64,000 bases of DNA, taken from NCBI GenBank assembly GCA_043228905.1, contig JBHGNT010000008.1, positions 496,001 through 560,000 on the forward strand, written 5' to 3'. The notes beneath the pieces are model-generated. The model was not told the DNA's origin. It worked only from the letters and a program-made list of their open reading frames with translations, and ran no database searches. Below are positions 1 through 64,000 of this stretch, piece by piece (positions within the stretch are counted from its first letter, which is position 1; each line of letters begins with the position of its first letter). A program made the position numbers and the translations under genes. This DNA is from Azolla caroliniana. Taxonomy: Eukaryota; Plantae; Polypodiophyta.

Positions 1-1
1 G

Positions 2-3000
2 GTGAAGATCGGGGATGTTCAAGAACCGGTGGTGGCGCTGGTGGACCACGGTTCGGAAATAAACCTGATGTCCATGGACTTCTACAAGAAGGGGAAATGG
101 CCGATCAACACTAAGCACGGGTGGAAGATACGGGCGGCGACGTGCGCCACCGAGGAGCTACACGGGGCCTGCCCAAATGTGCGAGTCAACATCGGCGACA
201 TCGAGATAGACAAGCACTTCTTTGTGCAGGAAACGTCCTCGCACCCGGTCATACTAGGGGAACCGTACATTACGGCAGCGCGAATGGAGACCAAGGTGTT
301 GGACAACGGGTCGGCTTACGCGAGGGTCAAAAGTCAGGACGGGCATCATTCGGTCTAGTTCCTGACGGTGTGACCGAACCACGAGCGAAACCGCGAGTCC
401 CTCGGTGGCGAGAACCGAGAGGATTTTTAGAGAGGGCTACCAAGGCGTGGGGCCGCGACAGTCCGGACACTCTGGGAAAACCCCACAAATGTACGATAGA
501 AGCGAAACCAAAGAAACCTTGTACCATAAGTAGGAAGTTTTGTTTCTCCGACAACGGAGGGTGTACGATAGTCGGCGTTGTAGGCTGAGAAAAGACAAGG
601 GCGGAAGAGCGACTTCGGGCGTGCGGAGTTCTCGGGCCCAGCGAGGAAATCAACGGAGCCGTGGAGGCGGTCTCCTTCGACGATACCTTGGGAATACTGC
701 GAGAGGTGGTCGGAGAGGGCCTTAAAGAGGACCGGACGATACCGGTTTGTTCAGAAGAGATATATGAAGTCATCGTGGACTTCAGTCGAGGGCTCGAGTC
801 GGATCGGACGGCCCGGGTTCACACGAAGTACAAGACTGTGGACCGGAAGGTAAGGCCAGTCGCGGCACCCTTACCGGAGGGCAGCGAGTTTCGAATCAAG
901 GGGGTCGCGTCGGACCCCAGTTTACGTGATCCGGCCTGCATAGGACACACCTTCACCGATAGAACGCTACGGGAGCTCAAAATCGGTGGGGGCGGGTTCC
1001 TACTGCCGGCGGAAGAAGACCGGTTTCGGAGAATGCTCGGAAGGTACGGGAAAGGCTTCGCATTCTCACCGGAAGAAATTGGGTGCGTAGACCCGACAGT
1101 CGTAAAGCCGATGGTGATATTCACGGTACCGCATGTGCCGTGGAATCTCAAACCGATTCCGGTACCGAGAGCTCACATCCCGGAGCTGATGGAGCTGTTG
1201 AGGCAGAAAATCGATATGGGTATCCTCGAACCGTCGAGTGCCCCGTACTCAAACCGGTGGCTTACAGTACCGAAGAAGAACGGGACGTTGTGCTTCATTC
1301 AAGACCTGCAACCGGTCAACAAAGTGACCATTCGGAACGCAGGAATCCGACCGACGATAGATGAGTTCGCAGAGGCCTTCACCGGAAGGTCGATCTACTC
1401 GGTCGGAGATCTGTATTCAGGGTACGATCAGTTCCAACTAGCCGTAGAGAGCAGAGACATTACCACGATGCAGACTCCTCTCGGCCTAGTGCGAATGTGT
1501 ACCCGGCCACAAGGAGGGACCAACTCGGTGGCCCACATGGTGAATGCGATGAACAAGGTGCTGAGGGATTGTATCCCGGACATCACCATGCCATTCTTGG
1601 ACGACATCTCGATCAAAGGATCTCCGGTGGAAGAAAAGGACGAAACGATCGGACCGGACGGATGCCGGAAATTCGTGGTGACACACATTGACGACTGCGA
1701 GAGGGTGCTGCAGAGGCTAGAGGACGCGAGGCTCACCTTCTCCAGGGAAAAATCGGCCTTCGGGCAATCAGAGATCATGGTCGTCAGACATCTATGCGGA
1801 CCGTATGGCCGGAAACCGTCCCCGCCAAAGGATCTCCGGTGGAAGAAAAGGACGAAACGATCGGACCGGACGGATGCCGGAAATTCGTGGCGACACACAT
1901 TGACGACTGCGAGAGGGTGCTGCAGAGGCTAGAGGACGCGAGGCTCACCTTCTCCAGAGAAAAATCAGCCTTCGGGCAATCAGAGATCATGGTCGTCAGA
2001 CATCTATGCGGACCGTATGGCCGGAAACCATCCCCGGCAAAGGTGGAAGCCATCTCTGCAATGAAGCCCGACTGTAACTCGGTCACGGAGGTACGGAGGT
2101 TCTTGGGAGCATGTGCGTTCTACCACATATGGATCCCGCATTACGCCCACGTTGCCGAGCCGCTATACGGGTTGCTGAAAAAGGGGTGAAAATTCGAGTG
2201 GCGAGACGAGCATACGGAGTCGGTGCGAAAGATGAAGGAGGCTCTTGCTGCAGCCCCGGCACTCCGAAAGGCTGTCTACGAGAAAGGCACTCCCGTCTAC
2301 ATAACGGTAGATACGAGTCCGACCGGGATCAGATGGGTCGTCAACCAAGAAGATGAGGACGGCATTCGGTTCCCAATCCGGTTCGGCGCGAAGGTTCTCA
2401 GTGAGCGACAGCGAGGATACGCCCAGGTTAAACGTGAACTCTAGGGTATCGTTTCGGCGGTGAAAGCCGATAAAGACTATCTGATTGGGACAGAGGTGAT
2501 TATCGAGACGGACTGCCTGCCGATTCTCGGCATGGTTTCCGGATTCGCAACCCTGGACCTGGCAATGCTCAGGTGGATAGCGTACATCAAGTCCCTGGAT
2601 CCGGAAATACGACACATTTCCGGAAAAGACAATGCCATGGCCGACATGCTTTCGAGGGCGCGATTCGACGACGAGGGCGGCATGGTTTCGGAGGACGAGG
2701 AAGTCGGCGTAGACTTCTTTGAAGCGGCTTACGTAACAACCGAAAGGGGAAGCACTCCGGCGCTTAACAATTGCAACGAGAGCAAGTACGATGGGGAGTG
2801 GCTGCAGATTGGGGAATTCTGGAGGACAATGATCCCAGACGCATCGTGGACAAGGGACGAGGCCAACCGGATCCGGAAGAAAGCGTACCGATTCTTTCTC
2901 CGGGACGGATACTTGTGGAAGCACCCGAAGAAGAGGAACGGCATCCCGCTCCGAGTAGTGGCGATGAAGGAGGAACAGGAGGAATTGCTGAAGGCCTACC

Positions 3001-4180
3001 ACGACAGCCCCTGGGCTGGGCACTGTGGGACGTGGGCCACGTTCGAGAAGCTAAAGGGGACGTGCATCGGTTCGTGACAACTTGTGAGAGCTATCAGATG
3101 CACTCCATAGTCCGACATCGGGACGAGCTTCACCCTACTTACCCTCTGGCCATCCACTTCAAATGGATGGTAGATTTGGTGACGATGCCGATGGGCGTAG
3201 GGCAGATGCGATATCTGGTGCTAGCCCGGGAGGACCTAACGAACCAGGTGGAAGGCCGAGCCCTGCAGAACAAAACAACCGCGGCCGTGTGTCGATTCCT
3301 GATCGAGGACGTGATATGCCGGTACGGGTGCGTCGGGAAGATTGTGGCTGACCGTGGGGAGTTGGATGCCGAAGAGGCCGAGGAGCTGTTCGACCGGTTA
3401 GGGGTCAAGCTCTCGCTCACCGCAGCGTACAATCCGGAGGCGAACGGGAAGGTGGAGCGTGGACACAGACCGATCGTCAAAGCGCTAGTCCGGGCATGCG
3501 GAGGCCAGGTCGGGAACTGGCCATGGCTGTTACCTTATGCCTAGTGGGCGGACAGGACAACACACAGTTCGGTAACAGGGTTCATGCCGTCAGAGCTCAT
3601 GTTCGGACAGAAGCCGATCATGCCGATGGAACGGACGATCTCCTCTTGGGCGACAGTGGACTGGAGAGACGAGATGAGCCGGGAAGAACTGCTAGCGGCG
3701 CGTATACGGCAACTCGAGTGGAGGCCAGAGGATGTGGAACGAGCGGTGGAGAGACTTCGGACGACGAGGATGAAGAACAAAGCCCAGTTCGACCGAACGC
3801 ACCAACTCCGGCCTAAGAAAATCGAGGAAGGCGACTGGGTGCTAGTCTACGACAGTAGCCTCGACAACCAGCACCGAGCAACACGGAAGTTTGCGAAGCG
3901 GTGGTTCGGGCCTTACGTGGTAACGAGCGCCAACGACAACGAGACGTATCACCTGGCGGAACTCGACGGTACGAGGATGGCGATGCCGGTAGCGGGGAAG
4001 CGGATCAAAGCGTTCAAGAAACGCCACGACGACGAACCGGATCTAAGAGGCCTGGACAACGAAGACGAACAGTCCGAAACGATGGATGAAGAAACGGAAC
4101 CCAGACCGGTTTTCTCCAACCAGAACCCCATTTTGGCGCATACCGGTGGATGTGCGGTTAGGTGGGGGCAGATGGTGTGA
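2..4180 (+). pseudogene. G1 protease and pol (RT-RNaseH-IN) with stops and frameshifts
   Basis: ORFs 2-358, 661-1932, 1794-2189, 2223-2444, 2460-3077, 2771-3544 and 3584-4180 give consecutive pol motifs. Confidence 0.92.
1614..2043 (+). repeat. 212-bp tandem duplication inside G1 RT (frameshifting)
   Basis: CAAAGGATCTCCGG starts at 1614 and 1826; CAAAGG recurs at 2038. Confidence 0.95.
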
Positions 4181-4820
4181 AGTAAACCGTCCCTTGGCGC
4201 AATCGGTGAATAGCGCACATGAACCGGCCCTTCACGTGTGCGCGCTCTTAATGTATATAATAGAGAATTAGGTACATAGAGAGATCCTGGGTAGTTAGAT
4301 TCGGTAGGTAGGAAGTAAATGAGGGAGACGGCTCCCTTCTTGATGCTATAAAGGAGAGGGAGACGCAGTGAGAAGGGATCGCGCATTGAGGAGGATGAAG
4401 TGCTGTCGGACCGTAACCAAATGCTTCTCCTCTGTCTGTTCTCTATCGCTCTTCTCTGCAGGTTTCGGGAGGCTCGCGCTACTTCGAGGAACGCCCGTGT
4501 GCTTCCGGCAGCACCTCCATCCTATCCCCTTTACGTGCGCAGACGAATAGGCATCGACATCTGTTCGCCGGCCTGTTCGGTCGTAACCGCTCGCGTGCTC
4601 TGTTGTGTACTTTTTATTCGTTAATATACAAACACTTGTGTCTCCCTGTCTCTGTGTCCATTCACGTCTTCTGTGTTGACAGGCCGTGCCCCTGTGTTTC
4701 TTTGCTCATACGTGACCGGGCGTCTCTCTCTTTCTCTTTCCCCTTCTATCACCTACTCTTCGGTTCAAGACCCTGGTGGTCCCGCCTCGTTTCTCCACGC
4801 ACGCGCGTAGCAACGCAACA
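4173..4820 (+). repeat. 3' LTR of G1
   Basis: Follows the PPT; starts TGGTGTGAAG (cf. TGTCGTGAAG in G2) and ends GCAACA. TATAAA near 4347; U5 motif caagaccc..ggtcccgcct shared with G2. Confidence 0.85.
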
Positions 4821-5416
4821 GCGGAACAGCGGGTCCAGGAGGTCACCGGATGGGACGATCCGGTCGAAGAGAAAACGGGCTTCGTAGAAGCCGCTTGCCA
4901 GAACTACGAGGTTCTGGTGGAAGACAAACGGGCAGGGAAGGCTGGAGGGGTCGGTCCCCCGCAGAGGTAAGAAACCCGGTTCGGACCGAATTGGACCGGT
5001 GCCGGCCACCCAGGCGCGCCGGATGGAAAGAAGCAGGCGGGGTTTCGGTTGAGCACCGAAATCGAGAGAGCAACGGACCTACGGAAAGTCCTTGAAGAGC
5101 GGATCCTCGACCGTAAAGTGGAGCTATCGTTGCGGGAGGTGCTGGGAATCGCCAAGAGGGAATTCCATGACTCCATTGTAAACTTGGTGAAGCGGAAGAG
5201 GCTCTCGACGGAGCCGGAACCGGAGAAACTAGTGGAGGTGCGGATTACGTACTTAGAAGACATGGCCCAAGAAGACGACTTGGCGGAAAGCCACTACGCG
5301 AAGCCGCATTGGGCCAGGGCAACGACGGAAACCCCTGTGCGGATCGGCGACGTTCCTGAATCGGTGGTGGCCTTGGTAGACCATGGATCCGAAATCAACC
5401 TGATGTCCATGGATTT

Positions 5417-6103
5417 TGACAGGAATTACACGCTCCTATGAACACCGCTCGGCCGCAACCGAGTCTAAGATCAAACACAGAAAACGGGAATGAATACACA
5501 CGACACAAAGGATGTTTAACGTGGAAAACCCTGAGAGGGAAAAACCACGGTAGTCCACAGACTCCAAACTATCACTATATCACAATGGTTACAACAGTGA
5601 GTTCACGGAGGCGACGACCTCGTGCTCACGATCTTCGCCACAGGCGGCGGTTACAACAGAGGCAATGACCTCTTTCTCTTTCTCTCTCTCTCTGTACACT
5701 ATTACGCGTTCTAATCTTGCGCCAACAAGAATGACAACAACTACAGTCTAAGTTTGCCCTAAGTCATATTTATACTAATATGACTTTTTCGTCTATTTAC
5801 AAATATAGCCCCAAAGGTCTCTCAGAAACATATTTACGAATATGTCCCTTCATCCGGTGAGCACTCCTCACCGGGCCTGCATCATCTGGATCTTGCGGGG
5901 TACTCGTCATCCGGTTCTCACCGGGTCATCCGTAGCCGGGTACTCCTTATCCGGTTCTTATCAGGTCTTCATCATCCGGTTCTCACCGGATCATCCGTAA
6001 CTGGGTACTCCTCATCCGGTTCTCACCGGGTCTTCCGTAGCCGGGTACTCCTCATCAGCACTGTTCTTCTCACTTCCCATCCGGAGGGACCTATCTCCCA
6101 ACA
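5417..6103 (-). mobile_element. Solo LTR (Copia-type), inverted, inserted in the G2 protease
   Basis: TG..CA ends with 5-bp TSD GATTT at 5412-5416 and 6104-6108; removing it restores MDFYKKG. The minus strand has the gggttttccacgttaaa motif common in plant Copia LTRs. Internal tandem repeats at ~5850-6060. Confidence 0.88.
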
Positions 6104-8793
6104 GATTTCTACAAGAAGGGTAAATGGCGGATCAACACCAAGCATGGGTGGAAGATACGCGCTACGGAGGAGCTGCATGGTGCGTGCCCAATGTACGCGT
6201 AAAGATTGGTGACGTCGAGAGAGATCAACATTTCTTCGTGCAGGAAACATCCTCGCACCTGGTGATTCTCGGCGAACCGTACATTACGGCAGCACGCATG
6301 GAGACGAAGGTGCTGGACAACGGTTCAGCGTACACGCGTGTCAAGAGCCAAGATGGTCGACATTCCGTCCAATTCATGACCGTACGTCCGAACCATGAGA
6401 GGAATCGCAAGACCCTCGGCGGCGACAACCGAGGGGATTTTTAGAGAGGGCTATCAAGGCGTGGGGCCGCGGTAGTCCGGACATACTGGAAGAACCACAC
6501 ACATGTACAGCAGAGGCTCGAGATCGCACGACTCACCTTCTCCGGAGAAAAATCGGTGTTCGGGCAGTCGGAGATCCTGGTGGTCGGACACCTGTGTGGG
6601 CCTTACGGTAGGAAACCATCTCTGGCAAAGGTAGAGGCCATCTCTGCGATGAGGAACGATTGTGGGTCGGTTACGGAGGTTCGCAGATTCTTGGGTGCAT
6701 GCACGTTCTACCACATCTGGATCCCGCACTATGCACATGTCGCGAAACCCCTCTACGGACTACTGAAAAGGGGGCGTAGCTTTGAGTGGAGGACAGAGCA
6801 TACGGAGTCGGTCCGGAGACTAAAGGAGGGGCTTACGGTAGTGCTGGCTCTTTGTAAAGCGGTTTACGGTAAGGGAGTCCCCATCTACATGACGGTGGAC
6901 ACGAGCCCGACTGGGATCGGGTGGGTGATCAACTAGGAGGACAAGGACGGCGTACGGTTCCCGATCCGGTTTGGAGCAAAGGTATTGAGCGAGCGGCAGT
7001 GAGGATACACCCAAGTCAAGCGCAAACTATGGGGTATCGTTTCGACAGTCAAGACCGACATGGACTATCTGATCGGGACGGAGGTGATCATCGAGACGGA
7101 CTGCTTGCCGATACTCGGCATGGTTTCCGGATGCGTGACGCCGGACCTAGCAATGCTCCGGTGGATAGCGTACATTAAGTCCCTGAACCCGGAGATATGT
7201 GCACATCTCCGGAAAAGATAACGCCATGGCCGACATGCTTTCGAGAGCGAGGTTCAACAACGAAGACGACATGGTTTCGGATGACGAAGAAGTCGGCGAG
7301 GACTTCTTCGGGTCGGCTAACGTAACGACGAGAAAAGGGGACACTCCGACGCTTAATGAATTTGACGAAAGTAGGTACGACGGGGAGTGGCTCCAAATCG
7401 GGAGGTTCCTACGAGCGATGACGCTGGACGCAGCGTGGACGAGAGAAGAGGCAAGCCGGGTACGAAAGAAGGCGTACCGAATCTTCCTACGGGACGGGTG
7501 CATATGGAGGCACCCAAAGAAAAGAAACGGCATCCCGCTCCGAGTAGTGGGAAAGAAAGAAGAGCAGGAAGAATTATTGGCGGCATTTGACGAGAGTCCC
7601 TTGGCCGGGCACCGCAGAACGTGGGCCACATTCGAGAAGCTGAAGGAGAAGTACTGGTGGCCGGGTTGTACCGGGATGTGCATCAGTTCGTAACGACTTG
7701 CGAAAGCTGTCAGATGCACTCCGTAGTCCGACATCGGGACGAGCTACACCCGACCTACCCACCCACCTACGGTCCATTTCAAGTGGATGGTAGACTTGGT
7801 GACGATGCTAATGGGAGTAGGACAAATGCGATACCTGGTGCTTGCACGAGAAGATTTCATGAACCAGGTGGAAGGCCGTGCACTGCAGAACCAGACAACC
7901 GTGGCAGTATGCCGGTTCCTGATCGAAGAGGTAGTGTGTCGGTACGGGTGCGTCAAGAAGAACGTGGCGGACCAGGGAGAGCTGGATGCGCCGGAAGCTG
8001 AGGAATTGTTCGACCGGTTAGGTGTCAAACTCTCCCTCACTACGGCGTACAATCCGGAGGCGAACGGGAAGGTAGAACGTGGGCACGGGCCGATCGTGAA
8101 GGCATTGGTGCGTGCATGTGGAGGGCAGGTCGGGAATTGGCCGCGGCTCCTTACGCACTATGGGCAGACCAAACTACGCACAGTTCGGTGACAGGGTTTA
8201 TGCCGGCAGAGCTGATGTATGGATAAAAGCCGATCATGCCGGTGGAACAAACGGTTTCTTCGTGGGCGGCGGTAGATTGGAAGGACGAGATGAGCTGGGA
8301 GGAGTTGTTGGCAGCGCGGATTCGGCAACTCGAACGGAGACCGGAGGACATGAAACGGGCGAAGGAAAAGCTGCGGGTGGCAAGGGAGTGGAACAAGGCC
8401 CGGTTCAACTGGATGCACCAGTTGCGACCAAGGAAGGTCGAGGAAGGTGACTGGGTCTTGGCATACGACAACAGTCTCGACAATCAGCACAAGGCGGTGC
8501 AAAAGTTCGCGAGGAGATGGTTCGGGCCCTACACGGTGATGAGCGCGAACGACAACAACACGTACCACCTCACGGAACTCGACGGGACATGGTTAGAGAT
8601 ACCGGTCGCCGGGAAGCGGATCAAAGCGTTCAAGAAGCGGTTCGAAGACGAGCCGGAGCTGGCGAGCGAGAGCGATGACGGCAATTGGTTCGGGCACGGC
8701 GAAGAATCGAAGAGCGACAAGTGAAGCTGGTTTTCTTCGGTATCTACCCGTCTCTAGCGCATGCCGGTGGATGCGTGGTTTGGTGGGGGTGGA

Positions 8794-9492
8794 TGTCGTG
8801 AAGAAAACCGGCCATAGGCGGAATCGGAGAAATAGGCGCATGAACCGGCTCTCACATAGGTGGACGCGAGAATTGATATTGTGGACATAATTCATAATTA
8901 GGTCAGCTGATGTAAATACTAGGTAGTACATATTTATTAGAGGATTGGTGCGTATCTTTGTCGAAAGGGACAGGGAATAAAGCGATTTGACTAGGGAAGA
9001 ACGGTCCCCTCCCCTTTGCGAACTATTTAAGGAGGGAGAGAAGGAAGAAAGGGGATCGCGTGTTGGCGAGGACGAAGTGCTGCTGCAGAACCGAGGGCCG
9101 AGCTCTCTCTCTCTCCTCCGATCGTCGTTCTCTGTGGGTGTCGGGAGTTCACTGCCTCTGCTTCGTGGACAACCCGTGTGCTTCCAGCGGAGGCTCTCCC
9201 TTTCTCTCTCCCCCCCCCTTCCCCTTTTGTTTCTTCGAGTCGTGTGGCTGTCGTCTGTGTGTGTGAGTAGGACCCCGTGTTGGGTCCATTACCGGGTTGC
9301 CGCTTGTAACTGTTCGAGTTGTAAGCTATTGATTATAGTAATCAGATTCCTGTTTTCTTGCTCTTAATTTCTTGCTGTGTATCTGCAACGCTCTCTGTCT
9401 CTCTGTCTCTGTCTGTCTGTCTGTCTCTCTCCTTGGTCCAAGACCCTCGTGGTCCCGCCTCTTCCTACACGCGAACGCGAAACTTCGCGACA
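8794..9492 (+). repeat. 3' LTR of G2
   Basis: Follows the ggtgggggtgga PPT; near-inverted termini TGTCGTG/CGCGACA. Confidence 0.9.
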
Positions 9493-10672
9493 CCGTGATC
9501 ATGCACCTCAATTCGTCTCTAAATTTTGGAAGCATCTCTTTAAAATGCTCAAGGTCACTTGCAATCTCTTTTCCGGTTATCATCCCCAAACCGATGGACA
9601 AGTTGAACGTACCAATCAAACGCTACAATAGTATCTTCGGTGTTTCCTAAGCTATCAACAAGATTATTGGGCAGATATTCTATACTTTGCTGAATTTGCT
9701 TATAATAATTCTATCCACTCCTCTACTAGAGTTACACCATTCTACGCTTATATCGGCTATCATCCTCGCTGGTGTGTGCTAGAAACTCCTGAGTTACCCA
9801 CAAATCCTAGTGCAAAGGATCATTTGGAGCGGCTATGACGAATTCAGGCAGAACTATCTATCCATCTACATCGCGCCCCACAAACACAGGACTATGCGGA
9901 GCGTCATTGGCTTCCATCCTCTTTTTATATTGGAGATTGAGTATAGCTATTACGATGACACATCAAGACTACTCGACTATGTGACACATTGGATTAATGG
10001 TTTGGTCCTTTCCGTATTAACGAAAAAATTAATGATGTCACTTTTCGCCTTGATCTACCTCCACAACTACGGATACATTAGGTATTTCATAGTTCTCTTC
10101 TAGAACCCTATCAAGACAACATTACACCACCTCCACCCCTGATCAAACTTGAAGATGGACCCAAGTACGAGGTTGTTGTCATCCTTGATTCCAAGATGGT
10201 TCGCAACAAGCTCTATTATTTAGTCAATTGGCTAGGATATAGTCCAAGCGATTGTACTTGGGAACCAATGACGAATTTGGCGAATGCTCAAGCTCTTCTT
10301 GAAGACTTCCATCGTCAATATCCAGACAAACCAGGTCCTCAATCAAAGACGACTCGTAACACTCATTGTTTAAAGGGGGGGATAGTGTCATGATATGGCT
10401 CCAAAAAGATTTAAACCCATGACCTTCTGGTACAAAGGGTTTAACATTTACCATTAAACCATGCATTGTAATACAAAAGATATAACGATAAGAAATTCAT
10501 GTATATTCCAGATTTCTCTGGAACATTCTAGAAACTTTAGGAGTACTCTTGATAGTACTATAAATAGAGGCACATGGCATTATTAACAACCAATTCGGTT
10601 CAACACCAGTCTTAAGCCTCCTAGTTGTTCTTGTATCTTTCTTTATATAATATAATATACTTCCTGTTGTCA

Positions 10673-10710
<38 letters not shown>

Positions 10711-10814
10711 TCTTTTGAGATTCTCACACACTTGTTCCCTCCTTAGTACTTCTCCTCATTCTTGTCTTGTATCTTTAGTACTGATTCTCCTTGCCTCTAG
10801 TACTCTACCTGACA
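9493..10814 (+). mobile_element. Chromodomain Gypsy (Tcn1-like) element 'T1': integrase C-terminus, chromodomain and 3' LTR
   Basis: PQFVSKFWK..GYHPQTDGQVER; chromodomain YYLVNWLGYSPSDCTWEP; PPT aagggggggatag; LTR 10386-10814 is TGTCATG..CCTGACA. Confidence 0.9.
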
Positions 10815-13266
10815 GGTGCCTATTCTCTTGGTAAAAAAGAAAGAGGGCACATGACATATGTGTATTAATTACCGACGCTTGAATAAAGTGATGATCAAGA
10901 ATTCATATCCATTGCCCTGGGCTGATGATTTGATTGACCGTCTCCAAGGAGCACGATATTTTACGAAACTTGATATTTGTACAGGCTACTATCAAATTTG
11001 TATAAGTGAGGAAGATGTTCCTAAAATGGCATTTCGTATGTGTTATGGCCATTATGAGTTTTTGGTCATGTCTTTCGGTTTGACCAATGCTCCGACCACA
11101 TTTCAACAAGAAATGAATGACATTTTCCAAGAACAACTTGGAAAATTTGTTGTTATTTTCTTGGATGATATTCTATTCTATATCCGTACATTAGAAGAAC
11201 ATGTTAAACATGTCCGCTTTGTTTTACAAACATAGTGCGACAAGCAATTCTACGCGAAGATCTCAAAATGTGACTTCTTCAAAAAACCAATTACTTATCT
11301 CAGACATCTCATAAAGGAGTTGAAATTGACCCTTCTCGCATCGAGAAAGTTAAACTTTGGCCCACTCTTCGGAATATTCAAGAAGTTTAATCATTCTTGG
11401 TTTTGTCAGGTTTTTGCAAACATCTCTATGCAATTATTCCCAATGATGACATCGTTTACTGGTATTTTAAAAGGTCAAACGCATAAGTCTACAAAACCTA
11501 TTGTATGGAAAGCTACACTAGACCTCACCTTTAAGGAACTCAAAGACATGGTGTGCAAGGCTCAGTAACTCCTTTTACTAAATCCTTCAAAACCTTTTTA
11601 GGTTGAAACCGATGCAAGTGATTATGCTATATGTGTTGTCTTATATCAAGATGGTAAACCAATAGGTGTCGGTATACCGTTCAAGAAAAGGAATTATTTG
11701 CAGTTATTCATGCGCTAAAGTCATGGCACCATTATCTTTATCGAAATCGTCTTGTGGTAACTATGAATCACGAGTCCTTGAAATATATTTATGACTAACA
11801 AGACCTTAAGGGTCGTAAAGCCTGGTTCCATGAACATTGTCGTTGATGCACTTAGTCGCATCCGTCAAGTTAACATGCTTAGCTTCACTAAAATAACATC
11901 AGATCTTTATGATCACATTTGAGGAAAGTATCCCGATGACAGTTATTCTACAAGATACTAAACAAGAGTTGAGTTTGGAACAAACATCACCACAACCTCG
12001 AAGGAATCCTTCCACATTGCTAACGGTCTTCTCTATCGTAATGGGAAGGTTTGTGTTCCAGATTTTTCTGAGGTCAAAAAGAGATTTTTTTTTAATGCCA
12101 TGATGTGCGCTCAATAGGGCACCCTAGAATACATCGCACACACATTCTACTGTCATGATATGGCAAGAATCGAACCCATAACCTTATGTTATATAGGTCG
12201 AGCTCTTGACCATTACATTATCTATTGTAATATGTAGGATATTATTTTCATTTAAGTTTTACTATAGAAAATTATTGTATATTCCAGATTTCTCTGAAAC
12301 ATTCTAGAAGCTTCAGGACTATTCCTGAGAACACTATAAAAAGAGGCACAGGGCATTATTTCGAACCAAATTGGTTCAACGCCAGTCTTAAGCCTCATAG
12401 CTATTTTGTACTTACTCTTCACATAATATATCGTCTGTTATCATCATTCTCTCTCTCTCTCTCTCTCTCGTGAGTCTTACGCAATCCGTCCTCTTAGTAC
12501 TAATAGTACATCCCTTCTATAGAACTAATTCTCTCTTTGTTTTAGTACTTACTATTCTTGTTAGTTTGAACCAAATTTCTCCCTTTGGTCTTCTTTTCAG
12601 TTTCCCTCATCCTCTTACCCATTTTTTTCCAATACTATGGCTACTATTAGTGCCTAGGAATATCAATCCGTTTTTTCCAAGCTACAGTGTCTAAAAGAAA
12701 AATTTGTTGCATTGGAACAAGAATACCAACAATTGTTAGGGGATCTTCAATAAATTTCTTTCAAAAAATAGCAAATGCAACAACAACATGGGGAGTTAGA
12801 GTTATGCTGTCGTAAAGATTCACGGACATAGTGAGAAAACCGAAGAAGTTAGTGGCATTGGCAAAGTGCATCATTGGAACACTCCACCGTCTTTGGGGCG
12901 TGACCAACGGTGGACGCCGCGGTCCCGACGGACCACTTGAGTTGCCTTCGCCGGTTCCCATTCTTAACTTGTATTAGGCTATTGATATGTAATAGCCACC
13001 GGATTCGGGGCATGTAACTGTCTTGTTGTAAAGCTCTTGTAATATATATTCATGTTAGCGTATATCTATCTTCCTTGTAACATATTTGAGTCGGGTCCAT
13101 ATTCGCAGCGAACCATTTTTGTGAACCCTACATTCGTTGGAGTTGGAAGCCGATTCTGGACCGAAGCCCACAAAGCTTAAGGACTCCACCATCCGTCTCC
13201 CTAGTCCAAGACTCTTGCGGTCCCGCCTAAGATCCTACACGTACCCACAGAAAACCACGACATCTT

Positions 13267-13284
13267 TGGTGAACTCGACGTGAA
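13267..13284 (+). promoter_or_regulatory. Primer binding site complementary to tRNA-Trp (N1)
   Basis: TGGTGAACTCGACGTGAA, 4 nt after the LTR end; one mismatch to the recalled complement of the plant tRNA-Trp 3' end (TGGTGAACCCGACGTGAA). Confidence 0.8.
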
Positions 13285-13467
13285 AGGCGGCAAGGGAGAA
13301 TGGAGGTGGATGAAGAAGGCTTCGTGGTGAAGGCAATGTTGAAGGCGATGATGAACATACACGGAAGAAGGGTGGACAAGAAACGGTTTGGAAGCCGTTG
13401 AGAGTGCGGTCGAAGAAGTCGACCATTGGTGTGGAGATGGGGTCCCAAAATTTTTAAAGCCCACGAT

Positions 13468-14239
13468 TGTTACCCCCGTAAGAATATACGGGGAGGCATA
13501 AGGGTATGTGTAATGATGTGGTTGATGTGTGTGTGTAAAGTAAATGAGTGTGTGAGGATGAGTATGTGTATGGACACATGCACAATTATGTGCATGTGTA
13601 CAAGAATGTGTAACGGTCTTATTTATAACGGTCATGTAACCGTTACATTGGATGTATTATATAAACCCCCTATGGGGTATGTAATGAGATAACCTTTTTT
13701 CCCTCTCACATTTGTGTCATTTTCAATTTGTCTTTCTCTCTTGTTTTCCCTCACACGTAACCCCTCTTGGGAGGGGGGTGGAGCCATTCTAGGCTTCACC
13801 CTCTACCCATTAATACTTTTGGCACACTCGAATGGCCGACCTCCCTTGAGAAGAGGTCAATCTCTCCCTCCCTCACTCTCCCTCTCCATCACTGATCTCT
13901 ATCTCTCCATTTCTTTGTACGTGTCTGTTAGTGTTTGTGTAGGGTGTATGGTGTGGTGGATGGACTCTTTGTGTGGGAGCCAGCCTGTGATGAAGATATC
14001 AACATTATTCCCTTGAGAAGAAGACTCTCTTCTCCTCCTCTACTTCTTTGCCTACCCCTCTGTTAGTTCTTGTTGCACCATCTCCACTACATCGCCTACA
14101 CATCCCTTTCCCCATTCCCAGTATGTGATGATGATCTTGCTTTCAACCCCTTTCCTCACTCTCTCTACCTAAAATCCTAGCCACCCCAAAGTTCATCTCT
14201 ATATCTTTAGCTCTCTTCATCTTTGTGTTTGCGGCTATG

Positions 14240-14272
<33 letters not shown>

Positions 14273-16517
14273 GGTCCCACCATAGAAATGGTGGGCGTTC
14301 CATCTGAGAAGTTTTTCCAGTTTTCCCCACAATATAATGCCTCATTCCTGCTTCAATCCAAACAGAGCAATTGAATACGGTGATGGATCTACATCAAGCA
14401 TTGTTAGGGATAACTATACCTCCCATCGTTGTGTGTGTGATGCTATTGTGCCAATGTTAACAAAGAATAGGATCACAATCAATTCATAAAGGAGGACTGT
14501 GAATCACTATGGAAGCTTGGATCACTTGGTATATGAGGCGTGTTATCCTTGCATAGATGAGCGGAAGGATCATCACCACTAATTGGGTTCATCATCTTCA
14601 CTATCAGAATCAGAGCTTGAAAAAGATGTGTCTCGACGGGGGCATAAGTGGCCATACGATCGAACAAAGGTGCGACAATCAGATAGATGGCGCCAAGTGG
14701 CTAGACAAAGATAGTCTGGTAGCCGGACTAAGATGACCCTGAACAAAGATAGCCACCGTATAGCCACAGCCGAACCCGCAAAGAGATGGCCAGCGTCCCG
14801 TTGAGGGCCGAAAAGATAGGGACAACGGGCTGAATAGAAGTAGCCGAAAAGCATCGGCCGAAACTAGCATGGTCGAGACGCGTGGCTGAGAGTATGGCCA
14901 AGAAGTGCGACTAAGACGCGTGGCCGAGAGCATGACTGAGACGCGTGACCGAGAGCACGGTTGATACGTGTGGTCGAGAGTACGACCGAGATGTGCGGTC
15001 GACAGTGTAGTAGAGAGATGTCCACGACCAGCTAGTGGAGATAGCCGAACAGACGGCAAACGTCCGACAAAGCCAACAGACGTTGACAGACGGCGTACAA
15101 CAACCGATCGGACAGACGGTCCGATAGCAGGCGAACGCATACCCACGGACAACTGGCTAGATAGTAGGAAGCGACGGTCGGCGGACATAAACGGCCATAG
15201 ATAGATGGCTGAAGGCAGACACGACTAGTGGCCAGCCGGTACGACAATCGGCAACAGACGAGCAACGACGGCCGATAATCGGGCCAGACACTAACAACCG
15301 AACCCACAGAGTCGAGCAGTAGAGGACAATGCTCGACAACCAGTTGGACAGACCGTAGAGACTGCCGTAGTAAAGAGACGACTGACAGTCGACAGCCGTA
15401 AAGAGACGACGTCGAACAAACATTCGACGACCGACGGTCAGCGGACAGAAACCGTCGGGAGCCGTTGGATAGCTAACGGCCAGTGCCGACCTCCAGACAA
15501 AAGATTGCAGCACCAAACCGAAAAGAAAGGGAAAAGAAGAAAAAATCAAGAAAGAAGAAGGAGAAGTCGTAGAAGCAGTGAGACAGAAAAGAAGAAGGAA
15601 GCAACATCAGCAGAAAAGAGAAAGAAGAGAAGAAGTAGAGAAAGACAAGAAGCAATAGAGGAGTACGCGGAGACAAAATGAAAGAAAGAAAAAAGATAAG
15701 GGCATTTCACAAAACTTTGAAAGCTTGAGGGTAGAAAAGGGATACTCAAAAACTCAAAAAGAGAGGGCATAGTGAATGATTTCAAAAGCTCAAGGGCATC
15801 AGAAGAAAAATTCAAAGATCGAAGGGCATATGATAAAATTTTAAAAACTTGAGGGTGAAAATAAAAATTCGAAAGACCAAGGTGTATAAAACATAAAACC
15901 CAACTCACATGAATGAACTATAGAATACACAAACGCACAACATGATTTCACAACCCATGCCACATTGAACTAGCCGATTGCTGTATGATCCAATTGCAAC
16001 TTGTGTTGACCGAATGAGAAGGTTCGAGTCAAGCAAAGCTCCGATCGAAGTTATCGATCATAGAGCAGTGATTCGGTCGAGGGATTTCTGACCGTTGAGA
16101 CGACCGATGGAGTTCTGATCGAGAAGAGTTGCCATGGCGAGTGGGTTCACCGTGCAATGCACTGTTCCATAGGTGTGTCATGTGTTACCCCCGTAAGAAT
16201 ATACGGGGAGGCATAAGGGTAGGTGTAATGATGTGGTTGATGTGTATGTGTAAAGTAAATGAGTGTATGAGGATGAGTATGTGTATGGACACATGTACAA
16301 TTATGTGCATGTGTACAAGAATGTGTAACGGTCTTATTTATAACGTTACATTGGATGTATTATATAAACCCCCTATGTGGTATGTAATGAGATAACCTTT
16401 TTTCCCTCTCACATCTGTGTCATTTTCTATTTGTCTTTCTCTCTTGTTTTCCTTCACACGTAACCCCCTTGGGAGGGGGGTGGAGCCATTGTAGGCTTCA
16501 CCCCCTACCCATTAACA
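13468..16517 (+). mobile_element. Non-coding TRIM/LARD-like LTR element (3.05 kb)
   Basis: Direct repeats 13468-13815 and 16183-16517 (TGTTACCCCC..ATTAACA); 5-bp TSD ACGAT at 13463-13467 and 16518-16522. TGG-starting PBS-like site at 13820; no retroelement ORF inside. Confidence 0.88.
14241..14271. repeat. (TG)n microsatellite
   Basis: About 15 TG units. Confidence 0.95.
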
Positions 16518-17775
16518 ACGATGCTCGGATTGAGAGGCTTCCCTCACAATGTATGAGAGGCAACGAGGTTAAAGTGTTTGCCGGGTGGTGGTAGCCATAT
16601 GGTGTGAAGAGGACAAAGAGCTTCAAGAAGGTCATGGTTTGGGGTCCTTCGAGGGAGTTATCGAAGATGCACGGGCATGGGTGGTCGAAGAGGCAAATAG
16701 AGGTCGAGAAGGAAGTCTCCTTCTCGACGGATGTAGAATAATGATGACGCCCTGTAGGGGTCTGGGTTCAATACGATGGTGCTATTACGGGGAAGGTGTG
16801 GAACAAGTCACCTATTCAACTTGCGGAGGAATACGCCTCCCTACACGCGGAGGACGGGGCCTATGCGGAGGCCGGAAGAGCATCCGACGGTGACGTGGGA
16901 GAGGGTGCGGAGCAAGCGACCCTCTCGTCTAGCAGAAAGGGGACGACCATGGATGAGGCCGGTGACTACTGAGTGGGAAGAGCCACTTTGAGAGTGGGCA
17001 AAGGATTCGGGGCACGGTTGCTCGAAACATCAAGCGAGAAGGAGGCAAGTGGCCGTGCCGGGACCTTACCCACACCTGTTCTAGAGACTCTGGTGGCCAG
17101 CCCGAGAGCCGGCGTGAGACCTAGAGTCACAAACGGTGGTGGCGGCAAGGCGGGCAACCGAAACAACAAAGAGGAGGATGCGAGGCCTGGAACGGGCATA
17201 TACAAAGGGACTGACGGAGAGGTCGGGAGCAGCAATGAGGAGAGAGTCAGTGAGCGTGAGAAGGAGGCCAAGTGGGCACGACAACTATGGTTCGGTGGAA
17301 GACCGGAAATGAGAGGGATCCTCCACACCTTTTCAAGAGACTACGGCGGTTGCCGATTAACGTAAGACCGGAGAGACAATGGGTGGCGACGAGGAGTCGG
17401 TTACCGAAGCGGGCATCCGGTGTGGGAAGACGGACAAACGAGGCCAAGAGGGCCAAATGGAGTCGGAAGGGACCACGGTGATGAAAGAAAACAAGGCCGA
17501 CTCGGAGGTTGGAACTACGGAGGGAGGAGCGCGTAATACGACGCATGCACTACGGCGAGAAATGAAGCGTGCATTACGGCCGCACGAGGACCTAAGAGCG
17601 AGTGCGTATTAGGAGGTCGACGATGAGTTCGAGAGAAGAACACGGAAGCGGAGGAACAAAGACCGGTCCTATGGGTCACCTCACACCAAGCTAGAGACTT
17701 CGGCGGTCAACATTGGATCCGACGTAAGACCAAGATACTGACGGTGGCGGTAGGAAAATGGGACCCGACAATTCA

Positions 17776-20700
17776 TGTTGAGAGACAAGCTCAACATTGG
17801 CCGGATCGGCTGAAGAAGCCGAGGACTGGATCGGTTGGGACCGATCGGTTAGGCCGTTAGGAAAGATATTCTGTGAGGAATATATTTGGGAGTTAGTGTA
17901 GGAGCTCTTAATGAGCATTGAAGAATTGACAGTGCTCCAGTCAGTCCTTCTAGGGCTTGTACAAAGTGTTCATTGAACACATATATGTATTGTTTTCTTT
18001 GTCTTTCATAATATACGATCCTTTTGGTGTCTTCTCTCTAACTCTTTCGGTCTCTCCCGCGTATACTATGTAAGCTCAAGCTCTCCATTAAACCTGAGTG
18101 TTCTCCCTTCTGTTCTGTCTTTATACTTGCTTCTGCATGCTACTTTTTACATGGTATCAGAGCGCGAGGGTTGAGAACCTCTGTGCAGCCGACACAGCTT
18201 GACGAAGAAGAACAAGAAGAACGATGGATAGAGGCATGGCGAGCTCGCTTCCAACAGAGAAGCTCGACAGAACCAACTACGCGTCTTGGTCCTACAAGAT
18301 GCACCAGTACCTGCTCGGGCACGGGTACTGGAGTTATGTCGAAGGAGCTAATGACGCAGCACCCGAATCGACACACAGAGACTTTCCGTCGTGGGAGCAA
18401 TCGGCGAGCAGGGTATTATACTGGTTCGCGTTGTGTGTGGGCGAACAGCTATTGAGTTATGTTCGGGATGCAAAGACGCCGGGGAAAATCTGAAGAAGAT
18501 TTTTGCCGCGAGCACCACAGCCAGGAAGCTTCAGCTCCGACAGGAGTTGAGCAACCTACGACAACGCGACTTGTCGGTGGCAGACTATACCTCGAAGATC
18601 AAGGATATCTGCGACTCCCTCGCCTCCATAGAGGTGAACATCGAGGAGAGCGAGATGGTCCAGATCTGTCTCGGAGGTTTGGTGTCGAAGTTCGGAGCGC
18701 TCCGAACGGCTGTGTGTACCCGGGAGAATACGTCGTCCTTTTTCGACTTACAGTCGATGCTCCTGGTAGAGGAGAACCACGCGGGTGCGTCGACGAGCAC
18801 GCACACTGACAACAAGATGTTGTACACGGAGGGAGAAAGGCCCCGTGGTCGTGGCGGACGGGGTGAGTCGGTACGCAATGGAAGCGGCCAACGAGATCAA
18901 GGAAGAAGGCACCGAAGTGATGCCGACAGCAACTCCGGACCCTCCGGAAACAGGGGGAGTCGAAGCGATGAGAACCGGGAAGGGAAGGCCATCGCGGATG
19001 CTAGTACTGTGGCAAGAAAGGCCACAGGGAAAGTGAGTGCTGGAAGAAGCGCGCCGATTCGGAGAGAACCGGTTCCGGAAACGGCTCCAGACATACCGAC
19101 AAGGGAGATTGGCAGCGATCGGACTACGCCGAAGACTACGGGAGAGCCGGAGAAGGGTCTGCCTTCGTGTCGAGACACGAAGCAAACTCAATGAAACAGA
19201 GCACCCCGAGATCGGACGAGGTGTGGTACGTAGACTCCGGCGCGTCAAACCACATGACGAGCCAAAAGGAGTGGTTCTCGTACCTTGAAAAACCCATACA
19301 ACCTAGAGTAGTCGCAACAGGAGACGACACTCCGCATCTGATCGCGAATGTCGGAGAAGTTCCCCTTAGCCACGTCGGGCAGAAAGGGAAACTCATGAAC
19401 GTGTTGCACGTTCCGACAATCACGAAAAACTTGGTCTTGGTCGGACAGATCGTCGACCAAGGGATGGAGGTTTGGTTTACACACCTCGGATGCTTCATTG
19501 AGGAAGAAGGTCGTGTGATTGTGCAAGGGCGTAGAGACGGGAGGATGTTCATCCTCGACTCCACTGATGGCGGCACCACAATGTTCGCGAAGGGACAAAA
19601 ATCCGAGTCGGACATCGACTTGTGGCACAAGCGGATAGTCAACCACCAGCGGCTTCAAGATTTGCAATCGAAACATGTAGTGTTCGGATTGCCCAAATTT
19701 AGTGGCAGAAAGGCACAAATTTGTGAAGCTTGCCAGCTCGGGAAGCAACACCGACTTCCCTTCCCCAACGAGCGAAACCGGACCCGGAACAAACTCGACC
19801 TTATACACTCCGATGTATGGGGGCCAGCACAAAACATTAGTCTTGGCGGGAGCCGATATTTCGTCTCCTTCATCGACGACCACACGCGGCACACGTGGAT
19901 CTACCTCATTGAGAGGAAGAGCGAAGTCTTCGACTGCTTTCGGGACCTCAAAAGGTTCGTGGAAACGGAGACGAGACGAAAGTTCAAGTGCCTGCGGTCG
20001 GATGGCGGGAAAGATTACTTCTCCGGTCAATTCAACGGTTATCTACAACAAATGGGAATTCGGCGCGAATTCAGTTGCAGATACACGCCGGAGCAGAACG
20101 GCGTGGCCGAGAGGAAGAATCGGTCAGTTGTGGAAGCGGCACAGGCAATGCTGGAGGAGAAGAGGCGGTAAGGACCGCAGTATACATTCAGAACCGGATC
20201 GGAGACAAAGTGTCGGCGCACGAGCAATATTTCGGAACGAAGCCGAACTTGCGACACTTGAGGGTGTTTGGTAACATTGCGTATGTGCATATACCGAAGG
20301 AGAAAAGGAGGAAGCTGGACGCAAAGGCCGAGAAATGCATCTTGGTCGGTTACTCGGACGAGCAGAAGGGTTATAAGTGCTATAACCCTCGCACCAAACA
20401 AGCGCGTGTTAGCCGCGATGTTGTGTTTGACGAGTCTGCGTCCTAGTACCTGACCCCGACTACGAACCTCGACTCCAATCCGAGCTCTGACGATGAGGTC
20501 AGCGAGGCCGAGATGCCTCCGGATGAGCCCGAAATCGAGACCCGCGAAGAGAGTCCGATTTCACTCCGGTTAAGTGGACCGATTGGACGACTGAGTCGGT
20601 ACGACCAGTCTGATGAAGAGCCGGCGAGTAGTGGAGACTCGGCCGTGCATTCCCCGCGCAGGAAGCCGAGGAGATGGCTTACGCGCAAAGAGAAAGGGAA

Positions 20701-23378
20701 GAAGAAGGTGTCGGATTCCGGCATGGAAAGGAACAAGTCAGACCGACGCGAGTCCGACTCCGAGGGAACCACTGACGGGTCTTTAAAGATGAAGACCAAG
20801 ATGGCCTCGACATTGGCTAATGTGAGATTACGCCGATCTACCGGCTAGAAGAATCCTGTTTTGCGGTTCCGATACAATGAGTACATGGCGCATCATTATG
20901 CGTACATGTCCCGTGTAGCGGAAGTGCGTGAGCCGGAGAGCTACGCAGAAGCGGCTAAAGACGCGAATTGGCGTGCCGCGATGGAGGAAGAGATGCACGC
21001 ATTGGTGGAGAACGAGACCTGAGACCTGGTTAACGCACCAAGAGGGGTAAAACCGATCGGGTGTAGGTGGGTGTACAAAGTCAAGTACAACACCGATGGC
21101 TCGGTCAACCGGTACAAGGCTCGGCTAGTGGCAAAGGGCTACGCGCAGAAACACGGCATCGACTACGATGAGACATTTGCGCCGGTCGCGAAAATGATGA
21201 CCGTTTGTGTTTTGCTCGTAGTAGCCTCGGCCAAGGGGTGGCACCTACATCAAATGGATGTAAAGAATGCGTTCCTGCAAGGTGACCTTGAGGAACAAGT
21301 GTACATGGTACAACCCCCCGGATTTCACTCCGGCACGAACTCCTCGGTAGTATGCTGACTGAAGAAGTCCCTTTACGGACTGAAGCAAGCCCCGCGTGCC
21401 TGGAACGCGAAGATCACACAACAACTGCGTCGGATGCGCTTCGTCACGTCAAAATCGGACTCATCCCTGTACATCCGGAAAGGTCGACTTGGACCGGTTA
21501 GTATTCTACTATATGTCGATGACTTGGTCATCACCGGCACCGACCTAGGTGAAATCGACCGCGTGAAGCTCCAGCTTGAGGCATCGTTCGACATGAAGGA
21601 TCTGGGGGACCTTCATTACTTCCTCGGGATCAAAGTGATTCGTACCCCTGAAGGCATATTGATCAGCCAACGTCATAACGTGCTGAGTATGCTCTTCAAA
21701 TTCGGGATGGCCGACTGTAAGTCCGTCTTGACTCCTCTGAACAGAACCGTCAAGCTTCGTCCCGATACGGGAAAGGTATGCGACCTGACGAGGTTCCGAC
21801 AAATTGTCGGAAGCCTCATATACTTGACCATCACCCGACCCGACCTCAGTTATCCGGTCGGAGTGATCAGTCAGTTCATGGCGTGACCTACCGAGGAGCA
21901 CCTTAAGTGTGCGCAACGCGTACTGCGGTACGTAAGTGGCACTAAGGACCGCAGACTGCTATATCGGACCGGTTTAGCCGCGCACTTAGTCGGCGACACC
22001 GATGCTGATTGGGCTGGCCACGCCGCCGATCGCCGATCCACGTCCGGATACGCGTTCTCCCTCGGGAGTGCCGCGATCGCGTGGAGCAATAAGAAGCAGT
22101 CAACAGTTGCACTGTCGAGCACCGAAGCTGAGTACCGAGGAGCGGCTGTCGCGACATGCGAAGCCATCTGGTTGAAGCGGCTACTTAAGGACCTGCAGGT
22201 AGAGGTGTCAGATCCGACGACGATCTACTGCGACAACCTCAGCAACATCCAGCTCGCGAAGAACCCCGTTTTCCACGTACGGACCAAGCACATTGAGGTG
22301 CACTACCATTTCGTTCGTGAGCGTGTCCTTTCCGGTGAAGTCGAACTTCAGTACGTGCCGACGGATCGGCAGACTACCGACATCTTCACAAAGCCTCTTG
22401 GTCTGGACAAGTTGCGGCAATTCTCGGGTGCGCACAGGTTGCGTCACCTTGACGTGCCAAACTTGAGGGGGAGAACAGTCCCAAATGACCAAGCAAGGCA
22501 GTAGGAAAGGAGCAGAGACCGTGACACCGAGTCCGAGTCGGTTGACTCAGTTGTCGAGTTCGACTTCGGATCGGCTGAAGAAACCGAGGGCGAACCCACG
22601 AAAAAGTCTGAAAGCGGACAGAAGGGGAGTAGCCGAAGGAGAGAGCCGAAGCCAACCACGCATGGGGGAGATGACGAAATCAAGGGCGAGAAGACCAAAG
22701 ACGAGTTGGAGACAGTCAATTCGAACAAGAGCGAAAACCGATTGGAAGTAGCCGAGTCGGTTCGAATGTTTGATTCAGACACGTTGAATCAATCGAGGCC
22801 CAAGCGAAAGAAAAGGCAGCACAAGAAGTGTCGACACCGCAACAACAGAAGAGCTGATAAGGGTCACATGAGCAGACAAGCCGACCGTAAGGGTCGAAGC
22901 GCGTAGAGTCGAACAGGTCGAGAAGCGCGAGCGAGGCGTGAAGTCAGGAGGAACCGGAGCTGTGAAGATCCCGAAGAGCCTCAAGTTGAGCTTGAGGGGG
23001 AGTTTTGAGAGACAAGCTCAACATCGGCCGGATCGGCTGAAGAAGCCGAGGACCGGATCGGCTGGGACCAATCGGTTAGGCCGTTAGGAAAGATATTCCG
23101 TGAGGAATATATTTGGGAGTTAGTGTAGGAGCTCTTAATGAGCATTGAAGTACTGACAATACTCCAGTCAGTCCTTCTAGGGCTTGTACAAAGTGTTCAT
23201 TGAGCACATATATGTATTGTTTTCTTTGTCTTTCATAATATACGATCCTTTTGGTGTCTTCTCTCTAACTCTCTCGGTCTCTCCCGCATATACTGTGTAA
23301 GCTCAAGCTCTCCATTAAACCTGAGTGTTCTCCCTTCTGTTCTGTCTTTATACTTGCTTCCGCACGCTACTTTTTACA
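17776..23378 (+). mobile_element. Ty1/Copia element 'K1', full length, decayed
   Basis: 376-bp LTRs 17776-18151 and 23003-23378; TSD ATTCA; PBS TGGTATCAGAGC (tRNA-iMet) at 18152-18163; PPT gagggggag. Gag, protease (WYVDSGASNHM), IN (HSDVWGP, NGVAER), RT (LYVDDL) and RNase H (TKHIEVHYH). Confidence 0.96.
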
Positions 23379-24521
23379 ATTCAGATAGTGACGGACAGAC
23401 CCGGACGAGAACCGGGCGGAGCGGACTTCCGGATAACCGATCTGGAAGGGAGGAAGAGGCAGGCCTACGGGGAGGCCGGAACACGATACATCAGTACGAC
23501 GGGAGAGGGTGTGGAGTGAGCCACCCTCTTGACCTGCGGAGAAGGATGAACCGGGATGGGGTCGGGAAAGGTGAGAGGCCCAAGGAGGATCCTTCACACC
23601 GAGCTAGAGACTTCGGCAGTCAGCCCAAGAGCCGACGTAAGACCAAGAGACTGACGGTGGCAGCGAGGGGACGAGGGCAAACGCAACGACGGTGTGGTCC
23701 TACGACGATCCTCACACTAGTCCGAAGACTCTGGCGGCCGCCCCGAGAGCCGACGTGAGACCTAGAGAGAAGGACAGTGGCGGTAGGTGAACAAGATCTA
23801 GTAGAAGGGTCGAAAAGGAGTAGAAGGGGGTATCAGGCCGGCGACGCGGCCACGAATCGAATATGGGCCCAGTCGTCAGCGTCAGAAGGATGAAGGAGGA
23901 CGCACGCGCATAACACGGGTCAATTACGAAGAAATTTTTGAAATCAGAGAAGGATCCACCACACTTGTACCGGAGACCCTCGACAGCTCAGTCGGGGTGG
24001 CGACGGTTGGTGTGGCAAGCATAAGGCCGAGATGATAAGCAGGGTGGGCGAGGGGACAAAGGCAACAACGGGCGACGACGTCGGACCCAGCCAACATGGC
24101 GCGGAGACGACGGGCCATGCGGGCCAAAGGCCAAGGGTGATCCTTCGTGGGTAGCTACCCGGAAAGCTAGCAAGGACACCCAAGCAGAGAACGATGTGCC
24201 GAGCTAGAAAGGCACACGCGGAGGCGAATCGGAGGGCGTGTGTGTGGCCATCGAGGGCTGACGTAAAGCACGGGTACGGGATGGTGTTCGGCACAGGTGG
24301 TGCCAAACAAGGAAGGCAGAAGATGGCATGTGGTTGCGCGAAGATGAATTGTACGATTCGGTGGTCTCACAAAGAAGGCCGGAGAGGGATCCTCCACACC
24401 GGTTCCGGAGACCTATCGGTAGTTCGGTCGTCGTGGCAATGTAAGACCAAGGAGAAGGAAGGTGGCGGCGAGGGGATAAAGGCAATGAACAACGGCACAG
24501 AACGAGCAATCAGGACAACAC

Positions 24522-25563
24522 TGTCGTGAAGAATTCGTGCCACAGTGAGAAATCACAGAATATTGGAAGGATTGGCAAGGTGCACCATGTGCACCCACCC
24601 TTGTACAAAGTTAGCATAGGGGCTAGGGGTGCCTTTGTGGCGCCGAATAGGCAATAGAGTTGGGACAGAGGATCCCATAATAATGGATTATCCCACATTG
24701 TAACGTTCCCCCCTCCTTGGGCTATAAAAGGAAGGGAGGGGTCTCTTGTATCGGATTGCCCATTTTGGAATTAGGAGGGTATACCACTTAGGTCTAGGGT
24801 TTGGTAGTGTTCTTCCTCTTCATCTTATTCTTGTTCGCTTAGGGCTTCTACTTTGGTCTTTTCACTCTATTTCGTTTTAGGGTTTTACTTTGGTCTTCTT
24901 CATTGTCTTATGGGTTTGATTCCTTCTTCTTGAGTCGAGGATTAGTAGTTCGTCTTGTTCTTCATCTTGTGAGAGATCATGGGAGATTTAGAGTTTCGGG
25001 TTTCTTTATGTGATCTAGGGTTTCTTGGTCGAGTTAGTGTTTTGGTTTGGGGTTTCTACAACAACGGCTCTTCGGCATTCCGGTGGCAGCACTTGGAGGT
25101 TCGGTTTCCTCTCCTCGATGGAGAGTGTTTTGCATGGCAGCGGGTTCGAGAAGGGAGGGCGAAGTGGCACGGGAACACTCCATCGTCTTCGGGGCGTGAC
25201 CAACGATGGACGTTGCGGTCCCGACGGCCCACTTGACTCGCCTTCGTCGGTTCCCATTCTTAACTTGTTGTATTAGCCTATTGATTTGTAGTAGCCACCG
25301 GATTCGGGCATGTAACCATCTTGTTGTAAAACTCTTTTAATATATATTCATGTTAGTGTATATCTATCTTCCTTGTAGCATATTTGAGTCGGGTCCATAA
25401 TCGCGGTGAACCGCCTTTTTGTGAAACCCTACATTCGTTGGAATCGGAAGCCGATTCTGGACCAAAGCCTACAAAGCTTAAGGACTCCACCATCCGTCTC
25501 CCTAGTCCAAGACCCCTGGAGTCCCGCCTAAGATCCTAAACGTACCCGCGGAATACCGCGACA
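24522..25563 (+). mobile_element. Solo LTR of the N1 family
   Basis: TGTCGTGAAG..CCGCGACA, colinear with the N1 LTRs. Flanks ACAC/ACGT are compatible with a decayed 4-bp TSD. Confidence 0.82.
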
Positions 25564-26235
25564 ACGTGAAGATCAACAGAGGCCAAGCGGGCCACTACGG
25601 GTGTCTTGCGGATGGAGGGAGCATACGGTGGGATGCAGAGCGTGAATATGGTCGAACAAAGGGGCAATGGAGGAGCATGCGCGAGAGAGGAGATTGCGGC
25701 GAACGACCTATCGACAGGTCGAATGAGCCTATGAAGAGGCAAGCGCGTAGACGAAACCGGAGCTGATGATTTGGGACCGGCCAAGGCCAACACGGCAACC
25801 GGAATGAGGATTACGGAAGACCGGTTGCTTACTACGGTCGGAATCTCTCACACTTCTTCGGATTTGGCACGTACCGGTGGACGTGCGTGCGGTTTGGTGA
25901 GGGTGGATGTTGTGAAGATCCATGGCCATAGTGAGAAAACCGGAGAAGTTACTGACATTGGCGAAGTGCATCATATGCACTTACGCTTGCATAAACGTGT
26001 GAATAATAGGGGTGCCTTTATGGTGCCGAATAGGAGTTAAGTTGGAACAGAGAACCCCATGTAATAAGGGATTTATCCCACATTGTTACACATCCCTCTC
26101 CTTGTTCTATAAAAGGAAGAGAGTGTCCCTTGTAAAAGGGTTGCCCATTTTGAGTTAGAAAGGCTATACCACTTAGGTCTAGGGTTTGGTAGTTTTCTTG
26201 GTCTTCATCTTATTCTTATTCCCCTAGGGTTTGTA

Positions 26236-26679
26236 CTTTGGTCTTTTCATCCTATTTCATTTTAGGATTTCATTTTAGTCTTCTTCATTGTCTCGTGGTT
26301 TGGTTCATTCTTTCAAGTGGACGTTAGTATTCCGTCTAGGTTCTTCTTCTTGTGAGAGTTCTTCCGAGTTAGGGTTTATGCGGTTTAGGGATTCGGGTGT
26401 TTCTCTCTTCTTCGTGTGAGAGTTTGATTTGGTTTGGGGGTTCCTACAACGATGGCTTTGGTCTTTTCATCCTATTTCATTTTAGGGTTTCATTTTAGTC
26501 TTCTTCATTGTCTCGTGGTTTGGTTCATTCTTTCAAGTGGACGTTAGTATTCCGTCTAGGTTCTTCTTCTTGTGAGAGTTCTTCCGAGTTAGGGTTTATG
26601 CGGTTTAGGGATTCGGGTGTTTCTCTCTTCTTCGTGTGAGAGTTTGATTTGGTTTGGGGGTTCCTACAACGACGGCTTT
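26236..26679 (+). repeat. 220-bp tandem duplication within the N1 3' LTR
   Basis: CTTTGGTCTTTTCATCC at 26236 and 26456; CTTT again at 26676. Confidence 0.93.
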
Positions 26680-26779
26680 AGGCATTCTGGTGGCAGTACT
26701 TGGTGATTTGGCTTCCTCTCCTCGATGGAGAGCGTTTCGTGTGGCGGCCGGTTCGAGAAGGGAGGGCGAAGATGCACAG

Positions 26780-28921
26780 TGTCATGTGGTTTTTCACACA
26801 CGATATGAAAACTAGTAAAACAATTATTTAAGATTAGCTTAATGTATTCATATAGATAAATGTCGTGTGTTTTTTCACACACGATATGAAAACTAGTAAA
26901 ACAATTATTTAAGATTAGCTTAATGTATTTATACAGATAGATGTCTTCAAAAGCTTCATAGCGTATTTTACTATGCATGAAACGGATAAACAAGTATCAA
27001 GTAATGTGAGTGTGAAGTTTGAATAAGAAGAAAGAAAAGACAAAACTATGAGATATCCCTCATAGATAGGACAACATTGGAACCCAAGATATATAAGGGA
27101 AACCAAGACATTGAAACCAAAACATTGGAACCCAAGATATATAAGATATATTCTATCAATTTGTGGAGCACAGAATGTTCAAGGTGACTTGGGCTACATT
27201 GTGTGGTGTGCACGGTTGCGCGGATGTTTCGGACGGACACGTGTGTGCGGACGAGCGTGCGGATGCATATGCATACACAACGCGGTTGCTTCGGGCGTAC
27301 GCACGTGTGCACGGTTGCGCGGACGTTTCGGATGGACGTGTGTGTGCAGACAAGCACATGGATGCGTACACGGTGCGGTCGAGACGCGCGCATGCGTGGC
27401 TGTGTACACTGCGGCGAGGTCGAGGCTTTTGCGTGCAGACGCGTTGACGTTTCAAATGGACGCGTGTGTGCAGACGAGTGCGCGGATGCGCACACGGCGC
27501 GATCGTGACGTGCACATGCGTGGATGCGTACACTACACGGTTGGGACTTTTGCACGCGGACGCGTCTACGGTTTGGTTGCGACGCACGTTGTCGTGCCTT
27601 TCGGCTCCGGATCGTTGCGTGAGTCGGGTGGGAACCGCCGAGGTTTTTGACTAGGAGGAAGAGGAATACAACTTAAGGCTAGTTATGAATAGTGGAAAGA
27701 GAAGTAAGATAGCAATCTCGTGAATCCCACGAGTTTAGTGTATTTAAAACAATATTTAGATTATAAGAGTAATTTAGATGGCAAAATTCGTGAATCCCAC
27801 GAATATATTAGATTGATCAGTCCTTGTATATTAATCAACAACCTTATACATATTTCTCTCCTCCTTATATAAAGATGGAAGAGGCTAAGCATGGCTTCAT
27901 GCTTTTTCACCAAAAGTGTCCATGCACACTAAATGTGCATGTGATGCTTTGTCATTTCCTAAGTATAGGGCTCATGCACGCTAGATGTGCATGAGTCACT
28001 TTTAATGTCACGTGTAAATAAAATATTCACACCCTAAAGAATACATGATTTTTACCTTTTAATAAAGGTATGTGTAAATAAAGGTCTTATATGTATTAAA
28101 TCTATATGTATAACACTAAAGATAAGTTATTACAATGGTAAAGTTGGGGTTTATCTACGTGGAGGTGCAGGGTTCGAATCTTGCCTTATGCACGTGATAA
28201 ATGTTTTGATATATTATTTATTTATTTATATGTATCTAAAATCGATAAATTATTTTATGGTTTTCACGTAGTGTGTGGAATACGCTACGACAACGTACGG
28301 ATTGTGCACGGGCTAAACTTTATGGATGATTGGGTCATTTGGCCAAATTATACAGACGGTCGCATGCAACTAAAAGCCAAGGCCATGCAACTAAAAGTAA
28401 AAGGCATGCAACTAAAAATGGAAGCATGCAACTAAAAATAGAGGTCATGCAACTAAAAGTGGACATGCAAAGTAACATTGGGGAGGAGGATTAACAAGGA
28501 GCTGGATATGTGTTCCATTTTTTTCCCTCTACTTTTTTTTTCTCTTCCTTCTTCTTCTTCTCTCTCCCATTACCTGGGGGGAAAATTATCTCTCAGATTG
28601 ATATCAAACTCTTGGTTTAGCTTGCTCAATCTTTCTTGTCAAAAATTATCTCTCATATTCATATTGGACCACTCCTTACATGGTTGTTGGCTCCTTTCTT
28701 TAAAAAAATTTATCTCTCATTTTCATCTCCAACCCGTTGTAACAAGATTCTTGAATTATAAAAGAATCTATTTTCTTATGCTATAAACGAACGTTTTCTC
28801 TCATTTACTTGACTTATATGTGAATTTTGCTTGTGTTGTACATGTTGCACTAAATCCTTCTAGTCCAGAACCCCGGCGGTTCTGCCTGGCGATCCGCACA
28901 TAGTGACGGATTTTCATGACA
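26780..28921 (+). mobile_element. 2.1-kb solo-LTR-like insertion related to the G3 LTRs
   Basis: TGTCATG..CATGACA perfect 7-bp inverted ends; flanks ACAG/ACGG. Shares the 5' block and gacggtcgcatgcaactaaa repeats with the G3 LTR; GC-rich degenerate repeat at 27200-27600. Confidence 0.82.
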
Positions 28922-29581
28922 ACGGGGAACACTCCATCATCTTTGGGGCGTGACCAACGGTGGACGTCGTGGTCTCGGCAACCCACTTGACTCGAAGCCC
29001 ACAAAGCTTAAGAACTCCACCATCCGTCTCCCTAGTCCATGACCCCTACGGTCCCACCTAAGATCCTACACGTACCCACGGAAAACCGCGACAATGCGTA
29101 CAACAACTCGAAGCAACCATCGTAGCGTTACAACAACAGGGATCAAGTCCCCAAGGACTTCATAAAGAGCCCAAGATTGGTCTTCCTGTGAAATTCGATG
29201 GAACGCGCTCACAATTCCGAGGAATCCTTAATCAAGTATGCTTAGTCATGCAAATGCATCCTTCTTGATACCCCATTGATGCATCCCGAGTAAGCCTAAT
29301 AGGCACGTTGCTCAACGGCTCAACCTTGGCATGGTTTGCTCCGCTTTTGGAAAAACAATCTCCCTCGGTTAATAACTTTGAAGACTTTATTAGCGAGTTT
29401 AAAGCCTGCTTTGGAGATACCGACAGCATTTGGACGACAATTAACAAAATCTGACGATTGTGTGAAGGCGATCGTCCAGTCTCTGCCTACACGACGGATT
29501 TCCATCTACTCGCCTCAGATATCCCCTGGGATGATCAAGCACTAATGGAACAGTTGTGCTACGGCCTGCTAAACGACGTCA

Positions 29582-30071
29582 AAGATTTACTTTTAACCTT
29601 TCTTGAAGAACCAAAATCTCTTACAGAGGCAATCAGTCGAGCGGTCTGATGCAACGACCACCTTTTCAAACGACGTTCGGAACATCAATTTCAAATGCCA
29701 TGGACTAGGCCAGAGCCCACATACGCCTTAGTCGCAGCTAAACCGGTTGCATGAGATGTATCTCAGGCAAATACTCTGACGCCGATGGAGATCGACACCA
29801 TGCATCGACGTGGCCCATTATCGGAAGATTTACTTTTAACCTTTCCTGAAGAACCAAAATCTCTTACAGAGGAAATCAGTTGAGCGGTCCGATGCGACGA
29901 CCGCCTTTTCGAACGATGTTCGGAACGTCAATTTCAAATGCCACGGATTAGGCTAGAGCCCACATACGCCTCAATCGCAGCTAAACTGGTTGCACGAGAT
30001 GTATTTTAGGCAAATACTCTGATGCCGATGGAGATCGACACCATGCATCGATGTGGCCCATTATCGGAAGA
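29582..30071 (+). repeat. 243-bp tandem duplication within T2 gag
   Basis: AAGATTTACTTTTAACC at 29582 and 29825; AAGA again at 30068. Confidence 0.93.
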
Positions 30072-30864
30072 AGAAAAGGAACGACGATGTGCAAATCGAT
30101 TATGTCTTTATTGCGGTGGACTAGGCCATATCGTCATCAACTGTCCCCATAGGCCAAGAAGACAAGTAAATCAAATCGTAGCCTGTACTAAACCCGAGTC
30201 AATTCCCTTAGGAGTGTCTGATAGTATTAATAGTACTGATAGCCCAACTATCTCAAACAAATTTGAAATCCTTAGTCATATAGAGGAAGAGTTAAACGAC
30301 TAAGTCCAGCCAAAATAGGAGTTGTTTGGTGGACAACCCTAGATCTGTGCAGCCCATTAGTGGTTCCATTCCCTCTAAGCAAGTTAGCAATGTGTTGTTA
30401 GCCCAAGTCATGATTAGTACTAAAAGTACACCTCCAGTACATGTCTTAGCACTTTTAAATTCCGGAGCCAATTCCTGTTTCATGGATCGGAATTTTGCCC
30501 AAGCTTCTCAGATATCCTTAAGAAAACTTCCTTGCCCCGCATCTGTAATAGTCATTGATGGTCATCCCATTGCTTCTGGGAATATTGTAGAAAAGTCCGA
30601 ACCCATTCAGGTTTTCCTAGAGAGCTTTGTGTGTGTGGTATCATTGAATATAATTAGTAGTCCAGAGCATCCCATTGTCTTGGGATTACCTTGGTTTGAA
30701 GTACATAATCCAAACATAGATTGGAGAACAAAAGAAGTCCGGTATCGACAACACCGAGAAGCTACTCATCGAGTTTTGACCATTTCGCTCCATCAATTAC
30801 GCGAAGAAGGACGCAAGGAGTCAATGTTTCTATTTGGAATATCAGTACATCCTTCCAGCACTAT

Positions 30865-33800
30865 TGTTGAGAGACAAGCTCAACATTTGTGCGTAATCTG
30901 ATGCGTAAAGCCGGTACGCAGACCGGTGCGTTGGAAGGCCGTATCGGTGCGTAGATTGAAAGGCCGTTAGAAAGATATTCCTCGTAAGGAATAGTTTTGG
31001 GAGCAAGTGTCGAGGCTCATTTATGAGCAATCAACTACTTATGTCAGCCCATTGTCAAGGCTTGTATAAAAGTGCTCATTGAGCACATCCTATGTACAGA
31101 TTGAGTATTATTTTTTGAATTGTGTTCTTGTGTTTACTCTCTCTCTGTCTCTCCCATGAGTACTGTGCAAACCTAACCTTTCCATTAAACCTGCGTTTTC
31201 GGTTGTTCGGTTTTCCTACATTGCTTCCGCACGCCATTCTTTTCATGGTATCAGAGCGCGAGGGTTGAGAACCTCTGCACCTGACTTTGCTTGAAGAAAA
31301 AAAAAAAAACCAACGAAAAAGAACAAGAAAACCAATGGACAGAGGAATGGCTAGCTCGCTTCCAACGGAGAAGCTCGACAGAACCAACTACAGATCTTGG
31401 TCCTACAAGATGCACCAGTACCTGCTCGGACACAGTTACTGGAGCTATGTCGATGGAGCAAATGACACAGCACCCGATTCGACACACAAAGACTTCTCGG
31501 CGTGGGAACAATCGGCGAGCAGAGTGTTGTACTGCTTCGCGTCTTGTGTGGGCGAACAACTGTTAAGCTACGTTCCGGATGCAAAAACGCCAAAGGGTGC
31601 GTGGGAAAATCTGAAGAAAATCTTCGCCACGAGCACCACAGCCCAGAAGCTTCCACTTTGACAGGAGTTGAGCAACCTATGGCAACGCGATTTGTTGGTG
31701 GTTGACTATACCTCGAGGATTAAGGACATATGCGACTCCTTAGCTTCCATTGATGTGAACATCGAGGAGAGCGAGATGGTCCAGGTCTGTCTTGGGGGTT
31801 TGGCGTCGAAGTTCTGGGCGTTCCGAACTGCTTTGTGTACCCGAGAGAATACGCCATCCTTTTTCGACTTACAGTTGATGCTCCTGGTAGAGGAGGACCA
31901 CACGTGTGCGTCAACGAGCACGCACACCGATAGCAAGATGTTGTACATGGAGGGAGATAGGCCTCGTGGTCATGGTGGACGCGGCGAGTCGGTACGCAAT
32001 GGAGGAGGTCGACGGGCTCAAGGAAGAAGGCACCGAAGTGATGCCGACAACAATTCCAAACCCTCCAGAAACAGGGGGAGTCGAGGCGACGAGAACCAGC
32101 AAGGGAACTCCGCCGCGGAATGCTGGTACTGTGGCAAGAAAGGCCACAGGGAGAGCGAGTGCTGGAAAAAACGTGCCGATTCGGAGAGAACCGGGTCTGG
32201 AACATGTTCCGAACAGACCGAGAAAGGAAATCGGCAATGATCGCACTACACAGAAGGATCCAGAGAAGTCAAAAAAGGGTCAGTTTTCGTGACGAGACAC
32301 GAAGCAAACTCAATGAGGCAGAACACCCCGAAATCGGATGAGGTGTGGTACGTCGACTCCGGCACGTCAAATCACATGACGAGCCATAAGGAGTGGTTCT
32401 CGTACCTAGAAAAACCGATGCAACCGGGAGTAGTCGCAACCGGTGACGACACTCCGCATCCGATCGCGAATGTCGGAGAAGTTCCCCTGAGCCATGTCGG
32501 GCAGAGAGGGAAACTCATGAACGTGCTACACGTTCCGACAATCACGAAGAACTTGGTGTCGGTCGAACAGATCGTTGACCAAGGGACGGAGGTCTGGTTT
32601 ACGCACCTCGGGTGCTTCATTGAGGAAGAAGGCCGTATTATTGCGTAAGGGCGCAGAGATGGGAGAATGTTTATCCTCGACTCTACTGACGGTGGCACCG
32701 CAATGTTCGCGAAGGGACAAAAAGTTGAGTCGGACATCGACTGATGGCACCAACGGATAGGCCACGTCAACTACCATCGGTTTCAAGACCTGCAATCAAA
32801 ACAAGTAGTGTTCGGATTGCCCAAATTTAGTAGTCGGAAGGCACAAATTTGTGAAGCCTACCAGCTTGGGAAGCAACACCGACTTCCCTTCCCCAACGAG
32901 CGTAACCGGAGCTGGAACAAGCTCGATGTGATACACTCCGATGTGTGGGGGCCGGCACAAAACGTTAGTCTTGGCGGGAGCCGATATTTCGTCTCCTTCA
33001 TCGACGACTATGCGCAGCACATGTGGATCTACCTCATTGAGAGGAAGAGTGAAGTCTTCGACTGTTTCCGGGACCTTAAAGGGTTTGTGGAAACGGAAAC
33101 GGGAAGAAAGATCAAGTGCCTGCGATCGGATGGCGGAAAAGAATACTTTTCCGGTCAATTCAACGGTTATCTACAACAGATGGGAATTCGGCGCGAATTC
33201 AATTGTAGATACACGCCGGAGCAAAACGGCATGGCCGAGAGGAAAAATCGGTCGGTTGTGGAAGCGGCACGGGCAATGCTGGAAGAAAAGAGCTTGCCCA
33301 AGTTCTATTGGGCCGAGGCGGTAAGGACCGCGGTATACATCCAAAATCGGATTGGAGAAAAAGTGTCGGCTCACGAGCTATACTTCGGAACGAAGCCGAA
33401 CTTGCGACACTTCAAGTTTTCGGTAGCATTGCGTATGTGCATGTGTGGAAGGAGAAAAGCAGGAAGTTGGACGCAAAAGCTTAGAAGAGTATCTTGGTCG
33501 GCTATTCGGACAAGCAGAAGGGTTATAAGTGCTATAACCCGCGTACCAAACAAGCGCGCGTGAGCCGCAACGTTGTGTTTGATGAGTCCGCGTCCTGGTA
33601 CTTGCCTCCGACTCCGGACCTAACCTCCAATCCGAGTTCTGACGATGAGGATAGTCCGGCTGAGCCTGAAATCGGGACCCCCAAAGAGAGTCTGATTTCG
33701 TTTCAGTTAAGTGGACCAAATGGACGACTGTGTCGGTACGACCAGTCCGATGAAGAGTCGGCGAGTAGTGAAGACTCGGCCATGCATTCCCCGCGTAGGA

Positions 33801-36422
33801 AGCCTAGGAGACAGCTTACGCGCAAAGAGAAAGGAAAGAAGAAGGTGTTGGATTCCGGCACGGATAGGAACGAGTTAGACCGACGCGAGTCCGACTCCGA
33901 GGGAAGCAGCGATGGGCATTTAGGAGCAAAGTCCGCGTCGGCCGAGAAGACCTCGACATCGGCTAATGAACGATTACGCCGATCTACCCGCCAAAAGAAC
34001 CCAGTTGTGCGGTTCGGATACAACGAGTACATGGCGCATCATTATGCGTACATGACCCATGTAGCGGAAGTGCGTGAGCCGTAGAGCTACGTAGAAGCGG
34101 CGAAGGACGCGAATTGGCCCACCGCGATGGAGGAAGAGATGCACGCATTGGCGGAAAACGAGACCTGGGACCTGGTTGACGCACCGAAGGGTGTGAAGCC
34201 GATCGGATGTAGGTGGGTGTACAAGGTCAAGTACAACACCGACAGCTCTGTCAACCGGTACAAGGCCCGGTTAGTGGCAAAAGGCTACGCGCAGAAACAC
34301 GGTGTCGACTACGATAAGACGTTCGCACCGGTTGCGAAGATGACGACCGTTCGTGTTTTGGTCGCGGTAACCGTGGCCAAGGGGTGGCACTTACATCAGG
34401 TGGATGTAAAGAATGCATTCCTGCAAGGTGAGCATGAGGACCAAGTGTACATGGTACAGCCCCCCGGATTTCACTCCGGAACGAACACGTCGGCAGTGTG
34501 CCGATTGAAGAAGTCCCTTTACGAACTAAGGCAAGCCCCGCATGCCTGGAATGTGAAGATCACGGATCGGCTGCATTGGATGGGCTTTGCGACGTCCAAA
34601 TCGGACTCCTCGTTGTTCATTCGGAAAGGTCGACTCGGGCCGGTCAGTATTTTACTCTATGTTGATGACTTGGTCATCACCGGCTCCAGCTTGCGGCATC
34701 ATTTGACATGAAGGATCTAGGGGACCTTCATTACTTCCTCGGGATCGAAGTGATCCACACCCCCGAAGGCATACTGATCAGCCAACATCATTACGCGCGG
34801 AATATGCTCTTCAAATTCGGGATGGCCGACTATAAGTCCGTCTCGACTCCTCTGGATAGAACTATGAAGCTTCGCCCCAATTCCGGCAAGGTTTGCGATC
34901 TGACAAGGTTCCGACAAATTGTCGGAAGCCTTATCTACTTGACAATCACCCGACCCAATCTCTGTTACCCGGTCGAAGTGATTAGTCAATTTATGGCGCA
35001 ACCTACCGAGGAGCACCTTCAGTGTGCACAACGCGTACTGCGGTACGTAAGCGGCACTAAGGACCGGGTACTGCTATATCGGACCGATACAGCCCCGTAG
35101 TTGGTCGGCTACACCGATGCCGACTGGGCTGGCAATGTCGGCGATCGCCGATCCACGTCCGGATACGCGTTCTCTCTTGGGAATGCCGCGATAGCGTGGA
35201 GTAGCAAGAAGCAGCCGACAGTTGCACTGTCGAGCACCGAAGCTGAGTATCGAGGAGCGGCTATCACGACATGCAAAGCCATATGATTGAAGCGGCTACT
35301 TAAGGATCTGCAGGTGGAGGTGTCCGATCCGACGATGATCTACTGCGACAACCTCAGCAGCATCCAACTCGCGAAGAACCCCATCTTCCACACATGGACC
35401 AAGCATATTGAGGTGCATTACCATTTTATCCGTGAGCGTGTCCTTTCTGGTGAAGTCGAACTTCAGTATGTTCTGATGGATCGGCAGACCGCCGACATCT
35501 TCACCAAGCCTCTTGGTCTGGACAAGTTATGGCAATTCTCGGGTGCGCTTGGGTTGCGTCACCTCGACATGCCAAACTTGAGGGGGAGAAATGTCCCAGA
35601 TGACCCGCGGAGAGCAGATCCGCGGAAGAGTCCGAAAGCGGACATAAGGGGAGTAGCCGAAAGAAAATGCCAGAGCCAACCAGGCATGGGGGAGTTGACG
35701 TCGTCAAAGGCGAGAAGACCGAAGACGAGTTGGAGTCAGCCAACTCTGAAGAGAGCGAAAACCGATCGGAGGTAGCCAAGTCGGTTCGGATGTTTGATTC
35801 AAATACACTGAATCAACCGAGAGCCAAGCGGAAAAGAAGGCAGCAAGAGAAGTGTCGACACCGCGACAACAAGGGAGTTGTGAAGGGCCGTGGGAGGAGA
35901 CAAGCCAACCAGAAGGGTCGAAGTGCGCGGAGTCAAACAGGCCGAGGAGCGTGAGCAAGGCGTGTAGCCAGGAGAAGCCGGAGTGTAGATCCGGTAGAGC
36001 AGGCGGAACCTCAAGTTGAGCTTGAGGGGGAGTGTTGAGAGACAAGCTCAACATTTGTGTGTAATCCGATGCGTAAAGCCGGTACGCAGACCAGTGCGTA
36101 GGAAGGTCGTATCGGTGCGTAGACCAAAAGGCCGTTAGAAAGATATTCCTCGTAAGGAATAGTTTTGGGAGCAAGTGTTGAGGCTCATTTATGAGCAATC
36201 AAGTATCGTCAGTACTTATGTCAGCCCATTGTCAGGGCTTGTATAAAAGTGCTCATTGAGCACATCCTATGTACAGATTGAGTATTATTTTTTGAATTGT
36301 GTTCTTGTGTTTACTCTCTCTCTGTCTCACCCATGAGTACTGTGCAAACCTAACCTTTCCATTAAACCTGCGTTTTCTGTTGTTCGGTTTTCCTACATTG
36401 CTTCCGCACGCCATTCTTTTCA
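30865..36422 (+). mobile_element. Ty1/Copia element 'K2', full length, decayed, related to K1
   Basis: LTRs 30865-31245 and 36033-36422; TSD ACTAT; PBS TGGTATCAGAGC at 31246-31257. CCHC knuckle CWYCGKKGHRESEC; IN, RT and RNase H closely similar to K1. Confidence 0.96.
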
Positions 36423-39400
36423 ACTATTAAAAAGGAATCCTTAGTTCAACTTCCCGCGAAATATCATCCTTATGCTGATGTATTTGACAAGGTCAAAGAT
36501 GGTACTCTTCCTCATCATCGTCCCTATGATTGTCCTATCGATTTACAACCAGAAACAGAGCCAGCGTGGGGACCGATTTACAACTGTTCACCAACTGATT
36601 TACAACTGTTCATCTTCAGGCCTACATAGAAAAAATTTGGCAAACGGGTTTATTCGTCATTCGAAATCTCCAGCCGGTGCACCCATTTTCTTTGTCAAAA
36701 AGAAAGATGGATCCCTTCATCTTGTCGTTGATTACCGCAGCTTGAATAAGGTCACCATTCAAAATAGGTATGCACTTCCCCTTATATCAAGTCTATTAGA
36801 ACGTGTAAATGGTGCCATGTTTTTTACAAAAATTGACTTACGAGGAGCATATAACCTCGTGCGGATCTGATCGGGAGATGAATGGAAGACCGCTTTTTGC
36901 ACCCAATATGGGCACTTCGAGTATACCGTTATGTCGTTCGGTCTAATCAATGCACTCACAGTCTTCCAGCACATGACAAATGATATATTCAGAGATTTCT
37001 TGGATATCTGTTTGATCATCTATCTGGATGATCTATTGATTTATTCGAAGACCTAGGAAGAGCATGATTCTCATGTACTATTAGTACTAAAACGACTCCA
37101 AGAGCATGGTCTTTATGCCAAACTAGAAAAATGTAGCTTTGACTGCAAGCATGTGGAATTTCTAGGCTACGTCATCTCCTAAAAAGGCATCTCCATGGAT
37201 CCAACTAAAGTCCAAACTGTGCTAGAGTGGCAAACTCCACGTTCGTTACGAGATGTGCAATGTTTCCTAGGCTTTGCCAACTTCTACCGCAAGTTTATAC
37301 AAGATTACTCGAAGATTATTTTTCCTCTCACATAGCTTACCAAGAAGGGACAGTCATTTCTTTGGTCCAATGACGCGGACATGGCTTTTATGCATCTTAA
37401 GAAAGCCTTTACATCAGCTCCTATTCTAGCTCATGTGGATACAAACAAACCATTCTTCATGGAGGCCAACGCATCAGATTTCGCCCTCGGTAGCATCCTT
37501 TCACAACAAGGAGATAGAGAAAAGTTACATCCTATGGCTTTCCAATCACGCAAATTTGATGTTGCGGAAATTAACTACGAGATACATGACAAGGAGTTAT
37601 TAGCCATTGTGGATTCGTTTGTGCAATGGCGGCACTTCGTAGAGGGCTCTTCTCATCAAGTCATCTTCTTCAGTGATCACAAAAATCTTGCTTACTTCCA
37701 AAACCCTCGTGTACTAAATCAACGGCAAGCTCAATGGGCCCAATTCCTCACGCGTTTTGACTTCAAAATCACATATCGGCGAGGAATCAACAAGGAAAAG
37801 CAGATGCACTATCGCGACATTCATATCTTGCACCTCGTCCGGGTGATCCAACATTTGATAATCAAAAGCAGGTAATCTTGGGACCAACACGTTTGCACAC
37901 AACACGGATTTTTCACACTCCACTAGATTCCCGGATTATCGATGCCATATGTGCCAACTTGAAGACAGATAGTTTTGCTCAAGCCATTCTAGCGAAAATT
38001 GATGCCTCTCAAGCATCCTGTTCCCAGTCTCAACAACCAGGTATGGACTACCGACAATTCAAATATCATGATGGTTTATTATTCTTTAAAAAGCTCGTGT
38101 ATGTTCCCGATTGCTCCTGTCACCTTCAAATCGTCCAAAATTGTCATGACACCCATACAGTTGGACATTTCGGCAGTACTAAGACGTTGGATCTAGTTCG
38201 ACAATCCTTTTGGTGGCCCCATATGCGACGTTTTGTCGACGACTATGTTCGGACCTATGATGCTTGTGGCCGAGCAAAGATGCCACGACATAATCCATAT
38301 GGCTTGTTGGAATCCTTACCAATTCCAAGTAAGTCGTGGCTGTCCATTGGTCTTGATTTTATCACAGATCTTCCAATCTCGAAGGGTTTCGATGCTATCT
38401 TAACCGTCATCAATCAATATACTAAGATGGCACATTTTGTGCCTTGTACTAAGGCCATCACTAGTGAGGAAACCACAACCTTTCTGATGTGTGAGGTATT
38501 TCGGCATCATGGCTTCCCAAACAGTATCATCAGTGACCGAGGACCTCAATTCATCTCTAAATTTTGGAAGCATCTCTTCAAGATGCTCAAGGTCTCTTGC
38601 AACCTCTCCTCCGGCTACCATCCCCAAACTGATGGGCAAGCAGAACGAATGAATCAAACGCTGGAACAATATCTTCAGTGTTTTCTGAGTTATCCATAGG
38701 ACGATTGGGTTGATATTCTCCACTTTCGGAGTTTGCTTATAACAACGCTATTCACTCCTCGACTCAGGTCTCGCCATTCTACACTTATACCGGTTCTCAT
38801 TCTCGTTGGTTTGTGATTGACACTCCATAGCTACCTACCAATTCTCGTGTCGAGGATCATCAAGAGAGGCTACGCAAGATTCAGATGGATCTATCTATTC
38901 ATCTTCATCATGCTCAACACACTCAGAGGCTTCCCTCCTCTTTTGCCATCAGAGATCGAGTATGGATCTTACATCGTCACATCAAGACAACTCGACCTTT
39001 GCAACAAATTGGATTATTGACAACTCAGTCCTTTCCATATTACTGGCAAGATTAATGATGTCACATTCCGCCTTGATCTTCCTCTGCACCTTCAGATACA
39101 TCCAGTCTTCCATAGTTCTCTTCTCGAACCTTATCAAACCAACACTATTCCCGATCGTGTTACACCACCACTGCCCTGGAGTATGAAGTTGTTGTCATCC
39201 TCGACTCCAAGTTTGTTCGCAACGAACTTTATTATTTGATCGATTGGCTTCGACTATAGTCCGAGCGAACATACTTGGGAACCCGTCGAGCATGTTGCCA
39301 ATGCTCAAGATCTTCGAACAAACCCGGTGTCGTGTGAATCTTCACACACTATGTAAAAAATAATGAAATAATTATTATAGATTAGATTAGTAGCTTACTA

Positions 39401-39644
39401 TAGAAAGATGGATATACTCAAGAGCTTCAAAATGTATTTTACTGTATACAAAATGGAGAAATACATATCAAGTTATGTGAAAATAAAGTTTGAGAAGATA
39501 GAGAAATTAGAACTATCCCACATAGATAGGAAACTTAAGGCCCTGGCTATATAACCACCTTGAGCTCCCTCATTTTTCATTTGTTCTAAGAGCAGTTTGG
39601 CCACTTTGTCTTGATGGATGATGGTGGCCAAATTCCCTAAATCC

Positions 39645-39888
39645 AGAAACCGACCGGTAAACAAATTCGGAACCGGAACCGGCAAGCAAAACCGGAACCG
39701 GAATCGGTATGCAAACCGGAAACAAGCAAAACTGGAACCGGAACCGGTATGCAAACCGGAAACCGGCCGGTAAGCAAAACCGGAACCGGACCTGGCATGC
39801 AAACCGGAACCGGCCGGCAAACAAAACCGGAACTGGAACCGGCAAGCAAACCGGAACCGGTCGGCAAGCAAAATGGAACCGGCCGGCG
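39645..39888. repeat. AACCGG/CAAACCGG-rich minisatellite in the G3 5' LTR
   Basis: Degenerate accggaaccggcaagcaaa units. Confidence 0.9.
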
Positions 39889-40585
39889 AGGGATTCGGTG
39901 ATCGGGCGGAACCGGCGACCGTACGAGGTTGGACGCAAATCGAACGGATAAAAGGATCATGTGGCTATTTAAAGAAAGGTAAAAGAGACTAAAGTAAAGG
40001 TCAAGTGGACGGTCGCATGCAACTAAAGAAAAAGCCATGCAACTAAAAATAGATTTAACGAAAAGAAAAGTTATGCAACTAAAAGTAGAGGCCATGCAAC
40101 AAAAAGTGGAGGCATATGATCAACGAGGAACTCCATATATAATTCCATTTATTTATTTTTTCCTAGACTCATATGCTCTCTCCATATTATATTGTTCTTC
40201 TTTTCCTTCGGAGCTCTCTTATCTTATCGAAGCCAAGAACCCTAAATTTCCTTACGGAAGTCATAAACCCTAATTTCCTAATCAAAGCCATATAACTCAA
40301 AAACCCTAATTTTCGAATTGAAGCTAAAAACCCTAATATTCTAATTAAATCCATATTTCATTTCTTCTAGTCTATTACTCTAGTCATCTCCATTAGCAAA
40401 TTTTTGTAATCCCAATCTTGGGATTAATTGTAATCTTTCTTTCCCTTTATTAATGAAATTTGTGAATCTTTCTCATTTTGTATTAATTGCTTAATATAAT
40501 CATACGAATCTGATATCTTCCGGTCGGAGGCCCCGGGGTCCTACCTCAAAGTTCACATATCCTCGTCCTATTTCTACGACATCTT

Positions 40586-40603
40586 TGGTGAACCCGACAT
40601 GAA
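40586..40603 (+). promoter_or_regulatory. Primer binding site complementary to tRNA-Trp (G3)
   Basis: TGGTGAACCCGACATGAA after a TCTT spacer. Confidence 0.82.
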
Positions 40604-40634
40604 ATGACGCAGTAGGAGGATATCAAGTACGAAG

Positions 40635-42414
40635 ATGGCTTCGACAAGTCGAACTCAAGGAGAAGAATTGACGAAAGGCATGGTGTCCGTCGTCGAATTC
40701 ATGCTGAAAGACAGAGATCGGGAGGCTTTAGTCGACAAAGCTGTTGACCGAACTGTGGAGACAATTGGAAGATTCGGTGGGAAGAACATCACAAATTTCC
40801 TTGCTACCTACCGGAACGAGATGCAACAAAGAGATGTCCATGATCTAAAACAAATTTCAAGCTTTAATCGTGTGGTAGAACCCGGGATCCGTGAGCGCGT
40901 GATGGAGATCCAAAACGAGCATGCAACTTGGGTGGAGTTCAAAAGGGCTCTTCTCACTGAATACATGCTTGAAGACGCATCGCGGATGACTCGACATACG
41001 TTAATGAATTGGATCGAGAAGAAAGGGAAGAATCTGTGTGCATCGGGAATTTATGTCGAATTCGACCAGAAGTACAACCGACTTCCGAGTGTCGAGCAAC
41101 GAGTTCTCGATGGAGATAAAGTCTTACTATTCCTAAAGGCAATGGATGCGAAAGATCGGCGAGAATTGGGCAGTTTCTTGGAGGACGAAACACAACCAAA
41201 TGGCTTGGTAGCGGACTAGACGGCGGTGAAGAAGGCTTGCAGCCGTTTTGATAAGCGGCGACAATGGCAAGAGGAAGCTGAGGTCGAGAATCCACAATTG
41301 TGGAAGAAGGCACCTACGACGATTGAGCCTAGTAAGCCGATCAACAATTTCGACAACAAAGCAATGGAGGAGTCTATAATCGAAGAGCTCTCCGGAGGAT
41401 CTAAAACTTGCTGACCAAAACGTGCGACGAGCAACCGGATGGTCAGATCCAATCGACGAAAACACAAGCTTTGCGGAGGTTGTGTGTGACACCTATGAAG
41501 CCCTTGTCGAAGAGAAGAGGAAGAGAATCGGTGAAGAAGATGGCACATCAAAGCGACCTAACACGAGGAACGGAGGGAAAGAAGGGCCACCCCAACCTAT
41601 CCCAAGAAAAGAGATTGGTGAGACAAACATGAAGCCCAGCCCGGTGGATCGAGCCAACCTGCTCGGATGGAAGTCGAAGAATCAACGAAGAAAGGAAAAG
41701 AACGAGCAGCACCGACTTACAAGCTAAGCTCGGACATAGAACAAACAACTAACTTGCGGAAGGTCCTTGAGGAGAAGGGTTTAGATAGTCATGTCGACCT
41801 TACCTTGAGAGAGCTACTTGGGATCGCAAAGAAGGAGTTCCATGATACTATCGTGGACCTTATTAAAAGGAAGCGGCAACAATCTGATGAAGAGGAGGTG
41901 AAAACAAGTGCCATAACCATGGCAAGATCGGAAGAGGAGGAAGAAGAAGAAGTGGTGGCGGATAGCCATTACTCACGGCCTCATTGGGCAAGAGTGACAA
42001 CGGAGACACCTGTGAAGATCGGGGAGAAGAAAGAGACCGTGGTCGCTTTGATTGACCATGGCTCAGAGATCAACCTCATGTCGACCAAGTTCTACAAGAA
42101 AGGAAGATGGTCGTTTAATACAAACCATGGAGGCTACGGAGGACTTGTACGGAGCTTGCCCCAACGTTAAAGTCACGATCGGGGATGTAGAGATTGATCA
42201 ACACTTCTTCGTGCAAGACTCGGCTTCACATCCCGTCATCCTAGGACAACCATATATAACATCGTCCCGGATGGAGACCAAGGTGTTCGATAATGGAGCA
42301 GCCTTCGTGCGCGTCAAGAGTCTTGATAGTAAAAGATCCGTTCAATTCCTGACGGTGCGAGCTAATCATGAAAGGAACCGAGATAGCCTTGGAGGCGAAT
42401 CCTCGGATTTTTAA
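40635..42414 (+). pseudogene. G3 gag-protease ORF (disrupted)
   Basis: ORFs 40635-41219, 41422-41727, 41667-42170 (DHGSEINL) and 42052-42414, ending SDF-stop. Confidence 0.88.
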
Positions 42415-45400
42415 ACCGGACTATTGAAGCATGGGGCACAAATAGTCCGAGCAATCATAAGTCCCCACAAGGAAGCAAAGTGTGTGGATTGCAAGGAGAA
42501 GCAACAGGCGTCACACCTGGCGGCGCATGCAAACTTAGACTACTCAACAAGAAGGAAAAGTGTTAGATACAAGACTTCGAGGAGGTGCTGAAAGAAGAAA
42601 GCATAATCGAAGAAGAAGAATTCGTGTCATATATTCTGGAGGAAGCCTCATTTAACGACACCATCGGCGAAATCGAGGAAGTCGTGGATTTGAGCTATCG
42701 TCACCCTCAACATGTGATTTCGGTTAACTCCGTCAACATGTATACTATCATCGATGAATATCATTGAGGCATCTTGATAGAGGAAGCCGAAGTCAACACA
42801 AAATATAAAACCGTGAACAGGAAGATCAAGCCAGTTGCAGTTCCGCTACCGGAAGATAGTTGGCAAAAGATGAAGGAAGTTGCAAAAGATCCAAGCTTAA
42901 GGAACCCAAATACAATTGGTCACATCTTCACTAAAGAGAAGAAGGGAAAGCTACAAGTTGGAAGGGAGGATTTCCTCCTCCCTGAAGAGGAGCGGATGTT
43001 TCGTGGAAGGCTTGAAAGACATGGGAAGGCTTTCGCGTTTTTCCCAAAAGAAATTGGGTGTGCTAATCCAAGGACGGTAGAACCGATGGTGAAGGAAGAT
43101 AGTTGGCAAAAGATGAAGGAAGTTGCAAAAGATCCAAGCTTAAGGAACCCAAATACAATTGGTCACATCTTCACTGAAGAGAAGAAGGGAAAGGAACAAG
43201 TTGGAAGGGAGGATTTCCTCCTCCCTGAAGAGGAGCGGATGTTTCGTGGAATGTTTGAAAGACATGGGAAGGCTTTCGCGTTTTTCCCAAAAGAAATCGG
43301 GTGTGCTAATCCAAGGACGGTAGAACCGATGGTGATCTTCACGGTGCCGCATGTGCCTTGGAATTTGAAACCGATACCGGTTCCGAGAGCACACTTACCG
43401 AAGTTGATCAAGCTCTTAAAGGAGAAGGTGAGGATGGGAATTCTAGAACCGTCGAAGGCTCCTTATTCTAATAGGTGGTTCACGGTGCCAAAGAAGAATG
43501 GATCGTTGCGATTCATTCAAGATCTTCAACCCGTCAACAAGGTGACAATTCGGAATGTTGGAATCGGTCCGAGAGTGGATGAATTTGCCGAGGCGTTTGC
43601 GGGCCGGTCCATCTACTCCATCGGCGATCTCTACTCTGGCTACGATCAATTCCAGTTGGCGGTCGACAGTCGTGACATTACAACCATGAGAACTCCAATC
43701 GGGTTGGTGCGGATGTGTACCTTACCTCAAGGTGCAACGAACTCGGTGGCTCATATGGTGAATGCCATGAACAAGGTCTTGAAGGATTGCATCCCGGATA
43801 TCATGATGCCATTCTTAGATGATATTTCGATAAAAGGATGTTCGGATGAAGAGAAGGATGAATCAAAAGATAAGGATGGATGTAGAAAGTTCTTCATGGA
43901 TCATATGAAAGATTGCGAGAAGGTGCTCCAAAGGCTCGAAGATGCGAATTTGACATTTTCGAGAGAAAAATCCACATTCAGGCAACCGGAGATCCTGGTG
44001 GTAGGTCACTTGTGTGGAGCATACAGTCGGAAGCCTTCGCCATCCAAGGTGAATGCAATCCAAGACATGAAAGAAGAATGTGTAACCCAAACGGAGGTTC
44101 AAAGGTTCCTTGGAGCATGCGCGTTTTATCATATTTGGATTCCACACTACGCCCACATTGCTGAGCCATTATATGGTCTACTAAAGAAGAAGCGGATGTT
44201 CGAATGGACGAGCGAGCATACAATCGCCATCCGAAGGCTGAAGAAATTATTGATGGAGGCACCTGCATTACGGAAAGCGGACTATTCATACGGCAAGCCC
44301 ATTTTCGTGACTGTGGATACTAGTCCAATCGGAATTGGATGGGTTATCAACCAAGAAGATGAAGATTGCAACCGATATGCAATTCGGTTTGGCGCGAAAG
44401 TGTTAAGTGACAGGCAAAGAAGGTATGCCCAAGTGAAGAGGGAACTATGGGGGATCGTCTCGGCAATCAAATCTGATCGTGATTACCTTATTGGAGCAGA
44501 AGTCAAAATTGAGACCGATTGCCTACCAATTTTGGGTATGATATATGGTTGTAATACACCGGATATTGCCATGTTGCGTTGGATTGCATATATCAAATCA
44601 CTCAACCCGGAGATCCGTCATGTAGCTGGGAAGCGTAATGTCGTTGCAGACATGCTATCACGAGCGAGATACGACGGAGAAGAAGATCGACATTCTGATG
44701 AAGATGATGTTGGCTTGGATTTCTTTGCAAGTTCCTATGCTCGGGTGTTGACTACTTTCATAGAAGAGGACTACGAAGGCGAATTCGTGGAGATCAGGAA
44801 ATACTTGAGTTCTCTCCAAAAAAATGAATCATGGTCGAGGGAAGGCTTCCATCGAATTCGGAAGAAGGCATACAAGTATTTCCTTAAGGATGGAGCTCTT
44901 TGGAGGCATGCAAAAAAGAAGAATGGGACTCCGATGAGAGTTGTCTGCAAGCTAGAAGACCAACAAAAACTAATGTCTGAATTTCATGATAGTGTTTTTG
45001 CAGGCCATCGAGGAATATGGGCTACGTTTGCGAAGCTTAAGGAGAAATATTGGTGGCCGGGCATCTACAAAGATGTAGCAGCTTATGTGGAAACATGTAA
45101 GGAATGTCAAATGTTTTCGAATATTCGCCATCGAGATGGACTTCATCCGACTTACCCATTGGCTATGCATTACAAGTGGATGGTGGACATAGTGATGATG
45201 CCAATGGGATGAGGGCAGATGAAGTATCTTGTGCTCGCGAGAGAGGATCTTGCCAATCAAGTTGAAGGGCGAGCATTAAGAACTAAGGAGACATCATCGG
45301 TATGCCGATTCCTTCTTGAAGATGTTATTTGCAGATATGGATGCGTCGGCAAGATAGTGGCTAATAGAGGCGAGTTGGACGCCAATGAAGCTAGAGAATT

Positions 45401-46103
45401 CTTCTCGAGGATGGGAATCAAATTATCTCTTACCATGGCGTATAATCCGAAAGCAAATGGGAAGGTGGAACATGGACATGGACCGATTGTGAAGGCTCTA
45501 GTGAAAGCTTGCCATGGGAAAATAGGAGAATGGCCGTGTCTATTGCCATTTGCACTATGGGCTGACAGGACTACTCATAGCACGGTGACGGGATACATGC
45601 CGGCAGAGCTCATATTCGGACAAAAGCCAATAATGCATGTAGAACAAAGTATTATTTCATGGTTTGCATTGCCATGGCAAGATGAGATAAGTAGAGAAGA
45701 TCTTCTAGCATTGAGGATTTGACAATTAGAGCAGAATTTGGAAGATATAGAGGCGGTTAAAGCGCGGCTAAAGAATGCAAGGCTAAAGAACAAGAAAGAC
45801 TTCGATAAACGACATCGACTTCGGCCGAGGAAAATCGTTGAAGGAGATTGGGTGCTAGTCTATGACAGTAGCCTAGATAACCAACATGGTACAGCTCGAA
45901 AATTCTCACAACGATGGTTTGGGCCATATGTGGTGAAGAAAGTGGAAGATAATGCAACATATCATTTAGTAGAACTAGATGGTACACCACTTGCCTTGCC
46001 AATTGCCGGTAAAAGAATCAAGATCTTCAAGAGAAGAGATAGAATAGAAATTGGATTCGAAGCTTTTGACGATTCAGTCTTAAGCATTGATGAAAAAGTA
46101 TAG
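42405..46103 (+). pseudogene. G3 pol (RT-RNaseH-IN), in the -1 frame relative to gag-protease; few stops
   Basis: ORFs 42585-42767, 42774-45212 (812 aa), 45219-45722 and 45738-46103, all in one frame. 243-bp in-frame duplication at 42851-43336. Confidence 0.92.
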
Positions 46104-46485
46104 TAAACAAAAATGAATCCTCACCAAAATTGGCACATACCGGTGGATGTGCAGGTTTGGTGGGGGCGAATGTCGTGTGAATCTTCACACACTATGTAAA
46201 AAAATAATGAAATAATTATTATAGATTAGATTAGTAGCTTACTATAGAAAGATGGATATACTCAAGAGCTTCAAAATGTATTTTACTATATACAAAATGG
46301 AGAAATACATATCAAGTTATGTGAAAATAAAGTTTGAGACGATAGAGAAATTAGAACTATCTCACATAGATAGGAAACTTAAGGCCCTGGCTATATAACC
46401 ACCTTGAGCTCCCTCATTTTTCATTTGTTCTAAGAGCACTTTGACCACTTTGTCTTGATGGATGATGGTGGCCAAATTCCCTAAA

Positions 46486-46830
46486 TCCGGAAACCGGCTG
46501 GTAAACAAATTCGGAAACCGGCCGGTATGCAAACCGGAAACCGGCCAGTATGCAAAACCGGAACCGGAACCGGCAAGCAAAACCGGAACCGGAACTGGCA
46601 AGCAAACCGGAATTGGCTGGCAAGCAAAACCGGAACCGACCGGTAAGGAAAACCGGAACCGGAACCGGCCGGTAAGCAAAACCGGAACCGGAATCGGTAT
46701 GCAAACCGGAAACCGGCCGGTAAGCAAAACCGGAACCGGAACCGGTATGCAAACTGGAAATCGGTCGGTAAGCAAAACCGGAACTGGACCCGGCAAGCAA
46801 ACCGGAACCAGAACCGAAACCGGCCGGCGA
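46486..46830. repeat. Longer version of the AACCGG minisatellite in the G3 3' LTR
   Basis: Same units, about 100 bp longer than in the 5' LTR. Confidence 0.9.
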
Positions 46831-47870
46831 GGGATTCGGCGATCGGGCGGAACCGGCGACCGTACGACGTTGGACGCAAATCGAACGGATAAAAGGATCA
46901 TGTGGCTATTTAAAGAAAGGTAAAAGAGACTAAAGTAAAGGTCAAGTGGACGGTCGCATGCAACTAAAGAAAAAGCCATGCAACTAAAAATAGATTCAAC
47001 GAAAAGAAAAGTTATGCAACTAAAAGTAGAGGCCATGCAACAAAAAGTGGAGGCATATGATCAACGAGGAACTCCATATATAATTCCATTTATTTATTTT
47101 TTCCTAGACTCATATGCTCTCTCCATATTATATTGTTCTTCTTTTCCTTCGGAGCTCTCTTATCTTATCGAAGCCAAGAACCCTAAATTTCCTTACGGAA
47201 GTCATAAACCCTAATTTCCTAATCAAAGCCATATAACTCAAAAACCCTAATTTTCGAATTGAAGCTAAAAACCCTAATATTCTAATTAAATCCATATTTC
47301 ATTTCTTCTAGTCTATTACTCTAGTCATCTCCATTAGCAAATTTTTGTAATCCCAATCTTGGGATTAATTGTAATCTTTCTTTCCCTTTATTAATGAAAT
47401 TTATGAATCTTTCTCATTTTGTATTAATTGCTTAATATAATCATACGAATCTGATATCTTCCGGTCGGAGGCCCCGGGGTCCTGCCTCAAAGTTCACGTA
47501 TCCTCGTCGTATTTCCGCAACACCGGTCCACAATCAGCGCCGACTCGTGACACTTGTCGTCTTAAGGGGGGGATAGTGTCATGATATGGCAGGACTTGAA
47601 CCCATAGCCTTATGTTATATGGGTCGATCTCTTGACCATTACATTATCTATTGTAATACGTAAGATGTTATTTTTCATTTAAGTTTTACAACAGAAAATT
47701 ATTGTGTATTCCAGATTTCTCTGAAACATTCTAGAAGCTTCAGGACTATTCCTGAGAACACTATAAAAAGAGGCACAAGGCATTATTTCGAACCAAATTG
47801 GTTCAACGCCAGTCTTAAGCCTCATAGCTATTTTGTACTTACTCTTCACATAATATATTGTCTATTATCA

Positions 47871-47920
<50 letters not shown>

Positions 47921-50900
47921 GTCTTCCACAATCCGTCCTCTTAGTACTAATAGTACTTCCCTTCTCTAGTACTAATTCTCTCTCTGTTTTAGTACTATTC
48001 CTGACATCTACTGGCCTAAGATTCGTCTTGACATATATAGCTATAGGACTAAATGTCACCAATGTTAGGTTAACAAAGCCGAGCGACTTAAAGGTGTTGG
48101 ACTTCCCTTGGAAATTCCCAATAATAAGTGGGAAAGTATATCCATGAACTTTATTGTTAGCCTTCCTCTCACACAAAAAGACCATGATGCCATCTCAGTT
48201 GTGGTTGATAAACTAACTAAAATGGCCAGATTTATTGGTACTAAAACCATGACAACAGCTCTTGAATTGGCTTACCAATTCGTTGAAGAGTTATTTTGAT
48301 TTTATGGGTTATCGATGAATATCGTGAGTGATAGAGATCCAAAGTTTACTAGATGGATGCAAGTCTTTAAGAAGCTAGAAACTACATTGAACATGAGCTC
48401 CATGGATCATCCTCAATCTAATGGACACACAAAACGAGTAAATCAAATTATTGAGGACATGCTTCGAGCATACATTGGTACAAAGCCAACAAAATGGGAA
48501 CGCTATCTCCCAATTTTGGATTTTGCTTACGACAACTCCAAACATACATCGACGGGATATAGTCCTTTTATGTTGATGTATGGTTTTCAGCCACGAGCCC
48601 CGATTGATGTTAATATACATCATGATGAGTTGCGAAGTACGCAAAACTTTCTTCGGGATATGCAAGATATATTGCATATTGCACGAGATAATATAAAAAC
48701 AACTCAAGATAGAGCGCATTTTTATGATGATCATAATAGGCAACCTCGTGTATTCAACCCTAGACAGAAGGTATTTTTACTCGTACCTTACAATTCTAAG
48801 ACCTTGTCTACATGTAAGTGCACTGAGTTAGCCACATGGTTTTGTGAACCTTTTACAATCCTCAAACGCATTGGTTCATCATCCTATTGTCTTGCTCTTC
48901 CTGATGGTGTTGAAATCCATCTAGTTTTCCATGTAAGTCGTCTAAAAGACCTTATTGGTTTTTGCGACAATACAGTCACAACTGAAACTTTGGTTACTTT
49001 TGAACAATTATCTTTAAACCACATGTACCAAAGAGAATTCTCGATGTTAAAACAAAAAATTTGCATTCTAAAATAATCTGAGAATTATAAATGGATGGAT
49101 AAGTCTATACAAGATGCTACATGGGAACGAGAAAATACCCTTAAAACTAACTTCCCTAAGTTTTCATTGCAAGAGTGTAATGTTTTAAAGAGGGGGAGTA
49201 TGTTACGGGCATGACCATATAATATCCCGCAGTAAGATTGTACCGTAGTATTCCATACATGTGGATAAAGTGTGAGGGTTAAACGAAAGTGTAAAGAAGG
49301 GAATGATTACTTTTAATCTGTGGGATTGAGACAACCCATTAAGGCGAAGTGTGAACTTGCATGGGGGCCTTAGATCTGGCTATAAATATGAGGCCTAACT
49401 ACCCACATTTGACACATTATCGACAACGTCGAGACTCTATGTTTGTGGTGATTCCACTCTTCTAGCGAGCGCACTAGTACCAGGTACAACTCAACGCCAT
49501 GACAGTGGTATGGGACGCCGATTGAGGCTGGAGTCCGTCTCGATCCCTTCGCTCAGGGGTGGTCAGGTAGATTGACACCCTTCTTTCTCTCTCTCCTCTC
49601 GATTTTCTAATAATATATTTCCTTATCTCATGGCTACATTAGGATCTAGCTCTAACACAAGGCGTCACCATAGACCGAGTAGACAATAATATATCTTTCT
49701 TTATGGCATAATTCCAAGATCCTTGTACAAACGTATGGTTATTCAACACCATAATCATCACCCTTGCACTCATGTATAGTGTCACCATATGGGCTCTATT
49801 CCACCCACTAGTTATGATGTTGTCACAAAGCATCCCGCCCACATGACATGAATTGTGTTGAATTGTATAACCATTATTCCAAGAAATGAGCCTCATCAAT
49901 TGGATTGGAACTATTTTACACGTACGGCTTTTGAAGTATCAAAGAAAATGGTGAAAACAAAACACAAAGAGGGATCATGGTACTCATGAGTCATAAGTGA
50001 TGAAGTATTCAACAACATACTCTATTCCAAAATGATGAAAGGAACAAGGTAATGTAGCGAGATCTATTGAAGCTCTATGCCCATAAGACTTGGCTCACAC
50101 CAATCAAGGCAATTCCCTAAAGATGGCCTTCCATAAAGGCAAGAACTTCTTACAAGATGGATTCACACAAAAATCCAAGCTACATGGTCATCTACATACC
50201 CCATAGTTGTTATAGAGCTATCTACAAACTTATCCTACCAATTAGAGATCAAGGTACGACGAGCACTTCACATACCTAGATCCAAAAGATATTGCAAATT
50301 ATGTGATAGTACCACAAGCAAGATTGCACATAATGTGAAGGAGAGATTACAAATTCCTATAATTGTCCAAACTTTAAACCACATATAAGAGAAGCATGTA
50401 ACTATCTACAAAGACTCCACCACCGTTGGACAAATGGAGAATGCTAACCCACAATAGTGCTCAAGCTTCAAAAGCATAAGGAATCAACCCTTATATTTGC
50501 GTGTAGGATGAACGACAATCCCACATCATTAATTTTTTCCATAGCTCCTTATCTCCACTAACAAGGTGTAGGACTAATTATATAGCAAGCCAAGGAATGA
50601 TGACGACAATGGAGACCACAAGTACTAGGACATGAGACACGTTGGAGATTAGTGCTCTCTATGTCTGATGTACAAGAGGAACCTAAATGAGTTAAACTTC
50701 ATCGTAGCCTCATCTCATCACATAAACCAACCCTGGATTCAAAGTTCAGTCACTACTCTCATTCGTGTTCGATATGTGTGCTACATCTTGTAGAGCAACA
50801 TTGAAATCATTCCACCACATGGATGAAAATTGAGAAGACTTTTAACTTTTTCAGTGGCTCAAATTTGAGGTCGTGCAATTGATATTTGAAATAATTTCAA

Positions 50901-51430
50901 GTAGCAAATCCATGCAGAGCAATCCAAGGAATAACTAATTCATGACTGTTCCCTTCTGATATGGATGATGGAAGCAAACTCCAGGAATTCCAGACTTTGA
51001 TCAGTGCTCCAAAACGTGGTTAAGACTATAAAGTTGAAGTTTCATGAAAACGTAGATTATCATAATTAATGATGCTGTATCTGAAATTCCAATACTATAA
51101 ATTGGATTGCGTGCAATCAAAAGCAATGATAAACAGTCTTTAGGGTTTATCTGGCGTAATCAGAATGTGACTTAGTAAAGATTGAAGATTGCACCCTCAA
51201 ATAAATAACGAGCAATAAAGTCAAAGAAAAATACATGGGCGCATAGCAATAAAAAATAAATAGAAGATTGCAGGAAGTGCAAGGTACAATAAGTTAACGC
51301 AAGCAAAGCTTTTATTATAATACACTTCATTCCATTCTGGGCTGGATGAAGGAACTGATGATAACCTACTACAGTGATCAAGGTCACCAGCTCAACATGA
51401 ACATGACATGTAAGAGGGACAATCATCTCC

Positions 51431-54400
51431 TCATTTATTTGTGAAAAAATCAACACAGGATAGTTGGAGTCGCGATTGTGATGATGAATCGCGAACAGCC
51501 AAAAATTGGAACCTGAAAAGTGAAACATTAAGGTTACTTATCCAATGAAGAAGTTATGAATAATTTTTTCTGACGTGTGTTTTGCATTGCCATGTTGCAA
51601 TATAGTGATGCACATACTCGGCCTTAAATACGCTTGCAAACCTATTGTGAAGACACCATGAAGAATAAAATATCACACAAACCTTGTACATACCTAAAGG
51701 CGTTGCATACAGATCTTCTTTCTTTAGCAATTTCAAACGTTCTTCTTTCATAGCGTTGGCTGAAAATTTCTGAATTACGTGAATCAAGTTCACTCCATGT
51801 GCTGCCACTGTCATTGCTCCCCTCCAGAATCCTTCAGGGAAAACCTTATTGACATGATCAAATTCATCTGGTCGTACTTATGAACAAAATAGATATGTTA
51901 CATACCAATTCTTTGGATCACGTTCAGGACAGTCATTCGCAGCCATGACTTCATAAACCACCACCTCTGCACCACCATTGGATGGCAAATAATATGTCAA
52001 CCAACTTCCTGATGCGTAAAACACGTAGAAGATATATTTAATCATTCAATATTTACTTGGTTCTATGTAAAAAATAAGCATATAATAAGAATTTTCAAAT
52101 GAACAAGTCTTCCTGAAATTATCAAAGTACTACTCCAAAATCGGTAAACTATTTAAACCGTTATTCCGAAGTAAAGAGAAGAGGGAGACAGGAGGATGTA
52201 TATCACTTCATAATATACAACCTAATATGATATTCCTGACTATTTTTGTTTGTTTTTGAACAGCAACGCTCATAGTGACACCTTTCTCTTTATGAAGATT
52301 GCATGGCAAATTATAGAGTCCTGCCTTTCAAACTTTTTTAATGATGATCTGAGGAAGTAGTAGCTTAGCACTTTCCTAAATAAAAAATTCCCAATACTGA
52401 AAACTGCACTATTCATTGGCAATCAAATAGAAGGTTTCAACTGTATTGACTACTGTGATTGCATGAAGATATATTCTCTGAAGTGTTGTATAAGGGGTTA
52501 TTTTAGAGGGTTTCAGTTCTCTCTTCATTTATGAGTTACTCTAACATTTCATGAAAGAAAAACACATCTCCATTTTTTTATCAGATTTCAGGATTTCGTT
52601 TTCTAGGTGAAGCAGGAATTTTGTTTGGTTCCAATTAATTCTCTTAAAACTCTAGAACTCAATGTCTATGAGAAATAGTATCTCAAATGTTATAAGTATT
52701 TGGTGTACTGTGAGATGAACATACTATGATTAGTAGCAGCTTAATCTTACTAAATTTTGGCGAACATTATGATATCCAAATAGTTAAACATATCCATCCT
52801 CGTTCAAATCAAGATTTTTGTCACAGGGGAGCTCTTACAACCACAATCAATTATCATAAAGCAGTTCCCTGCCTCGGCCTCTTAAAATTGACATGAAAAA
52901 TTCAGGAAAAAGTAGCATTTTACCTTTAGCTCCATTTGGTTCTTCCCATTTTGTATATTGTAATCCATCAAATGCTGAAGTAGCCTATAAGCATGCAAAT
53001 GTGAGAAAGTACAAGAATATAATCATTCATAGTTTAATTCATAATAAAATATAGTAATGTTGTAGTGAAATCATACAATGCCCAAAGGTAACTCCTCCCC
53101 ACTTGCGTTTGTCCATGCACCACAAAGTCTCTCATTTTTAGCCAGGAATGCTAGTCGGTTCAAAACAACATCATTCTGGGAGGCCTTTTTGATAGCTTCT
53201 ACCATGGTATTCAGGTTTTCCATCATAACAGGCAGAGTCAATGCTGTGTCAATTGGATCTGAAGAAGAAACATAAATTTCCTTGGTATCAAGGTTACAAC
53301 TCAAATTCAGCGCAAGTGCATGGAATATCCGCTGCATCACATTAGTATCAAAGGCATTCAGTACAAGAGATGTACATGATTGCAATGCCACCCTTTTTCT
53401 ACGTGTTCTATAAGGGACCTCCTTGACCTGCTTGAAAATTGTCAGCAAAGTTTCAAGCATGTCGTTCAGTGCATTTGTTGATGGATGGCTTTCACAAAAT
53501 GAACTTAATTCTCCAAGTCCTCTGAAGACTTTGCTAACATGATTATCGACACATGCTCTCTTGGGTCTCGCATTACTTTCTGAGGAAAAAGATGAACTGG
53601 AACTTCCAAATTCACCTCGTGTTCTGCGCCACTCTTCAGACCCTGTCAGCCTACCAGGTAAAACTAGAGACTCATCGTGATCTTGATGACACATATCAAG
53701 CTCTTTAGCTTCCTTCTCATCACGCGCTCTTAGTTGTACCATGTAATCATTGGAAACATGGGTCCTTAGACGAGAGCTCATACTAGAAAGCACAGCTGCA
53801 GCATTTTCTTCACTAATAATATTTCTTCGAAGCCGTACCTTGTAATTATATTAAAACAACCATTATATATGTAAGAGAGTATATGTGAACACCTTGATGT
53901 TTAGTAAAAATTAAAATCAGACAGCAATCTTCAGAGATGCTTTCCAATGTACACACTATATTATGGTCACATTTATAAGGCTTCCAAGGTTATAGTTGGT
54001 AGGCACATACCTCTTTCCAATTTCTAGTATATCGACGAGTAACATCACACACACCATCTTTAGAGAAAGCCATCACATAGTTCAACTTTTTTCCCCATCT
54101 AATAAGCAGAGGAAGCAGAATGAGACACGTCAGCCAGATATTTCAGACAGATACAACTTTACAGCAGCAAATTAATTACTAGTGTCCCAGAAGTGAAGAA
54201 AATGACCCTTTTTCATATAGCAAAGGCTTGTCAAATGCGCCTTCACAAGGATCTAAATGTATCCACCTGTAATGCAGGTAAAACAGTTATCAGAACTTTG
54301 TAAATTATATGAACCATTCTTAATGTAGAACTATACACTAACATCCATAACCAGATACTAATGTTTCAAAATTTAAGTTACAAACTAGCTTTTGCTTAGG

Positions 54401-54983
54401 ATATTTTGAATATGAATGTTTCACCTCCCAAGATGACTTGAAAAACACTCTGTCCATACGTGGTCTGTAAAGTCTACAACCTGAAACAAATAAAACAAAG
54501 TGCACTATATATGTGGTATATATCTATTAAAAATAATGTACATGTGTATATCCATGTCCTTCTATTTCTTCATCAACTAACCAAGCGTGCGTCATAGCCA
54601 AATGCTCTACAGTAAAGTGTAAAACAGTTCGCCCATTCTCCACAGCGGCCAGACCTTGTTTCTAACAACTGCAAAATGCCAAAATCTATTGATAAAATCA
54701 GCTACTTTATGCCAGGAAAAAAAAATATATACCTTTAATGGATCATTGTAACGAGGAAACCGAGTGATATTTTGACATGTTTTGCACCTATTATCAAAAG
54801 AGAAAAGAAAATGAACAGCATGTTTATCAAGAAATGGCATAACTAAAAAATTGATAAAAGAATTAAGACCTGTGTAGTTCAACCCGATTTGCTCCATACT
54901 GAAGATCTTCAGAATTAGGCATACCCATTCCAACATTCACTGTTTCTGCTGCACAATATAGACATTGTGCTGTATTTACCCAT
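51431..54983 (-). CDS. PNG1: Peptide-N(4)-(N-acetyl-beta-glucosaminyl)asparagine amidase (cytosolic PNGase), 3' 11 exons; 5' exons outside the window
   Basis: GT-AG exons on the minus strand: 54983-54870 ([19 protein letters not shown]), 54787-54733 ([14 protein letters not shown]), 54668-54582 ([24 protein letters not shown]), 54480-54425 ([10 protein letters not shown]), 54266-54207 ([17 protein letters not shown]), 54098-54011 ([14 protein letters not shown]), 53838-53077, 52984-52924 ([16 protein letters not shown]), 52008-51906 ([11 protein letters not shown]), 51831-51694 ([13 protein letters not shown]), 51512-51431 ([12 protein letters not shown]..stop). Phases join in frame; the Cys-His-Asp triad and both CXXC motifs are intact. 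Confidence 0.96.
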
Positions 54984-55600
54984 CTGTAATGAATTGAGCA
55001 TTAGATAGTGATCTATAAAAGTTGCCTAGATTCTCATGATGTTGGAACTTAATGTTCATCTGACAACTAATTATTCATCTTTTCTAAACACTGCAGCAGA
55101 AGCTTTTCTTTATAATCCATCGAGCTAACACATTGATTGGTATTTTGGGTTCTTTCACTTTATTTGAATGGCCTTTCTAATCAAATTTATTAACTTTGTC
55201 ACTAAGTCAGCATCGAAACAGTCTTCAGCTGGTATCATTGTGAAGGAGAACTTTATAATGTTGGATTGTCAAACCACCAATAGGGATAGCATAGCTAAAT
55301 CAGTAATCTAGTTATAAACAGCAAAAGCTACAATAATTATGGATTCAAATCTATCACCACTGATACTATTTGAAACATTTGTAACATGATCGATTCTCTT
55401 CACTATCCCATGAATGCAGCCTGTAACCCTGCAATAATTCCCAAGTTGCACATACTCCTGGAAAATGTTGCTATGAAATCAGGATGGAACATATTCACAC
55501 CACACATTCAGAATATGTATAGGACATCATAATGATGACTTTTATCAGCTGAATAGGCATTTTGGCTAGATGTCATTTCTACACCACTATTCTACGTACT

Positions 55601-58600
55601 TGTTGGGGTAAAGGCCCTAAATGACCCCCTTATAGTGTGTACATGAGTATAGGCCTATTTATAAAGGCCAAAAGTCACTAACCACTTTTTCGTTATTTTT
55701 GGGCTAAGTTAAGTGTGAACTTGGCCAACCCTAAATGGGTCTTATAAAACTACTGCAAAGGGAGCTCCTCCTACTACTGCTCTCTCTCTAGCTTTTCTAC
55801 CATAGCTCTACTATTGCATCTAAAGGGCGTATACTAGGGTGAATCCTGAGTATTCCTTAGCCCGATTGAAATCATTCCTAACCCTTACAACTGGTACCAG
55901 AGCAGATTTAGGGTTTCTGAACTTCTGCACAGTTGCTGTACAGCAAAGAACAGGTGTTCAGACCTCTTTATTGTGAGCTATGGCGTCATCCTCCTCAGAA
56001 GTGAAGAATCTTTTTGAGATTCGACGATTTGAGGGAACAGGTTTCGACTTGTGGAAGGAAAGATTGCAAGGAATTCTTTTTTTGAAGGATTGTGAGAGGG
56101 CGTTGGAGGCAGAAAAACCCAAGAACATGTCAGAAGTTGCATGGCAGATTTTAAACAAAAAGGTTGTCATATATATTAAGATGGCTGTTTCTGATGAGAT
56201 CTTGGTAGATCTCAAAGGGTTGGTATCTGCTTCTAAAATATGGGCAAAGATGCAGGCTACATATGAAAACAGTACACCTATTAATCAAGTACACCTAATA
56301 TGAAAGCTTGTTGGCATGCAATTGGATGAGTCCAAGAGTGCAGCTGAACACCTTATAACAGCTGTAGGACTCAAGAATGGCTCCTTTTGATGATAAGCTC
56401 AAAGCCATTTTCCTGCTAATGACACTACCTGACTCGTGGGAGACATTGGTAGTTTCATTGTCTAATAGCCCCAACTTAACCTTTGATGGTGTTAGGGGCT
56501 TTATACTCAATGAAGAGATCAGGAGAAAAGCAAGTGGAGAAGGTGGTAGCTCAGCTAACATGGTTAGAGGTAGGACAAATAAGAGAAGTAACTATGCACA
56601 TAGGAACAAATGTAAAAGCCAAGAAAGGGGAAATAGCAGCAAAGTTAAAAGCAATGACGTAACATGCTATCAATGTGGCAGGAAAGGCCACAAGAAACCT
56701 AATTGCCGCTATTACAAAGCAGAACTTGAAAGAAAAAAGAATTCTGGAGATAAGAGAAAGGACAAGACTAATTTACATGACAGCCAAAAGGACGAAGAGA
56801 AGGCCAATTTGGCCTCAAATGTAGTCATAGAGGAGCTGTCAAATGTTGAGGACATTTTATGTGCTACTTTTTCAGCGGATGATACTTACGCATATGATGC
56901 CTCTCTAAATATTCATTCAGAGGACATGTGTATCACTAAGAATGATCTTATTGATGCTTTGCTGACTGTCAATGATGCATTGGCCCAAAACATGGTTAGT
57001 GTTTTTCTACTTTTATTGTAGGCAGCCATGGCCATGTATACCTTGGAAACAATCATGCATGGTGCTTCATTTCATGTGACACCTATCAAGGAGTGTTTTT
57101 CTACTTTTACTGTAGGCAGCCATGGCCATGTATACCTTGGAAACAATCATGCATGTTCCATTGAGGGTATTGGCACTGTGCGTTTTTCTACAAATGGCAC
57201 TAATGAGCGGGTTTTGCATAATGTGCGTTATGTACCAGGGATCACGAAGAGCTTGCTTCCTGTGGGGCAAATGAATATGCATGGTTATAGCATTCTCTTT
57301 GAGAGAGGATCATGGAAAATGACAAAAGGTTCAAGACTGATTGTGAAAGGCACAAAGAAGGGAACTCTTTATTGCTTACATGGAAATGCTATATCGGGCA
57401 AATTTATTGCTTTGGCTGAAGTTCACTCCCATATAGAGTTGTGGCATAAGAGACTTGGCAATATGAGCTAGAAGGGTCTCACTAGGCTTTGTAATCTAAA
57501 GAAGCTTGATGCTAAAGGCACGAAGCTTGATTTTTGTAATGAATGCCAATATGGAAAGCAAGTGAAACGTTCCTTTTACTCTGGTGTGTCTCATAAGTCT
57601 TGTGTATTTGATCTTGTTCATTCTGATGTGTGTAGCATGCCCACCAAATCTATGGGGGGTGCAATGTATTTTATCTCATTTGTTGATGATTTCTCTAGAA
57701 AAATTTGGGTTCAATTTCTTAAATCTAAGGATGAAGCCTTTGCTGCATTTAAGCGTTTTTATGCATTTGTGACCACCCAAACAGGAAGAAAACTGAAATG
57801 TTTGCATATGGACAATGGTGGTAAGTATACAAGTGTTGAATTCAAGAAATTTTGTGAAATTTTGGGTATTAAGAGAGCTTATTGTTCCATACAGCCTCTC
57901 TTCTAATGGTGTGGCTGAATGATATATAAGGACACTTTGTGAGAGAGTGAGATGCATGCTGTCCACCGCTAATCTCCCTCATGGATTTTGGGGAGAGGCA
58001 CTCAAAACTGCAGTACATGTATGCAATAGATCCCCTCACACGACTTTAAAGGGTGACATCCCTAAAGAGGTTTGGTCTGGCAAACCTGCTTCATATGATC
58101 ACTTACGTGTCTTTGGCTGTGAGGCTTTTGTACATATAAGGCCTGAGCTGAGAAACAAACTTGATGCCAAGTCCATTAAGGGCCTCTTCATGGGATATGG
58201 TGAAGAAGGCGAAATGGGTTATAGGATTTGGATACCCCAGCTCAAGAAGGTTATACACAACCGAGATGTTGTTTTCAATGAGGCAAGGCTGTTTCGAAAC
58301 AATTGTGCCTCAAAAGATGACCATAAAAGGGTCAGATTTCAGCATGACCAGACACCTGTTAGACCCAGTTTTGACCATCAGGATCCACCACAAAGGACTG
58401 AAAATATTGATCATCCAGTGGTTTTGGAGCCAGAAGATGTTGGGCAGCAAGATGAGGATGCTGAGAGGAATATGCGGCCAAATAATAATGCTGAAAATGG
58501 CGCTGAAAATAATGGACAACAGCCTAACAATGATAATTTAGACATGCCACCTGATGTTGATCCATTACCTGACAATATGGATCATTGGGTGAGACGTTCT

Positions 58601-60591
58601 ACACGTATAAGACGAAATGTGAGTAGATTTGACCCTCATTGCACTACATAATGTTGACCAATGAGGGAGAACCTCTTACATATAAAGAGGCAAAGGCATG
58701 TGAACACAGCAATAAGTGGGAGCTTGCTATGCAGGAAGAGATTAAGGCTCTGCATTCAAATAATACCTAGGACTTCGTTGAACTGGACAAAGGAAGGAAA
58801 GCTATTCCTAACAAATGGGTATATAAAATCAAGACCGTTGATGACAAACCCAAGTATAAAGCAAGGCTGGTTGCAAAAGGATATGCTCAAACTAAGGGCG
58901 TAGATTTTCAAGAAGTGTTTTCTCCTGTGGTAAAAATGACCACTTTGTGAGTGCTATTTGCTATAGTGGCTACTTGATTTGGAATTAGACCAAATGGATG
59001 TACATACACCTTTTTTGCATGGTGACATTGATGAAGAGCTTTACATGAAACAGCCTGAGGGCTTTGTTATTCCTGGAAAGGAACGTTTGGTATGTAAGCT
59101 TAATAGAAGCTTGTATGGACTGAAACAAGCTTCTAGACAATGGTACAAAAAGAAGCCATGTTGATCACTGTTTGTATACTAAAAGAGATGAAAGTGGCAG
59201 CCCAATCATTCTTGTACTATATATAGATGATATGCTCATTGCTGCCAAGAAAAGGAGCACTGTTGATGTCCTTAAAAAGCAGCTGAAATCGGCATTTTCA
59301 ATGAAAGACCCTGGGGGAGCTGAACATGTACTTGGAGTAAGATTAGGAGACAATGGGAGCAGCACACATTGTATTTATCTCAAGAAAAATACATTGACAA
59401 GGTGCTGGACAGATTTTGTATGGCTGATGCAAAGCCTCTTGGAGTGCCATTACAGCCATATGATAACGTCTCTAAGGAAGATTGTCCTAAGACACAAGAA
59501 GCAATCAATGACATGCATGGTGTACCTTATGCTTCAGCTTGTGGTTCACTTATGTATGCTATGGTTGCTACTAGACCTGATATTGCCTATGCAGTGGGAG
59601 TTGTAAGCTGATTCATGGCTAATCCGGGCAAGGCACATTGGAATACAGTAAAGTCCATTATGAGGTAATTAAAAGGGACTAAAAATAAATGCCTCTGTTA
59701 TGGAAAAGACCCATTAGAGCGGAAGGGTTTCTGTGACTCTAACATGGCAGGTGATGTGGATACACGGAAATCTACAAGTGGCTATGTATTCACACTTGCA
59801 GGTGGTGTTGTATCATGGTGTAGTAGGCTGCAAAAGGTTGTTGTTTTGTCCACTACCGAGGCAGAATATATCTCAGCCACTGAGGCTTCCAAGGAAGCAA
59901 TATGGTTAGCACGTCTATGCAATGAGTTTGGTTTGCCTGAAAAGGCACCCATTCTTGGTTGTGATAGCCAGAATATGGTTAGCACGTCTATGCAGTGAGT
60001 TTGGTTTGCCTGAAAAGGCACCCATTCTTGGTTGTGATAGCCATCTGTTTCGCAAAGAAAGCTATGTTTCATGCACACACAAAACATATTGATGTGCGAT
60101 ATCACTTCATTCGAGAAGTGCTTGAGGATGGCCTTATCACATTGATAAAGGTCCACACATCATAGAACCCTGCAAATGTACTGACCAAGTGCTTATCCAA
60201 AGCACAACATTAGATATGTATACAAATGGTGGGAGTCACGTAGCTTAAAGGCGTCATTTATGGCTTTAAGTGGGAGGTTGTTGGGGTAAAGGCCCTAAAT
60301 GACCCCCTTATAGTGTGTACATGTGTATAGGCTTATTTATAAAGGCCAAAAGTCACTAATCACTTTTTCGTTATTTTTGGGCCAAGTTCAGTGTGAACTT
60401 GGCCAACCCTAAATGGATCTTATAAAACATAAGTTAAAAACTTTTGGATCTCACTTCAAAGGTGAGCTCCTCCAACTACTGCTCTCTCTCTATCTTTTCT
60501 ACCATAGCTCCACTATTGCATCTGAAGGGCCTATACTAGGGTGAATCCAGAGTATTCCTTAGCCCGATTGACATCATTCCTAACCCTTACA
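55601..60591 (+). mobile_element. Ty1/Copia element 'K3' (Tnt1/Tork-like), decayed, in the PNG1 intron, antisense to the gene
   Basis: LTRs 55601-55889 and 60279-60591; PBS TGGTACCAGAGC at 55892-55903; PPT aagtgggaggt; flanks CGTACT/TGTACT. Gag (RFEGTGFDLWK, CYQCGRKGHKKPNC), GASFH, HSDVC, LYIDDML, STTEAEY. Confidence 0.94.
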
Positions 60592-61329
60592 TGTACTACC
60601 ATCATATTCCAAACACTACTATTCATTAATCCCCCTTCTATGCTTGAGTAATCACATGGATGAAGCATGTTCACACTGCACATTGAAAATATGTAAGGGA
60701 CATCACAGGGATTTTATCAGCTGAATAGGCATTTTGGCTAGAAGTCATTTCCAGACAACTAATTTATATCCTGTCATTATATTCCAATCAGGGTCATCAT
60801 AAATCCCCCACCTATGCTTACCTAATTACATGGATCTGCACATTTCCCATGAGATTTATGTCACAGAAAATTCATTGGTGTCTTTTAAGAACTTTAAAGG
60901 ATTCGCAATTATTTACTTCTAGAACCTCTAAAAACTTCTGACCTTCAAAACTAACCATTCTTGTTAGATATAATTTATCCCCACATTTTGTGATAGTGCC
61001 CCAAATGAGTAGCTATTGTGCAACCTGACCATATGGGTTCATAAGGTGTCAATGTAGGAATCCGTAGATGAGTACAAGAAAATGTGTTTAGGAAAGAGGG
61101 AAGTAGGGTAATAGGATCTACTAGAAGAATATTTTTTGGGCAAGTTGAGATGTACTTAGTCTTGAAGTATGTGCCATTGACTTTAACATAAGTACTATCT
61201 AGCACTAGCTTGTATCTAGGGAGATAGGTCATATTAAATGACAAGTCAGTTGACAGAAAAGGAATATCCGCACTATATCAATTGACTTTCACATTTAATG
61301 TGACACTGAGAGGAAACAGAGAATATAAA

Positions 61330-62932
61330 TACACACTCTCTCTCTATACCAAAATACCACTTGGTACAAAGATGGCCCACTATAAGACACACTTCTTACA
61401 TACATCGGAGGATGGATTCGTCATCAGGCCACCTTATATGGACATACATCTATCCTATGTGCTGCGTAGTGTGATAGGGCAGCTGCGAACTTCATCACAT
61501 CAGCTACAAATTGAGGTAGGCAGATATACACAACTACCTCTAGAAGAGAGAATTTGCCAATTGTGTCATCAAGGAATGGAATCTGAGGAACACTATGTTT
61601 GTCATTGTAGTGTCTTTTATGAAATCAGAGGGAGATACTATTGCCTCTTTAAACAAGGCTTTGGCCCATTATGCAAGGTAATCGAATATGAGGACCAACG
61701 ATGCCTAGGACTTTTCTTGCTAGAGCTCAAGAGACATCGGGAAAAGTTGTTGAACAATACAGCCACACAAGCTCATCCACAAAGAACAATCACAACTTTC
61801 TTTAGCCCCATCACTCCTTATGCTACAAGTCCATCACGGGATACACAAATCGGCTCCAAACAAGGACATAACAAAGGGGTTACAATTGATCGGGCAATAG
61901 CAATTTGTTGTGCACGTAGGCCCCGGCCCCATGAACCACGACCTCGACACCCTTGTCATCAACAGATAAAAGCCATTATCTCCCGCCATCATAGGTGCTT
62001 CCCTCGCTTCGGAGACATTTCCATTCTGGATCGACCTATGTTAGAAATCTTTCGAAGACAAAAGCTACAATCATAGTTCCTAATATTCGCGTACGTCCAA
62101 TTTACTGGACGTACGCGAACGTTTGCAAACGTACATGTATGATACATGATATTCGTTTGGCTTTTTTTTTGGGGGGAGGGGGGGGGGGGGGGGGGGGTTA
62201 ATTTTTTATATTCATAATTCTTTGTGAATAGAAGTGATGTCTGACACACATACACACACTCTCTCTCTCTCACACGAGAACTGATAGATTTTCTCTCTCT
62301 ACAAAATCTAGATATCTAATATACATATTACACACTCCCTCACACAGACAAAACCCATAGCTCCTCTCTCTCTCTCTCTCTCTAGAGTCTAGATATACAC
62401 TCAATCACTGTCTCCTCACACATGCAAAACAGGGCTTCTCTCTCTAGACCACACACGCTCTCTCTCTCTCTCTCTCTCCCCCTCACACACACACACACAA
62501 TGTACACCATATACACCATATGTATATATATCTATGTACCGCGTATGGATTTCAATCATACTTGGAACACGTATGAGTATGATACGAATATTGGCGTTTG
62601 AGTATGACACAAATGGGACGTATGGCTAGAACTATGGCTACAATATACCTAACTTGAGAATCTCACATGTGCCAAAAACCAGATTCCCTCGTTCCTTTTC
62701 TTTTCATCTCATTTACTTTTATATTTACTGTGTAATATTATTTTATTTTGATTTGTTCTCAAAGATGAGACAACACTTAAGATGTAATCTCTTACTTGGT
62801 CTTATAGGCCATTTTGGCCTCTTAAAAGACGTTAATATATCTTTCTTTCTTTCTTCTTTCTCTCTCTCGTTTCTTTCTTCATTCTTTCTCTCTCTCTCTC
62901 TCTTACTGCAAATGTATCAAATGTATCAAATA
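61330..62932 (+). mobile_element. 5'-truncated LINE 3' end (Cys/His-rich C-terminal domain plus probable 3' UTR)
   Basis: LRTSSHQLQIEVGRY..EERICQLC..ESEEHYVCHC..FYEIR in ORF 61282-62076. Followed by a microsatellite-rich tract and an (AATGTATCA)2 tail-like repeat. Boundaries approximate. Confidence 0.72.
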
Positions 62933-62940
62933 ACCATAGC

Positions 62941-64000
62941 TTAGTCCGTGGCTCTTGGAACTGCAAATGTGCACATTGTCTCTCGAGAGCACCAAGGGCT
63001 GCATATGCACGAGAAAGTCGGGCACAAGCAGCCTCCTATAAGGAGAACCTAGGTCTTGTAAATGTTACTCCTCGGTATGTGTAGGAGCATGTGTATTCCA
63101 CCTTTTCCTCTCCCAAGAAGAATTCTGGTTTTGATCTTGTTACCCATGCTTGGGTGGTGTTAAACACCATCACTTTAGTTTTATTTATGTTGATTGACAA
63201 ACCTTTTCCATACAAAATAGTTTTAAGGGATTTAGATGTCTTTGTAGTCCCTCCGGAGAGTCACAAATCAGCACAATATCATCAGCATATAGTAATATTT
63301 GTATAGCTATACCTGCTAGGTGTGCTCCGGAACCCCCAAATCTCTTTATGTACTGTGATACCTCATCTATATAGAGACCGAAGAGTGTGGGGGATAGTGG
63401 GCATCCTTGCTTCACGCCAATTGTGCTAGCCACCACCTCTGACAAGCCCTTAGAAGACTGCACTTTTCCTGACACAGATTCATAGAGTACATAGATTCCC
63501 CATTGCATATCTATAGGAACACCAAGGGCTTCTAGCCGCTGCATAAGCTGAGCACGTGGCACAGTGTCAAAAGCTTTTCGGAAATCCACAAAGCAGTAAT
63601 AAATCCTCTTATTGTGGGCTCTGCCCTCCTCAATAAGGGCCCGGAGGGTGAATATGTGATCCAAAGTTGTGAACCCCTTCCGAAAGCCTGCTTGTCCAAT
63701 TGAACGGCAGCCATTTTGCTCTGCCCATATACTCAATTCTGATTCTAGAATTGAGCCATATAGTTTAGCCAAGTAATGGCCAATCATGATTGTCCTATAG
63801 TTGCTTGGCATCATGGGGTCTCCACTCTTGAGGATTGGCACAATGGTATGTTGAGTCCATCTAGTAGGAAAACCTTCACACATGGCTCTATTAAAGATGT
63901 GTGCTAGCAATGGGAGCAAGGTGTCACGGGCATAGATAAAGTGCTCACCCACCAATCCATCAGGATCTTGGGCCTTCCCAAATTGTAACCTATCAATGGC
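62941..64000 (-). mobile_element. LINE reverse transcriptase fragment (RTE/RTE-X-like), runs off the window
   Basis: NYRTI, QAGFRKGFTTLDHIFTL, FVDFRKAFDTV, GVKQGCPLSPTLF, LLYADDIVL, then TYLG in a shifted frame. Confidence 0.92.

What the first reader, a model, noticed from the sequence alone, without database searches (positions are those of the whole stretch)
39328..47522. Gypsy lineage with a tRNA-Trp primer, 4-bp TSDs, FLDD RT and its own non-autonomous partners
Seen: G3 and N1 have a PBS matching tRNA-Trp after a TCTT spacer. TSDs are 4 bp (CCGG for G3, ATGC for N1); in both cases removing the element and one 4-bp copy restores the host reading frame. The solo LTRs fit decayed 4-bp TSDs. 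Ends are TGTCG..CGACA-like, the RT has PQGATNSV/PFLDD, and no chromodomain is visible. Six insertions here belong to this group (G1, G2, G3, N1, two solo LTRs). Known: typical plant LTR elements, including the Copia and chromovirus copies here, make 5-bp TSDs and mostly prime with tRNA-iMet. Inference: a distinct, poorly characterised lineage. It may fall within basal non-chromovirus clades described from non-seed plants (Phygy/Selgy) or sit closer to algal/fungal elements; I cannot determine which.
Basis: partly seen in the sequence, partly recalled or inferred. Interest (0 to 1): 0.78.

Follow-up and report, generated by a model that had tools for sequence, protein, structure and literature searches.

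The report
Phygy retrotransposons with pseudoknot frameshift signal
These jumping genes likely belong to Phygy, a group already described from moss with the same primer, target duplication and size, so they are not a new lineage; the new details are a conserved RNA signal predicted to shift the ribosome between the protease and polymerase genes, and partner elements that keep only a capsid-derived gene.

Summary
G3 (39328-47522, 8.2 kb) has a 4-bp TSD (CCGG), a PBS matching plant tRNA-Trp, no chromodomain and no added RNase H. N1's 4-bp TSD is confirmed by empty-site joints.

The lineage is likely not new. REXdb lists Phygy as 4-bp NCGN TSD, tRNA-Trp, 7.7-10 kb, no extra domain. Five of six insertions here, and 12 of 16 LTR flanks in relatives, show NCGN. 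G1 and G3 group with liverwort and fern proteins. No named Phygy sequence could be obtained, so membership rests on traits.

Two details were not found in the papers searched. (1) Gag-protease ends at G_GAU_UUU plus a stop, Pol lies in the -1 frame (31 of 32 relatives), and a covarying pseudoknot starts 5-6 nt downstream: a predicted programmed frameshift between protease and RT. REXdb leaves Phygy's organisation undetermined. Two sister contigs have Pol in the -2/+1 frame instead. (2) N1 is a decayed copy of a pol-less family whose 659-1518-aa ORF joins a capsid-derived domain to a long repetitive tail.

Verdict: known lineage, useful new detail.

The parts
39328..47522 (+). G3, full-length dead element (8195 bp) inserted at the chromodomain end of a Tcn1-type host
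39324..39327 (+). left TSD CCGG (right copy 47523-47526), fits NCGN
39328..40581 (+). G3 5' LTR, TGTCG...CGACA, with an internal ACCGGA-type tandem array
40586..40603 (+). G3 PBS, 17/18 complementary to the tRNA-Trp(CCA) 3' end, after a TCTT spacer
40635..42414 (+). Gag-protease region (broken by frameshifts and stops), ending ...D-F-stop
42405..42467 (+). predicted -1 frameshift signal: G_GAU_UUU 42405-42411, stop, stem 1 (42417-42425 with 42441-42449), stem 2 (42432-42436 with 42463-42467)
42411..46103 (+). RT-RH-IN region in the -1 frame; no chromodomain or added RNase H found; premature stops; 243-bp tandem duplication at 42851-43335
46151..46170 (+). polypurine tract
   Evidence: same motif before 3' LTRs of relatives
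46171..47522 (+). G3 3' LTR
1..4820 (+). G1, 5'-truncated by the window; frameshift motif at 421; 3' LTR 4173-4820; right flank GCGG, which is gag sequence of G2
4821..9492 (+). G2 (part in window): gag/PR interrupted by a ~0.7-kb insert, motif at 6435, internal deletion of the RT N-terminal half, 3' LTR 8794-9492, right flank CCGT in a Tcn1 integrase
12808..29093 (+). N1, decayed pol-less partner (about 2.95 kb of own internal DNA) carrying four nested insertions; TSD ATGC/ATGC in a Tcn1 gag
13267..13284 (+). N1 PBS, 17/18 to tRNA-Trp
16823..17735 (+). N1 remnants of the partner family's long ORF (37-66% aa identity to intact relatives)
24522..25563 (+). S1, solo LTR of N1's LTR family, flanks ACAC/ACGT
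26780..28921 (+). S2, solo LTR related to G3 and L081 LTRs, inside N1's 3' LTR, flanks ACAG/ACGG

Best explanation
G1, G2 and G3 are dead copies of Ty3/Gypsy LTR retrotransposons that likely belong to the described Phygy lineage: they carry a tRNA-Trp primer site and 4-bp CG-centred target duplications, and are predicted to make RT and integrase by a pseudoknot-stimulated -1 ribosomal frameshift placed after the protease; N1 is a decayed pol-less relative that likely borrowed those enzymes. Shown: anatomy, PBS complementarity to tRNA-Trp, NCGN bias, -1 overlap of the two ORFs with an in-frame G_GAU_UUU, covarying stems, absence of pol in N1, and homology of the partner ORF's N-terminus to the Gag capsid region. 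Inferred: actual priming, integrase reading the CG, the frameshift itself (most ribosomes would stop and give Gag-PR, a minority would give Gag-PR-RT-RH-IN), co-packaging of partner RNA by autonomous particles, and any role for the partner protein (it keeps capsid but lacks the zinc knuckle, so it would co-assemble rather than package RNA itself).
For: Phygy row of REXdb matches on TSD length, NCGN, primer, size and lack of extra domain (text). Phygy nested in Tcn1 is the commonest repeated nesting in P. patens, as here. PBS: 35 of 46 metagenome loci with at least 2 kb upstream, 31 exact. NCGN: 12 of 16 plausible LTR flanks in relatives against a CG background of 3.7-9.0%. Tree: G1 and G3 sit among Riccia and Adiantum proteins, far from the Tcn1 host. 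Frameshift: Pol in -1 in 31 of 32 loci with both ORFs long; GGATTTT directly before the stop in 28, GGATTTC in 2. Structure on 29 sequences: 82.2% of cells paired vs 76.8 +/- 0.8 shuffled and 36-46% slid; 10 of 14 pairs with two-sided changes vs 4.8 +/- 1.4. GGAUUUU is a tested -1 site in pea enation mosaic virus. Partner: L098 holds PBS, a 1051-codon ORF (0 stops vs 23 and 26 in the other sense frames; longest in 500 shuffles 384), PPT and LTR, no pol; 8 further protein clusters; 30% identity over 240 aa to Gag, whose region models as a two-lobed retroviral-type capsid.
Against: No named Phygy sequence was compared (REXdb FASTA too large), and REXdb defined Phygy as a P. patens clade while this host is unknown. 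The tree is a quick search with SH-aLRT only and the plant groups form an open fork. The metagenome loci are collapsed repeat contigs, many near-duplicates from one series, so the counts overstate independence. Stem 2 is mostly G-run/C-run: own pairing scores 15.8 vs 14.2 across families, clearly specific in only some. 11 of 46 loci showed no PBS (some too short or rearranged), 2 of 16 flanks were not NCGN even allowing CpG decay, and N1's own TSD is ATGC. The partner ORF's tail shows no third-position excess of substitutions (0.229/0.205/0.217, p = 0.73), so amino-acid selection there is not shown; the protein search only admits long ORFs. No expression or frameshift data.
Confidence: 0.85

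Rival explanations
1. An unnamed sister lineage of Phygy that shares its traits by descent, centred on ferns and liverworts.
For: No moss-named protein among the hits; G1/G3 form their own 22-row group (SH-aLRT 97) of unnamed sequences; REXdb sampled one moss.
Against: All five tabulated Phygy traits match, including NCGN, which REXdb calls unique to Phygy; a liverwort genome paper already reports Phygy.
Confidence: 0.1
2. TatI (4-bp TSD, tRNA-Trp) or Selgy (4-bp TSD).
For: TatI shares TSD length, primer and roughly size; Selgy shares TSD length and has no extra domain.
Against: TatI always has an added RNase H between protease and RT; no such Pfam hit in the full Pol and Gag ORFs of L081 or in P0124 and L098. 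Selgy uses tRNA-Ala and is 4.4-6.7 kb.
Confidence: 0.03
3. Pol is made from a spliced or re-initiated RNA (as in Ogre), and the stem-loop serves packaging or dimerisation rather than frameshifting.
For: Ogre uses an intron at the same PR/RT boundary; two contigs are not in the -1 frame; stem 2 could pair between molecules.
Against: The ORFs overlap rather than being separated; the heptamer is in the Gag frame, directly before the stop, with the stem 5-6 nt away in most of 29 sequences, the textbook spacing; a 32%-identity relative has GGGAAAC-stop with Pol in -1 at the same place.
Confidence: 0.08
4. The partner's long ORF is not functional: a T-poor, repeat-expanded derivative of gag that stays open for RNA reasons (for example avoiding nonsense-mediated decay) or because copies are young.
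For: No third-position bias; T is only 12% of the strand; the L098 ORF runs through the PPT into the LTR; L098 lacks the capsid N-lobe.
Against: Open frame far beyond shuffles; 9 diverged sequences (49-75% identity to L098) keep the frame through large insertions; three keep the whole capsid region.
Confidence: 0.35

Closest known systems
Phygy (non-chromovirus Ty3/gypsy clade, REXdb; Neumann et al. 2019, PMC6317226; read: abstract, sections 8 and 13, passages, supplement MOESM5)
   Same: 4-bp TSD, NCGN target, tRNA-Trp PBS, 7.7-10 kb, no extra domain or extra ORF; nests into Tcn1 (Jedlicka et al. 2019, PMC6911290, passages).
   Different: Defined from P. patens only; polyprotein organisation listed as not determined; pol-less elements were filtered out. 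Here: Gag-PR / -1 / RT-RH-IN layout and capsid-only partners, in an unidentified seed-free plant.
-1 frameshift sites of plant RNA viruses and retroviruses (PEMV G_GAU_UUU, PMC4737148, passages; review PMC5009743, passages)
   Same: Same heptamer as PEMV, stop next to it, 5-6-nt spacer, 3' structure.
   Different: Predicted pseudoknot rather than a long hairpin with distant pairing. The shift lies after the protease, as recalled for alpharetroviruses (from memory, not tested). The review says the plant elements then known with separate frames had pol in +1.
TR-GAG non-autonomous elements (Chaparro et al. 2015, PMC4350172; abstract and passages)
   Same: LTR, PBS, single Gag-derived ORF, PPT, LTR; no pol.
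   Different: TR-GAG: under 4 kb, 5-bp TSD, ORF about 430 aa with a zinc knuckle. Here: about 5 kb, 4-bp TSD, 659-1518-aa ORF with no knuckle and a long acidic/Gly-rich repeat tail.
TatI and Selgy (REXdb)
   Same: 4-bp TSD; TatI also tRNA-Trp.
   Different: TatI has an added RNase H; Selgy uses tRNA-Ala, is shorter, and its overlap lies before the protease.

Membership tests
Phygy | RT/RH/INT cluster with P. patens Phygy elements (the primary criterion) | not testable with these tools
   REXdb sequence files too large to read; no moss-named hit. Tree places G1/G3 with Riccia and Adiantum proteins.
Phygy | 4-bp TSD | tested here: met
   G3 CCGG/CCGG, N1 ATGC/ATGC with empty-site joints, S1 and S2 decayed.
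Phygy | NCGN target preference | tested here: met
   5 of 6 window insertions have an exact NCGN flank; N1's site is ACGN in sister host copies; 12 of 16 flanks in relatives.
Phygy | PBS for tRNA-Trp | tested here: met
   17/18 in G3 and N1, 18/18 in 31 relatives, against seed-plant nuclear tRNA-Trp(CCA). The host's own tRNA set was not available.
Phygy | Length 7656-9968 bp, coding region filling the interior | tested here: met
   G3 is 8195 bp; 5.6-kb interior is gag-pol.
Phygy | No chromodomain, no added RNase H, no extra ORF | tested here: met
   Pfam scans of G3 pieces and intact relatives; about 40 aa follow the integrase C-terminal motif.
TatI | Added archaeal-type RNase H between protease and RT | tested here: not met
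   No such Pfam hit in the whole Pol and Gag ORFs of L081 or in L098 and P0124.
Selgy | tRNA-Ala PBS, 4.4-6.7 kb | tested here: not met
   tRNA-Trp PBS, 8.2 kb.
TR-GAG (for N1) | LTR, PBS, PPT, Gag-derived ORF, no PR/RT/RH/IN | tested here: met
   L098 partner and N1.
TR-GAG (for N1) | Under 4 kb, 5-bp TSD | tested here: not met
   About 3 kb interior plus two LTRs of 0.7-1 kb; 4-bp TSD.
Programmed -1 frameshift signal | In-frame slippery heptamer, 5-9-nt spacer, 3' structure, overlapping -1 ORF | tested here: met
Programmed -1 frameshift signal | Measured transframe product | not testable with these tools
   needs a reporter or proteomics

The most novel reading that the evidence does not exclude
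Phygy and its relatives across liverworts, ferns and probably mosses control RT/integrase dose by a pseudoknot-driven -1 frameshift after the protease, undescribed for plant retrotransposons; one sub-branch has switched to a -2 shift by changing the site to G_GUU_UUU and moving the stem one base closer; and the lineage is parasitised by capsid-only partners whose capsid-plus-disordered-tail protein co-assembles into, or poisons, the autonomous particles.
Probability: 0.4. Interest if true: 0.6.

Novelty: new member of a known kind. Interest (0 to 1): 0.36.

Why it matters
The headline claim (a new lineage) dissolves into Phygy, so the finding as written is ordinary. What remains useful: it fills the 'not determined' cell for how Phygy expresses its polyprotein with a testable recoding signal; it supplies a natural pair (-1 versus candidate -2) for the known effect of spacer length on shift direction; it extends Phygy-type elements across liverwort and fern genomes; and it describes a class of capsid-only partners that domain-based annotation discards. 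The CG-centred target means these elements land on potential methylation sites, which fits their piling into older transposons (inference).

Tried and rejected
No whole genome is held, so no genome-wide TSD table or host tRNA set. tRNA-Trp gene search by pattern: 80 viral-contig matches with no tRNA called, none in viral or genome contigs with a longer pattern; one paper's supplement had no hit. P. patens RLG2 transcript cell is cut at 400 characters and RLG2/RLG3 could not be tied to Phygy. Cluster look-ups gave almost no organism names: 30 proteins asked, species names only for two pseudoscorpion and one basidiomycete protein. Atlas searches gave generic RT clusters and only a sub-0.9 PUB-domain lead for the host exon, so the host was not identified; runs are coded and no RNA holder was listed. 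Laying contigs on G3's 5' LTR did not list junction flanks usable for a target logo. No relatives in viral contigs; three stray contigs in prokaryote assemblies, taken as contamination. Rfam: no family in the window. Sequence searches of the Gag N-terminal alignment found nothing in PDB or Pfam; Foldseek had no hit under E 0.001 though its top rows were capsids. Codon-position test for selection on the partner tail was negative. Rejected: 5-bp TSD; TCTT as a lineage marker; G3 as N1's direct partner; TatI; Selgy. Tree: 12 of 106 rows left out (G2's RH-only piece, 8 redundant outgroup-like rows, 3 gapped Riccia models). Flank count: PPT-preceded starts, three starts inside pol (L106, L124, L160) and one internal chance match (L098) were dropped. 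Structure test used 26 of 52 loci, chosen by me as about one per family, without L111, L119, L127, L132, L158.
Full report
Observation. The window is a pile of nested LTR elements from an unidentified seed-free plant (no genome held). G3 spans 39328-47522 with LTRs 39328-40581 and 46171-47522 that differ at 15 of 1018 sites outside their tandem array. It is flanked by CCGG on both sides and sits at the chromodomain end of a Tcn1-type element. Its flanks match the sister Tcn1 copy's K-P-G-P-Q-S with one 4-mer counted once, but the host has a net 25-bp deletion just upstream, so the frame is restored only locally. N1 spans 12808-29093 with ATGC on both sides; there the host gag frame does continue, and contigs from four runs bridge the empty site, one joint with exactly 4 letters fitting either side and sister copies reading A-CGT, A-CGG or A-CAG. 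S1 (ACAC/ACGT) and S2 (ACAG/ACGG) fit CpG-decayed 4-mers; G1 and G2 have right flanks GCGG and CCGT. The two Copia copies and one small LTR element checked have 5-bp duplications.

Primer. G3 and N1 each match 17 of the last 18 bases of plant nuclear tRNA-Trp(CCA), read in the supplement of PMC13128298 (two passages). Among 80 metagenome loci found by Pol similarity alone, 46 had at least 2 kb upstream; 35 carry the PBS 2.1-2.6 kb before Pol, 31 as the exact 18-mer, after ...ACA and a 1-6-nt spacer that is TCTT in only 8. These contigs are collapsed repeats and partly near-duplicates.

Identity. REXdb's table (PMC6317226, supplement MOESM5) gives Phygy: 186 elements, 4-bp TSD 100% with NCGN, 7656-9968 bp, tRNA-Trp 81%, no extra domain, organisation ND; its text calls NCGN the only target preference seen (section 13). 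G3 meets each trait. In relatives, 12 of 16 plausible LTR flanks are NCGN, two more are one CpG change away, two are not; CG background is 3.7-9.0%. PMC6911290 (passages) reports Phygy nested in Tcn1 as the commonest repeated pair in P. patens, and PMC12885004 (passages) reports Phygy in a liverwort. TatI is excluded by the lack of an added RNase H, Selgy by primer and size. Named homologues are Riccia and Adiantum gene models at 55-72% over RT-RH. A quick IQ-TREE search on 94 rows puts G1 and G3 in a 22-row unnamed group within an open fork shared with the Riccia and Adiantum groups; a basidiomycete protein (36%) lies in the wider clade and the Tcn1 host far outside. The decisive comparison with P. 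patens Phygy sequences could not be made, so membership is likely, not proven. Earlier notes of this scan call the host a likely fern and one names Phygy for other DNA of this genome; I did not confirm the host.

How Pol is likely made. In 32 loci with both ORFs long, the first ORF (Gag plus protease) overlaps the second (RT-RH-IN), which is in the -1 frame in 31; GGATTTT stands directly before the stop in 28 and GGATTTC in 2. All three window copies keep the motif (421, 6435, 42405). On 29 aligned junctions a 9-bp stem starts 5-6 nt after the heptamer in most, and its loop can pair 9-23 nt further on. The named two-stem structure gave 82.2% paired cells (shuffles 76.8 +/- 0.8, slid controls 36-46%) and two-sided changes at 10 of 14 pairs (shuffles 4.8 +/- 1.4); relatedness can inflate the shuffle test. 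Stem 1 alone folds with z between -3.2 and -5.5 in five of six sequences, not in G1. Stem 2 beats shuffles (15.8 vs 11.3 +/- 0.5) but only slightly beats cross-family pairing (14.2), being specific in divergent members such as L129 and L140. G_GAU_UUU is a tested -1 site in pea enation mosaic virus (PMC4737148, passages). A 32%-identity relative has GGGAAAC-stop with Pol in -1 at the same boundary, so the layout is likely old. Two sister contigs, L119 and L127, have Pol in the -2/+1 frame, the site AG_GUU_UUU and the stem one base closer; the review PMC5009743 (passages) notes that shorter spacers raise -2 shifting, and that plant elements known in 2003 with separate frames had pol in +1. REXdb does list overlapping ORFs before the protease for Tcn1 and Selgy, so frameshifting in plant elements as such is implied. 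Searches listed no paper describing this signal for Phygy; I saw listings only for most of them, and subscription papers and newer REXdb releases were not covered.

The partner. N1's own interior (2951 bp) has no pol remnant. It matches an intact element in L098: PBS, a 1051-codon ORF, PPT, LTR, right flank ACGT. The ORF has no stops where the other sense frames have 23 and 26, and shuffles reach at most 384 codons. Eight more clusters of 659-1518 aa were found; three keep a full N-terminal region 30% identical over 240 aa to autonomous Gag, which models confidently (pLDDT 88) and matches Arc, retrotransposon and retroviral capsids in the top 27 rows, best Z 9.5, modest for a helical domain. 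None has a zinc knuckle; the rest is an acidic, glycine-rich tail grown by in-frame repeats. N1 matches these proteins at 37-66% in the tail and only weakly at the N-terminus. Substitutions against L098 show no third-position excess (p = 0.73), so a protein role for the tail is not shown. It works like TR-GAG (PMC4350172, abstract and passages) but fails its size and TSD limits. N1's LTR resembles G1/G2 at the U5 end, not G3.

Verdict. Real features, likely a known lineage (Phygy, about 0.85). The frameshift signal is likely real (about 0.9) and was not found in print; the capsid-only partner is a variant of a known kind. Interest 0.36.

Noticed in passing
L119:2820-2900 and L127:2480-2560: Sister contigs with Pol in the -2/+1 frame, site AG_GUU_UUU and stem 1 one base closer to it: a candidate natural switch from -1 to -2 frameshifting. 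Two contigs only; a homopolymer assembly error is not excluded.
   Followed up: partly
window 40586-40603 and 13267-13284: The reverse complement of the lineage PBS is the most abundant 18-nt 'miR894' read in Cryptomeria (PMC5846777 Table 3) and equals the tRNA-Trp 3' end. 'miR894' is thus likely a tRNA-Trp 3' fragment able to pair with this PBS; that paper's text has no mention of Trp.
   Followed up: partly
L098:977-11300: An autonomous element is followed directly, through one shared LTR, by the pol-less partner: a real tandem or a collapsed assembly.
   Followed up: no
L163:344-5590: Stray contig in a bacterial assembly holding a distant relative (32%) with GGGAAAC-stop after the protease and Pol in -1; L161 is a closer stray copy with the GGATTTT signal.
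   Followed up: partly
window 13468-16517: 3-kb LTR element with 346-bp LTRs, 5-bp TSD ACGAT and no coding domain seen, nested in N1's ORF: another non-autonomous family.
   Followed up: no
window 42851-43335, 1614-2043, 26236-26679, 29582-30071: Four tandem duplications of 210-250 bp in different elements, 92-99% identical: local repair events or an assembly feature.
   Followed up: no
window about 51000-55500 (minus strand): Intron-rich host gene; one exon gives only weak PUB/PAW-domain leads, suggestive of a peptide:N-glycanase-like protein; a Copia copy lies at 55601-60591.
   Followed up: partly
window 5416-6103: About 0.7-kb insert interrupting G2's protease region, apparently a reverse-strand solo LTR.
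   Followed up: no
Gag of G3 (41622-42167) and relatives: Pfam DUF4100 hits the region before the protease in this clade and in the basidiomycete relative; I recall this family as built from Physcomitrella proteins, which would fit Phygy, but did not verify it.
   Followed up: no

Follow-up and report, generated by a model that had tools for sequence, protein, structure and literature searches.

A predicted pseudoknot-stimulated −1 frameshift signal after protease in a Phygy-like family of Ty3/gypsy retrotransposons

The window, a 64-kb stretch of Azolla caroliniana DNA, contains three copies (G1, G2, and G3) of a retrotransposon family whose LTRs and domain order, GAG-PROT-RT-RH-INT, are those of Ty3/gypsy LTR elements (Table 1). 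All three copies are broken. In the pol region of G3, stop codons interrupt the frame at several points and 242 bp are duplicated in tandem (42851-43335), and G2 has lost ~1.2 kb of linker and RT after ~6508, so the frame of its pol cannot be judged. The G3 primer-binding site may be complementary to tRNA-Trp; 31 viral-contig matches contained no tRNA gene.

Table 1. Positions in the window of the three element copies and their features
Feature	Position	Strand	Remarks
G3, Phygy-type Gypsy element, full-length but decayed	39328..47522	+	8195 bp; CCGG target-site duplication at 39324-27/47523-26
G3 5' LTR (TG...CA)	39328..40581	+	1206 matches and 37 mismatches to 3' LTR
G3 primer-binding site	40586..40598	+	First 11 nt also in 25 related loci
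G3 Gag (DUF4100)-protease ORF	40635..42414	+	Ends ...SDF-stop; broken by a deletion and frameshifts
G3 slippery heptamer G_GAT_TTT	42405..42411	+	0-frame stop TAA at 42412-14
G3 stem 1	42417..42449	+	42417-25 pairs with 42441-49; TGGGG in loop, 42432-36
G3 predicted stem 2, 3' arm	42461..42467	+	Two possible registers with loop G-run; CCCCA at 42463-67
G3 pol, −1 frame	42405..46103	+	~130-codon linker, RT, RNase H, integrase
G3 3' LTR	46171..47522	+	Purine-rich tract just upstream, ~46159-70
G1 protease end of Gag-Pro ORF	2..430	+	One internal stop; heptamer 421-427; TAG 428-430
G1 predicted pseudoknot	434..486	+	Stem 1 434-441/457-464, two mismatches; stem 2 447-452/481-486; CCCCA at 481-485
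G1 pol, −1 frame from heptamer	421..4090	+	Damaged by one stop, a 212-bp duplication, and frameshifts
G2 junction	6435..6500	+	Heptamer 6435-41, stop, stem 1 6448-55/6471-78; stem-2 arm degraded

Within the 64 kb, GGATTTTTA is present in exactly three places, 421, 6435, and 42405, all on the + strand, and not once on the − strand. In each copy it lies in phase as G_GAT_TTT and, with the stop codon that follows (TAG in G1 and G2, TAA in G3), closes the Gag-protease ORF, just as the initial annotation had described. Its further claim that pol continues in the −1 frame was borne out for G1 and G3, where the path from heptamer to RT start covers 134 codons with one stop and 131 codons with two stops, respectively. 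The protein encoded at 2-355 in the upstream ORF of G1 was predicted to adopt a retropepsin fold (model pLDDT, 93.7), and Foldseek matched the model to the Ddi1 and XMRV proteases (E values of about 2e-5 to 2e-4), whereas a sequence profile search of solved structures gave no match. The three copies are dead relics of a design in which Gag-Pro is followed by pol in the −1 frame.

Related loci were drawn from metagenomes; of 80, we left out 7 that fell short of the junction and 1 ending immediately before it, and the 72 counted are not independent, many being near-identical assemblies. The heptamer was kept exactly in 65 of these 72 loci (61 GGATTTT, 1 GGATTTC, and 3 GGTTTTT). Among the 44 loci that extend to RT, frame 0 is never open, and the −1 frame runs uninterrupted from the heptamer in 39. 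Fifteen of the 27 loci of at least 5.2 kb retain both an intact Gag-Pro ORF (684 to 771 codons) and an intact pol ORF (at least 1100 codons), and in all 15 pol lies in the −1 frame; none has protease and RT in one frame, the arrangement that the initial annotation had named as fatal to its proposal. Across 19 representatives the linker contains no stops in the pol frame and 3 to 21 in each other frame, a count that is partly circular because the representatives were chosen as intact. Linker dN/dS was 0.12 to 0.57 in all nine pairs compared. The shift site is tightly bracketed in locus L085: there the heptamer is precisely where the −1 frame becomes open, and frame 0 ends 5 codons downstream.

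The same boundary was visible in 120 homologous proteins: the terminal residues are DF in 61 of them and NF in 4, and a further 27 carry five residues beyond a (D/G/N)F. The DF ending persists in relatives at 27 to 29% identity; the protease tree was a quick one built from 93 of the 120 proteins, those with tails longer than 70 aa being excluded. Sixteen of the 120 continue past the site, many of them named gene models in which the join over it falls at varying positions. In a distant, single-member protein (P0209; 1374 aa, 40% identity), one ORF encompasses protease, RT, RNase H, and integrase. The named homologues are Physcomitrella patens proteins (60 to 68% identity), and the family itself is likely of moss origin. 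A protein search of viral contigs found no relatives, and a phage collection gave no match; a prokaryote genome collection yielded only short stray contigs, among them L081 and L085, which cross the junction.

The open linker bears on an Ogre-like alternative, in which removal of a junction intron from some transcripts would join Gag-Pro to pol and the hairpin would regulate splicing. In Ogre elements, the spacer at the GAG-PROT/RT break has been shown to be an intron (PMC6317226, available text); moreover, our site is bridged in several gene models from P. patens and Adiantum, and L085 has a GT just 5' of the stem. However, the would-be intron is open in the −1 frame and under purifying selection throughout, in contrast to the noncoding, stop-containing spacer from protease to RT that marks the Ogre type, and the gene models restart at differing places, as predictor artefacts would. 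In most families the stop directly adjoins the heptamer, and an intron would leave unexplained why a slippery heptamer is conserved at fixed spacing. No RNA dataset was listed as containing the G3 stretch; raw RNA reads under the label of a related species numbered 49 to 73 per run for G3 and 2 for L040, with no RNA joints listed, coverage too sparse to speak to splicing or expression. We regard splicing as very unlikely.

Downstream of the heptamer, the stem positions first annotated for G3, G2, and G1 matched ours, as did a CCCCA 3' of the stem that is present in G3 and G1 and degraded in G2. Stem 1 starts 6 nt past the heptamer and spans 31 nt in 13 representatives (the L040 spacer is 5 nt), so that the predicted 3' structure, at 5 to 6 nt, lies inside the canonical 5- to 9-nt range. 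Three unrelated sequence types (GGRC-, GCAC-, and GTAT-) form this stem with pairing kept, and six of its eight consensus pairs show double changes. None of 500 shuffles reached the observed value on any of five measures, and pairing fell from 80% in the true register to 23 to 39% in slid registers. For stem 2, pairing with a locus's own partner beat swapped partners (308 of 100,000 permutations were as good), although the own partner ranked first in just 4 of 17 representatives and last in L010; both covariation tests treat loci without correction for relatedness. Stem 2 is weak in several families, and L085 has a different 6-bp stem-2 helix in the same place. Covariation across related loci favored stem 1, with compensatory changes, and, more weakly, stem 2.

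The signal exceeded chance in a script scan, which found an H-type pseudoknot possible in all 26 sequences scanned; 22 of them, including G3, beat all 40 of their shuffles; the G1 and G2 scores were each equaled by 1 of 40. Ordinary folding was less convincing: single-strand folding z scores were −3.08 for G3, 0.38 for G1, and −1.39 for G2, and the minimum-energy fold of G3 and of L081 is a competing pairing. Rfam gave no family match at the junction in the four loci scanned.

Such a structure might instead serve packaging or dimerisation, with pol produced on its own through internal initiation or via a shorter RNA; retrotransposon RNAs are generally known to carry structured packaging signals. 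Among loci, however, the pol frame has its first Met anywhere between codons 3 and 111, although it is already open at the heptamer, and the structure keeps a fixed distance of 6 nt from the heptamer. These features make separate synthesis of pol slightly less credible still than splicing.

The position of the stop codon could suggest a third route, readthrough. In gammaretroviruses, a pseudoknot stimulates stop-codon readthrough, and a gammaretrovirus-like or perhaps Retand-like mechanism would fit the 58 of 65 loci in which a stop lies directly 5' of the structure. The identity of this stop varies, however (TAG in 28, TAA in 18, and TGA in 12), the 0-frame stop can fall inside the stem, and a further 0-frame stop comes within tens of codons; none of the 44 loci is open to RT in frame 0. 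We give readthrough almost no credence. The abutting stop that the initial annotation emphasized is common but not required, since it falls 5 codons later in L070 and L085. Equally negligible is inherited decay in non-autonomous copies, with the motif kept by descent alone: all three window copies are indeed broken elsewhere, but this reading is refuted by the 15 loci with both ORFs intact and the same offset, in subfamilies up to 0.5 to 1.4 substitutions per site apart in pol (quick tree), and by the replacement of stem sequence while pairing was kept.

We therefore consider it very probable, on sequence evidence, that a pseudoknot-stimulated −1 ribosomal frameshift on G_GAU_UUU links Gag-protease to the overlapping RT-RNase H-integrase frame. 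Four features are read directly from the loci: the arrangement in two ORFs, the place of the heptamer, a −1 linker that is both open and conserved, and a stem-1 geometry that stays fixed, with compensatory changes; we infer tandem tRNA slippage at the heptamer, its rate, and pseudoknot formation. The predicted H-type pseudoknot 6 nt downstream would stall ribosomes, a minority of which would likely move back by one base at G_GAU_UUU and so produce the complete polyprotein, while most would terminate 0 to 5 codons past the heptamer. Because these would stop after protease, every Gag would carry a protease domain, and RT and integrase alone would be rationed by the frameshift. That protease is stoichiometric with Gag, as initially proposed, follows directly from its place inside the first ORF. 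The word "functional" in that proposal probably holds for the family but not for the window copies, because G1, G2, and G3 are dead.

The family resembles Phygy, a non-chromovirus Ty3/gypsy clade from Physcomitrella patens (Neumann et al. 2019, PMC6317226), in its 4-bp NCGN duplication, length of 7.7 to 10 kb, lack of an extra domain, and coding region that fills the interior, as far as the available text of that survey describes the clade. The target duplication of G3, a single element, fits the NCGN form, and its length, deletion and duplication included, lies inside the Phygy range of 7656 to 9968 bp. Pfam scans of the intact pol of L031 and L040 found RT, one RNase H region, and integrase, and neither a chromodomain nor aRH. 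In the same text, the ORF organization of Phygy is listed as ND, and none of the surveyed lineages is given the arrangement of our family, in which GAG-PROT overlaps RT-RH-INT in a different frame; this arrangement fills the gap that the 2019 survey left. A break after protease, initially called unusual for plant Gypsy elements, is not unique to the family: the two Tat lineages Ogre and Retand, both with an aRH domain, also have one, which in Retand is a single in-frame stop between protease and RT (PMC6317226, available text). Unlike these, our family has overlapping frames, a slippery heptamer, and a predicted pseudoknot, and relative to that text the overlapping −1 frame is new. A Retand-type junction, in which pol would resume in frame beyond a single stop, was rejected on the frame-0 count given above.

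Rous sarcoma virus carries its protease in the first ORF. There, a gag-pol −1 shift takes place close to where the first ORF ends, accompanied by a pseudoknot on the 3' side (PMC5009743, available text), as predicted here, although that system is a retrovirus with another heptamer and another structure; we judge the resemblance convergent and not a sign of membership. G_GAU_UUU is itself known as a slippery site in a plant RNA virus, as initially stated: pea enation mosaic virus, an umbravirus, uses it, and a nearby 0-frame stop matters for efficiency there (PMC5009743, available text). Both sites depart from a strict XXX at the third base and have a nearby 0-frame stop; the viral site serves the replicase. 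In our family the stop usually abuts the heptamer. Our literature search, with most subscription journals outside its coverage, found no description of a Phygy-type post-protease signal and likewise nothing for DUF4100. The mechanism is known; new here is the apparent placement of a retrovirus-style −1 signal after protease in this plant element lineage. The signal would also explain the wrong gene models at the junction of these elements, and the family supplies numerous naturally occurring sequences that share a single fixed pseudoknot geometry.

One high-copy subfamily, L040, likely slips two bases instead of one, judging from its junction: the heptamer is G_GTT_TTT, the spacer is 5 nt, a stop follows immediately in the −1 frame, and pol lies in the +1/−2 frame. 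Since other sequencing runs show no indel at this junction, L040 is a candidate for a natural pseudoknot-driven −2 shift. In viral contigs the junction pattern had 42 matches, none of them coding for protease or RT, and these contigs thus added no L040-type DNA. The −2/−1 site of PRRSV nsp2, GG_GUU_UUU, depends on a protein complex at a C-rich motif and has no RNA structure (PMC4937337, available text); L040 shares its G_GUU_UUU core and immediate −1 stop but has a predicted pseudoknot and an A, not a G, before the heptamer. In engineered constructs, −2 shifting on U6A depends on spacer length, shorter spacers favoring −2 (PMC3458567, available text), and the L040 spacer, 1 nt shorter than that of its −1 relatives, differs in this direction. 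The balance of the evidence leans moderately toward one ancient pseudoknot frameshift signal across the whole Phygy-like clade of mosses and ferns, within which GAU to GUU and a spacer one base shorter would have switched L040, a living subfamily, from −1 to −2; this would be a natural −2 shift driven by RNA structure and essential for making RT, beside −1 sisters with the same pseudoknot. L040 and its −1 relatives form a natural pair on which the spacer-length rule for −1 versus −2 becomes directly testable.

The sequence GGATTTTTA occurs three times in the 64-kb window, always on the plus strand, and each occurrence closes an ORF ending in D-F-stop, as the initial annotation had described for the three Gypsy copies G1, G2, and G3; the stem and CCCCA positions proposed there were also borne out in the window sequence. 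The ORF upstream of the heptamer carries a DHGSEIN motif, and a structure model of window positions 2 to 355 (pLDDT, 93.7) had retroviral-type proteases as fold matches, e.g., Ddi1 and XMRV protease. In the -1 frame, the RT start lies 134 codons from the heptamer in G1, with 1 stop between, and 131 codons from it in G3, with 2 stops between; in G2, ~1.2 kb is deleted directly 3' of the structure. Each copy is also broken at other places. The 3' LTR of G1 passes straight into G2 at its deleted gag end, an arrangement that would fit a tandem of both copies with one common LTR.

Coordinates of the predicted frameshift junctions and other features (window positions, except for locus L040)
Feature	Position	Remarks
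G1 heptamer	421	
G2 heptamer	6435	
G3 heptamer	42405	
G1 3' LTR/G2 gag end	4177-5425	
G3 Gypsy element	39328-47522	LTRs, target duplication, PBS
G3 PBS	40586	
AACCGG-rich repeat arrays	39636-39880, 46480-46816	in G3 LTRs
Gypsy pol around G3	~36622-38648, 48009-48947	distantly related
G3 competing fold	42418-42465	two AGTCC stretches
L040 junction	L040:2836-2905	G_GTT_TTT, 5-nt spacer, immediate -1 stop, pol in +1/-2 frame
Head-to-tail duplications	1614-2043, 42851-43335, 26236-26679, 29582-30071	
Copia-type elements	17778-23378, 31313-36054, 55600-60591	first: 374-bp LTRs, 96% identical

Aligned over 1243 positions, the two G3 LTRs (1254 and 1351 bp) show 37 differences, and the copy number of their AACCGG-rich arrays is also different; the element sits in another Gypsy pol. 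A CCGG target duplication flanks G3 on both sides, its PBS is presumably complementary to tRNA-Trp, and its pol domains are RT, RNase H, and integrase, with no chromodomain. The named homologues, at ~60 to 68% identity, come from Physcomitrium patens and Adiantum, and the closest homologues reach up to 94%; a moss is thus the likely host. Since the duplication, pol domains, and size agree with the table in supplement 5 of PMC6317226 (4-bp NCGN duplication, tRNA-Trp PBS, 7.7 to 10 kb), G3 matches the Phygy clade, whose ORF organisation is entered there as "ND."

A metagenome scan yielded 80 related loci, 72 of them usable (7 lacked the junction and 1 ended just before it). The exact heptamer was present in 65 of the 72 (61 GGATTTT, 1 GGATTTC, and 3 GGTTTTT), and the remaining 7 comprised 5 one-base variants and 2 interrupted sites. 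Frames were tallied for 66 loci (the exact-heptamer set plus L081, from a prokaryote assembly), of which 44 extend to the RT start. The -1 frame was open in 39 of these 44 and contained one stop in another; 3 were decayed, in other frames with 2 to 10 stops, and locus L040 alone was open in +1/-2. Frame 0 was open to RT in 0/44. Both ORFs were intact in 15 of 27 long loci, and pol was in -1 in all 15, so none of these intact copies had protease and RT in one frame, the layout that the initial annotation had held to contradict a frameshift.

The linker between heptamer and RT start evolves as a protein-coding sequence in the -1 frame, with a dN/dS of 0.12 to 0.57 in 9/9 pairs. The pseudoknot region, which covers only 21 codons, had far less synonymous change than RT in 4 of 5 measurable pairs. 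Among 120 homologous proteins, 61 ended in DF and 4 in NF, whereas 27 had five further residues after (D/G/N)F and 2 had one further residue after QVF; of the other 26, 16 ran on and 10 were truncated or other. A stop fell ≤50 residues past the protease end in 35 of 50 wider representatives reaching that point, and two at 27 to 29% identity also ended in DF. This arrangement of frames characterizes the family as a whole, as seen in loci that are non-independent samples of roughly 15 to 20 subfamilies. P0209, a distant protein of 1374 aa, has protease, RT, RNase H, and integrase in a single ORF with DF at the usual place; either it represents a single-ORF lineage, and the layout is not universal, or it is a mutated copy. 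Several gene models of P. patens (UniRef) and Adiantum (NCBI) bridge the predicted frameshift site, each with its join at a different point, and are likely annotation artefacts.

RNAalifold, run on 32 hand-chosen sequences (the 3 copies in the window plus 29 loci that look intact), gave 8 pairs, 6 with double changes. The observed pairing values were reached by 0 of 500 shuffles, a control that ignores relatedness, and slid registers gave far less pairing than the true register. Stronger support than these covariation counts comes from the fixed geometry of stem 1, the hairpin 3' of the heptamer, which spans the same 31 nt in 13 representatives, starts 6 nt past the heptamer (5 nt in L040), and has three unrelated sequence types (window, L071/L081, and L085). 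Locus L085 combines an 11-of-12-bp stem, with no stem sequence in common with the window, with a loop helix of 6 bp; the heptamer is the exact point at which its -1 frame becomes open, and its protein tail is similar to P. patens entries. The second helix could be drawn in 26/26 scanned sequences, and the combined pseudoknot score exceeded all 40 shuffles in 22. Stem 2 pairing with its own partner exceeded permuted pairing (308 of 100000 permutations), with the own partner ranked first in only 4/17. Single-strand folding gave competing folds for G3 and L081; in the G3 family, the 5' arm of stem 1 can pair with either AGTCC stretch, which could constitute a switch. In a scan of 4 loci, the junction matched no Rfam family.

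The reading that is very probably correct is tandem -1 slippage on the heptamer G_GAU_UUU with an H-type pseudoknot as stimulator, with the slippage, its rate, and the fold inferred from sequence. Ribosomes would slip in tandem on the heptamer, the predicted pseudoknot 3' of it would stimulate slippage, and the products would be mostly Gag-Pro and some Gag-Pro-RT-RH-IN. Pea enation mosaic virus is known to shift at the same heptamer, and frameshift spacers are typically 5 to 9 nt (PMC5009743). Separate initiation of pol, stop-codon readthrough, and a frame offset from decay all fail because the -1 linker is open and conserved and the spacing is fixed, and splicing across the junction is improbable on the same grounds, judged with thin RNA coverage; a separate start is further argued against by the first Met of pol, which varies from codon 3 to 111 among loci.

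The L040 junction reads CAG GTT TTT GAC TAG; its -1 frame hits TGA at once, and pol is intact over 1154 codons in the +1/-2 frame. A predicted pseudoknot of 10-bp and 8-bp helices lies 5 nt past the heptamer, and when L040 is read via a -2 slip, its RT and RNase H residue numbers are identical to those of the -1 element L031. L040 resembles PRRSV, whose GG_GUU_UUU serves -2/-1 shifting (PMC4937337), in its G_GUU_UUU core and immediate -1 stop; -2 shifting peaks with spacers 1 to 2 nt shorter than -1 shifting (PMC3458567). QVFD closes all 6 listed members of the L040 protein cluster that reach the C terminus, and in a sister cluster the last residues are QVFY. Downstream of the junction, 11 of 27 listed differences were synonymous in the +1/-2 frame, versus 19% for random change, with 0 stops, a test that is weak because it used the best-supported 40 of 110 differences. 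A pseudoknot-driven -2 frameshift is thus a candidate that we somewhat favor, based on DNA from one L040-type locus; a +1 slip in its place and spread of the family by enzymes of other elements are both less likely alternatives. An assembly slip is an unlikely source of the frame, since the family is at high depth in three other DNA runs, with no indel among the differences listed, and one contig covers L040 2710-3095 without gaps.

A break after protease is already known from Ogre, by an intron, and from Retand, by a stop (PMC6317226), which the initial annotation had understated; overlapping frames at that point appear in no lineage of the table in that source. No published account of a Phygy-type frameshift signal was found in literature that covered a minority of subscription journals. 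The signal is real and well conserved, probably a known mechanism in a new form.

The four head-to-tail duplications (212 to 245 bp, 92 to 99% identical) lie inside different elements and could be either genuine or artefacts of long-read assembly. Plant-type retrotransposon contigs in prokaryote assemblies (L081 in G001; L082 to L090 in G001 and G002) are likely contamination.
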